The notes beneath the pieces are model-generated. The model was given only the letters and a program-made list of their open reading frames with translations, ran no database searches and was not told the DNA's origin. Position numbers and translations under genes: made by a program. A stretch of DNA of 64,000 nucleotides, taken from contig NC_086107.1 in assembly GCF_963921235.1 (NCBI RefSeq), positions 92,568,001-92,632,000 on the forward strand. Direction: 5' to 3'. Source of the DNA: Mobula hypostoma (Eukaryota). This document shows, piece after piece, positions 1-64,000 of the stretch; position 1 is the first letter of the stretch; each line of letters starts with the position of its first letter.

Positions 1-1321
1 ATTCCTCTTTTCCACCACACTCCTCAGTTTCTTACTGCTCACCATGTAATTCCTACCTGATTTGTCTTCCCAAAGTGTAACACCTCACACTTGTCTGCAT
101 TAAATTCTATCTGACATTTGTCAGCTCATTTTTCCAGCTGGTCTAGATCCCACTGCAAGCTCAGATAGTCGTCTTTGATGTTCACTACACCCTCAATCTT
201 GGTGTCTTCCGCAAATCTGCTGATTCAGTTAACCACATTATCATCTACGTCATTGCTATAGACGACAAACCACAAAGGATCCAGCACTGATCCCTGCTGC
301 TCTAGTTGGAGAGGGAACCAGCTACTACCTTTATCTGGCTTCTCCCACAAAGCCTTTGTCTAATCCAATTTACTATCTCATCGTCGATGCCAAGTGATGG
401 AACCTTCTTGACCAAACTCCATGCGGGACCTTGTGAAAGGCCTTGCTAAGGTCCATGCAGACAACATCCACTGCCTTTCTTTCATCAACTTTCTGAATAA
501 CCTCTTGAAAAACTTTTTAAAATTGGTTAGACCCAAAGCCAGGTTGTCTATCCCTAATTAATCCCTATCTGTCCAAATACCTATTGTATACATCTGGACC
601 TTTAGAGTACCTCCAATAACTTACCTACTACTGATATCAGGCTCACTGGCCTATTATTTCCTGGTTTATTCTTAGAACCTTTCTTAAACAACAGAACAAC
701 ATTAGCTATCTTCCAGTCCTATGGAACCTCAACTGTGCACCTGCGGCTAAGGAAATTTTAAATATCTCTTTTAGGGCCCCTGCAATTTCTGCACTAGACT
801 CTCACAGTGTCCGAAAGAATACCTTGCCAGGCCCTGGGGATTTATCCTTCCTAATTTGCCTCAAGACAGCAAACACCTCCTCCTCTGTAATCTATATACA
901 GTTCACGAGCTTTCTGCTGCTTTGCCTCACTTCTATAGATTCTGTGTCCATCTCCTGAGTAACTACAGATGAAAAACCTCCATTTAAGATCTCGCCCATC
1001 TCCTTCATCTCCATGCATAGGTAACCACTCTGATCATCCAGAGGACCAATTTTGTCCTTTGATAATCTGTTTGCTTAATATATCTGTAGACCCCCTTGGG
1101 ATTCTCCTTCACCTTGTTTGCCAGGGCAACCTCATGCCTTCTTTTAGCCCTCCTGATTTCATTCTCAAGTGTTCTCTTGCATTTCTGATACTCCTCAAGT
1201 ACCTCATCTGCCCCTTCCTGCCTAAACCTGCTACGTACCTTCTTCTTCTTAACCAGGACCTCAATATCGCTTAAAAACCAAGGTTCCCTAAATCGTTATC
1301 CTTGTCTTTTATTTTGCCAAG

Positions 1322-1953
1322 GACAGGCAAAATTGGCGGGAGGAGAGAAAGCAGCGCGCACAGCCCTCCGGTGAAAAATGATATCATATCCGTTAAATAG
1401 GGGCTGTGGACAATTCTGATTTGATGGAGACAGCACGGAGGAACACAGAGGAACATCTGGAGAAATTTCTGAAATGCTCATTCGCTGCTGTCGTTACTGC
1501 GCGGTAGGGAATCTTCCGGAGGGAAGGCCTCAAAATCCCCGGCTTTGCCTGCTGTTGGCAACCGAGATTGAGGTCGAATCGTTTGGACAGAGATGGCGCT
1601 CAGTACTCGGTGTTGGAGAGCTGATTTGGAGGCTCGAAGTTTTCAGATGACTCAGAGACGGATTGTGGTCAGGCATGGCAGGGAGAGTTTTTCTTCCTTC
1701 TCCCGTCAGCGTGAGGTGTGGGACATTTGAGAGACTTTGAACTTTTTACTGTGCTCATGGACTTCTTCATCAAGTTATGGTATTGTTGCACTGTTGTAAC
1801 TATATGTTATAATTATGTGGTTTTGTCAGTTTTTTCAGTCTTGGTCTGTCCTGTGTTTTGTGATATCACACTGGAGGAAATAATGTATCATTTCTTAATG
1901 CATGCATTACTAAATGACAATAAAAGAGGACTGCGTGTCTTCATAATCTAAAT
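1322..1953 (+). mobile_element. 5'-truncated non-LTR retroelement 3' portion inserted in the CR1
   Basis: Abrupt break in CR1 homology; CpG-retaining body; ends with AATAAA (1919-1924) and an ATAATCTAAATC tail. Confidence 0.55.
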
Positions 1954-2503
1954 CGGTACTCTCAAAATTTTATCTTTGAAGGCCTCCTACTCATCAACTA
2001 CACCTTTGTCAGAAAACAATCTGTCCCAGTCCATGCATGCCAGATTCTTTCTGATACCATCAAATTTGGCCTTTCTCCAACTTAGAATGTCAACACAAGG
2101 ACTAGATCTATCCATCAGCATAATTATCTGGAAACAATGGCGTTATGATTACTAGATGCAAAGTGTCACTCTGCACAAACTTCTGTCACCTGTTCTGCTT
2201 CATTCCCAAATAGATCTAGTATTGCACCTTCTCTAGTTGGGACCTCTATGTACCGACAAGAGACTTTCCCGGACATATTTGACAAACTCTAACTCATCCA
2301 GCTATTTCACAGTATGGGATTCCCAGTCAATATATGGAAAGTTAAAATCATCTAATATCACAACCTTGTTTCTTGCAACAGTCTGTGAACTCTCTATAAA
2401 TTTGCTCCTCTAAATCCCACAGACTGTTGGGTGGTCTATAATATAATCCTATTAATGTGGTCATCCCTTTCTTATTTTTCATTTCCATCTAGTAGATGGG
2501 CTC

Positions 2504-3696
2504 CTCCAAACGACCAGGTGCTGTGTCTTACCGTGGCCGATGTGAGGAGAACCCTATGCGGGGCCAACCCACAGAAGGCTGCTGGACCAGACAATATTCC
2601 TGACAGAGTGCTTAGAGGATGTGTAGACCAGCTAGCTGAGATTCTCACTGACATCTTCAACATCTCCCTGAGCAGCTCCGTCGTTCCTACGTGCTTCAAG
2701 ACTGCCACCATCGTCCCCGTGCCAAAAAAGTCTTCAGTGTCCTGCCTCAACGACTACCATCCCGTTGCACTCACATCCATCATCATGAAGTGTTTCAAGA
2801 GGCTCATCATGTGGCACATCAAGACCCTGCTGCCCCCCTCACTGGAACCCCTGCAGTTCACGTACTGTCCCAACCGTTCAACAGACGACACCATTACCAT
2901 CACCCTCCACCTGGCCCTAACATCTGGACAAAAAAGACACATATGTTCGAATGCTGTTCATAGACTTCAGTTCAGCATTCAACACAATCATTCCTCAGAA
3001 ACTGATTGGAAAGCTGAGCCTACTGGGCCTGAACACCTCCCTCTGCAACCGGATCCTAGACTTCCTGACTGGGAGACCTCAGTCAGTTCGGATTGGAAGC
3101 AGCATCTCCAACACCATCACACTGAGCACAGGGTCCCCCAGGGCTGTGTGTTCAGTCCACTGCTGTTCACTCTGCTGACCCACGACTGTGCTGCAATGCA
3201 CAGCTCGAACCACATCATCACGTTCGCTGATGACACAACCGTGGTGGGTCTCATCAGCAAAAATGATGAGTCAGCATACAGAGAGGAGGTGCAGAGCCAA
3301 CAACCTGTCTCTGAATGTGAACAAAACAAAAGAGATGGTTGTTGACTTCAGGAGGACACGGAGCGACCACTCTCTGCTGAACATTGACGACTCCTCCGTA
3401 GAGATCATTAAGAGCACCAAATTTCTTGGTGTTCACCTGGCGGAAAATCTCACCTGGTCCTTCAACACCAGCTCCATAGCAAAGAAGGCCCAGCAGCGTC
3501 TCTACTTTCTGCGAAGGCTGAGAAAAGTCCATCTCCCACCCCCCCATCCTCACCACATTCTACAGAGGTTGTACTGAGAGCATCCTGAGCAGCTGCATCA
3601 CTGCCTGGTTCAGAAATTGCACCATCTCGGATTGCAAGACACTGTACCAGCAGTTATGGTCAAAATGACAATAAAAAGTGACTTGACTTGACTTGA
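2504..3696 (+). mobile_element. Rex1/Babar-type LINE, 5'-truncated, RT pseudogene
   Basis: Motifs [76 protein letters not shown] and KAQQRLYFLRRL occur across frameshifts. Ends with AATAAA and a (GACTT)n tail; flanked by GCTC at 2500-2503 and 3697-3700. Confidence 0.9.
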
Positions 3697-3822
3697 GCTC
3701 TCCAGTTTATCCTGTCTGAGGACTGCTGAGACATTTTCACTGACTAATAACGCACCCCTCCTCCTTTAATCCCTCCTTCTCTAACATGTCTAAAATATCG
3801 AACCCCGAAACATTGAGCTGCT

Positions 3823-3959
3823 AGTCCTGAAGAAGGGTTTCAGCCTTAAACATTGACTATCCATTCTTTTCCATAGATGCTGCCTGACTTGCTGAGTTCC
3901 TCCAACATTTTGTGTGGGTAGCTCTGGATTTCCAGAATCTGCAGAATCTCTTGTGTTTA
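3823..3959 (+). mobile_element. Penelope-like terminal repeat (pLTR) fragment with a degenerate hammerhead
   Basis: agtcCTGAAGAagggtttcagccttaaacattgact followed by catagatgctgcctgacttgctgagttcctcc; homologous to 44671-44803. Confidence 0.7.
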
Positions 3960-5509
3960 TCAGCTGCCAGCCCTGCCCCTCCTACAAGCAAACCTCACTA
4001 ATGGTGACAATATCATAATTTCATGTGCTGATCCATGCCCCAAGCTCATCAACCTTTCTTACAATACTCCTTGCATTGAAATATACACAACTCACAGCAT
4101 TAGTCCCATCATGTTCATCCCTCCTGACTTTGTATGTAAGCTTAACCATCTCTCCCTACACAATTCCATTCTCTGCTCAGGCACTCTAGTTCCCATCCCT
4201 TTACAATTTTAGTTTAAAAATCCCCATGCCACACCAGTGAACCTCCCCACAAGGATATTAGCACCCCTCCAGTTTAGGTGCAAAGCATTCCATCTGTACA
4301 GGTCCCACCTTCCCGGGAAGAGAGCCCAATGATCCAAAAATCCAAAGCCCTCCCTTGTGCACCATATCCTTAGCCACATGTTAAACTGTATGACCTTCCT
4401 ATTTCTGAGCTCACTAGCGGGTGACAATACTGAGATCACAACCCAGGAGGCCTTATCCTTTACCTTAGCACCTAACTGCCCGAACTCACTTTGGAGGACC
4501 TCATCACTCTTTCTACCCATGCCATTGGGACTGACGTGCACAACGACCTCTGGTTGCTCACTCTGTACTTAGGAGTACTGTGGACTCAATCAGAGATGTC
4601 CTGGAACCTGGCACCGGGAGGCAACATGCCATCCAGGAATCTCGTTCTCATTCATGGAATTTCTTGCCTGTTCTCCTAACCAATTAATCCCCTGTCACTA
4701 CAGCGAGCCTCTTCTCCCCACTTCCCTTCTGAGCTACAGAGCCAAACTCAGTACCCAAGACCTGACCACTGTGCTTTCCCCTGCTAGCTCATCCCTCAAA
4801 CAGTATCCATAGAAGTATGTCTGTTATTGAGGGGAACAGGTACATGGATACTCTGCTCTGGCTGCTCCTGACACTCACCCAGTTTCCTTGAGTGTAACCT
4901 CCTCCCTGTATGTTCTGTCAATCAACACCTTAGCCTCCTGACTGACCAGGAGCTCATCCAACTCTGGCTCCAATTACTTAAGAAGCTACAGCTGGATGCA
5001 CTTCTTGTCTGGGACAGGGGAGGACTTCCTGCCTTCCCACATCTCACAAAAGGAGCATTCCCCTAACCCGCTTGGCATCTCCCACTGCTCTAACTGTGCA
5101 ATAAGAGAGAAAGAAAGAAATGAAATGAAAAAAATCTACCTACCCCGTCCGCTTCTCCTCATCGGAGCCTCTACGATCCAAAGCCTGAACTGTCCACTCT
5201 AACACTGCTCCGCTCGCACAATGGCCGCTCCGCTCAAGCCTGACGTCTTTTTATTGGCCCTTAACAAGTGCTTAATTATGTACAGTCCGTCTCCGCGGGA
5301 ACCGCTGCGCGCAGAATGTTCCGACTGCTTCCGTTTCCGACATCTAATCCGTGTTGTTCCAAGGAGGATTTGATCAGAAGCCCTGGGTTCAAGCGCTAAG
5401 ATTGTGGACTGGTGCGTCTGGCTGTGGACTACAAGCAGGACATGAAGGCGCTTCTCTTCTACAGAAGCAGAACACGCTAACAACCCAGAGAGAGTATTCC
5501 ATGGGTTTT

Positions 5510-5765
5510 AAAGATAACTTTATTTGCCCCGTGTATATCGAGACATCAAAGCATATACAATTACGTTTGTGTGGGAGATGTGCTGGGGTAAGTGCCGGCA
5601 CGCTTCCGGCACCAACCTAGCAAGCTCCAATTCACTAACCGTAAGCAATACGTCTTTGGAATGAGGGAAGAAACCCACGTGGGGCCTACAAGATGGTTGA
5701 GGCGGGAATCGAATCCCTGTCACTGGTGCTGTAAAGCGACTGCACTGACTGCTACACCATCGTGC
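5510..5765 (-). mobile_element. V-SINE (HE1-like tRNA-derived SINE)
   Basis: The reverse strand has a tRNA-like head (GGATTCGATTCCC B-box) and a V-domain remnant CGTGGGTTTCTTCCCTCATTCCAAAGACGT. Confidence 0.7.
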
Positions 5766-5826
5766 TGCTCCTGAAAACGTTTTGCATGGGTTCCATAAAA
5801 AAACTTTTTGTTGAAGGACTTTTTGT

Positions 5827-5844
5827 CACCGCTAGGTGGTGCCC
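5827..5844 (+). promoter_or_regulatory. Candidate CTCF-binding motif
   Basis: CACCGCTAGGTGGTGCCC matches the CTCF core consensus (CCRCNAGRKGGCRS) with one deviation and lies in non-repeat sequence. Confidence 0.4.
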
Positions 5845-6129
5845 GAGGAGGGCTCCATCCACAGCGGAGTCGGAATCGAAGTCACAGTTATCATCGCTGA
5901 CGGGAAATTTGTCAAGAAATTTGTCTTGCGGCAACAGTACAGTGCACTACATAAAAGTCACAATAATTAAATCGATAGATAGATACTACAAATGAGGAAT
6001 AGAGGGGTAGTATTCATGGGTTCATGGACTGTTCAGATATCTGATGGCAGAGGGGAAGAATCTGTCCCTGAAACGCTGAGTGGAAAACTTTACATCTAAC
6101 TTGTATACTCCCTGCCCGAGGAGTGCGTG

Positions 6130-6572
6130 ACGAAAAGAAAGCACGGCAACGGCTATATTTCATTCGGAGTTTGAGGAGATTTCGCATGTCAGCACAGACT
6201 CTAGCAAATTACCACCGGACCGGTGTACCGTGGAGAGGGAGCACTCTGACTGGTGACATCACAGCCCGGTGCTGAGGCCGCGATGTACAGAGTCGAAAGA
6301 GGCCGCAGAGGCTTGTAGACTCAACCAGCTCCTTCACGGGACAAACCTCCCCAGCATCGAGGGCATTCTCAACAGGCAGCGCCCATCTTTAAGGACCATC
6401 GCCACCCAAGACATGCCTTCTTCTCGTTTCTACCGTCAAGGAAGAGGTACAGGGGCCCGAAGACCCCCACTCAATGCTGTAGGAATACGTTCTTCCCTTC
6501 CACCATCAGATTTCTGAATAGTCAATGAACCGATGAACACTACCTTACTATTCCTATTTTGCTCTATCATCC

Positions 6573-6664
<92 letters not shown>

Positions 6665-6669
6665 GTCTG

Positions 6670-6716
<47 letters not shown>

Positions 6717-6865
6717 GTCTGTCTGTCTATCTATCTATCTGTCTATCTGTCTATCTATCTATCTGTCTGTCTAACTATCTATCTGTCTGTCTGTCTGCCT
6801 ATCTATATAAATATCTGTCTGTCTATCTATCTGTCTGTCTGTCTATCTATCCGTTTGTCTGCCTG

Positions 6866-6936
<71 letters not shown>

Positions 6937-7025
6937 GTCTGTCTGTCTGTCTAACTATCTATCTGTCTGTCTGTCTGCCTATCTATATAAATATCTGTCC
7001 GTCTATCTATCCGTTTGTCTGCCTG

Positions 7026-7058
<33 letters not shown>

Positions 7059-7185
7059 TTAGGTAGTTAGCTAGCAATTTATTCATTGTAACCTATAGTA
7101 GTTTTTTTAATATCTTGCACTGTGCAGCTGCCACAGAACAACAAATTTCACAACATATCAGTGATAATAAACGTGATTCTGATTC
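6130..7185 (+). mobile_element. Rex1-type LINE 3' fragment split by a microsatellite
   Basis: RT C-terminal remnant (ARQRLYFIRSLRRF) at ~6140-6185; 3' tail GATAATAAACGTGATTCTGATTC. Confidence 0.7.
6573..7058. repeat. (TATC)n/(TGTC)n compound microsatellite
   Basis: Directly visible; includes a duplicated variant block (ctaactatct...gcctatctatataaatatctg). Confidence 0.97.
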
Positions 7186-7487
7186 CGAGAGGGTAGAGGG
7201 AGGTTTAACTGGTATCTAACCCTAGTGTCTCCGCCCTGGAAGTGTGTATGGTGCAGAAGGGAGAGAGCTCTCCTCAGAGCCTAACCCATGCTTGTGATTT
7301 CTGGAGCAGAGCATGGCGCGACTTCGTCACTTCAGCTGCTATTTGGCTTGTTTCTATTTTCGGTACGCACTCTCGTCCCCACCTCATCATCTGAGCTGCG
7401 AAATGAAGTGTGCCGCAACACTCGTCTTTAATAGAAGCGAGGACCAGAGGCGCATTCTTCCTCAGCAAATTCCTCACCACACTCATA

Positions 7488-7640
7488 AACTCAAGAAATT
7501 TTGCAGATGCTGTAAATCCAGAGCAACGCACACAAAATGGCAGAGGAACTCAGCAGGTCCGGCAGCATCCATGGAAATGAATATACAGTCGATGTTTCGG
7601 GCCGAGACCTTTCATCAGGACCAGCATTTTGTGTGTGTCC
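7488..7640 (-). mobile_element. Penelope-like pLTR fragment with a near-intact hammerhead (AUC triplet)
   Basis: Reverse complement reads ggtcCTGATGAaaggtctcggcccGAAAcATCgactg at ~7587-7622. Confidence 0.75.
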
Positions 7641-7904
7641 ACTCAGTCTCTCGTGTGTCTTACCGCACTTTGTTCATCTGACTGTCACAAGTTCACCCGC
7701 TGGTGAATCTTGTGATGCTACTCGCTCGCTTTGTTGTGAATCCAGTAATCTTGCTGAAGTCCTTTCCAAGGGTGTCTCAGACAAGACCCCTTTAAGAGAA
7801 CACAGCAACTTCCCCTTTAAATGATCCGAGGTTCCCTCCTGACCAGGAGCGCCCTCTGTGGGCTGATCTTGAAGTACAGGTGTGAAGCATCAGACAACTG
7901 AGGC

Positions 7905-8975
7905 ATAGGTAACTAGAATGTTTCTCCCGTGGTAGGGGGACTCAACAGCTAGAGAACATAGGCTTGAGGCGAGAGGAAGACGTTTTAAAGGGGATCTGAG
8001 GGGTATACTGTTGATATCTGGAACTCGTCCTCAGGGGAGGTGGTGGAATGAGCCTCTTTAGACGCAGAAGGTGGTGGAAGCCATGTCATTGGGTGTATTT
8101 AAGGCAGAGGTAGGTAGGTTCTTGGCTGATAAGGGAGTTAAAGGTTACGGGAAGATGGCGGGAGAATGGGGTTGAAAGGTAAATCAGAATGACGGAGCAA
8201 ACTCAATGGGCTGAATGATTCCGCCCCTGGTACAAGCGCACAATTCATCGAAAGTCACTCCACAGATGGATGGGGCAGTAGGGGAGAAAAAAGCATTTAG
8301 CACGCTGCCCTTCGTCAGTCAGGGCACGGAGTACAGGAGCTGGGTCATTATGCTGGAGATGTACAAGTCATTGGTGAGTCCGCACTTGGAGTATAGTGCA
8401 CAGTTTTGCTCACCTCGTTATAGGGTTAAACTGGAAAGAGTGCAGAAAAGATTTACGAGGTATAAAAGGTCTGAGTTGTAGGGAGAGGTCGGCAGGCTGG
8501 GTCTTTATTACCTGGAATGAGAGCCAACTTTATAGAGATGTTTAACATTATGAGGGGTATAGATAAGGTGGACGGTAACTGCCTTTTCCCCGGGGTACCG
8601 GAGACCAAAACGAGGACGATAAGTTTAGGGACGGAGGTTCCCAACGTTCACTTATGCCATGGACGAATACCATTAATCAAGGGGTCTGTGGACCCCACGT
8701 GGGGACCCCCGGTTTAGAGTAAGAGGGGGAACACTTAAAAGGGACCCGAGGGGCGACTTTTCCATGCAGAGGGCGGTGTGTATATGGAATAGGGTGCCAG
8801 AGGAAGTGGTTGGGGCAGGTAGAGTAGTTTCATTAAGAAGTGCTTGGACAAGTACATGGAGGGGTGGGCTTGAAGGGCTATGGGCCAAAAGCAGGAAACT
8901 GGATGGGCACCGTGGCTGGCATGGACTGGTTGGGCCGAAGGGCCTGTATCTGTGTTGTATTGTTTTATGACTCTA
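7905..8975 (+). mobile_element. Two CR1 LINE 3' fragments
   Basis: MLEMYKSLVSPHLEYSAQF...LERVQKRFTR, IMRGIDKVD and WNRVPEEVV motifs; CR1 3' hairpin ggactggttgggccgaagggcctgt. Confidence 0.8.
8631..8711. mobile_element. ~80-bp hAT-like MITE
   Basis: Termini cggaggttccca...tggggacccccg; imperfect flanking repeat gtttaggg/gtttagag; homologous to 47917-47995. Confidence 0.6.
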
Positions 8976-8979
8976 TTTA

Positions 8980-9546
8980 CACTCAGTGGCCGCTTTTAAA
9001 AAAATACACCTACATTTGCTTGCTAATGCAAATATCTAATCAGCCTATCCTGTGGCAGCAACTCAATGAATAAAAGCATGCAGACGTGGCCAAGAGGTTC
9101 AATTGTTGTTCAGACCAAACATCAGATTGGGGAAGAAATATGATCTCAGGGATTTTGACTGTAGAAAGATTGTTGGTGCCAGACGGGGCGGTTGCAGTAT
9201 ATCAGAAACTGCCGATCTCCTGGAATTTTCACGCACAACAGTCTCTGGGGTGAACAGAGAATGGTGTGAAAAACAAAGAAAAAAATCCAGTGAGCGGCAG
9301 TCCTGTGGGCGAAAACACCGTGTTAATGAGAGAGGGCAGAGGAGAATGGCCGGACGGGTTCAAGCTGACTGGAAGGTGACAGTAACTCGAATGGTAAACG
9401 CGCTACGCACAGGAGCATTTCTCTACGCACAAACCGAACCTTGAGGTGGATGGGCTACAACAGCAGAAGAGAATGAACATACAGAAATGCACTCAGCTGC
9501 CACTTCTGTCGGCACCTCGTGTACCTAATAAAGTGGCCGCCGAGTG
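8980..9546 (+). mobile_element. Non-autonomous Tc1/mariner element with an N-terminal transposase remnant
   Basis: TA-flanked TIRs CACTCAGTGGCCGCTTT / AAAGTGGCCGCCGAGTG; ORF 9103-9444 has the HTH remnant GKKYDLRDFD...IVGARRGGCSISETADLLEFSRTTVS. Confidence 0.85.
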
Positions 9547-10231
9547 TATCTGCAACAGTCTCGATCAGATACTCGCACCGTTCCACATTCGACTGATCAT
9601 AGACTATGGCTTTGATGTACTTACCCCAGCTGGACTGTTCATGTGGCAGTTAGCCAGGGGATCTGGAGGGAAGGGAATGGACTAAAATGTCTGTAATCTA
9701 CACTAGAAATAAAAACGGACCTCTCTGTACATGAATAAATGGTAGAACTTACGATATCTCGCTCTGTTGAAAATTGATTCACTAAATCTCATCGGTCTGA
9801 TGGCCACATTGGGCGGCGGGAGAGATGAAGGGGGTGGGGAGGAGAAGGAGGGGGTGCTGCGGGGACGGGGCGTCTGGATTTGGCCTCAATCTATTTCTGC
9901 CCGTGGGGGGTGGGGGTTCGCAGTCGACACCATTAACCCTTTGTCCCGAGGGGAGCGCGCACAGTTACCAGCCACCATCGGGCGGATTTAATTCCGAGCT
10001 CACTTGACTTGTGTGAGAGAGGGGAGAGCCCGCCGTGCCCAAGGAGGACACTACCTGATTCAGTCCTACGGCAGCAAGAGAGGCGAGGGCGTAAATCACA
10101 GGTCGTGGCAGAATGCCGCGGTGGTAGGTGCATTTAATAGAATGAGACACCTGTCACGGGCATGCGGAGGAGATTTCTGTGTACGGGAATGATGTGAAAC
10201 ACAGGATGGGATTGATAATTAATTGGACGTA

Positions 10232-10236
<5 letters not shown>

Positions 10237-10270
<34 letters not shown>

Positions 10271-10277
10271 GTGTGTA
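10237..10277. repeat. (TG)n microsatellite
   Basis: Directly visible. Confidence 0.95.
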
Positions 10278-10428
10278 TGGTGAGCGAGACAGAGGGGAGA
10301 ATAAAAGGGCACAGGAAGGCGGATGAACAATACATCCGCTTGCAGCCGGTGTCTCCGAGAAACGGACGAGAGACCATCGATCGGGAGGGTTAAAAGGGAC
10401 GGGTATTACATAGAGACAACGCTACGGC

Positions 10429-10448
10429 AGAGGAGGGAGGGAGGGAGG

Positions 10449-10489
<41 letters not shown>

Positions 10490-10848
10490 GGAGAGGGAGG
10501 GAGGGGGAGAAAGAGAGGGAAGGACAGAAAAAGGGGGCGAGGAGAGGACAGGGAGGGAGGGGATAGAAAGGGGCAAGGAGGCGGGGAGGGATTGAGAGGG
10601 AGAGGGAGGGGTGAGAAAGAGGGAGAGGAGAGAAAGGAAGAGGGAGGCAGGGGAGAGAGAGGGGAGCGGGAGAGGAGAGGGTGAGGAAAGAAAGGGGAAA
10701 GACAGAAAGCAGGAGAGGGGAGAGGAAGGGGAGGGAGGAAGAGAAAGGAGAAGGAGGGGAGGAGAAAGAGAGGGGAGGAGAAAGCGAGAGAGGGAGGAGG
10801 GAGAGGGGGGAAGAGAGAGAGAGAGAGAGGAAGGAAGGAGGAGGAGGT
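10429..10848. repeat. Polypurine (GA-rich) low-complexity tract
   Basis: Almost exclusively G/A on the + strand, with (GA)n runs. Confidence 0.9.
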
Positions 10849-10849
10849 A

Positions 10850-11211
10850 TTGGGAGGCTCGTCTGCCAAGAAGCGGTACAGCAGTCGGTTCCGAGGCTCT
10901 AGGATCGGGCTGCGTGAAGTGAGAGGGCGGAGAGTCGGTCGGGCGAGCTGCCCGGAATCAGAGGCAGCAGCGGGGGACGAGCAAGGTCTCCGGGCCGGAG
11001 ACAGCGAGCAGTGGAGGAAAGTTAACGCACCGCCGACTGGGGGATCGACTGTTCCCCGAAGCCCGAGGATCTGTGACCGGGGGGGACCCACACTCCCGGC
11101 CCCGTACTGAGGATCCCAGCCCGGCAGCAGCGACTGGAGCCCGGACCCAGGACCAGGGCCATCCTCCCGCCCCGACAGCTGCAGGAACTCCGGCCGGACG
11201 TCTAACGGCAG
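10850..11211 (+). promoter_or_regulatory. CpG-island promoter / probable non-coding first exon of the host gene
   Basis: Dense CpG in unique sequence, no ATG seen, ends at donor-like CAG|GTATTT (GT at 11212-11213). The 5' boundary is uncertain. Confidence 0.55.
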
Positions 11212-12084
11212 GTATTTACCAGTGCTCCCGCTCCCGTCCGTCCGTCACTGACTCAGCGCCGCGTTCACCGCACTCCCAGCGGCCGGGATCTCGTCTGACA
11301 GCCCAGTGCAGTCCGAGCTGGGTACAAGTACCTTTACGTTCAGGTACAGATCTACCCTAGTTGCAGTCGGAAGTGGGTAAAGGTCCAATTCATGTACAGG
11401 TATACCCAGAGTACAGTCGGAACGGGTACCATGCTCTTCAGAGTTCCATCCCTTGGATACCGGTCCAGCGCTCATCGCCCACGCTCGGGGTTACAGCAGC
11501 CGATCCAGCTGTCCTCTGTTAGGTTTGGGAATTCCTCAACATCCCCCCCCCCCCACCCCTTCCCTTCATACACACGCCCTCTGAAAGCCTCTCCCGCTGG
11601 GGCAATTCACCCAGTTCTCGCTGTATCCCTATATCTCTCTCCCATTTTCCATTCCACTATTCTCCTCCTCGATCCCTCTCCCCTTCTATTCCATCCCTTC
11701 CCTCTCTTTCTCAATCCCCATGTGCCATTCTCTTTTCGATCATTTACCTCTTGTTTCCCCAATTAGCTCCCTTCCCATTCCCTCCTACCCTCTCTACAGC
11801 ATTTGCCTCATTACTGTACACACTCCAACCTCTCCATCACTCCCCCTGTCTCGACCCCCTCTCCTGCTCCTCTGTGCCTTGCACTCTCCTTCATTCAGAC
11901 CTCCACTATCCCTACATTCGACCCAACATCGTCCCCTGAACTACTCCTTCATAATTCCCCTTCTCCTCCCACTGTCATACCCCTCCCCTCAGCAGATACT
12001 ACACCTCCCCAACACACTTTCCCCTGTTTTTTCTCCCTCCATCTCCCCTTTCTCACTGATCCACTCTCTTCATTTTCTCCATGC

Positions 12085-12730
12085 CTGTACAATCTCTCCT
12101 TTCTCCCTTTGTGCATAGAATCTCACCCCCTTCCCCGTGTATGTACATTCTCTCCCCTTCCCTTTGTGTGTACAATCTCCCCCTCCCTTTGTGTGTACAA
12201 TCTCTCCTCTCTCCCCTTGTACGAACAATCTCTCCCCTCTCCCTTTATGTGTACAATCTCTCCTCTCTCCCCTTGTATGTACAATCTGCCCTTTCCCCTT
12301 GTGTGTACAATCTCTCCCCTCTCCCTTTGTGTGTACAATCTCTCCCTTTTGTGCACAATCTGCCCTTTCCCTTTGTGTGTACAATCTCCCCTCTCCCCTT
12401 GTGTGTACAATCTTCCCTGTCCCTGTGTGTACAATTTCCCCTCTCCCCTTGTGTGTACAATCTCTCCCCTCTCTCCTTCGTGTGCACAATCTCTCCCGAT
12501 GTGTGTACGATCTCTCCCCATGTGTACAATCTCTCACCTTGTGTGTACAATCTCTCCCCTTGTTTGTACAATCTCTCCTCTCTCCCGATGTGTGTACAAT
12601 CTCTCCCCTTGTGTGTATGCTCCCCATTCCCTTGTGCATACACTCACGCCCCTTTCTCCGTGTGCATACATTCTCTCCCATCACCCCTTGTGCCTACACA
12701 CTCCTCTCTCCCCTCTTGCGTACAGTCTCC
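12085..12730. repeat. Degenerate ~28-bp minisatellite (TGTGTGTACAATCTCTCCCCTCTCCCCT-like)
   Basis: Recurrent TGTACAATCT core separated by pyrimidine runs. Confidence 0.9.
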
Positions 12731-12734
12731 CCAC

Positions 12735-13228
12735 TATAAAGTTCTAATTCAACGTGAATGTTATTATCAGAGTACATATATGACACCGCGTACAACACTG
12801 AGATTGTTTTTTATGGCATACTCAGCAAATCTATGGAATAGTAACTAAAACAGGATCAATGAAAAAGCAAGAGCATAGAAGACAACAAACTGCAAGTACA
12901 AGTATAAATAAATAGCAATAAATAATGAATATGAAATAACAAGATAAAGAGTCCTTAAAGTGAGATCATTGGCGTGGGAACATCTCAATAGATTAGTGTA
13001 GTTACCCTCCTTTCTTCAAGAGCCTGATGGTAGAGGTGTAGCAACTGTTCTTGAACCTGGTGATGCGAGATTTGGGGCTCTTATATCTTCTACCTGATGG
13101 CAACAGCGAGAAAAGAGCACGGCTTGGGGCAATAGCTTTGCTGATGGTGGAAGCTGCTTCCCTCTGACAGTGCTTCAAGTAGATGTGCTGAATGGTTGGG
13201 AGGGCTTAACCCATAATGAACTGGATGT
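12735..13228 (-). mobile_element. LINE 3' fragment (Rex1-type) separating two satellite blocks
   Basis: caagagcctgatgg...ctgttcttgaacctgg...ctacctgatggca matches the reversed 3' ends of the other Rex1-type copies in this window. Confidence 0.65.
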
Positions 13229-13229
13229 T

Positions 13230-16200
13230 AACTCTCTCCTTGAGTGAACGCACTCTGCTCTCCCCTTGAGTCTACACACTCCCCTCTCTCATTTAGTGTA
13301 CACACTACCCTCTCTCCTTCAGTGTACACACTCCCCTCTCTCATTTAGTGTACACACTCCCCTCTCCCCTTGAGTCTGCACACTCCCCTCTCTCATTTAG
13401 TGTACACACTCCCCTCTCCCCTTGAGTCTGCACACTCCCCTCTCTCATTTAGTGTACACACTACCCTTTCCCCTTCAGTGTACACACTCCCCTCTCTCAT
13501 TTAGTGTACACACTCCCCTCTCCCCTTGAGTCTGCACACTCCCCTCTCTCATTTAGTGTACACACTACCCTCTCCCCTTCAGTGTACACACTCCCCTCTC
13601 TCATTTAGTGTACACACTCCCCTCTCCCCTTGAGTCTGCACACTCCCCTCTCTCATTTAGTGTACACACTACCCTCTCCCCTTCAGTGTACACACTCGCC
13701 TCTCCCCTTGAGTATACACAGTCCCCTATCCCCTTGAGTGTACACACTCCCCACTCCCCTTCAGTGTACACAGTACCCTCTCCCTTGTATGTACACAGAC
13801 CCCACGCCCCTTGAGTGTTCATACTCCCCACTTCCCTTAAGTGTACACACTCCCCTCTACCCTTGAGTGTACACATTACCCTCTCCACTTTAGTGTACGC
13901 ACTCCCCCCGCCGTTAAGTGTACACACTCCCCTCTCCCCTTGAGTGTACACACTCCCCCTCCCTTTGAGTGTACACACACCCCTCTCCCCTTGAGTTTAC
14001 ACACTTCCCTCTTCGCATGAGTGTACACAGTCCCCTTTCCCCTTGAGTGTACACATTTCCCACTCCCCTTGAGTGTACACACACACCCATCCCTTTGAGT
14101 GTTCACACTCTCCTCTCCCCTTGCGTGTACACGCTCCCCTCTCGCCTTGAGTGTACACACTTCCCTCTCCCCATGAGTGTACACAGCCCCCTCTGACCTT
14201 GAGTGTAGACATTCCCCACTCTCCTTGAGTGTACACCATACCCTCTCCCTTGAGTGTACACACTCCCCCCTCCCCATGAGTGTACACATTCCCCACTCCC
14301 CTTCAGTGTACACAGTACCTTCTCCCTTGAGTGTTCATAGTCCCCTCTCTCCTTGAGTGTACACTCGCCTCTCCACTTGAGGATTCACAGTCCTCTCTCC
14401 CCTTGAGTGTGCACAATCCCCTCTTCCCTTTAGTGTACACACTCCCCCCTCAGTTTGAATGTACACACTCACCCTCCCCTTGAGTGTACACACTCCCCAC
14501 TCTCCTTGTGTACACACTCCTCTCTCTCCCTGAGGGTACACAGTCCCCTCTTCCCTTGACTGTACACACTCCCCTCTCTCCTTGAGTGTACAAACTCCCC
14601 CCTGCCTTTGAGTGTACACACTCCCCTCTCTCCTTGAGTGTACACACTCCCCCCTCCGTTTGAATGTACACACTCACCCTCCCCTTGAGTGCACACACTC
14701 CCCACTCTCCTTGTGTACACACTCCTCTCTCTCCCTGAGGGTACACAGTCCCCTCTTCCCTTGACTGTACACACTCCCCTCTCTCCTTGAGTGTACAAAC
14801 TCCCCCCTGCCTTTGAGTGTACACACTCCCCTCTCTCCTTGAGTGAACACACTCCCATCCCTTTGAGTGTACACAGCCCCTCTCCCCTTGAGTGTACACA
14901 CTCCCCCTCCCCTTGAGTGTACACACTTCCCCCTCCACATGAGTGTAGACAGCACTTCTCCCCTTGAGTACGCAGTCCCCTCTTCCCTTGACTCTACTCA
15001 GTCCCCTCAGCCTTTGAGTGTACGCAGACCCCTCCAATTGAGTTTACACACTCACCTCTATCCTTGAGTGTACACAATCCCCTCCAGTTGAGTGTACAAA
15101 CTCCCCTCTCCCCTTTAGTGTACGCACTCCCCTCTCCCCTTGAGTGTACACACACCCATCTCCCCTTTAGTGTACACACTCCCCTCTCTCCGACTGTACA
15201 CAGTCCCCTCCAATTGAGTATACACACTCCCCTTTCTCCCTGAGTGTACACAGTACCCTCTCTCCTTGAGTGTAAACATTCCTCACTCCCCTTGAGTGTA
15301 CACTGTACCCTGTCCCTTGAGTGTACACACTCCCCTCTCCTTCAGTGTACACACTCCCCTCTCCCCTTGAGTGTACACACTCCCCTCTGCCCTCGAGTGT
15401 ACAGACTCTCCCTCCCTTTGAGTGTACACATTCCGCACTCCCTTTGAGTGTACACACTCCCCCCTCCCCTTGAGTGTACACACTCCCCTCTCTCCTTGAG
15501 TGTACATGTCCCCCTCTTCCCTTGACTGTACACACTCCCCTCTCCCCTTGAGTGTACACACTCCCTTCTCATTGAGTGTACACACTCCCCTCTCCCCTTG
15601 TGTACACAGTCCCCTCACTGTATGAGTGTACACACTCCTCTCTCCCATTGAGTGTATACACTCCCCTCTCCCCTTGAGTGTATACACTCCCCCTCACCTT
15701 GAGTGTACACACTCACCTCTCCCCTTGAGTGTACACAGTGTCCGCTCACCTTGAGTGTACACAGTGCCCTCTCACCTTGAGTGTACACACTCCCCTCTCC
15801 CCTTGAGTGTACATATCCCCCTCTTCCCTTGACTGTACACACTCCCCTCTCCCCTTGAGTGTACACACTCCCCTCTCCCCTTGAGTGTACTCACAACCCT
15901 GTCGCCTTGAGTGTACACACTCTCCCGTTCACTTGAGTGTTGACAGTCCCCTCCTCCCTTGAAAATACACACACCCCTCTCCCCTTTAGTGTACACACTC
16001 CCCTCTCTCCCTGATTGTACACAGTCCCCTCCACTTGACTATACACACTCCCCTATCTCCCTGAGTGTACACAGTACCCTCTCTCCTTGAGTGTACAAAC
16101 TCACCTCTCCCCTTAACTGTACACATTCCCCTCTCGCCTTGAGTGTACAAACTCCCCCCTCCCCTTGAGTGTACACACACCCCTCTCCCCTTGAGTGTAC

Positions 16201-18745
16201 ACACTCCCCTCTCTCCCTGACTGTACACAGTCCCCTCCACTTGACTATACACACTCCCCTTTCTCCCTGAGTGTACACAGTACCCTCTCTCCTTGAGTGT
16301 ACAAACTCACCTCTCCCCTTAACTGTACACATTCCCCTCTCGCCTTGAGTGTACAAAATCCCCCCTCCCCTTGAGTGTACACACACCCCTCTCCCCTTGA
16401 GTGTACACACTCCCCTCTCTCCCTGACTGTACACAGTCCCCTCCACTTGACTATACACACTCCTTTTTCTCCCTGAATGTACACAGTACCCTCTCTCCTT
16501 GAGTGTACACACTCCCCTCTCCTCTTGAGTGTACACACTCCCCTCTCTGCATGAGTGTACACACTCCCTTCTCATTGAGCATACACACTCACCCCTCCCC
16601 TTAACTGTACACACTCCTCTCTCGCCTTGAGTGTACACACTCCCCCCTCCCCTTGAGTGTACACACACCCCTCTCCCCTTGAGTGTACACACTCCCCTCT
16701 CTCCCTGACTGTACACAGTCCCCTCTCCCTTTGAGTGTGCACATTCCCCACTCCCCTTCGTTGTACACAGTACCTTCTCCCTTGAGTGTACACAGTCCCT
16801 CTCTCCTTGAGTGTTCACATTTCCCTCTTCCCTTGACTGTACACACCCATTCTGTCCTTGAGTGTACACAGTCGCCCCTCCCCTTCAGTGTACACACTCC
16901 CCCTCCCCTTGAGGGTACACACTCTCCTCTCCCTTTGAGTGTACACACTCCCCTCTCCCATTGAGTGTACACACTCCCGTCTCCCTTGAATGTACACAGT
17001 CCCCCCTCCCTTTGATTGGTCACACTCCTCCCTCCCCTTGAGTGTACATACTCCCCTCTCTCCATGAGTGTTCACTGTCCCCTCAACCCCTTGACTGTAC
17101 ACACTCCCCTCTCCCTTTGAGTGTACACACTCCCCTCTCCCTTTGAGTGTACACACTCCACTCTCCCCTTGAGTGTACACACTCCCTGTACCCTTGAGTG
17201 TACACATTCCCCTCTCCCCTTGAGTGTACACACCCCCCCTTGAGTGTATATAGTCCCCTCGCCCCTTGATTGTTCACACTCCCTTCTCTCCTTGAGTGTA
17301 CACACTCCCCTCTCTCCTTGAGTGTGCACACTCCCCTTTCCCTTTGAGTGTACACACACCCCCCTCCCCTTGAGTGTACACAGTCCCATCTCTCCCTTGA
17401 GTGTACACACACCCCTCTCCCCTTGAGTGTACACGGTCCCCTCTCCCCCTGAGTGAACACACTCCTCTCTTCCCTTGAGTGTATATAGTCCCTTCGCCCC
17501 TTGATTGTTCACACTCCCTTCTCTCCTTGAGTGTACACACTCCCCTCTTCCCTTGACTGTACACACTTCCCTCTCTCCTTGAGTGTACACACTCCCCTCT
17601 CCCTTTGAGTGTACACTCGCCTCTCCCATTGAGTTTACACACTCCCCTCTCCCCATGAGTGTACACACTCCCCGCTCCTGTTGAGTGCACACAGTCCCCT
17701 CTCCCCTTGAGTATATACACTCCCCTTTCTCCTTGAGCATACACACTCCCCTCTCCCATTCAGTGTTCGCACTCGCCTCCCCCCTTGAATGCACACACTC
17801 CCTTGTCCCCTTGAGTGTACACACTACACCCTCCCATTTAGTGTAAACACTCAGCTCTCTCCTTGAGTGTTCACATTCCCCTCTTCCCTTGAGTGAACAC
17901 ACACGCCTCTCCCTTGAATGTACACAGTCCCTCCTCCCTTTGATTGTACACAGTCCTCTCTCCCCTTGAGTGTACACACTCCCCTCTCCTTGAGTGTACA
18001 CACTCCCCTCTCCCCTTGATAGGTCACACTGCCCCCTCTTCTTGAGTGTACATACTCCCCTCTCCCCATGAATGTACACGCTCCCCTTTCCCCTTGAGTG
18101 TACACATTACCCACTCCCCTTCAGTGTACACAGTACCCTCTCCCTTGTCTGTACACAGACCCCTTGCCCCTTGAATGTTCACACTCCCCACTTCCCTTGA
18201 CTGTACACAATCTGCTCTCCCTTTGAGTGTACATACTCCCCCTGCCTTTGAGTGTACACACTCCACTCTCCGCATGAATGTACACGGTCCCCTCTTCCAT
18301 TGACTGTACACAGTTCTCTCTCTCCTTGAGTGTACTCACACCCCTCTCCCCTTGAATGAACACATGTCCAACCCACTTGAGAGTGCACTGTCCACTTTCC
18401 CCTTGAGTGTAAACACTCCCCAACCCGTTGAGAGTACACACTCCACTCTCCCCTTGAGTGAACAGTCCTCCCTCTCTCTGTGAGTGTACTCACACACCTC
18501 TCCCCTTGAGTAAACACACACACAACCTGCTTGAGTGTACATACTCCCCTCTACCCTTGAGTGTACACACTTCCCCCTCCATTTAAGTGTACACACTCTC
18601 CTCTCCCTTGAGTGTACACTTCCCTCTCCATTTGAGTTTACACACTCCCCTCTCTCTTGAGTGTTCAGACTCCCCTCCCCAGAGTATACGCACTCCCCTC
18701 TCCCCTTCAGTGTATTCTTGCCTTGCTTGTACACTCTTCCCACTC
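13230..18745. repeat. ~27-bp satellite (CCCCTTGAGTGTACACACTCCCCTCTC), diverged units
   Basis: Continuous tandem array with core GAGTGTACACACTC. Confidence 0.95.
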
Positions 18746-21700
18746 ACCGTATGTGTACGCTCCCTCCTCTCTCTCCGTGTGTGTACACTCCCTCCTCTCT
18801 CTCCGTGTGCATACAATCCCTCCTCTCTCTCCGTGCGTGTACACTCCCTCAACTCTCTCCGTGTGTGTACACTCCCTCCTCTCCCTCCGTGTGTGTACAC
18901 TCCCCCCTCTCTCTCCGTGTGTGTACACTCCCTCCTCTCTCTCCGTGCGTGTACACTCCCTCCTCTCTCTCCGTGAGTGTACACTCCCTCCTCTCTCTCC
19001 ATGCGTGTACACACTCTCCTCTCTCTCCGTGTGTGTAAACTCCCTCCTCTCTCTCCGTGTGCATACACTCCCTCCTCTCTCTCCGTGCGTGCACACTCCC
19101 TCCACTCTCTCAGTGCGTGTACACACCCTCCTCCCTCTCCATGTGTGTACACTCCCTCCTCTCTCTCCGTGTGTGTACACTCCCTCCTCTCTCTCCGTGT
19201 GTGAACACACCCTCCTCTCTCTCCGTGTATGTACACTCTGTCCTCTCTCTCCGTGTGTATACACTGCCTCCTCTCTGTCCGTGTGTGTACACTACCTCCT
19301 CTCTCTCCATGTGTGTACACTCCGTCCTCTCTCTCCGTGTGTGAGTACACTCTCTCCTCTCTCTCCGTGTTTGTACACATCCTCCGCTCCCTCCATGTGT
19401 GTACACTCCCTCCTCTCTCTCCATGTGTGTACACTCCCTCCTCTCTCTCCATGTGTGTACACACCCTCCTCTTCCTCCGTGTGTGTACACACCCTCCTCT
19501 CGCTCCGTGTGTGTACACTCCCTCCTCTCTCTTCGTGTGTGTACCCTCCCTCCTCTCTCTCCGTGTGTGTACTCTCCCTCCTCTCTCTCCGTGTGTGTAC
19601 ACACCCTCCTCTTCCTCCGTGCGTGTACACTCCCTCCTCTCTCTCCGTGTGTGTACACACTCTCCTCTCTCTCCGTGTGTGTACACTCCCTCCTCTCTCT
19701 CCGTGCGTGCACACTCCCTCCACTCTCTCAGTGCGTGTACACAACCTCCTCCCTCTCCGTGTGTGTACACTCCCTCCTCTCTCCACGTACGTATGCTCCC
19801 TCCTCTTCCTCCGTGCGTGTACACTCCCTCCTCTCTCTCCGTGTGTGTACACTCCCTCCTCTCTCCCCGTGTGTGAACACACCCTCCTCTCTCTCCGTGT
19901 GTGAACACTCCCTCCTCTCTCTCCGTGTGTATACACTGCCTCCTCTCTGTCCGTGTGTGTACACTCCCTCCTCTCTCTCCATGCGTGTACACTCCCTCCT
20001 CTCTCTCCGTGTGTGTACACTCCTTCCTCTCTCTCCGTGTGTGTACACTCCGTCCTCTCTCTCCGTGTGTACACTCCCTCCTCTCTCTCCGTGCGTGTAC
20101 ACTGCCTCCTCTCTCTCCGTGTGTGTACACACCCTCCTCTCCCTCCATGTGTGTACACTCCCTCCTCTCTCTCCATGTGTGTACACTCCCTCCTCTCTCC
20201 ACGTACGTATGCTCCCTCCTCTTCCTCCGTGCGTGTACACTCCCTCCTCTCTCTCCGTGTGTGTACACTCCCTCCTCTCTCCCCGTGTGTGAACACTCCC
20301 TCCTCTCTCTCCGTGTGTGAACACTCCCTCCTCTCTCTCCGTGTGTATACACTGCCTCCTCTCTGTCCGTGTGTGTACACTCCCTCCTCTCTCTCCATGC
20401 GTGTACACTCCCTCCTCTCTCTCCGTGTGTGTACACTCCTTCCTCTCTCTCCGTGTGTTTACACTCCCTCCTCTCTCTCCGTGTGTGTACACTCCCTCCT
20501 CTCTCTCCGTGTGTGTACACCCCCTCCTCTCTCTCCGTGTGTGAACACTCCCTCCTCTCCCTCCGTGTGTGTACACTCCCTCCGCTCTCCCCATGTGTGT
20601 ACTCTCCCTCCGCTCCCTCCGTGCGTGTACACTCCCTCCTCTCTCTCCGTGTGTGTACACTCCCTCCTCTCTCTCCGTGTGTGTACACCCCCTCCTCTCT
20701 CTCCGTGTGTGAACACTCCCTCCTCTCCCTCCGTGTGTGTACACTCCCTCCGCTCTCCCCATGTGTGTACTCTCCCTCCGCTCCCTCCGTGCGTGTACAC
20801 TCCCTCCTCTCTCTCCGTGTGTGTACGCTCCCTCCTCTCCCTCCGTGTGTGTACACTCCCTCCTCTCTCTCTCTGTGTGTACGCTCCCTCTTCTCCCTCC
20901 GTGTGTGTACACTCCCTCCGCTCTCTCCGTGTGTGTACACTTCCTCCTCTCTCTCCGTGTGTGTACACTCCCTCCTCTCCCTCCATGTGTGTACATGCCC
21001 TCCACTCTCTCCGTGTGTTTACACACCCTCCTCTCCCTCCGTGTGTGTACACTCCCTCCTCTCTCTCCGTGTGTGTACTCTCCCTCCTCTCTCTCCGTGT
21101 GTGTACACACCCTCCTCTTCCTCCGTGTGTGTACACACCATCCTCTCTCTCCGTGTGTGTGTACACTCCCTCCTCTCCCTCCATGTGTGTACGCTCCGTC
21201 CACTCCCTCCGTGTGTGTACGCTCCCTCCTCTCTCTCCGTGTGTGTGTACACTCCCTCCTCTCTCTCCGTGCGTGTACACTCCCTCCTCTCTCTCCATGT
21301 GTGTACACGCCCTCCTCTCCCTCCTTGTGTGTACACTCCCTCCTCTCTCTCCGTGTGTGTACGCTCCCTCCACTCCCTCCGTGTGTGTACGCTCCCTCCA
21401 CTCCCTCCGTGCGTGTACACTCCGTCCCCTCTCTCCGTGCGTGTACACTCCCTCCTCTCACTCCATGTATGTACACTCCCTCCTCTGTGTGTGTGCGTAC
21501 ACTCCCTCCTCTCTCTCCGTGTTTGTACACACCCTCCGCTCCCTCCGTGTGTGTACACTCCCTCCTCTCTCTCCGTGTGTGTACTCTCCCTCCTCTCTCT
21601 CCGTGTGTGTACACTCCCTCCTCTCCCTCCGTGTGTGTACACTCCCTCCGCTCTCTCCGTGTGTGTACGCTCCCTCCTCTCCCTCCGTGTGTGTACACTC

Positions 21701-24700
21701 CCTCCGCTCTCTCCGTGTGTGTACGCTCCCTCCGCTCCCTCCGTGCGTGTACACTCCGTCCTCTCTCTCCGTGTGTGTACACTCCCTCCTCTCTCTCTCT
21801 GTGTACGCTCCCTCCTCTCCCTCCGTGTGTGTACGCTCCCTCCTCTCTCTCCGTGTGTGTACGCTCCCTCCTCTCTCTCCGTGTGTGTACACTCCCTCCT
21901 CTCTCTCCGTGTGTGTACGCTCCCTCCTCTCCCTCCGAGTGTGTACACTCCCTCCGCTCTCTCCATGTGTGTACTCTCCCTCCGCTCCCTCCGTGTGTGT
22001 ACACTCCCTCCGCTCTCTCCGCGTGTGTACACTCCCTCTTCTCCCTCCGTGTGTGTACACTCCCTCCTCTCCCTCCGTGTGTGTACACTCCCTCCGCTTT
22101 CTCCGTGTGTGTACGCTCCCTCCTCTCCCTCCGTGTGTGTACTCTCCCTCCTCTCTCTCCGTGTGTGTACACTCCCTCCTCTCCTTCCGTGTGTGTACAC
22201 TCCCTCCGCTCTCTCCGTGTGTGTACACTCCCTCCTCTCTGTGTGTGTACACTCCCTCCTCTCTCTCCGTGTGTGTACACTCCCTCCTCTCTCTCCGTGT
22301 GTGTACGCTCCCTCCTCTCTCTCTCTGTGTACGCTCCCACCTCTCTCTCCGTGTGTGTACGCTCCCTCCTCTCTCTCCGTGTGTGTACGCTCCCTCCTCT
22401 CTCTCCGTGTGTGTACACTCCCTCCTCTCTCTCTCTCTGTGTACGCTCCCTCCTCTCCCTCCGTGTGTGTACACTCCATCCGCTCTCTCCGTGTGTGTAC
22501 TCTCCCTCCGCTCCCTCCGTGTGTGTACACTCCCTCCGCTCTCTCCGTGTGTGTACACTGCCTCCTCTCCCTCCGTGTGTGTACACTCCCTCCGCTCTCT
22601 CCGTGTGTGTACACTCCCTCCTCTCCCTCCGTGTGTGTACACTCCCTCCGCTCTCTCCGTGTGTGTACGCTCCCTCCTCTCCCTCCGTGTGTGTACTCTC
22701 CTTCCTCTCTCTCCGTGTGTGTACACTCCCTCCGCTCTCTCCATGTGTGTACACTCCCTCCTCTCAGTGTGTGTACACTCCCTCCTCTCTCTCCGTGTGT
22801 GTAGGCTCCCTGCTCTCTCTCTCTCTGTACGCTCCCTCCTCTCTCTCCGTGTGTGTACGCTCCCTCCTCTCTCTCCGTGTGTGTACACTCCCTCCTCTCT
22901 CTCCGTGTGTGTACGCTCCCTCCTCTCCCTCCGTGTGTGTACACTCCCTCCGCTCTCTCCGTGTGTGTACTCTCCCTCCGCTCCCTCCGTGTGTGTACAC
23001 ACCCTCCTCTTCCTCCGTGTGTGTACACACCATCCTCTCTCTCCGTGTGTGTGTACACTCCCTCCTCTCCCTCCATGTGTGTACGCTCCGTCCACTCCCT
23101 CCGTGTGTGTACGCTCCCTCCTCTCTCTCCGTGTGTGTGTACACTCCCTCCTCTCTCTCCATGCGTGTACACTCCCTCCTCTCTCTCCATGTGTGTACAT
23201 GCCCTCCTCTCCCTCCTTGTGTGTACACTCCCTCCTCTCTCTCCGTGTGTGTACGCTCCCTCCACTCCCTCCGTGTGTGTACGCTCCCTCCACTCCCTCC
23301 GTGCGTGTACACTCCGTCCTCTCTCTCTGTGCGTGTACACTCCCTCCTCTCACTCCATGTATGTACACTCCCTCCTCTGTGTGTGTGCGTACACTCCCTC
23401 CTCTCTCTCCGTGTTTGTACACACCCTCCGCTCCCTCCGTGTGTGTACACTCCCTCCTCTCTCTCCGTGTGTGTACTCTCCCTCCTCTCTCTCCGTGTGT
23501 GTACACTCCCTCCTCTCCCTCCGTGTGTGTACACTCCCTCCGCTCTCTCCGTGTGTGTACGCTCCCTCCTCTCCCTCCGTGTGTGTACACTCCCTCCGCT
23601 CTCTCCGTGTGTGTACGCTCCCTCCGCTCCCTCCGTGCATGTACACTCCGTCCTCTCTCTCCGTGTGTGTACACTCCCTCCTCTCTCTCTCTGTGTACGC
23701 TCCCTCCTCTCCCTCCGTGTGTGTACGCTCCCTCCTCTCTCTCCGTGTGTGTACGCTCCCTCCTCTCTCTCCGTGTGTGTACACTCCCTCCTCTCTCTCC
23801 GTGTGTGTACGCTCCCTCCTCTCTCTCCGTGTGTGTACACTCCCTCCGCTCTCTCCGCGTGTGTACACTCCCTCTTCTCCCTCCGTGTGTGTACACTCCC
23901 TCCTCTGCCTCCGTGTGTGTACACTCCCTCCGCTTTCTCCGTGTGTGTACGCTCCCTCCTCTCCCTCCGTGTGTGTACTCTCCCTCCTCTCTCTCCGTGT
24001 GTGTACACTCCCTCCTCTCCTTCCGTGTGTGTACACTCCCTCCGCTCTCTCCGTGTGTGTACACTCCCTCCTCTCTGTGTGTGTACACTCCCTCCTCTCT
24101 CTCCGTGTGTGTACACTCCCTCCTCTCTCTCCGTGTGTGTACGCTCCCTCCTCTCTCTCTCTGTGTACGCTCCCACCTCTCTCTCCGTGTGTGTACGCTC
24201 CCTCCTCTCTCTCCGTGTGTGTACGCTCCCTCCTCTCTCTCCGTGTGTGTACACACCCTCCTCTCTCTCTCTCTGTGTACGCTCCCTCCTCTCCCTCCGT
24301 GTGTGTACACTCCCTCCGCTCTCTCCGTGTGTGTACTCTCCCTCCGCTCCCTCCGTGTGTGTACACTCCCTCCGCTCTCTCCGTGTGTGTACACTCCCTC
24401 CTCTCCCTCCGTGTGTGTACACTCCCTCCGCTCTCTCCGTGTGTGTACACTCCCTCCTCTCCCTCCGTGTGTGTACACTCCCTCCGCTCTCTCCGTGTGT
24501 GTACGCTCCCTCCTCTCCCTCCGTGTGTGTACTCTCCTTCCTCTCTCTCCGTGTGTGTACACTCCCTCCTCTCCTTCCGTGTGTGTACACTCCCTCCGCT
24601 CTCTCCATGTGTGTACACTCCCTCCTCTCTGTGTGTGTACACTCCCTCCTCTCTCTCCGTGTGTGTACGCTCCCTGCTCTCTCTCTCTCTGTACGCTCCC

Positions 24701-27700
24701 TCCTCTCTCTCCGTGTGTGCACGCTCCCTCCTCTCTCTCCGTGTGTGTACACTCCCTCCTCTCTCTCCGTGTGTGTACGCTCCCTCCTCTCCCTCCGTGT
24801 GTGTACACTCCCTCCGCTCTCTCCGTGTGTGTACTCTCCCTCCGCTCCCTCCGTGTGTGTACACTCCCTCCGCTCTCTCCGTGTGTGTGCACTCCCTCCT
24901 CTCCTTCTGTGTGTGTACACTCCCTCCGCTCTCTCCGTGTGTGTACACTCCCTCCTCTCTGTGTGTGTACACTCCCTCCTCTCTCTCCGTGTGTGTACGC
25001 TCCCTCCTCTCTCTCTCTGTGTACGCTCCCTCCTCTCTCTCCGTGCGTGTACGCTCCCTCCTCTCCCTCCGTGTGTGTACGCTCCCTCCTCTCTCTCCGT
25101 GTGTGTACGCTCCCTCCTCTCTCTCCGTGTGTGTACGCTCCCTCCTCTCCCTCCGTGTGTGTACACTCCCTCCGCTCTCTCCGTGTGTGTACTCTCCCTC
25201 CGCTCCCTCCGTGTGTGTACACTCCCTCCGCTCTCTCCGTGTGTGTACACTCCCTCCTCTCCCTCCGTGTGTGTACACTCCCTCCGCTCTCTCCGTGTGT
25301 GTACACTCCCTCCTCTCCCTCCGTGTGTGTACACTCCCTCCGCTCTCTCCGTGTGTGTACGCTCCCTCCTTTCCCTCCATGTGTGTACTCTCCCTCCTCT
25401 CTCTCCGTGTGTGTACACTCCCTCCTCTCCTTCCGTGTGTTTACACTCCCTCCGCTCTCTCCGTGTGTGTACACTCCCTCCTCTCTGTGTGTGTACACTC
25501 CCTCCTCTCTCTCCGTGTGTGTACGCTCCCTCCCCTCTCTCTCTGTGTACGCTCCCTCCTCTCTCTCCGTGTGTGTATGCTCCCTCCTCTCTCTCCGTGT
25601 GTGTACGCTCCCTCCTCTCTCTCCGTGTGTGTACACTCCCTCCTCTCTCTCCGTGTGTGTACGCTCCCTCCTCTCCCTCCGTGTGTGTACACTCCCTCCG
25701 CTCTCTCTGTGTGTGTACTCTCCCTCCGCTCCCTCCGTGTGTGTACACTCCCTCCGCTCTCTCCGTGTGTGTACGCTCCCTCCTCTCCCTCCGTGTGTGT
25801 ACTCTCCCTCCTCTCTCTCCGTGTGTGTAAACTCCCTCCTCTCCTTCCGTGTGTGTACACTCCCTCCGCTCTCTCCGTGTGTGTACACTCCCTCCTCTCT
25901 GTGTGTGTACACTCCCTCCTCTCTCTCCGTGTGTGTACGCTCCCTCCTCTCTCTCTCTGTGTACGCTCCCTCCTCTCTCTCCGTGTGTGTACGCTCCCTC
26001 CTCTCTCTCCGTGTGTGTACGCTCCCTCCTCTCTCTCCGTGTGTGTACACTCCCTCCTCTCTCTCCGTGTGTGTACGCTCCCTCCTCTCCCTCCGTGTGT
26101 GTACACTCCCTCCGCTCTCTCCGTGTTTGTACTCTCCCTCTGCTCTCTCCGTGTGTGTACACTCCCTCCTCTCCCTCCGTGTGTGTACACTCCCTCCGCT
26201 CTCTCCGTGTGTGTACGCTCCCTCCTCTCCCTCCGTGTGTGTACACTCCCTCCGCTCTCTCCGTGTGTGTACGCTCCCTCCTCTCCCTCCGTGTGTGTAC
26301 TCTCCCTCCGCTCCCTCCGTGTGTGTACACTCCCTCCGCTCTCTCCGTGTGTGTACGCTCCCTCCTCTCCCTCCGTGTGTGTACACTCCCTCCGCTCTCT
26401 CCGTGTGTGTACGCTCCCTCCTCTCCCTCCGTGTGTGTACACTCCCTCCGCTCTCTCCGTGTGTGTACGCTCCCTCCTCTCCCTCCGTGTGTGTACTCTC
26501 CCTCCTCTCTCTCCGTGTGTGTACACTCCCTCCTCTCCTTCCGTGTGTGTACACTCCCTCCGCTCTCTCCGTGTGTGTACACTCCCTCCTCTCTGTGTGT
26601 GTACACTCCCTCCCCTCTCTCCGTGTGTGTACGCTCCCTCCTCTCTCTCTCTGTGTACGCTCCCTCCTCTCTCTCCGTGCGTGTACGCTCCCTCCTCTCC
26701 CTCCGTGTGCGTACGCTCCCTCCTCTCTCTCCGTGTGTGTACGCTCCCTCCTCTCTCTCCGTGTGTGTACGCTCCCTCCTCTCCCTCCGTGTGTGTACAT
26801 CCCTCCGCTCTCTCCGTGTGTGTACTCTCCCTCCGCTCCCTCCGTGTGTGTACACTCCCTCCGCTCTCTCCGTGTGTGTACACTCCCTCCTCTCCCTCCG
26901 TGTGTGTACACTCCCTCCGCTCTCTCCGTGTGTGTACGCTCCCTCCTCTCCCTCCGTGTGTGTACACTCCCTCCGCTCTCTCCGTGTGTGTACGCTCCCT
27001 CCTCTCCCTCCGTGTGTGTACTCTCCCTCCTCTCTCTCCGTGTGTGTACACTCCCTCCTCTCCTTCCGTGTGTGTACACTCCCTCCGCTCTCTCCGTGTG
27101 TGTACACTCCCTCCTCTCTGTGTGTGTACACTCCCTCCTCTCTCTCTCTCTGTGTACGCTCCCTCCTCTCTCTCTCTGTGTACGCTCCCTCCTCTCTCTC
27201 CGTGTGTGTACGCTCCCTCCTCTCTCTCCGTGTGTGTACGCTCCCTCCTCTATCTCCGTGTGTGTACACTCCCTCCTCTCTCTCCGTGTGTGTACGCTCC
27301 CTCCTCTCCCTCCGTGTGTGTACACTCCCTCCGCTCTCTCCGTGTGTGTACTCTCCCTCCGCTCCCTCCGTGTGTGTACACTCCCTCCGCTCTCTCCGTG
27401 TGTGTACGCTCCCTCCTCTCCCTCCGTGTGTGTACGCTCCCTCCTCTCTCTCCGTGTGTGTACGCTCCCTCCTCTCCCTCCGTGTGTGTACGCTCCCTCC
27501 GCTCTCTCCGTGTGTGTACGCTCCCTCCTCTCTCTCCGTGTGTGTACGCTCCCTCCTCTCCCTCCGTGTGTGTACACTCCCTCCGCTCTCTCCGTGTGTG
27601 TACGCTCCCTCCGCTCCCTCCGTGTGTGTACACTGCCTCCGCTCTCTCCGTGTGTGTACACTCCCTCCTCTCCCTCCGTGTGTGTACACTGCCTCCGCTC

Positions 27701-28100
27701 TCTCCGTGTGTGTACACTCCCTCCTCTCCCTCCACGTGTGTACACTCCCTCCGCTCTCTCCGTGTGTGTACGCTCCCTCCTCTCCCTCCGTGTGTGTACT
27801 CTCCCTCCTCTCTCTCCGTGTGTGTACACTCCCTCCTCTCCTTCCGTGTGTGTACACTCCCTCCGCTCTCTCCGTGTGTGTACACTCCCTCCTCTCTGTG
27901 TGTGTACACTCCCTCCTCTCTCTCCGTGTGTGTACACTCCCTCCTCTCTCTCTCTGTGTACGCTCCCTCCTCTCTCTCCGTGTGTGTACGCTCCCTCCTC
28001 TCTCTCCGTGTGTGTGCCCTCTCTTCCCTCTCCCCCTCCCCCCTCTGCTTGTGTGTACACTCTCTTCCCCTCTCTTATTGTACATGCACACACGCTGCTC
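18746..28100. repeat. 28-bp satellite (CCGTGTGTGTACACTCCCTCCTCTCTCT), homogeneous units
   Basis: ~9.3-kb tandem array; variants TACGC/TACTC and CCGCTC; the consensus unit has no stop codon in any frame. Confidence 0.98.
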
Positions 28101-28599
28101 TCTCCTTGTGTGTAAACTCTCCCCTCTCCCTTTGCTCATTCTTCCCTCTCCCTTTACATGTACCCCTTCCCCTCTTTCTCTGTGCATACCCTCTCCCCCT
28201 CTCCTCTCATGCACACACTTGCCCCTCCCCTTGTATGAATATTCTCCCCTCTCCCCCTCTGTGTACCCTCCCCCCTCCCGTCTCCTTATATCTGTGCTTC
28301 CTTTCCCCCTCCCTCACCTCGATGCCTCCTCAATCGATTCCCTACCCTCTCACTGTAGCTGCTCTCCTTTGGTTTCGTTGAGCAAGTTCTGCGTGTTCTG
28401 TCACCGTCACCCTGGCCTTTGCACATTATCCCCACTCGTGGCCCTCCATTAAAATTCCAATTAAATTCGCACAACTCACTAAACCTGTGTAAAGTCTCTA
28501 TGAATTCATTACTCTCTGCACATCAACTCGATGAATATAAATGGAAACTTTCCTTTTCTTATTTTTCCATTTATAAGATCAATCAAGATATCTGCTGGT

Positions 28600-28931
28600 G
28601 AGTTTTCTTATCCTGCAACCATCAGGCTCCTAAACTAATCTGATAACTTCAGTCATCTCATCTCAGAACTGAACTAATTCCATAGCCTACAAGCTCACTT
28701 TCAATGGCCCTACACTCATGTTCTCAGTATTATTTATTTACTTTTTTACTTTATTTATATTTACTTCTTTTTGTCTTCTTTTTCACATTGTCATTCTTTG
28801 TTTTTTGACACTTTTGCATAAATTCTATTGCATTTCTTTGTTTTCTAGTAAATGTCTGCAAGATGAATCTTAAGGTAGTATATGGTGACATATACATACT
28901 TCGATAATCAGTTTACTTTGACTTTGACTTT
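28600..28931 (+). mobile_element. LINE 3'UTR fragment
   Basis: caaccatcaggctc...ctcactttcaa...gtagtatatggtgacatatacatacttcgataa ending in a (ACTTTG)n tail; the same family recurs at ~42215-42470, ~53725-54015 and ~59770-60105. Confidence 0.65.
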
Positions 28932-29004
28932 GCCCAAGAAATCGAGCCATGCCAGTGTCTCTGTTAAATTCTATCAAGCTCACCTCTGCCCCTTAACTGG
29001 GGTT

Positions 29005-29667
29005 AGAGTCATAGAGAAAGGCAGCACAGAAAGAGCCCTTTGGCCCATCTAGTCCATGCTGAAACCTTTCAAACCGCCTATTCCCATTACCTACACCCAG
29101 ACCATTGACCTCCATATCTCTACTATCCACACACCTATCCAAACTTCTCTCAACCTTTCAAATAGAAATTGCATCCACCACTTGTGCTAGCAGCTCGTTC
29201 CACACTCTCACAACCTGCTGAGTAAAAAGGTTTCCCCTCATGTTCCCCTTAAACTTGCCCCCTAGGCCTGAGTCGACGTAGTAGTAGTAGTCCCTTTAAA
29301 CTTCTCACCTTTCATCCCTAACCTATGACCTTTGGTTGTGGTCTCACCCAACCTCAGTGGAAAAAGCCTGCTTGCATTTACCCTGTCTATACCCCTTATA
29401 ATTTTGTATATCTCTTTCAAGTCCCCTCTCAATCTTCTGCATATTAAAGAATACAGTCCAAACCTATTCAATATTTCTTATAACTCAGGTCCTCCAGACC
29501 CGGCAACGTCCTTGTAAATTTTCTCTGTGCTCTTTCAACCTTGTTTACATCTTTTCTGCAGGTAGGTGACCAAAACTACACACAAAACGTTGAATTAGGC
29601 CTCACCAATGTCTTATACAACTTCAACATAAGATCCCGCCTCCTGTACTCAATACATTGATTTATCA
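29005..29667 (-). mobile_element. CR1 LINE 3' fragment
   Basis: Reverse ORF 29262-29471 RRLRGDLKEIYKIIRGIDRV; CR1 3' hairpin near 29030-29055. Confidence 0.85.
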
Positions 29668-30024
29668 CCATTGCCATCTAACCTAGGTTGTCCTCACCTC
29701 CGTTGGTTGAACTGTGTCTACACTGAGCCTGATCCACACTGTGGCTTCTTCCATTGAAGCTGGACCCACCTGGCCTCCACATTGCTTCTACCTCAAACAG
29801 GATTAACCCTGACACTGCCTGGCTGAAGATGGCAAATGGAAGGGCTGAGATGGCCTTTTCCGAGCACCGCTTGCTCGGTGTCATTCAAAGGGTCACCAAT
29901 GATGGAGAGGTCAAAGTTCACTCATCCCTAAATCCCAGCTCTCTGTGAGCTGTGGAATGGAATGAGAGGCCCCATCATGAAAGAACAAGAGGTACAGTGC
30001 TGTTGAAAAGTCACAGCTTATATA

Positions 30025-31665
30025 CAGTGCCTGTAAAAAGTATTTACACACTCTCCCCTTGGAAGTTTTCATGTTTTATTGTTTTACAACATTGAATCTC
30101 AGTGGATTCTATTTGGCTTTTTTGATACTGATGAACAGCAAAAGACTTTTGTGTCAAAGTGAAAACAGATCTCTATAAAGTGATCTAAATTAATTACAAA
30201 TATAAAACACAAAATAATTGGTTGCGTAAGTTTTCAAGATGACACACCAAATCATCACTGGTGCAACCAGTTGGCTTGGGAAGTCACTTAATTAATTCAG
30301 TGGAGATTTGTTTTTGGAGACCTGTGTGCAGTCAAGGTGTTTCAATTGACCGCAGTTAAGATACGCCTGTACCTGGAAGGTCCGACTGCGGGTGAGTCAG
30401 TATCCTGGCAATTACTACAACATGAAGACAAAAGGACACTCCAAGCAACTCCACAAAAAGGCTATTGAAAAGCACAAATCAGGAGATGGGTGCAAGAAAA
30501 TTTCCGAGTCACTGAATATCCCTTGGAGTACAGTTAAGTCAATCATCAAGAAATGGAAAGAGTATGGCACAGCTGTAAATTTGCCTACAGCAGGCCATCC
30601 TCGATAACTGACAGAGCATGCAAGAAGGGGACTAGTGAGGGAGATCACTAAGTGACCTATGATAACTCTGGAGGAGTTACAGGCTTCAGTGGCTGAGATG
30701 GGAGAGACTGTGCAAACAACAACTGTTGCCCGGTTGCTTCACCAGTCACAGCTTTATGGGAGAGAGGCAAAGAGAAAGCCACTGTTGAAAGAACCTTACA
30801 TGAAATCTCAGCTGGAGGTTGCCAGAAGCATGTGAGAGACTCTGAAGACAGCTGGAAGAAGGTTCTATAATCTGATGAAATCAAAATTGAGCTTTTTAAC
30901 CATCAGACTAAACACTATGTTTGGCATAAGCTGTACACTGCACATAATCAAAAACACCCCATCCCCTGCCGTGAAACATGGTGGTGGCTGCATCATGCTG
31001 TGGGGATGCTTCACTGCAGCAGGCCCTAGAAGGCTTATGAAGGTAGAGGGTAAAATGAATGCAGCAAAATACAGGGAAACCCTGGAGGAAAACCTGATGG
31101 AGTATGCAAGAGAATTGCAACTTGGGAGATAATTTGTTCTCCAGCAAGACAATAACCCAAAGCATAAAGACAAAGCTATGAAGGAATGGCTTAAAAACAA
31201 CGAAGTTAATGTCCTGGAGTGGTCAAGTCAGAGCCCAGAACTCAATCCAATTGAGAATTTGTGGCTGGACTTGGAAAAGTGGTGTTCACTCTTGATCCGC
31301 ATGCAATCTGACAGAGCGTGAGCGGTTTTGTAACGTAGAATGGGGAAAAAATTGCAGTGTCCAGATGTGCAAAGCTGATAGAGACCTATCCACACAGACT
31401 CAAGGCTGTAATTGCTGCCAAAGTTGCATCTACTAAATACTGACTTGAAGTGGGTAACAATCAATTATTTTGTGTTTTATATTTATAATTAGATTAGAAT
31501 CACTTTGTTGAGATCTGTTTTCATCTGTTTTCACTTTGACATGAAAGACTTTTTTTTCTGTTGATCAGCATCAAAAAAGCCAAATTAAATCCACTGTGAT
31601 TCAATGTTGTAAAACAATAAAACATGAAAACTTCCTGGGTGGGGAAATACTTTTTATGGGCACTG
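30025..31665 (+). mobile_element. Full-length Tc1-family DNA transposon with ~200-bp TIRs
   Basis: TA|CAGTGCCTGTAAAAAGTATT...AATACTTTTTATGGGCACTG|TA; inner TIR GGAAGTTTTCATGTTTTATTGTTTTACAACATTGAATC mirrored at ~31598-31635. Confidence 0.95.
30422..31443 (+). pseudogene. Tc1 DDE transposase, disrupted
   Basis: MKTKGHSKQL...KKISESLNIPWSTVKSIIKKWKEYG HTH region, [38 protein letters not shown], ends TKY*; several stops and frameshifts. Confidence 0.9.
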
Positions 31666-32097
31666 TATATAGATAGGGTGCCTTAGACTTCTGCACAACG
31701 CTGCAGTAATTTTACATATTATACTGTACTGTTGTCACAAAAAAAATCATGACATATGTGAGTAATGATAAACCTGATTCTGATGTGGGTCTCTATTCTG
31801 GACTGAGAGTGGGAAGGGGGCAGGGAGAGGGGAATCACCGTTGGGAAAAGGGGGAGGGAGCGGGAAGCACCAGAGAGACATTCTGTAGTGATCAATACAC
31901 CAGTTATTTGGAATCAAATGACCTTGCCCGGTCACTCAGAGCTGAGAGTATCTGCGCTCACGGCACCCCCTGCCCCTGGCACTCCTTCTATGCCACCTGT
32001 CCCACACCCCTCCGAGGATGCTCCACTCCCATCCTTTGCTCCCGCCAGATTTACAAGCGTGCTCCATGTTGACAAATACAGTACTGTGCAAAAGTCC

Positions 32098-32640
32098 CCA
32101 TAGTGCCCGGAACCTCCAAGTGTTGCAAACTAACCCCTCGCACATGAAATCTAACAGGAGGCAGATCAAATGGCCTGCAGCTAACATGACTTCACTGTGG
32201 AAGCAGTTTGATGAAGATGTTAACCAAATTCTGGAGGCAACGGCGAAGGGAGGGGTTGATAGGAAGCTGCAAGTCATGACAACAAATATTGTTAGTCAGC
32301 AGGCTGGCTGGAGAGCGAGGTGTCTCCCAGTGGAGGCTGGTTGTAGGAGATTCGTAGCCCGTTCTTTAGTTAGAGCCATCAGCATTTTGGGCATCAAGGG
32401 AGAGAGGAAGAGGAGAGCCATCCGCAGTACCACCGATGTGGCAGAGAGGGCCTCAAGATGGCTGTGGCTCAAAAGAGGGGAGCCACAGAGTCATAAGTAA
32501 CTGGCCATCTGGACACAAGCTGGGGTCTGATCAGCCCCGGCTGGGTCACCTGGAGGAGGTTGTATGATGTTGAAAGACCCGAAACACCCGATGATTCCAG
32601 AAACATCACTGAAGATGTGTCCAGAAGCATCAATAGATGT
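32098..32640 (+). mobile_element. Internally deleted HERO-like (restriction-like endonuclease, RLE) non-LTR retrotransposon
   Basis: HSARNLQV...IKWPAANMTSLWKQFDEDVNQILEATAKG is fused to GWRARCLPVEAGCRRF...AERASRWLWLKRGEP*, followed by a structured 3'UTR. Family assignment is from recalled motifs. Confidence 0.7.
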
Positions 32641-33897
32641 TATGTACACAGTGTCAAAGGTAATAACTACAGCAACAAAACATTAATCTCAGTCTGAAAC
32701 ACCAACTGTCCACTTCCTTTCATTGATGCTATCAGACCTGTGGAATTCCACCAGCACCTTCGCGGACTCATCCATGGTTGATAGGTTCTTGATTAGTCAG
32801 GGCATCAAAAGTTACAGGGAGAAGGCAGGGACTGGGGTTGAGAGGGAGAATAAAACAGCCATGATGGAATGGTAGAGCAGACTTGATGGGCTGAAGGCCC
32901 TAATATAACTCATATGTCTTATGTCTTACTAACAGTGCAAGGCTCAGGAAGCAACATAATTCCTGGTCGAAGGAGCTCCTTACATGCTGTAGCTTCTAAA
33001 TAACCTGTGGTGTGGTTTTCTGTTGATGTCATGACAATTATACTGCAGTTTAACTTCTGTGCTGGCATCAGTGGTAGATGCAGTTAATAGGACGTTATTG
33101 ACATAGGCTGGCAGAATGGGCTGACAAGTAGCAGATGGAATTTCATACAAAGAAGTTCGAGCGTATTTTGACAAGTGAAATGGGACAGAAAGTGAAATAA
33201 TTTCAACTTTATTCCACAGTTCATCATCTGTGAGCTCTGTGCGTAGAGATTTGATCACGGCAAGACACATTCTGTTGAGAAACAATTGGCAATGTATCTG
33301 GGAGTTTGCAATTTAAAACAGAAGGTGCTGAGTAACAAAGGGGAAAAATTCAGTTCAGCCTTGACGGTCCAGTTCTGCAATGAGCTCTTCTGCCCTGTGC
33401 GGGGTGCTGGAGAGCATTGGGGTCTAGGGTTTCTTGAGCAACTGAATTGGTTAATTGTTGTTTAGCAAGAGTCGGTAATCATTTAGATTTGATGTGGTTT
33501 TGTCGAATGATTCATTCTTTGTAATGTGGTCTCCTGGTGCTTTCTGCTTAAACTTGTTAAGTTTATCTTGAGAGGTTTGGGGATTCCGTGTTCCTTGTAT
33601 TATTTAGTGGATGCCCAATTATTGCTAATCACGGGGTCCTAGTTTTGAGAATGTTACGTATCACAGTGTCGCTTGGCCAAGAAAACCATGTTCTTTTGGA
33701 ATTCATATGAATAATGTTTTGGTCACCATTTGTACATCTTTCCTCTGCACGTGGGTTCCGACAATGCCAGTGCATGTTGTGACAGGTTAGGTCATAGCTG
33801 GAGGATTCCATGTAGCTCTCGTCATCAGAAGGATGGAGACGTCCTTAAGAGGGTGTAGGAGAGACTTAGCAGCTGAGATTCCTCAGAACAAAGGAAG

Positions 33898-34360
33898 TTA
33901 GAACACAGAATACAACATAGAACATTACATCACAGGACAGGCGATTCACCCCACGATGTTTTGCCTACCATTTAACCTGCTCTAAGATCAATCTAACCCT
34001 TCCCTCCCACAAAGCCCTCCATTTTTCTATCAACCACATGATTTTCTATCAACCATAAGATTCTTAAATGCTCCTAATATATCTACCTCCACCACCACAC
34101 TGGCAGAGTGCTTCACGTACCCACCACTCCCTGTGCAAAAACAACTTAGCTCTGAATTTTCCCCTGTGATTTCCTCTAACCACCTCAAAATGATGTCCCC
34201 TGGTATTAGCCATTTCTGCCCTGGGACAAAAAGTCTTTGGCTGTCCACTCAATCTATGCTCTCATCATCTTGTAGACTTTTATCAAATCACCTCTCATCC
34301 TTCTTCACTCCAGAGAGAAAAGCCCTAACTCACTCATCCTTTCCTCATAAGACATGCTCA
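33898..34360 (-). mobile_element. CR1 LINE 3' fragment
   Basis: The reverse strand gives YEERMSELGLFSLE and FCPRAEMANTRGHHF; AGAAC-type tail at ~33900-33925. Confidence 0.75.
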
Positions 34361-34465
34361 TAACTCGTAAGAGTAGAGGATATATTGGATAAATGTGAGC
34401 TAGATTATGATGTTTGGGGAGGATTGATAAAGTAATTGTCTTGCTCTTGGGTGTCATTGAGTGAC

Positions 34466-34765
34466 ATGGTAGTGTAGCAGTTAGCATAACACTCGTCTGT
34501 GCCAGCGACTGAGATTCAATTCCCACGTCTGTCAGTAAGGATTTTGTACATTCTCTCTATGATCGTGTGGGTTACCTTCGTGTACTCTGCTTTCCTCCCA
34601 CGTTCCAAAGATGTAAGGTTTAGTAAGTTGTAGGCAGGCTATGTTTCCATCACTTGTGGGCTTGTGCTAGGTCATCTTCAGATGGTGTTGATTGTTGACA
34701 CAAACAACGCATTTCACAGTATGTTTCAATGTACATGTCACAAATAAAGCTAATCTTTAAATCTG
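34466..34765 (+). mobile_element. V-SINE
   Basis: tRNA-like head TGGTAGTGTAGCAGTTAGC...GATTCAATTCCC; V-domain TGCTTTCCTCCCACGTTCCAAAGA; tail ACAAATAAAGCTAATCT. Confidence 0.75.
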
Positions 34766-35041
34766 ATCTTCAGTTAATCCTGCAAAGAATGGGGAGGGGG
34801 GAAGACTTGAGGCTTAGGGGAAGGTCCATGAGGTGGATGTGAGGAAGAGCTTCTTTGTGAGGTGGCTTGGGTTTTGTTGATGGAAATGGAGGTGATCGAA
34901 GATTTCAGAAGGGATTTGGGCAGGCGTCAGATGGAAATGAAGGTGCGATTGGAGGCAGGTGGTAAGAGAGCGGACCTGAATGGAGGGCCTGAACTTCTTC
35001 ACTCAGAGTGTGGTGTGAGCGTGAAACGAGTTGCCAGCAGA

Positions 35042-35077
35042 AGTCCTGACGAAGGGTCTCGGCCTGAAACGTCGACT
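35042..35077 (+). ncRNA. Minimal type I hammerhead ribozyme (Penelope-type), intact core
   Basis: AGTC-CTGACGA-AGG gtctcgg CCT-GAAA-C-GTC-GACT: stem I AGTC/GACT, conserved CUGANGA and GAAA, GUC triplet, loopless palindromic stem III (ACGT). Confidence 0.75.
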
Positions 35078-35444
35078 GCACCTCTTCCTACAGATGCTGC
35101 TTGGCCTGCTGCGTTCACCAGCAACTCTGATGTATGTTGCCAGCAGAAGTGGTAGATTGCAACATTTATGAGAAGTTTGAATAAATACATGGATGGAGGC
35201 CTGTGATCCAGGTGCAGGCCAATGGGACGAGGCAGAATAACAGTTCGGCATGGACTAGGTAGGCCAAAGGGTTTCTGTGCTGTTGTACTCAATGTCTCTG
35301 AAATGTGTGTGGACTGGATGATATCCTCGTGTCGAGAGAACTCGAGGAAGTCTACTCTTCCCAGTGTGATCAGACTAATAATTATCCCTTTCCAACATCA
35401 GAGAGGGTGCAGAAAATCACCAGGAATTTACTAGAATGGAGGAT

Positions 35445-36366
35445 TTGAATTGTAAGTTGGGACATTATGTTACAACTGTACAAGATGCTGGTGAGGCCAT
35501 ACTTGCTGTGTAGTTCTGGTCATCCAGCGATAGGAAGCATGCCATTAGACTCAAAAGGTTGCAGAGAAGATTCACGAGGATGTTACCAGGACTGGTGTGC
35601 CTGAGTTATAAGGAGAGGTTTAGACCGTTTCCCCCAGACTGTAGGACGCTGATCGTGTATAAAACTGGGGGCGCACAGTGCATAGTTCCCTGAAGGTGGA
35701 ATCTCATGTGGATAGGGTGGTGAAGAAAGCTTTTGATATGCTGGCCTTTATAAATCAGAGCACTGAGTATAGGATGTAATGTTGAAATTGTACAAGGCAT
35801 TGGTAAGGCCAAATTTGGAGTATTGTGTACAGTTCTGGTCACCGAATTATAGGAAAGATGTCAACAAAATTGAGAGAGCACAGAGAAGATTTTCTAGAAT
35901 GTTACCTGGGTTTCATCTCCTAAATTACAGAGAAAGGTTGAACAAGTTGGGTCTTTATTCTTTGGAGCGTAGAAGGTTGAGGGGTGACTTGATAGAGGTG
36001 TTTAAAATTATAAGGGGGATAGATAGAGTTGACGTGGATAGGCTTTTTCCATTGAGAGTGGGGGAGATTCAAACAAGAGGACATGAGTTGAGAATTAAAG
36101 GGCAAAAGTTTAGGGGTAACATGAGGGGGAACTTCTTTACTCAGAGAGTGGTAGCTGTGTGGAACGAGCTTCCAGCAGAAGTGGTTAAGGCAGGTTCGAT
36201 GTTGTCATTTAAAGTTAAATCGGACAGCTATATGGACAGGAAAGTAATGGAGGGTTATAGGCTGAGTGCAGGTCGGTGGGACTAGGTGAGAGTAAGAGTT
36301 TGGCACGGAATAGAAGGGCTGAGATGGCCTGTTTCTGTGCTGTAATTGTTATATGGTTATATGGTT
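35445..36366 (+). mobile_element. Two tandem CR1 LINE 3' fragments
   Basis: ORF 35779-36285 MLKLYKALVRPNLEYCVQFWSP...LERRRLRGDLIEVFKI...FFTQRVVAVWNELP; (GTTATATG)n tail. Confidence 0.9.
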
Positions 36367-36369
36367 AAC

Positions 36370-36715
36370 AGTAGCATAGCGGCTAGCGGTACACAATTTC
36401 AACACCAGTGACCTGGGTTCACTTCCTACTGCTGTCTATAAGGAGCTTGCACGTTCTCCCTGTGACCGCGTGGGTTTCCTCCGGGTGCTCCGCCTTTCAT
36501 CCCTCATGCTAAAGGCGTATGGGTTAGGAGGTTAATGGCTCCGTTAATTGATCTGAAGGACCTCCCCGTGACCGCGTGGGTTTCCTCCTGCAGTCTAAAA
36601 ACCTATTGGTAGGTTGGTCATTGTAAACTGTTCAGTGATTAGGCTGGGATTAAATCAGGGGCTGGGTGGCACGGCTGAACCCAGGAGGGACCATTCAGTG
36701 CTATATCTCAATATG
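36370..36715 (+). mobile_element. V-SINE pair
   Basis: CGTTCTCCCTGTGACCGCGTGGGTTTCCTCCGGGTGCTCC domain, partly repeated at ~36563. Confidence 0.75.
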
Positions 36716-36967
36716 TTCAGAAGCTGATAGTTTATGATTCAGATGAAGAGAAATTCTCTCAGAGGGCAATGAGTCTGCAGAATTCTCTCCTTCAGTCTAA
36801 TCAGTGTTGAGGATGTTCAAATCGGAGATCTTGGACACCGGGGATATCAGGAGATACTGAGATCAGGTGAAAACGTGGATGAGATTCGCATTGTCTTATG
36901 GACTGACAAAGGCTGGAGGAGTCTTATGGGTTCTGTTGTAATTCTGTGTTCTTGAGAGGTGACATAC

Positions 36968-38850
36968 ACTCAGTAGTCACTTTATTAGATGCCTTCCGTA
37001 CCTGATAAAATGACCAGTGAGTGTATGTCTGTGGTCTTCTGCTGTTGTTGGCCATCCACTTCAAGGCCTATTTTATTATTGAGATACAGTGCAGATAGGC
37101 CCTTCTGGCCCTTCGAGCCATGCATCCCTGTAATCCCCGACTTAACCCTGGCCTAATCACGGGACAATTTACAATGACCAATTGACCTACCAACTGGTAC
37201 TTCTTTGGACTGTGGGAGGAAACAGGAGCACATGGAGTAAACCCACGTGGTCACAGGGAGAACATACAAACTCCTTACAGGCAGAGGTGGGAATTGAACC
37301 CAGGTCGCCTGTACCGTAAAGCATTGCTAACCACTAGGCATCAACATGGCGCTGATTCAGATTTGGTCTCCTGCACACCACTGTTGTAACACATGGTTAT
37401 TAAAATCACTATAGCTTGAACCAGTCTGGCCATTCTCCTCTGACCTCTCTTATCAACAAGGAATTTTCACCCTCAGAAATGCTGCTTACTGGATGTTTTC
37501 TGGTTCTCACACCATTCTCTGTAAATTCTAGAGACTGTTGTGCATGAAAATCCCAAGAGATCAGCAGTTTCTCAGATACTCCAACCACCCCATCTAGCAC
37601 CGACAATCATTCCACAGTCAAAGTCACTTAGATCACATTTCTTCCCCAGTCTGGTGTTTGGCCTGGAGCTCTTGACCATTTCTGCATGTTTTTCCGAATC
37701 AGGATCAGATTTAATATCTCCGGCATATGTCGTGAAATTTGTTAACTTTACAGCAGCGGTACAATGATAAATAAATATACAGAAAAACAAACTGCCCTAT
37801 ATTAAGTATATATATGTCTGTTAAATGGTTAAGTTACAACAAGTAGTGCAAAATAACAGAAAATTTGAAGCAGTGAGGTAGTGTTCGTGGGCTCAATGTC
37901 CATTTAGAAATCGAATGGTGGAGGGGAAGAAGCTGTTTCTGAATCGCTGAGTGTGTGCCTTCAGGCTTCTGTACCTCCTTCTGGACAGTAACAGTGTGAA
38001 GAGGACATGTCCTGGGTGGTGGGGATCCTTAATGATGGATACCGGCTTCCTAAGGCTCCGCTCCTTGAAGATGACTTGGATACTATGGAGGCTGGTACCC
38101 ATGATAGATCTGACTAATTTTACAAGTTTCTGCAGCTTATTTCTATCTTGTGCAGTAGCCCCCTACCCCCCACACCAGACGGTGATGCAGCCATTCAGAA
38201 TGCTCTCCACGGTATATTTGTAGTTTTCAAGAGTTTGAGTTGACAAACCAAAACTCCTCAAACTCCTAATGAAATATAGCCGCTGTCTTGCCTTCTTTAT
38301 AGCTGCATCAATATGTTGAGTCCAGGTTAGTTCCTCAGAGATATTCACACCCAGGATCTTGAAATTGCTGACACTCCCCACGTTGGATCCCTCTATGAGG
38401 ATTGGTTTGTGTTCCCTCATCTTACCCTTTCTGAAGTCCCCAATCAGCTCTTCGTTCTTGCTGGTGGTGAGTGACACCACTCAACTAACTGATGTACCTC
38501 ACTCCTGTAGGCCCTCTCGTCTCCACCTGGAATTCTGCTGACAATGGCTGTATCATCAGCAAATTTGCAGGTTCTGTTCGAGCTATGCTCAGCTGCACAG
38601 TCATAGGTGTAGCGGGAGTAGAGCAGTGGGCTAAGCACACGTCCCTCAGGCGTGCCAGTGTCAATGGTCAATGAGGTGAAGATTCTATTTCCAATCTGCA
38701 CAGATTGTGGTCTTCTGGTTAGGAAGTCAGGATCCAGTTGCAGAGGGAGGTACAGAGGCCCAGGATCTGTAGGTTTTGGCATTGAGTTGCTGTCACATGA
38801 TTGGCTGATTAGATATTTGCATTAACGAGCAATAAAGTGGACTGAGTCTA
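36968..38850 (-). mobile_element. Tc1-type non-autonomous element (same family as 8980-9546) with a nested V-SINE (~37070-37335) and Rex1 LINE (~37697-38780)
   Basis: TIR CACTCAGTAGTCACTTTATTAG; reverse ORF LGKKCDLSDFDCGMIVGAR; nested RT remnants VLSPLLYS, KFADDTAIV and KARQRLYFIRSLR. Confidence 0.8.
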
Positions 38851-39589
38851 TGTTGGGAGATTCCGTATACATAAGTGCTGTACATTAAGTGATCACTTTT
38901 GAAGAGCTAGAGCAACAGAGGGAATGTATTGCACAGTGCAGTGGCTTTTACTGATCTCATAACCAGATTCGGAGACTGAGCATCCACGGTCAAATCCCAT
39001 CCTGACAACTAAGACTGTTGACAAAAATTTGGAGACAGAGAGCTTGTGTCAGCAAAAGTGACTGCGGCTCCGTAAAAGTGATTATCAACTCACACTTGAG
39101 TTGTCCTCAGTGTGTTTGATAGGACACTGTCAAATACAAAAAGTCTTGTTCAAGTTAGTCTGATGTCAATGGAAAGTTCTGCGGGGAAGTCTATAACAGA
39201 GGCAAGCTCACAATGAAAGATAGGGTGAAATTTTGCTGCTAGTGCAGTGGACAGGGATGTAACAGTGACACTACCAGGTACTGGGACAGCTAATTGTGCT
39301 CAACATAATCCAGATTAATATTATCTCCCTAAACAGAAATATCACAGTAATTCATTGGCGTGACTCCTACATAGAAACTGTGGAGTTAGGGTTAGTGTCA
39401 AGAGAGCTTCACTTTCTCTATAATCCATGCCCTCTCTCTGTGCCAGAGTGTGGTCTAGGGGAGAGAGCTTTACTCCACATTATTCCTGTTTAGCAGGTGA
39501 CTGTGAGAGGACCTTAACTCTGCCTAACCCATGGTCTATGAGCGCTTGTGGAGATTAGTCATTAGTGCACAGACCTTCACCTTAATGAA

Positions 39590-40340
39590 TCAATAGGTAC
39601 ATTTAATGTCAGAGAAATGTATACAATATACATTCTGAAATTCTTTTTCTTCACAAACATCCACAAAAACAGAGGAGTGTCCCAAAGAATGAATGACAGT
39701 TAAATGTTAGAACCTCAAAACATCCCCAGCTCCCCCCTCCCACGCATAAGTAGCAGCAAAGCAATGATCCCCCACCAGCAAATAAAAAGCATTGGTGCCC
39801 CCCCCCACCAAGCACACAAGCGTGCAGCAAAGGCACAGACTTGCAGTTCCCCAAAGACTACTCGTTCACCCAGTATTCAACATACCACAGGCTCTCTCTC
39901 TCCCTAATAAGGGAAAAAGAAGTGTCCTCATTTCACAGCGAGCGGGGAGACATAACAAAATATGTCGCTTCATGTCGCTTCGTGTCGCTTCTTCCGAGCT
40001 CTGTGCCCAAAGAACTCGGGTCTCTGGGCACACAGGCAGCAGCCAGCTCGCTGCTTTCGACCTTCTGTCTCCCACGACGCACCAGTTTCCTGCAGCGGCA
40101 TCAACCTCGAGTCCGCCCGCCTCCCAGCGCCATGAAATCCCAGAATCCTGAAGGCGCGCCTGTCTTTTAGGCCACGTCCTTGGCAGATCGAATAGCGGCC
40201 GGTCGTGAGACCCCGAGAACTGATCCCCTTTCCGCAAAGAACCGAAGTCAGCATGTAACTCCAGGTCAGGGTCTTCCAAAGAACCCTGAAAGGGAAAAAT
40301 AGAGATATTAAAGATAGAAATAGAAATACAACACAATAAA
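39590..40340 (-). mobile_element. Long 3'UTR of a non-LTR retroelement, family unassigned
   Basis: CpG-retaining block with a reversed 3' end (gtatacatttctctgacattaaatgtacc) resembling LINE tails; no coding signal. Confidence 0.45.
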
Positions 40341-41265
40341 AGGAAATAGCAAACCTGAACACTGCAAATTCTAATGGATTGGGTGGGTGGAGCAATCCAT
40401 TTACAAATGGTGTACTCCTGAACTTCAGCGCAATCTTCCATCGCTATCATCAGTTCAAAGTTCATTTCCTTGCGGGCATACAATAAATCCAAGAAACATA
40501 ATAGAATCAATGGAAGACTGCATCCAAAATAATGGCCGAACAACCCATGTGCAAAAGGCAACAAACAGTGCAAATATGAAAGAAAAAAAAGAAGTAATAA
40601 ATATCAAGAAAGTGAGAGGAAGAGTCTTTGAAAGTGAGTCCATAGGTCATGGAAACAGTTCTGTGATGAAGTTATTCCCTCTGGTTCAAGAGCCCGATGG
40701 TTGATCCATTTTTCAGCCCAGTTTTCCAGTGGGTCCAAATCCCGCTGCAAGCTTTGATTGGCTTCCTTGCTGTCTACTATGCCCCAGTCTTAGTATCATC
40801 CGCAAATTTACTGATCCAGTTAACCACACTATCACCCAGGTCATTAGGGCGTACCATTTCCTCAGAAATAACTGTTCCTGGTGGTGTGGGTCCTGAGTCT
40901 CCTGCACCTTCCTTCTCATGGCCGCAGTGAGAAGAGAGCATGTCCTGGGCGGTGGGGGTCCCTGATGATGGATGCTGCTTTCCTACGACATCTGTGTCAG
41001 ATCACCAGGAGGTCCTCCCCAGTAAGCAGTTTATATGATTCTGATGCCTTCTCAAAACCCATGTTTAAGGAAATGTTTTCTCTATTGATTATCCAGAGTT
41101 TGTTGCAGATATGATTGTAGATTTTCAGTGAGATTTCAGCTGCTGTTGTTCCGTTGGTAATTACCAGTCTTCACATACTTCAGGCTGGGGACCTCAGCCA
41201 ATTATGTTGTTGACCTCAACACTTGAACTGAGTCATTGTTCCCTTAATCCTTTTAGTCAAGCATT

Positions 41266-42213
41266 GAGTCATAGTACACTTTGGCTCATCTGGTACAAAT
41301 CTGTTATCCTGCCTAGTCTCATTGACTCACACCTGGACCATAGCCCTCCCTACACCTCCCATCCATGTAACTTGTCCTAACTTCTCTTAAAGGTTGCATT
41401 CAAACCTGCATCCACCATTTCTACTGGAAGCTCATTCACCACTCACACAAACCTCTGCGTGCAGAAGCTCCCCCTTAGGATTCTCTTAAATATTTCACCT
41501 TCACCCTTAACCCATGACCTCTAGTTTTAGTCTCACCCAACCTCAAGTGGAAAAAAAAAGCCTGCTGCATTTACCCTATCTATACCCCTCATAATTTTGT
41601 GTAGGTCTGTCAATTCTCCCTTCATTTCCTACGCTGCAGGGAATAAAATCCTAACCTATTCAGCCTTTCCCTATAACTCAGGTCCTCAAGTCCTGGCAAC
41701 ATCCTTGTAAATTTCCTCTGCACGCTTTCAGTCTTTTTGATATGTTTCCTGCAGGTAGGTGACCAAAACTGCATACAATACTCCAAATTAGGCCTCACCA
41801 ACTTCTTATACAATTTCAGCATGACATTCCAACTCTTTTACTCAATATATGGTCAGTATGCAAAAGATCGCTTTACAACCCCCGCTATCTACCTTTGACA
41901 CCACTTTCAAGGAATTATGGATCTGTCTTTCCAGATCCCTCTGTTCCTCCTGCACTCTTCAGTCCCTTTCCATTCACTGTATAAGTCCTACTCTGGTTTG
42001 CCCTTCCAAAGGACCACACCTCATACTTGTCTGCATTAAATTCCATCCGCCATTTTTCAGCTCAGTTTTCCAGCTGGTCCAAATCCCGCTGCAAGCTTCG
42101 ATTGGCTTCCTTGCGGTCTACTCTGCCCCGATCTCGGCGTCATCCGCAAATTTACTGATCCAGTTAACCACATTATCACCTAGGTCACTGGCATGTACTG
42201 TTTCCTCAGAAAA
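41266..42213 (-). mobile_element. CR1 LINE 3' fragment
   Basis: Reverse ORF 41622-41822 MLKLYKKLVRPNLEYCMQFWSP; SKFADD motif at ~42140-42155. Confidence 0.88.
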
Positions 42214-43157
42214 CCTCATTCAATCCAGGTTCCACCTACAGACTCACTTTCAAGGACTTTACAGCTCACATTCTTAGTTCTGTTATTGTTTATATTTGCA
42301 CAATTTGTCTTCTTTTGTACATCAGTTGTTTGTCACTATTTATGAATAGTTTTTTATATATTCTATCGTATTTCTTTATTTTCCTGCAAACGCCGGCAAG
42401 AAAATGATTCTCAAGGTGGTATATGATGACATATATGTACTTTGACGATAAATTTACTTTGACTTTGACCCTGGATACTGTCTGTGTGGATCTTACTTGT
42501 TCTCCCTGTGAATGCGTGTTTTAATCCCAGGTGCTCCTGTTTCCTTCCACATCCCAAAGTCGTGCGAGGTCGTAAGTCAATTTGACACAGGAACTTGCCC
42601 CTAGTGGGGGTCATTGATGGGGAGTGTGTGAAGAATGCTTGACCTGGAATTATGAGGCTGATTTAATCAGCAATAGTCCTTGTCCCCAAGACAAGGATTC
42701 TGTTCCGGGGTCACTGCCTGAGACCTCCATAGACTTGGGATCAATTCTAACCTCTGGTGCTGGCCATCTGGAATTTGCATGTTCTCCCTGTGTCTGAGAG
42801 GGTCGAGAAGATTCATTTTATAGAAGAATGGAGGGCCATGTAGGAGGGAAGGGTTAGATTGATCTTAGAATAGGCTGGCACAGCAGTGTGGGCCGAATGG
42901 CCTGAAGAGCACTGTAGTGATCCATGTACTATGTTCTATATGAGAATAGAAGTGTGTAAGGGGTCAGTTGAGAAGTCAGCACGCACCTGATGGGCGAAAC
43001 GGCCTGTGTGATGTGTCTCTGAGTCGGTCAGTAGCTGGACCTCAGCTGGAGCGCGTTGATAATCCAAAGAACCGAACTGGAGGGAAGTCCACTCACAAGG
43101 TTTAGTGGGTCAAGTGATCAGTGTGGAAAGGTGAGAGAGAAGGGGATTATTCTCTTT

Positions 43158-43463
43158 GTGGCCAAGCGCGTGGCCAAGTGGTTAAGGCATTTGTCTAGTG
43201 ATCTGAAGGTCGCTAGTTCGAGCCTTGGCTGAGTCAGCGTGTTGTATCCCTGAGCAAGGCACTTAACCACACATTGCTCTGCGACGACACTGGTGCCAAG
43301 CTGTATGGGTCCTAATGCCCTTCCCTTGGACAACATCGCTGGCATGGAGAGAAGAGACTTGCAGCATGAGCAACTGCCAGTCTTCCATACAACCTTGCCA
43401 GGCCTGTGCCCTGGAAACCTTCCAAGGTGCAAATCCATGGTCTCACGAGACTAGCGGATGCCT
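43158..43463 (+). mobile_element. tRNA-derived SINE with a CORE-like domain (tail type A)
   Basis: A-box GTGGCCAAGTGGTTAAGG, B-box AGTTCGAGCC, CORE-like CCTGAGCAAGGCACTTAACC. Confidence 0.8.
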
Positions 43464-44027
43464 TTGTTAAGTTGACTAAACTTCAGAGAGAATCGGGCTT
43501 GGGTTTAATATCAGATTTAGCTGGAAGTATTGAAATTGGTAAATTGATTTATTACTGTCTCATGTACTGAGGGACAGTGAGCACTTTGTTTGTGGGCCAT
43601 CTATACCAATCATTTAACTGCAGCAGTGCATCAGTTGAAAACCTTGTCTTACATACCATTTATACAGGTCAATACCTTACAACACTGCATTGAGGTAGAA
43701 CAAGGGGAAACAAAAGAATGCAGAATGAAGTGTAACAGCTACAAAGAGAGTGCAGAGCAGGAAAAGAATAAAGTGTAGAGTACAGTGCAGGTAGACAATA
43801 AGCCACAAGGTTATAAGGATGAAGGATCAACTTTATTTGCCCTGTACATTTACATGTATTACAAATTCGCTATAGTGTGTTGGCACAACATGCCACAAAA
43901 ACATTCAACAATTATAAAGAAAAAATAATTATATCAAAATATGAAACATATAAGATTATTAAGAGCAACACACATCAAAGTTGCTGGTGAACGCAGCAGG
44001 CCAAGCAGCATCTCTAGGAAGAGGTGC

Positions 44028-44063
44028 AGTCGACGTTTCAGGCCGAGACCCTTCGTCAGGACT
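44028..44063 (-). ncRNA. Minimal type I hammerhead ribozyme, intact core
   Basis: Reverse complement AGTCCTGACGAAGGGTCTCGGCCTGAAACGTCGACT. Confidence 0.75.
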
Positions 44064-44670
44064 AACTGAAGGAAGAGTGAGTAAGGGATTTGAAAGTTGG
44101 AGGGGGAGGGGGAGATCCAAAATGATAGGAGAAGACAGGAGGGGGAGGGATGGAGCCAAGAGCTGGACAGGTGATAGGCAAAAGGGGATACGAGAGGATC
44201 ATGGGACAGGAGGTCCGGGAAGAAAGACAAGCCGGGGGGGACCCAGAGGATGGGCAAGAGGTATATTCAGAGGGACAGAGGGAGAAAAAGGAGAGTGAGA
44301 GAAAGAATGTGTGCATAAAAATAAGTAACAGATGGGGCACGAGGGGGAGGTGGGGCCTTCTCTAACTTGCGCTAATGCCCCACCTCCCCCTCGAACCCCA
44401 TCTGTTACTTATTTTTATGCACACATTCTTTCTCTCACTCTCCTTTTTCTCCCTCTGTCCCTCTGAATATACCTCTTGCCCATCCTCTGGGTACCCCCCC
44501 CGCTTGTCTTTCTTCCCGGACTTCCTGTCCCATGATCCTCTCGTATCCCCTTTTGCCAATCACCTGTCCAGCTCTTGGCTCCATCCCTCCCCCTCCTGTC
44601 TTCTCCTATCATTTTGGATCTCCCCCTCCCCCTCCAACTTTCAAATCCCTTACTCACTCTTCCTTCAGTT

Positions 44671-44706
44671 AGTCCTGACGAAGGGTCTCGGCCTGAAACG
44701 TCGACT
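44671..44706 (+). ncRNA. Minimal type I hammerhead ribozyme, intact core
   Basis: AGTCCTGACGAAGGGTCTCGGCCTGAAACGTCGACT, identical to the copies at 35042 and 44028. Confidence 0.75.
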
Positions 44707-44803
44707 GTACCTCTTCCTACAGATGCTGCTTGGCCTGCTGCGTTCACCAGCAACTTTGATGTGTGTTGCTTGAATTTCCAGCATCTGCAGAATTCCTGTT
44801 GTT

Positions 44804-45176
44804 TAAGATTATTAAGGGGTTGGACATGCTAGAGGCGGGAAACATGTTCCCGATGTTGGGGGAGTCCAGAACCAGAAGCCACAATTTGAGAATAAGGGGT
44901 AGGCCATTTAGAACGGAGTTGAGGAAAAACTTTTTCACCCAGACAGTTGTGGATCTGTGGAATGCTCTGCCTCAGAAGGCAGTGGAGGCCAATTCTCTGG
45001 ATGCTTTCAAGAAAGAGTTAGATAGAGCTTTTAAGGATAGCGGAGTGAAGGGAGATGGGGAGAAGGCGGGAACGGGGTACTGATTGTGGATGATCAGCCA
45101 TGATCACAGTGAATGGCGGTGCTGGCTTGAAGGGCCGAATGGTCTACTCCTGCACCTATTGTCTATTGTCTATTGT
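44804..45176 (+). mobile_element. CR1 LINE 3' end (host of the palindrome)
   Basis: KIIKGLDMLEAGNMFP...RKNFFTQTVVDLWNALP; (TATTGTC)n tail. Confidence 0.9.
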
Positions 45177-46085
45177 AAAATAAAGTTAAAGTACAGATAT
45201 GGAATAAAATGCACATAATAAGCATTGTAAAAAGCAGTTTAAAATGTTTACAGTGCAGAGACGGGCGTAACAGATAGAGGGGTGTGGGATAACTAGAATG
45301 GTTGATCAGATTAACTGCCGGGAGGCGGGGGGGATACTTTTAAGATGGCATGAAGATTTTGTTTTAATAGTCCTATAGTGCTTTCCAGAAGGGAGCTTTC
45401 GGACAAGGTGGAGTGTGCAGTGGGTAGTGTGACCGTCAGCGCAAGTGTCCATTCTATCGTACCAGGCGACCAATTTAATCCAGAGTACAATTTCTGACAG
45501 GGACAGAGCTCCTGGTCTCCAGAACATCCTGTTAGTCATTGAAAGAAGGCAAAACAGGAGGTAGGGTGAGAGTTATGTTCCCTGCCAAAAGCAATTCCTT
45601 AATTGCTTTTAAGAGCTCAGAAATACTGCAAGGTGAAGTTTAAAAAAATATATATATATGTACATGGGAATGTAATTAAAATACATATAAATTAAAACAG
45701 ATCTTTTTAATGTTTCCCTTCCATCACATCATCTTTAAAGTTGATAATAAATATTCCTTTAAACTTTGAACTTTTGGGTTCAGCGGAGAGGAGAAATGAT
45801 TTGTTAGAGGAGACAGAAGAGGCACCAGGCTCAGGTCCTGAACGGGAGGAGGAGGAGGGGTGGAGGAAGAGATCGGATGAATGCAACAGAAGGGCTCGCC
45901 GGAGTGAGGCAGATTAGTGCGGAGCAGCAGGCAAGAGGGGTGGGGAGTGGAATTAATAAAGCAAATGGATTAAGACATCTACCAGGTAACCTGAGGCAGT
46001 GACAGCTGAGCTCTGATACCAGACGCAGGCTGACGGCGAATGGTGCCCTCCCATGATCGTCTCAGTCTGCTGAGGGGAAGATGAA

Positions 46086-46960
46086 AGAACATAGAGCATC
46101 ACAGCACAGTGCAGGCCCTCAATCCATGATGTTGTGCCAAACCTTTAACCTATTCCAAGTCAATCTAACTATTTCCTCCCACATAACTCTCCATTTTTCT
46201 ATCATCTCTGTGCCAACCTAAGCATTTCTTATATGCTCCTAATGCATCTGCCTCTACCATCTCCCCTGGCATGTTGTTCCACTCCTGTGTAAAAAAAACT
46301 TACCTTTGACATCCCTCCTAATACCTTAATAATCTAATGTCCCCCCCATACTTTCCTCTAGTCACCTTAAAATTATGCCCCGTGGTATTAGCTGTTCCTG
46401 CTCTTGGATAAAGACTTGGGCTGTCCATCTGATCTATGCCTCTTTTCATCTTGCACACCTCTATCGTCACCTCTCATCCTCCTTCGGTCCAAAGAGAAAA
46501 GCCCTAGCTTGCTCAACCCGTCCTCATAAAACATGCTCTCTAATCCAAGGGGGCATCCTGGTAAATCTCCTCTGCACACTCTCTGGAACTTCCACCTCCT
46601 TCTTAGAATGAGAAAACACAATCTTCCACGTGAGGTCTGGCCAGAGTTTTACCTCTCTGCTCCTACGACTAATGCAGCCCAGCACACCTCAAGCCTTCTT
46701 AGCAACCCTATCAATCTGCGCGGCACCTCTGAAGGATCTATGGACGTGGACCCTCTGTCCTTTCACACTGCGAGTAATCCTGTGTTCTGCCTTTAAGTTC
46801 AACCTTTATCTCAGGATCTACAGTCCTAACCCCTCTTGGTCAATCTCCCCTGCACCCTCCCTAAAGCTTCCACATCCTTTCTGTAATGAGGTGACGAGAA
46901 CTGAACACAATATTCCACGTGTGGTCTGGCTGGAGATTTATGGAGCTGCAACATTACCTT
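46086..46960 (-). mobile_element. Stack of CR1 LINE fragments
   Basis: Reverse strand YEDGLSKLGLFSLDRRRMRGD; repeated ctgaacacaatattcca segments. Confidence 0.75.
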
Positions 46961-47239
46961 GCCAAGTTATTTCACTGAAGGGTCACAGAATGTTCCTGGT
47001 ACTGGGAGACAGAATCTTTGGCCGGGTCAGAGGACTGGTCCTCCTGATAGATCCCACTGGGAGCTGCTGCTCAGAGAGTAGCAGGTCTGTCTTGTAGATT
47101 CAAGGCCTGCTCCAGAAATCTGACTCTCTTACTTCTGGCACTGGGGAAAGTGCAGCAGCATCAAACGAGAAGTAAATTTATTATCAAGGTATAAATATAT
47201 TACCATATACAACCTTGTGATTAATTTTCTTACAATGCC

Positions 47240-47700
47240 AGCAATTGGGAGATCGGGATTCAATTCCCACTGCTGTCTGTAAGGAAGTTGCACGTTCTCC
47301 CCATGACTGCATGAGTTTCCTTTGGGTGCTCTGGGTTCCCTCCCACTGCCAAAAGACGTACAATTTGGGTTAGGAAGTCCTGGGCATGTTATGTTGGTGC
47401 CGGAATCGTGGCGACACTTACTGGCTGTCTCCAGCGCAATCTCAGATTGTGTTGGTCGTTGATGCAAATGGTGCATTTCACTGTATGTTCCCATGTACAC
47501 GTGACAAATAAAGCTCATCTAACCAATTTACAGTGGCCAGTCAACCCATCGTCCATCACGTCATTGGGATGTGGGTGGAAACCAGAGCACCTGGGGGAAA
47601 CCCACACGGTATCGGAGAGAATTTGCAAACTTCACACACCAGCAGTGCCGGAGGCTGGAATCGAACCCAGGTCTGCAAGGGCTGTGCCAGCATGCTACTC
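47240..47700. mobile_element. Tail-to-tail V-SINE pair
   Basis: A + copy at ~47240-47522 and a - copy at ~47525-47700, each with a V-domain and B-box. Confidence 0.7.
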
Positions 47701-47916
47701 CTAAAACGGTGACTACAAAGTGCTTTGGGATGCCCTGGGGAGGTGATGGGACCGGGCGAGTATGTTCAGTCAGTTCGACAGGCAGTGGGAGAGGGGAAAA
47801 AAATATTGCAACAGTGAAGATGTTCAGCTAAGAGTGTAGTCATCGAGAGCACTTTAGCTCAAAAGCAGGCCCTTCAGCCTATCTGACCCATGCCAACCCC
47901 ATTCTGCTGCTTAGTC

Positions 47917-47995
47917 CAGGGGTTTCCAATCCTTTTATACCAATGAGCCTTACCATTAACCGAGGGGTCCATGGATCACAAGTTGTGAACCCCTG
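47917..47995. mobile_element. 79-bp hAT-like MITE with an 8-bp TSD
   Basis: CAGGGGTT...AACCCCTG termini; GCTTAGTC (47909-47916) / GCCTAGTC (47996-48003). Confidence 0.8.
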
Positions 47996-48342
47996 GCCTA
48001 GTCCCATCAACCCACACCTGGACCATACCCCTCCATACCCCTCCATACCCCTTCCATTCTTGTACTTATCCAAACTTCTCTTAAATGTCGAAATCAAACC
48101 TGCATCCACTACTTCTGCTGGCAGCTCGTCCCACACTCACACCGTCATCTGAGTGAAGAAGCTCCCCCACATTTTCCCTTAAATATTTCATCTTTCACCC
48201 TTAACCTATGACCTCTAGTTCTAGTCTCACCCAACGTCAGATACTCAATCTGTACCCCTCGTAATTTTGTATACCTCTATCAAATCTGCCCGCATTCCTC
48301 TGTGCTCCAAGGAATAAAGTCCAAACATATTCAACCTTTTTT

Positions 48343-48642
48343 TGTGGCACGTGGCCAAGTAGTTGTGGCATTGGACTAGCGATCCGAAGGTCGTGAGTTC
48401 AAGCCCCAGCCGAGGCAACATGTTGTGTCTTTGAGCAAGGCACTTAACCACACAATGCTCCAGTCCACCCAGCGGAAAATGAGTACTGGCAAAATGCTAG
48501 GGTTTAACCTCGTGATAGACTGGCGTCCTATCTGGGGGGTGGGGGGTGAATCTCGTACTCTCAGTCACTTCACGCCATGGAAACCGGCATGAGCACCGGC
48601 CTGATGGGCCTATAAGGCTCAGGACGGACTTTAACTTTTAAC
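48343..48642 (+). mobile_element. tRNA-derived CORE-like SINE (tail type B)
   Basis: GTGGCCAAGTAG A-box, GAGTTCAAGCC B-box, TGAGCAAGGCACTTAACC; TSD TTCAACCTTT at 48330-48339 and 48645-48654. Confidence 0.85.
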
Positions 48643-49055
48643 TGTTCAACCTTTAACTATAAATTAAATTCAGGCAACACACTTGTAAATTTTCTCTGCA
48701 TTCTTTCAGTTTTGTGATATCTTTCCTGAATGAAAACAAAGACTTTCTGTGCCCCCCCCCGCCCCCAATCAGGCACGTAGTTGGTCAGCTGGAGGTTAGA
48801 GCGAGGGAGAACAATGCAGGAGTCTGTGACCTACCTCAATATGTATTCCAGGATGAAATCACTCAGCAGTGCGCCTGCTCCTTGATTTTGCTGAGCTCCT
48901 ATACAGCCAGCAGCTACTGTGTGTGGGGAGGGAGCGAATACTACTCTGGTAGAAGGTGCCTCAGAGGGAGGGAGACAGAGTTGGAAGCCTTGTGGCAGGT
49001 GGCAGCGGGAGCCAGAAGGATCTCATTTAAAGAAAAGCTGGTCTACAAGATCCAT

Positions 49056-49190
49056 AAAAACATGAGATTCTGCAGCTGCTGGAAATCCAGAGCGACACAC
49101 GCACAAAATACTGGAGGAACTCAGCAGGCCAGGCAGCATCCTTGGAGAGGAACGAACAGTCGATGTTTCAGCCCCGAAATGTAGACTGTC
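49056..49190 (-). mobile_element. Penelope-like pLTR fragment with a truncated hammerhead
   Basis: ctggaggaactcagcaggccaggcagcatc...cagtcgatgtttcagccccgaaatgtagactg. Confidence 0.7.
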
Positions 49191-49702
49191 GTAAGACTCA
49201 CCTTCAAGAGTGTTGACATTTATAGTGGAACGTCAATGTATACAGACAGATCCAAGATGTCTGTTAAAACATCACAGCTGTAAGTCGTCCAGATATTGGT
49301 GATCTGAGTTTGGCGAGTCCAGGGCCAAAGTCTAGAGGTCGGGCACACAGAAGATGGCGTGTCCTGAGGTCAAGGCATCCCGTCCCGTTTTTTCCTTGCT
49401 GTTGTTGTGGTGTTTGTCTTGTATTTTGGCTGCATGTTGTTCTGCTGAACATTGTGGGCGTGCTATGTTGGTACCGGAAGCGTGACGACCCTTGTGGGCT
49501 GCCCCCAGCACGTCCTCGAACTGTGCTGGTCGTTGACGCTGTGATGCATTTCACCGTATGCTTTGACGTACATGTGATAAATAAATCTAATTTTGCTGCA
49601 GGGTTGCAAACATACCAATACTTACGGGAGGTCCCAGGTGACCACCTGGAGTGGATCAATATTTAGGAGAGTGATATTAAGTCAGTATTCATGGAGCTAC
49701 GA

Positions 49703-50460
49703 GAGATTTTGCAGATACTGGGAATCCGGAATGCCACACACAGAATGCTGGAGGAACTCAGCAGGTCAGGCAGCATCTTGGAGGGAAATATACAGTCAAC
49801 GTTTCAGGCTGAGACCTTTCATCAAGGACTGGAAAGGAAGGGGGAAAATGCCAGAATAAAAGACACAAAAGATTCTGCGGATGCTGGAAATCCGGAGCAA
49901 CACACGCACAAAATGCTGGAGGAACTCAGCAGGTCAGGCAGCATCTATGGAGAGGCATTAACATTGTTTTGGGCTGAGACCTTTCATCAGGACTGGTAAG
50001 GAAGGGAGCAGAAGTCAAAATAGGGTAAAGGATGGTAAAGACTGCAAGCTGGCAGGTGATAGGTGAGACCAGGTGAAGGGGAAGGCGTGTGGAAAGGATG
50101 TGAGAAACTGGGAGGTGATAGGAGGAAGAGGAAGAAGGCTGAATAAGATGGAATCTGATTGGAGAGGACCGTGGAATGAAGGGAAGAAAGAGGGGAACAA
50201 GAGGGAAGGTGAAGGGCTGGTGAGGAGAAAGGTGTGTGGGTGGAGGAGAGGGATGAAGGATGAAGCTGGAAGGTGATAGGTGGAAGAGGTAAAGGACCAA
50301 AGAAGGAATCTGATTGGAGAGGAAATTGGATTATAGAATAAAGGGAAGGAGGTGGGGAACCAGAAGAGGGAAGGTGCAGTGATGGGCAGATTATGAGGAT
50401 AAAGGATGGGGAAGAAAATGGGGTAATAAGGCCAGAGGGATAACGGAAGACCAAGAGGCA
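49703..50460 (-). mobile_element. Tandem Penelope-like pLTRs plus a purine-rich 3'UTR
   Basis: Two direct copies (~49703-49860 and ~49862-50000) of gatgctgg...ggaggaactcagcaggtcaggcagcatc...gagacctttcatcaggactgg. Confidence 0.75.
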
Positions 50461-50469
50461 ACATTGAGG

Positions 50470-50760
50470 CTTTAAGTCTGTCCCGAGCCTTTGTGGCCCA
50501 TCAGGCCGGTGCTTATGCCAGTTTCTGTGCCGTGAAGCGACTGAGAGTAAAAGACTCCCCACCGCCGCCCCCCATAGGACTCCAGTCGATTGTGAGGTTA
50601 ACCCCCAGCATTTGCCGGTACCCATTTTCAGCTGGGTGGACTGGAGCAGTGTGTGGTTAAGTGCCTTGCTGAAAGACACAACACGCTGCCTCGGCCAAGA
50701 CTCGTACTCACGACCTTCAGATCGTGAGCCCAACGCCCTAACCACTTGGCCACGCACCAC
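50470..50760 (-). mobile_element. tRNA-derived CORE-like SINE (tail type B)
   Basis: Reverse-complement homolog of 48343-48642. Confidence 0.85.
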
Positions 50761-50872
50761 ACTAACATTGGGACTTAGTCCTCCATTAACGTGTCAATCA
50801 CGAAATGAGACCAGCACATCCACCTCCCCTCCTCCGCCTCTACACTCTTATGCTTGGGAACTTGCTGACGAT

Positions 50873-51170
50873 TAAGATTAGCTTTATTTGTTGCATGGAC
50901 ATTAGAACATGCAGTGAAATGTGTCATTTACGTCAAATCAAATCAATGAGGATGTACTGGGGGCAGCCCACAAGTGTCGCCATGTTTCCGGCTCAAACGT
51001 AGCGTGCCAAGAATGTTGTCACCCTAACCATACGTCTTTGGAATGTGGGAGGACACCAGAGCACCCGGAGGAAACCCACGTGGTCACAGGGAGAACGCAG
51101 GAGTAGTGGGAATCAATCTCCAGTCGTACAGCTAGCGATGTAAAGCATTGCACCAGCCACTAAGCTGGAG
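50873..51170 (-). mobile_element. V-SINE
   Basis: cgtctttggaatgtgggagg...gcacccggaggaaacccacgtggtcacagggagaacg. Confidence 0.75.
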
Positions 51171-51949
51171 TGTTGCACCGATGTGCCTGTAGCCCCAGTG
51201 AACATGGATACTTGGATACCTGGATCTGCTTGTAGCACGACGTTGAGGTTGCCTCCGTGCATACTGACTCCCTCCAGCGATCACTCCTGTAAATACTGAT
51301 CCACTCCTGGCCACCGCACCCCAACCCCCCACCGACAAGACTGACTTAATACTCCCCCCACCAACAATACTGACTTAACGGCGTGATTCCACGCTAAGTA
51401 TCACCAAGTCCAGACCACTGTAAAATTGATTCCCACCTGGACAGATACATGGTTAGGAAAGGTTTAGGGAGATATAGACCAAATGCAGGCAGATGGGGAC
51501 TTACTCAAGTTGGCTAGTACTTGGCATGAATGTTAGGCTGAAGGGCCTGTCTCCATGCTGAATAATTCTAGAAACGTGACTCCATTCTAAAGCTGCAATA
51601 AGGGTCTCGGCCCAAATTGTCAACTGTTTATTCCCCTCCATAGATGCTGCCTGACCTGTTGCATTCCTCCAGTATTTTGTGTGTGTTACTTAGAAAACAT
51701 TGTCACATCTACACTCCTGCAGCCAGTACTGACATAGAGCTGTGGCCCCCTGTAAGCTTTGACTAACATCTGGGATCTGTCTGTAAACACTGACCATCTG
51801 TTATTGCATTGTATACACTGACTAATATCTGGCGCTCAATAATTTCACCTTTTGGGGCCCACTGTGAGTACTGGCATGCATACACTCCCAGATTTGTCTA
51901 AATATTGATGTATATCTGGAACCCATCTCAAAATCTTGGAATGCATCCG

Positions 51950-52450
51950 GGAGCCATCTGCAAACACAGGCACACATCTGGGAGCCACCTGTAAATACAT
52001 TCACACATCTGGGAGTTACCTGTAAATACAATCACACATCTGGTGCCACCTGTAAATACAATCACACATCTGGGTGTCACCTGTAAATACAATCACACAG
52101 CTGGTATCACCTGTAAATACAATCACACATCTGGGAACCACCTGTAAACACAATCACACATCTGGGTGTCGCCTGTAAATACAATCACACATCTGGGAGC
52201 CACCTGTAAATACAATCACACATCTGGTGTCACCTGTAAATACAATCACACATCTGGGAGCCACCTGTAAATACAATCACACATCTGGGTGTCACCTGTA
52301 AATACAATCACACATCTGGGTGTCACCTGTAAATCCAATCACACAGCTGGTATCACCTGTAAATCCAATCACACATCTGGTGTCACCTGTAAATACAATC
52401 ACACATCTGGGTGTTACCTGTAAATACAATCACACATCTGGGAGACACCT
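51950..52450. repeat. 30-31-bp minisatellite (CACCTGTAAATACAATCACACATCTGGGTGT), about 15 units
   Basis: Directly visible tandem units. Confidence 0.95.
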
Positions 52451-53065
52451 CTGAACACTTGCCCATGTAGGAGCCATGTAAGATAACACGCCTGGGAGCC
52501 ATTGGCAAGTATAGACACAGTTGGGAATCCCCCTCCTTCCCCTTCCTCCCCCTCCCTCCCTCTCCCTCCGTCTCCTCCTCCCCAATTCTATCCCTCTCTC
52601 CCCTTTCCCTGTCCTCTCTCCCCCTGTCTCCCCCTCCCCATTCTCCCTCTCTCTCCCCAACTCTCTCCTCTTCTTTCCCCTCTATCCCCTCCCCGCCCAC
52701 TTCCTCTCCCTGCTCCCCACCCTCACATCGAGGTTCAGCAACCTGGGACACCAGGAGGGACCTCAGTTTACAACTGCTTGCTAAGTGATTTTCTCCGCAG
52801 TGCTGGACTCCCTCGGAACTGTACTAGAGGCATCCACCCAGTGATACGTGTCAGCTCGTCCGAGAGTTCTACAGCACTGGGCAGGTCCTTCAGTCCAACT
52901 CATGCATGCCAGGTCAGCCTACCTGACCTGAACTCATTTGGTCCATATCCACTTTTCCTAACCACGCCAGATTCAGATTTATTATTACAGGACTTCGAAA
53001 CATACAGACATCCAAACAACCAATTTACCTCTATTTCTTCACCTATATCCTTGAGTAATTCAATC

Positions 53066-53276
53066 ACACACAAGAGAAAATCTGTAGATGCTGGAAACCC
53101 AAGCAACACACACAAAGTGCTGCAGGAACTCAGCAGGCCAGGCAGCATCTATGGGAAAAAGTACAGTCGACGTTTCAGGCTGAGACCTGCTGAAAGTCCT
53201 CGGCACGAAACATCAACTGTACTTTTTTCCATAGATGCTGCCTGGCCTGCTGAGCTCCTCCAGCACTTTGTGTGTG
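53066..53276. mobile_element. Fold-back element made of two inverted Penelope-like pLTR halves
   Basis: 53107-53180 is the reverse complement of ~53203-53276. Confidence 0.8.
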
Positions 53277-53282
53277 ATCCTC

Positions 53283-53620
53283 TAGTAATGGAGGGCCTAG
53301 ATAGTATGGACGTGGAGAAGGTGCTTCCTAAAATGGGAGAGTTTAATATCAGAGGGCACAGCTTCAGAATAGATGGACAGAGATGAGGAGGAATTTCTTT
53401 AGGTGAATCTCTGGAATTCATTACCACAGATGGCTGTGGAGGCCAAGTCACTCGGTATATTTAAGGCAGAGTTTCTTGATTAGTAAAGGCAGTAAAGGTT
53501 ACAGGGAGAAGGCAGGTGCAAGGAGTTGAGAGAGATAATAAATCAGCCATGATGGAATGGTGGAGCAGACTTGATGGGCTGAATGGCCTAATTCTGCTCC
53601 TGTATCTTGTGGTCTTATTA
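53283..53620 (+). mobile_element. CR1 LINE 3' fragment
   Basis: MEGLDSMDVEKVLP...RGHSFRI; 3' hairpin gatgggctgaatggcctaattctgctcc. Confidence 0.75.
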
Positions 53621-55579
53621 ACTGCCCCAGATTCCATCACTCATTCACGAGCTGGGCGCCAAGTCCAGCAGCAATTAACCTCGCAACCGGCACACCTTTG
53701 GGCTGTTCTTCACTCGACTCCCCTCACTCCATCACTGAACTGTTCCCACAACCTGTGGGCTCACTTTCAAAGGACTCTCCATCTCATGTTCTTGGTATTT
53801 ATTGCTTATTTATTTATTATTATTATTTCCTTTTTTTCTTTCATATTTGCACAGTTTGCTGTCATTTGCACATTGGTCGATGGTCCACGCAGTTGGGCGC
53901 AGTGTTTCATTGATTCTTTATGTTTCTTGGATTTGCCCGCAAGAAAACGAATCTCGGGGTGGCAAATGGTGACATGCATGTACTACGATAGTAAAGTTAC
54001 TTTCCGAACTTTGAAATTCGTGGGAGGAAAGCGGAGCGCCCAAGGGAAGAGCAAACACTCACAAGGAGGATATGCAAACTCCACACTGGCAGAGTCAGAG
54101 GCTGGGGCTTCTGGAGTTGAAAGACAGAACAGCTATTGTGATTTGCCACTGTGGAGCCCCCATTACAGGACAGTATGTTTCCCCACTGATGTGATCACAC
54201 ACACTGAGGCAGAGATCAAACTTCAAAGTCAACAGTTCCATGGCTTTCTTTGTGTCATGGCTGTCTGTGGGAAGACAAATCTCAGGGTTGTATACTTCGA
54301 TAATAAATGTACTTTGAATCTTTGAAATTTATGATCAATGTACATTTATCAACATATGTTACCCTGAGATTCATTTTCTTGCAGGCATTTACAGTAGAAC
54401 AAGAAAAACTATAGAATCAATGAGAAACTATGTCTTATGGAAAGAGAGAGAGATGGAGAGGTGTAGACCTATTTTCAGCTAGCAATGGGATAATTTGTTC
54501 CTCGCACCGATTTTATAAATAGACTGTGCTGCATTGCAAATACTGACTGCTCCGTTCAGCTAAATCACAAAGGCCTGAGCTGCAAAGAAAAGGCTTAAGG
54601 TTTCTGTACATAAGAACGCCAAGGGAAATCAGACTGATTTGGCCAAATACAATGCAGAAACCGTTGCTGCACTTGAGTGAGCTAAGCCTGGTTCGGGTTT
54701 CTTCAGAGCAAGAGATTGAGAGGCAGCTGAGCTGATATTTAAGAAAGAAAGAGAGAGAGAGAGAGAAAAGAAACGGAACTGTTAAAAGCAATTAAAGTCT
54801 CCCTGCTTCAGTGAACTTCGGGGAGACAGCTCGGATTGTGTGCGAGTGGGCACAGGAGTGCAGAATGACTCCTGGCTCCTGGCTGCAGGAGATACATTAA
54901 TCCCCACCACGGAAGGAGATGGGAAAGTAGGGAAAACATAAATCTGGGTGAAGATGTAAAGACAGAGGAAGGGTGAAAGGAGAGATTTCAGACAGATAAT
55001 TTCCGAAAGGGTTTTCCGGCCGGTGGAGTATTTTGCTTGAGATGTGGTCAGTGTTGTAACGCCAGTTTATACACTGACTGTGTATACACTGGTTTATACA
55101 CTGGTTGTGATGCCAACTTAGACATGCTGATTATCCCTCCCTGTTACGGTGGGGGGTGAGAAAAGAATATATGTAGACCAGCATGTCTCATTCAGAATAA
55201 TACTCAGCCTGTGACTGCTGGGCAGGGCCATGGCATGAGGTCTCATTCGAAAGGTAGTGGTTTTGGATTTGTAGCCCTGCTTCTGAGCTGCATTGGAGCG
55301 TCAGACTCCACCTGGCATTAAATCCTCTAAGGGACATCTGACATCTACAGTGGCCTCAAATGGGAGCAAGGTGGCAACAGAATTTGGGAAGGAAGGGGCT
55401 GGTGAGCCTGGGTTCTGCTCTGATGGTGTGTGGCACGTAAGGTATGGGAAAGAATGGTGGCCTTAGGGTGTCTTTTGGAGGAGACCACAGAGAGGCAGAG
55501 TTAGTCCATTGAGTCTGTTCTGCCATTCCAATATGGCTGATTTATTCTCCCTCTCAACCCCGTCCACTGGCTCTCTGGT

Positions 55580-56195
55580 GTGTAGCATCCCCTCAGTTCT
55601 CACACCCCCTCAGTTTTGTGACACAGGTAGCACTCCCTCAGGTCTATGACAGAGTGTCGTCGCAGTCCCTCAGTTCTGTGTCACAGTGTATCACCACCAC
55701 CCCCCCCCCCCCCGCCTCACTGGCCGGCTGGTGGCGCAGTGAGATCAGTGCCGGACTCCGGAGCAAAGGTTCCCGAGTTCGAATCCAGGTCGGGCCACCC
55801 CCGAGCGCGCTTTCCATCCGTGCCAGGTTGAGTGTCGAGCTAGCCACTCGGCCTCGTAAAAAATACAAGGGTAGAGTCAGGAACGTTCATAATGTGATTC
55901 GGTTAATCCCGTCACCACGTGCCAGCCAAGAATGGCTGAATGTCTGGTACGACATGCTTAAAAAACAACCCTCAGTTTTACGTCACAGTGTCCCACCTCT
56001 GTCAGTGTAGCACCCCCTCAGTTCTGTGTCACAGTGTAGAACCCATCCGTTCTGTGACACTGACTAGCAACCTCTCAGTTCTCTGTCAGTGTTGCATCCC
56101 CTCAGTTCTGCGTCATAGTGTAGCACCCCCTCTGTTCTGTGACATAGTGTAACACCACCCGCCCCCCCCCCACCAGTTCTGTGTCACAGTGTGGC
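55580..56195. repeat. Degenerate ~30-bp minisatellite (CAGTGTAGCACCCCTCAGTTCTGTGTCA) interrupted by a SINE
   Basis: Recurrent CCCTCAGTTCTG / CACAGTGT on both sides of 55722-55965. Confidence 0.75.
55722..55965 (+). mobile_element. tRNA-derived SINE, CpG-rich (young)
   Basis: A-box TGGCGCAGTG (55732), B-box GAGTTCGAATCC (55775-55786), non-tRNA body, A-rich end. Confidence 0.75.
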
Positions 56196-56639
56196 ACTCC
56201 AACTATTCTGCCCGGGAATGTCACCCTGCACGTTTTCCATGTGGATATCTGTGCACATTGTCTCCTTTCGCACAGTGTTTGTGTGTAGTTTCCCACTGAT
56301 GCTGTTACATTTCTCTGTTCTACAGTGAATGCTTTAAGAAAATTGATTTCAAGGTAGTATCTGGTGACATATAGGTACTTGGATAATAAATTTACTTCTG
56401 TTCAATTAATAAAATAATCTTGCATTAAAGTAATGACTTACTTTACTAATACATTAATGTACAACTTTAATTACTTGAATCAAAGTAATGCACTACTCAG
56501 TAATGTATTCACTATAATAAAATAATCTTGAATGAAAGTGATGTATTGTCCCAATAACAGAAGTCCACTGGGTCAGGAATTTGTCGCTGTTACATACCCT
56601 GGCTGATAAGTGACTCTGGACACATAAAGAGCAGTGCAG

Positions 56640-56930
56640 TTATGTGGTGGTTCATATTAATGCTTTGCACACCAGGGATTGAAATCTCGATCCCACCGCA
56701 GTCTGTACTTTCTCTCTGTGCCCACGTGGGTTTCCTCCCGGTGTCTGGCCTTCCTTCCGCGTCCCAAAGACGTACAGTTCGGGTTAGTAAGCTGTGGGCG
56801 TGCTTCGTTAGCAGTGGAAGAGCGGTCACTCTTGTGGGCTGCTCACAGCGCAGTCTTCGGACTGCGTTGGTTATTGACGCAAGTGACACGTGTCACTGTG
56901 TGTTTCAGTGTGCGTGTGTTGAATAAGGCC
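56640..56930 (+). mobile_element. V-SINE
   Basis: CCCACGTGGGTTTCCTCCCGG...TCCCAAAGACGTAC; 3' segment shared with 47400-47520. Confidence 0.7.
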
Positions 56931-57389
56931 AGTTTTTAAAAACCGTGAATGGTTCACTGCTAGAGCAGCAGTCTCGTGGCTCAACATTTAACAATTATAA
57001 AGAACAAGTAAAAATAAACTGAGAGATTAAAGGACAAATTTGGAATAAAATGTGTACAAATACTGTACATAAATATCAGCATGTATTACAGTGTAAACAG
57101 TATTGTAAAAAGTGGTTTAAAGTATTTACAGTGCAGTGACTGAGGTAATAGATAGAGGGGGGTGGGGGGTTAATGAGAATGGTTGATCAGATTAACTTCC
57201 TGGGGGAAGGAATTTAAGATGCCATGAAACCTCATATCGTCCAGGTATCCTGCCCTCATAATACCCAGGTATTATACCCTCACATCACCCTGATGATCTG
57301 CGCTTCCCTCTTCAAGCATCTTTGGCATTGTGATTACCACAGTCCCCTTTCCCCTCAGTGCATCTTTGAGTCCAACCATTCACTGTAAA

Positions 57390-57700
57390 GATTAAGTTAG
57401 CATTGTTTGTCACATCAAAACATCAAATAACAGTGATATGCATCACTTGCGCCAACGACCAACACAATCCAAGAAGGTGTTGGGGGGGGGGCACAGCTTG
57501 CAAGTGTTGGCAAGCTAGCATGCCCACAACTTACTAAGTCTAGCCTGCACATCTTTGGAAGGAGGGAGGAAAGCAGAGCACACAGAGAAAAGCAATGTGA
57601 CCACTGTAAGAACGTACCAAATCCTTACAGACAGCGGGCAGGAATTGAATGCCGATCACCGGTGTTGTAAAGCATTACATTAACCACTAAGCTATGGTTC
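57390..57700 (-). mobile_element. V-SINE
   Basis: Reversed head ggaattgaa...accactaagcta and V-domain remnant. Confidence 0.65.
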
Positions 57701-57916
57701 TGCCCTATCTGTCTATGCAGCCATCTTTAAGCACTCTTAGTTCTTGTGTACATCAAGGACCACTGTTAGTGGCCAAACATTCACTGTTTACATCTTGTCT
57801 TTATTTGACCTTTGAAAATGCATCATTTGGCACTTACCATGATTAAATTTCATCTTCTAATGTTTTGCCAAGATTAAGATTGCAAATTGGGGGGGGGGGG
57901 GAATGAATCAAAATCA

Positions 57917-58530
57917 TAAACACAAGAGGTTCTGCAGTTTTCTGGAAATCCAGAGCAACACAATAAATTGCTGGAGGAACTCAGCAGGTCATGCGGCATC
58001 TGCGGAGGGGAGTGAAGAGCTGGTGTTCCAAGCAGAAGCCGGGATAAGAAGGTGCTGGGAGTGCAAGCTGGCAGATGATAGGTGAGGCCAGGGGAGAGGG
58101 AAGGTGGGTGGATGGTGGATGGGGATGGAGTGAGAAGCTGGGAGGTGATAGGTCGAAGGGCTGAAGAGGAAGGAATCTGATAGGAGAGGAGAGTGGACCA
58201 TGGGAGAAAGGGAAGAAGGAGGGTCTCCACAGGGAGGTGATGGGCAGGTGCCTGTAAAAAAAAATCTCAGAATCTCATACATACTTCAATAATGTTCGCA
58301 TTGATCTTTCCTTTGAAATTTGAGAAGGGGTAAGATGGGAGCCAGAATGTGGAATAGGAAAAGAGAGAGTGGGGAGGAAGAAGAAATTCCCAGAAGCTAG
58401 AGAAATCGATGCTTATGCCATCAGGCTGGAGGCTACCCAAACGGATATGAGGTATTGTTCTGCCAACTCGAGGATGGCCTCATTGTGGCAGTAGAGAAGG
58501 CCACGGCCAACATGTCAGAATGGGAGTGCA
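57917..58530 (-). mobile_element. Penelope-like element 3' end (ORF C-terminus, 3'UTR, pLTR)
   Basis: The reverse strand, across two frameshifts, gives HSHSDM / GLLYCHNEAILELAEQYLI / RLGSLQPDGISIDFSSF, typical of the GIY-YIG-domain C-terminus of vertebrate Penelope-like ORFs; pLTR at ~57917-58005. Confidence 0.75.
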
Positions 58531-59039
58531 GAGGAGATTAAAATAGTGTCACAAATTTACGGAAGGAAGCAGATCCTCTGGCTACTGTGGCTCATTACAG
58601 CAATCCCCACATTCCCACCGCGTCTCCCAACTCCCCCCTCCTGTTTTGCCACTCACCCTGTGGCCAATTAACCCACCAAACCTCTACTGCTGGAATGGGA
58701 TTGGGAAGTAGAATTAAAATGGATGGTCGTTGGGATCCTCAGGCTCGGAAATGAATGCTTGGGAATGGCTGAGCTGTGCTAGAATCCCTGCTAACCTGCA
58801 CAGACAAAGAGTTAACGTGAAGTGAGCGACTTTGTTATTTTAAAACTGGAATGGGGTATATTTTCTTTTTATTTAGAGATACAGGTTGGTGCAGGCATAG
58901 GTTAATTTGTCACTCCTGCTTTCTTCATATTTGCCCTTACGTGCTGGGTGTTTCCCTGGCTACTCTAGTTGCCTCCCATATCCCAAAGAATAGTAACGGT
59001 TAGTGAATCGTGGGCACGCTATGTTGGCAAGTCAGTGCA

Positions 59040-60105
59040 ATTATGAAGAAAGCACGGCAGCACTTCGACTTCCTTAGGACTCTGCAAAGATTTGGCATGA
59101 CATCTAAAACTTTGGCAAACTTCTACTGAGGTGTCGCGGAGAGTATATTGACTGTCATAGCCTGGTATGGAAACACCAATGCCTTTAAATGGAAAATCCG
59201 ACAAAAAGTAGGATAAGATGATCAGAGGCACTGATCATATGGATAATCAGAGGCTTTTTTCCCAGGGCTGAGATGGCTAGCACAAGAGGGCACAGTTTTA
59301 AGGTGCTTGGAAGCAGGTACAGAGGAGATGTCAGGGGTAAGTTTTTTACGCAGAGAGTGGTGAGTGTGTCAAATGGGCTGCCAGCGACGGTGGTGGAGGC
59401 GGATACGATAGGGTCTTTTAAGAGGCTCCTGGACAGGTACATGGAGCTCAGAAAAATAGAGGGCTGCGGGTAACCCTAGGTAATTTCTCAGGTAAGGACA
59501 TGTTTGGCACAGCTTTGTGGGCCGAAGGGCCTGTATTGTGCTGCAGGTTTTCTATGTTTTCTAAGTTTCTAAGTAGTGGATACAGCCCAGTCCATCACGG
59601 GTAAAGCCCTCCCCATTACTGAGCACATTTACACAAAACGTTTTTGCAGGAAAGCAGCATCCATCATCAGAGACCCCCACCACCCAGGACATTATCTCTT
59701 CTTGCTGTAGCCATCAGGAAAAAGGTACAGGAGCCTCAGGACTCACACCATCCGGTTGAGGAACAGTTATCAGGCTCCTGAACCAAAGGGGATAACTTCA
59801 CTTGCCCCATCATTGAAATGTTCCCACAATCTAAGGACTCACTTTCAAGGATTCTTCATTTCATGTTTTAGTTATGTATTGCTTAATTATTTGTTATTAT
59901 TATTTCTTTCTTTTTGTATTTGCAGTTTGTTGTCTTGACACACTGTTTGAACACCCAAGTTGGTGCAGTCTTTCATTGATTCTATCATGGCTGTCATTCC
60001 TTCATGGATTTATTGATTATGCCCACAAAGAAAAGAATCTCAGGGTTGTATATGGTGGCATAGATGTACTTTGATAATAGACTTTACTTTGAACTTTGAG
60101 CTTTG
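59040..60105 (+). mobile_element. Rex1-type LINE 3' fragment with a nested CR1 3' end (~59210-59572)
   Basis: KKARQHFDFLRTLQRFGM remnant resumes after the CR1 insert (STRGHSFKVLGSRYRGDVRGKFFTQRVV, TTCTATGT tail). Confidence 0.8.
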
Positions 60106-60109
60106 AACA

Positions 60110-60430
60110 TGATACAAACTCCTCACGGACAAGACGGGAATTGAATCCTGATCGCTGCGGCTCCAATGAGGTTATGCTAACTGTTGTGCTACCGTGCTGG
60201 GGTCATCCCACAAGTGTCACCTTATTCTGGCTGCCAATATAGCATGCCGCCAAGTTACGAGCCCTTACTAATCAGTGCGTCTTTGGACTGTGGGAGGAAA
60301 CCGGGGCTCCTGGAGGAAACCTGCACGCTCACAGGGAGAACGTGCGAGCTCCTTACAGTAAGCAGCAGGGATTGAACCTCTGTTGCTGGCACTGTGAGTC
60401 ATTATGTTAGCTGCTACACTACTGTGCCAC
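60110..60430 (-). mobile_element. Two V-SINE fragments
   Basis: gtctttggactgtgggaggaaaccgg...acagggagaacgtg; two reversed tRNA-like heads. Confidence 0.7.
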
Positions 60431-62669
60431 ACTGCCACGCAAAGAGAGGATTAACAGACTGAACTAGAAATTAGAAAGGCACAGAGAGGAGGGACAATGT
60501 AAGCAAAGGAGAAAAAGGGAGAATGAGCACATCATAATAAATGGTCACCCATTTCATAGAGCGAGGAAAAGGACCTTTTTCTCCTGGGGGTTGTGAGTTT
60601 TCAGTAGTTATGGGGGCCAGAACTGAATATATTCAAGGTGGAGATGTAGAAATCGGTCTGCCAATTATTCCACGGTGATGAGGACAGGAGCAAAGTACAG
60701 ATGGGGCCAAGGTTCGAGCAGGCATCAACTTACTGAATGTTGGGAGAGACTCAAGGGGATGAAAGGTCAACATTTCTTGCTCTGAGAGAGGACGGAAAGG
60801 AAGATGAGGGTGAAAGAAGGAAGGGTAAGAAGGGAAATGGAGGTTAAAAGGGTTGAGAGAGAGATAGGGAGGTGGACGGGAAGAGAAGGGAGAGGGAAGG
60901 ACATGGCAGTGGTTGGAGATTGCAGACAGCGAGATGTTGGGAAGTAGAGGTCTAAGCGTTGGGGAGGGGAGGGAGAGTTGGAATCAGAATCATTGGAATA
61001 TGTCATAAAATTTGTTGTTATGCAGCAGCAGTACAACGCAATATGTAATAAAATCTGTAAATTACTGTAAGAAATATAAATATACTAAAGAAGTTAAGTA
61101 AGTTGTGCAAAATGAGAGGAAAAAGGTAGTGATGTTGTGTCCATGGGTTAAATGTCCATTCAGAAATCTGCTGTTAGAGGGGAAGAAGTTATTCCTAAAT
61201 CATTGAGTGTTTGCCTTCAGGCTTCAGAGAGACGGGAGGAAAGCGAGAGGAATGGAGGGAGGTGGAGAAGGAAGGATAAAGGAAGAGGATATAAAAGGGT
61301 GGGGAGAAGGGGAGAGAGGGATAGAGAAGTGGAGGGGTAAGAGAGGTAAAGTGGATAGAGATGGCAGAAAGTAAGGTGTTGTGGGGAGGAGAGGAGAGAG
61401 AGAAGACGGAAAGAAGACTCCTAGATAGGCACATGGATGATAGAGAAAGAGAGGGCTAGGTAGGAGAGAAGTGTTGGATTGATCTTGGAGTAGGTTAATA
61501 GAATGACAGAACATTGTGGGCTGAAGGGTATGTACAGTGCTGTACAGCCCTGTGTTCTAAAAACTGCGAAGACAGAAAAGCGGAAGCGGGAGGGAAAGCT
61601 GGGGGAGGGGGGGGCACAGATGTACACGCTCCGTGGAAGAGTCAAGCTCATGGCAAGTTTCCTGGGCCTCCTTCTCAGCTCATCATTCCCCGTTAAGTGT
61701 GTTCCTTTCCTGTCACTCTCAGCTCAGAGAATTGGCTTTGTCTGTCTCGTTACTTTTGGACGTTCTGCATAAATGCTGTGTGCAGGTGGGTGGAGATATA
61801 TTTGGGAGCTCAGTGTTATGTGACAATGATGCAGCCAATGAGAGAGGTATCCTCCCTCCACACTGCTCCTCATGAGTTTCACTTTGCCTTGCAGCCTGAG
61901 AAGTAGAGCACCAACCTTCAGAATGACTTCTAACTGCGAGAGAGATTTGCCATCCCTCTAAGTATGCCATTTCTTCCATGAGAAATCAATGGAAACAGAA
62001 ATTAAAGGGAGTCTGGCCAGAGATTTCGGAATTATTGATGCCTCCTCCACTGTAAGCAGTGCTCAATGTCTCTGCTCTTTCTCTTCCGAGGGGGTGGAAT
62101 AGGAAAAGCAGCAGGGTTTCATACTGCCGTGTCGTTGCCATTGTTCCAGCTTTGACAAGACCATGAGAAGGGCCTGGACTGGCCAGTCCACAGCAACAAC
62201 GTTCCCCAGATCTGCAGGATAAAGAGGGGCTGCTCCTGACTCCTCACCCAGCCACCAAACCCTCTCACCAGGAACACCAAACCGAGCACGAAATCTGACG
62301 GAACGAAGGGTGGATGACTCCCAGCCCAGTCCGCGTCCGGGCTTGGTGGCGGAACATTTTGGGTCTCGTTCACCGGCACGCGGCTTGCCCGAAGTCCCGG
62401 AAGAATTATACCAGAATCCAGATCCAACGAGGTGCCTCCTCTCCTAAGTGGAAGATCACGGACTCACTAGCTGAGGATCAAGGGTTGGGATTCACCCAGC
62501 AAGGTCCGCCTCTCTCAGTCCAGGCTTTCGGAAGGCCTGACGAGGACAGTCCTCTTGCCCCTTGTTAGAGTTCGGGGTAGCCTCCGAGTTGACTTTTCAC
62601 CGGGATTCTAGGCCCAGCTCCCTGCCCTTGCCGCCTGCCCGCCCGCCGCCTGTGTGATGCTGTGCCGAG

Positions 62670-62823
62670 ATGTCGGGCGATGGGGAGGAAGAGCTGTGCC
62701 GCAACGCGCTGGCGCTGGTCAATGAACTCTGCTTCAGCATCCGGGGCAATCACAACAATGAGAAGTGCATCGAGTTCTCCTACCTCCTCCGGGACCGGGA
62801 CCGCACACGCCACATCGAGACAG
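62670..62823 (+). CDS. First coding exon of an unidentified host protein-coding gene (51 aa, then a phase-1 intron)
   Basis: GCCGAGATG start with in-frame TGA at 62655-62657; strongly G/C-ending codons; donor ACAG|GTAATG; candidate acceptors ttgttccag (62149) and cttgttag (62568, with a CTGAC branch-like site upstream); no transposon motifs. Confidence 0.85.
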
Positions 62824-63094
62824 GTAATGTCACCCATCGCCTCCCAGTACCCCCCTCCCTGTCACCATCCCCACCCCCACTCCCCCCACCCGGCCTCTCA
62901 CCACACGGGACAGAGGCCATTCTGCCCGTTGTGCCTGTGATAGCCCTTGGAAGGCCTGAATGACTGACACCATCCTTTGCTTTATTGTCAGTTTTTTCAG
63001 GGATAGATGGGGGTGGGAGATCGGGTGGTATTTACACATATACAGTACATTGAACTGAAGGGTAGGGCAGGGGTAAGGTGTGTGCAGGGGAATC

Positions 63095-63750
63095 AGGATC
63101 AAAATTAGGTTATTATCACTGACATATGCTGTGACACTTGTGTTTTTTTGTCGCAGCAGTACACTGTTACACTTAAAATGTACTATAAATTACAATAAGA
63201 AATATATATATATAAAATAATCCATATGAAAGATATGTATATGTTTATATCTGTAAAATGTGTGTAGGGTGTATACATATGTATATACTGTGTGTGTATG
63301 TGTATATATAAGTAGTGCAGGCAAAAGGAGATAAAGAAAACTTAGTGAGGTTGTGTTCATGGGTTCATTGTCCAGTCAGGAATCTGATGTCAGAGAGGAT
63401 GAAGCTGTTCCTGGAGTGTTGTGCGTGAGTCTTCAGCCTCCTGTACCTCCGCCCTGAGGGGAGTAATGGGGGGGGGCATGTCCTGGGTGGTGGGTGTCCT
63501 TAATAATGGAAGTGGTCTTCCCGAGGAATCGCCTTTTGAAGGCGTCCTGGATGATGGGGAGGCTGGTGCCCATGATGGAGCTGGCTGAGTTGACAACTCT
63601 CTGCAGCCTTCTCTGATCTTGTGCAGAGGCCACTCCAACGCAGACGGTGATGCAACCACTCAGAATGCTTCCCACAGAACGTCTGTGGAGATTTTCTGGA
63701 GCCTTTGGTGACATAGCAGATCTCCTCAAGCCCATAAGGCTCCTCAAAGT
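63095..63750 (-). mobile_element. Rex1-type LINE 3' fragment
   Basis: Reverse ORF SILSGCITV...RRLQRVVNSASSIMGTSLP...IIKDTHHPGH; reversed tail aatcaggatcaaa. Confidence 0.8.
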
Positions 63751-64000
63751 CAGTGGTCCTCTGCGGCTGTACCCCATCCACTTGAAGGTTCAATGTGTCC
63801 TGCATTCAGAGATGCTCTTCTGCCCACCACTGTTGTAATCTGTGGTTATTAGAGTTATTGTCACCTTCTTGTCAGCTTCAACCAGTCTGGCCGTTCTCCT
63901 CTGACCTCTCTCATTATCAAGCCACTTTCGATCAGAAAACTGCCACTCACCGGATCCTTTTATTTTGTTTTTCACACCAGTCACTGTAAACTTCAGAGAC
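63750..64000 (-). mobile_element. Tc1-type non-autonomous element fragment (family of 8980-9546)
   Basis: Reverse ORF NERGQRRTARLVEADKKVTIT...SGGQKSISECRT. Confidence 0.8.

Follow-up and report, generated by a model that had tools for sequence, protein, structure and literature searches.

Minimal hammerhead motifs in a young ray repeat family with the anatomy of Penelope-like retroelement ends

A 36-nt sequence with the appearance of a minimal hammerhead ribozyme recurs in the 64-kb stretch of Mobula hypostoma DNA analysed here (contig NC_086107.1; hereafter the window). The copy at 44671-44706 raises the question of which kind of element carries it, whether its RNA could cut itself, and whether it acts on the neighbouring gene. 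We consider it very probable that the copies are pseudo-LTR (pLTR) end pieces of a high-copy ray Penelope-like element (PLE), that the motif is cut as a tandem dimer in the parent element, and that the copies in the window are neutral and inert. The assignment to a PLE rests on the class of the motif and on the anatomy of the insertions, and not on a protein match.

Copies of the motif and the insertions that carry them

The identical 36-mer was found at 35042-35077(+), 44028-44063(-) and 44671-44706(+), which bears out the three intact copies claimed in the original prediction; none would be expected by chance. With the 25-nt core pattern and up to three mismatches, four matches were obtained in the window against 0.00 expected (100 shuffles). 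A hammerhead structure descriptor detected only the three intact sites, compared with a mean of 0.01 per shuffled window (100 shuffles). Chance origin of the 36-mer copies is excluded. That the three are independent had to be rejected, because 44028 and 44671 are the arms of one inverted insertion; hence, the three identical copies represent two insertions. The inverted insertion has the following parts:

43951-43963 (+): left copy of a perfect, AT-rich target-site duplication of 13 bp, with the right copy at 44804-44816
43964-44804 (no single strand): one inverted (head-to-head), 5'-truncated insertion of PLE type, with arms of about 398 bp and its centre near 44367
44028-44063 (-): intact motif of the left arm
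44358-44670 (+): putative last ORF codons and stop (44358-44375), then a pyrimidine-rich 3' UTR
44671-44706 (+): intact minimal type I hammerhead motif, identified by sequence, descriptor, published consensus and fold energy
44769-44804 (+): tail of about 36 nt, on the right arm only

The arms are identical in 388 of 398 columns, and in public contigs, loose ends occur at 44768 as well as at 44804, 36 nt apart. Inverted arms, a one-sided tail and the 13-bp duplication are PLE hallmarks, and inverted, 5'-truncated copies with a 30-40-bp tail at one end have been described for these elements (PMC8557442). In the window, 5' truncation with an inverted copy is seen at both 43964-44804 and 53062-53276, and a tail of 30-40 bp at a single end is present at 44769-44804. 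A partial tandem, or direct pLTR, is represented by a decayed pair 164 nt apart at 49.8-50.0 kb and by a contig joint that leads from 44781 back to 44671. The segment 44358-44670 may correspond to the end of the element's ORF and its 3' UTR, as a weak alignment to the ORF end of a remnant at 58 kb suggests.

Two further observations concern this insertion. Transcription of 43964-44804 from either strand would give a near-perfect hairpin of about 400 bp, a structure on which A-to-I editing or small-RNA processing is likely to act. In addition, 44707-44804 differs from older copies by two opposite one-base indels, so that the segment is equally long in young and old subfamilies; a reading frame or an RNA structure may lie behind these paired indels.

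The other family members of the window are listed below, with mismatches counted against the 36-mer:

3823-3960 (+): decayed copy beginning at stem I, 6 mismatches
7482-7640 (-): decayed copy beginning at stem I, motif at 7587(-) with 5 mismatches, preceded (by eye) by a short stretch of its own downstream sequence in inverted orientation
35042-35140 (+): young solo copy, 96/99 identical, with its 5' truncation at the edge of stem I
49053-49190 (-): decayed copy with the 3' half of the motif only
49695-50330 (-): two decayed head-to-tail copies of an older subfamily, 164 nt apart, with motifs at 49794(-) (8 mismatches) and 49959(-) (11 mismatches)
51590-51691 (+): decayed copy, core destroyed, 12 mismatches
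53062-53276 (no single strand): decayed fold-back pair with its centre inside the motif, 53183(+) with 10 and 53165(-) with 9 mismatches
57912-58600 (-): old family remnant from which the motif has been lost

The solo copy at 35042 was inserted in another repeat and has a perfect 15-nt flanking duplication (35030 and 35136). All seven decayed copies (7/7) are damaged in the core or the stems. This includes the pair at 49.8-50.0 kb, the only dimer-type layout in the window, in which both cores are damaged. Decayed copies had also been foreseen, and seven lie where they were placed, with 5-12 mismatches, whereas the one near 49160 amounts to only the 3' half of the motif.

Our results indicate that the family is both young and abundant. 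At least half of the sampled words were contained in 18 of the 23 listed public runs, four of which (X1, X13, X19 and X21) were compared with the family piece. Run X1, a possible source of the window's DNA, yielded 141,450 contig pieces, 20,129 of them at least 99% alike, while X13 yielded 8,138 and X19 yielded 8, bearing in mind that summed contig depth does not equal copy number. The raw-read run X21 yielded 0, which does not amount to a test. Together with the likeness of the arms, the 96/99 identity of the solo copy and the perfect 13- and 15-nt duplications, the near-identical X1 pieces substantiate the recent mobility proposed earlier. No loci matching the family patterns were found in viral contigs (0) or in metagenome contigs (0).

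At the edge of stem I, the depth of run X1 climbs 4-5 fold, and loose ends directly ahead of 44671-44673 occur in 1,117 X1 contigs, with a pyrimidine-rich consensus that resembles the UTR of older subfamilies. The UTR comparison was counted for the 49994 copy only, the upstream of the 49830 copy being mostly its tandem partner; here, the UTR aligns at 52%, equal to the shuffled baseline, compared with 69% for the motif and 75% for the 98 nt downstream. The block common to the subfamilies thus starts exactly at stem I.

A link to a PLE protein was sought in the remnant at 58 kb. Upstream of this old copy, at 58.3-58.8 kb(-), lie frameshifted pieces that we take to resemble the C-terminal end of the PLE GIY-YIG domain. 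The likeness was not borne out by the searches: Pfam, run on 21 chosen frames, returned nothing for this piece, homolog searches for a PLE protein link gave one and five candidates with none at E<=10, and an Atlas search gave weak unnamed matches (best score 0.87). A phmmer match (P0005) was discarded as an artefact, being a tandem-repeat protein with a best tblastn E of 0.11 to the window.

Fold and conservation of the motif

The claim that the 36-mer is a minimal type I hammerhead motif of the PLE class is supported, as its core, palindrome, triplet and stem I fit the published consensus. In the copy at 44671, the elements are as follows:

44671-44674/44703-44706 (+): stem I, AGUC/GACU
44675-44681 (+): core CUGACGA, followed by the unpaired A44682
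44683-44686/44691-44694 (+): stem II, GGGU/GCCU, 4 bp, with a CUCG loop
44695-44698 (+): GAAA, then the palindromic CG, with the predicted cut after C44702

The complete register reads AGUC / CUGACGA / A / GGGU-CUCG-GCCU / GAAA / C-G / U-C / GACU. Stem I is a short helix that closes the type I fold (pair probabilities 0.65-0.89), and the four pairs of stem II in the GGGU/GCCU register have probabilities of 0.86-0.95. This register has an energy of -6.0 kcal/mol, compared with -4.6 for the 3-bp AGG/CCU stem proposed originally, which we reject on account of its worse energy and its departure from the published consensus. In turn, energy, pair probabilities and the published consensus all favour an unpaired A44682. 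Because stem II has the GGGU/GCCU register, the alternation of CCT and CCC among copies, formerly read as stem II variants that both pair, is a one-sided change between G.U and G-C at 44694, with no compensation, and is rejected as covariation. The three young copies have G.U at 10.1-11.1 (T at 44694) versus the canonical G-C, and the share of the canonical C11.1 in contig depth is 41% for run X1 and 38% for X13. The core CUGANGA and GAAA are present in all three young copies. The ACGU palindrome is followed by C17; positions 15.2 and 16.2 are palindromic, helix III is minimal or absent, and the triplet is of the NUH type.

The metazoan PLE consensus comprises a flank rich in U, helix I, CUGANGA, a single unpaired base, a helix II that begins with G and ends in C, GAAAN, a palindrome and NUH (PMC4209133), written as CUGANGAH / G..C / GAAAN-palindrome-NUH (Cervera and de la Pena 2014, PMC4209133). 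The ray motif resembles this class in its type I topology, in CUGANGA with an unpaired H, in the G at 10.1, in the 4-bp helix I and in its U-rich 5' flank, and its GAAA-C-G-U-C without loop 3 is exactly that of the fugu, lamprey, Xenopus and tick entries (PMC4209133). Helix II has 4 bp in the ray versus about 6 in the consensus. The G10.1-C11.1 pair is highly conserved but not invariant in that paper, where G.U also occurs in cichlid, Xenopus, coelacanth and limpet entries (PMC4209133). The small PLE-associated hammerheads of Lunse, Weinberg and Breaker, which cleave as dimers, have a very short palindromic stem III (PMC6765202); the ray motif is like them in this respect, the comparison being with their description only.

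As an isolated molecule, the 36-mer has a lowest-energy fold in which the core GACG pairs with CGUC, an inactive form (-10.0 kcal/mol), and it is no more stable than shuffled sequences (z -0.37). Only a second copy offers the ACGU a pairing partner (-1.7 kcal/mol), and stem III cannot close in the monomer. Unconstrained cofolding of two monomers produced an extended duplex and not the active dimer, which is uninformative. The Rfam check suggested earlier gave no hammerhead: there were 0 matches at gathering thresholds in the whole window and, at E<=10, 47 matches in 43800-45000, none to a hammerhead family. The microRNA-family matches among these 47 only reflect the long hairpin.

The original prediction also expected a core more conserved than its flanks. 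Among the window copies, identity is 69-84% in the motif versus 70-75% in the 3' flank, that is, the motif is not better kept than the roughly 100 nt downstream. Stem covariation beyond shuffles was likewise not found in eight window sequences, where 484 of 500 shuffles pair at least as well; this absence is expected, because seven of the eight are decaying. Among the 40 of 82 variants listed, 32 fall in the 313 nt upstream, 2 in the 36 nt of the motif and 6 in the 100 nt downstream, a distribution too weak for calling the core more conserved. The only motif variants among these 40 are U11.1>C and C17>U, both of tolerated types.

Possible roles of the motif in element and host

We propose that the end piece is a pseudo-LTR consisting of 3' UTR, hammerhead motif, about 100 nt and an optional tail. 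In the active parent element, two tandem motifs would most likely form stem III through the self-complementary ACGU, and tandem transcripts would be cut after GUC, probably with the assistance of protein, judging from published relatives. The window copies derive from reverse transcription of RNA uncut at the motif site, with 5' truncation and fold-back inversion. The template was uncut at this site because the genomic copies span it intact. After insertion, the copies would undergo neutral decay.

Published relatives offer parallels for these steps. A Schistosoma monomer of the minimal class shows no cleavage in vitro, and dimers show low cleavage (PMC4209133). In the anole, the PLE hammerhead cleaves with protein present, but unprocessed RNA is the main substrate and cleavage is unnecessary for insertion in vitro; the tail lies between two internal reverse transcriptase (RT) start sites, and targets are AT-rich (PMC11167929). 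The ray copies resemble this element, Poseidon PAc of Anolis carolinensis (Frangieh et al. 2024, PMC11167929), in a hammerhead near the pLTR end, a 30-40-nt tail apparently set by two RT starts, AT-rich targets with ATT, and insertion from uncut RNA. Unlike Poseidon PAc, they have no ORF.

Insertion of the anole PLE from uncut RNA would also suit a motif that is hammerhead-derived but catalytically silent, being part of a cis block of about 135 nt for protein binding and RT start, and a stall or fold-back point in cDNA synthesis. Conservation that covers the motif and its downstream sequence alike, the misfolding of the monomer, and the opposite-strand joints at 44672 and 44686 in contigs point in the same direction. 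By eye, the 5' end or the centre of inversion falls inside the 36 nt in 6 of the 10 window insertions, and in none of them at the cut site, yet this sample is small and biased towards short copies, both by truncation bias and by the way in which they were found. Moreover, the young family retains every core base and the palindrome, its two listed motif variants are tolerated, and the anole motif does cleave with protein (PMC11167929). Altogether, we regard a silent motif as unlikely.

It seems to us quite improbable that the hammerhead fold mainly serves to stall and fold back the PLE reverse transcriptase, thereby setting truncation and inversion sites, while inverted inserts lock their own ribozyme in dsRNA and are harmless in introns. 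If true, this reading would connect two unexplained features of PLEs, their hammerhead and their inversions, and it is testable on tens of thousands of junctions from one genome.

The copies could, in principle, belong to a non-LTR retrozyme, which is non-autonomous, has type I hammerheads in a tandem array and makes circular RNA. Non-LTR retrozymes derive from PLE pLTRs and have been found in one chondrichthyan genome; like the ray copies, they are PLE-derived, non-coding and endowed with a type I hammerhead (bioRxiv 10.64898/2026.07.22.740005). The decayed 164-nt tandem and the joint from 44781 to 44671 would fit such an array. However, retrozymes consist of head-to-tail units each with an intact motif (bioRxiv 10.64898/2026.07.22.740005), whereas the intact ray copies are solo or inverted. 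Two or more consecutive head-to-tail units with complete motifs were not found in the window, where the sole tandem pair has damaged cores, and the putative ORF end and one-sided tail are as in PLE truncations. Mostly dispersed single copies, with opposite-strand pairs 100-700 bp apart, have already been reported for the minimal class (PMC4209133), and the ray family is alike. A retrozyme origin is therefore very unlikely in our judgement, and pLTR end pieces of a PLE remain the preferred explanation.

As for the host, the nearest gene is synaptotagmin-C, and the hammerhead copies lie 18-28 kb upstream of its first coding exon:

62670-62823 (+): first coding exon of synaptotagmin-C, with 98% identity to the proteins of Mobula birostris and Hypanus sabinus

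Located 51 kb upstream of the ATG exon are a CpG island (about 9.5-12 kb) and a donor-like site (11210/11211), which could represent the promoter and a non-coding first exon of this gene. With the gene on the + strand, they could mark the beginning of a first intron of 51 kb, in which both sense copies would lie and might then cut the synaptotagmin-C pre-mRNA or have been co-opted to regulate it. We find this highly improbable. The transcription start is only putative, and a distance of 9,629 nt separates the two sense copies. Even for intronic copies on the strand of synaptotagmin-C, transcription reaches the antisense arm first, and the 44671 copy pairs fully with it; judged by minimum energies of the whole insertion, forcing the hammerhead carries a penalty of 74.6 kcal/mol in a hairpin of -843 kcal/mol (841 nt). 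The 35042 copy folds otherwise in its context, and the related Schistosoma monomer did not cleave in vitro (PMC4209133). The insertions are, moreover, young, so that no deep conservation is expected. Action of the copies on host RNA thus appears unlikely from these models; they are probably inert in the neighbouring gene, because one is zipped with its antisense arm and the other is a lone monomer. In the whale shark, many PLE pieces are reported to lie within introns.

Finally, a chance hammerhead look-alike in the tail of an ordinary SINE or LINE would accord with the lack of an Rfam match, of a fold z-score and of covariation, but it is barely credible given the descriptor's false-match rate of 0.01 per shuffled window and the features outside the descriptor that also fit the class (the unpaired A, the G at 10.1, the U-rich 5' flank and the PLE-type anatomy).

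Place in the literature and further features of the window

Minimal hammerheads have been known in PLEs since 2014 (PMC4209133), and the ray family is an ordinary addition to this class. Cartilaginous fish are absent from the alignment of that paper examined here, and sharks, skates and Callorhinchus go unmentioned in the part of its supplement that was searched. A sequence-level account of PLE hammerheads from cartilaginous fish was not found in the literature searched, though a 2026 preprint counts retrozymes in one chondrichthyan (bioRxiv 10.64898/2026.07.22.740005) and the abundance of PLEs in the whale shark has been published. A young and abundant family with two common 11.1 alleles is useful material for studying the function of PLE hammerheads, through truncation and inversion profiles or allele-specific cleavage assays.

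The window contains several other repeats. A strand-skewed, minisatellite-like array of about 16 kb occupies 12043-28315, with GC up to 0.6 and AT skew to -0.72; on both strands it has frames that run for up to 2,736 codons without a stop, and it looks non-coding. A broken Tc1/mariner transposase is found at 30350-31320(+), and its first frame matches the Sleeping Beauty HTH family (E 1.9e-16). LINE remnants are located at 2389-3650(+), with an RVT_1 match (E 9.3e-15), and at 35773-36282(+). Many further repeat fragments recur across the window, and 51944-52458 is a tandem array whose units, about 61 nt long, are about 89% identical to one another.
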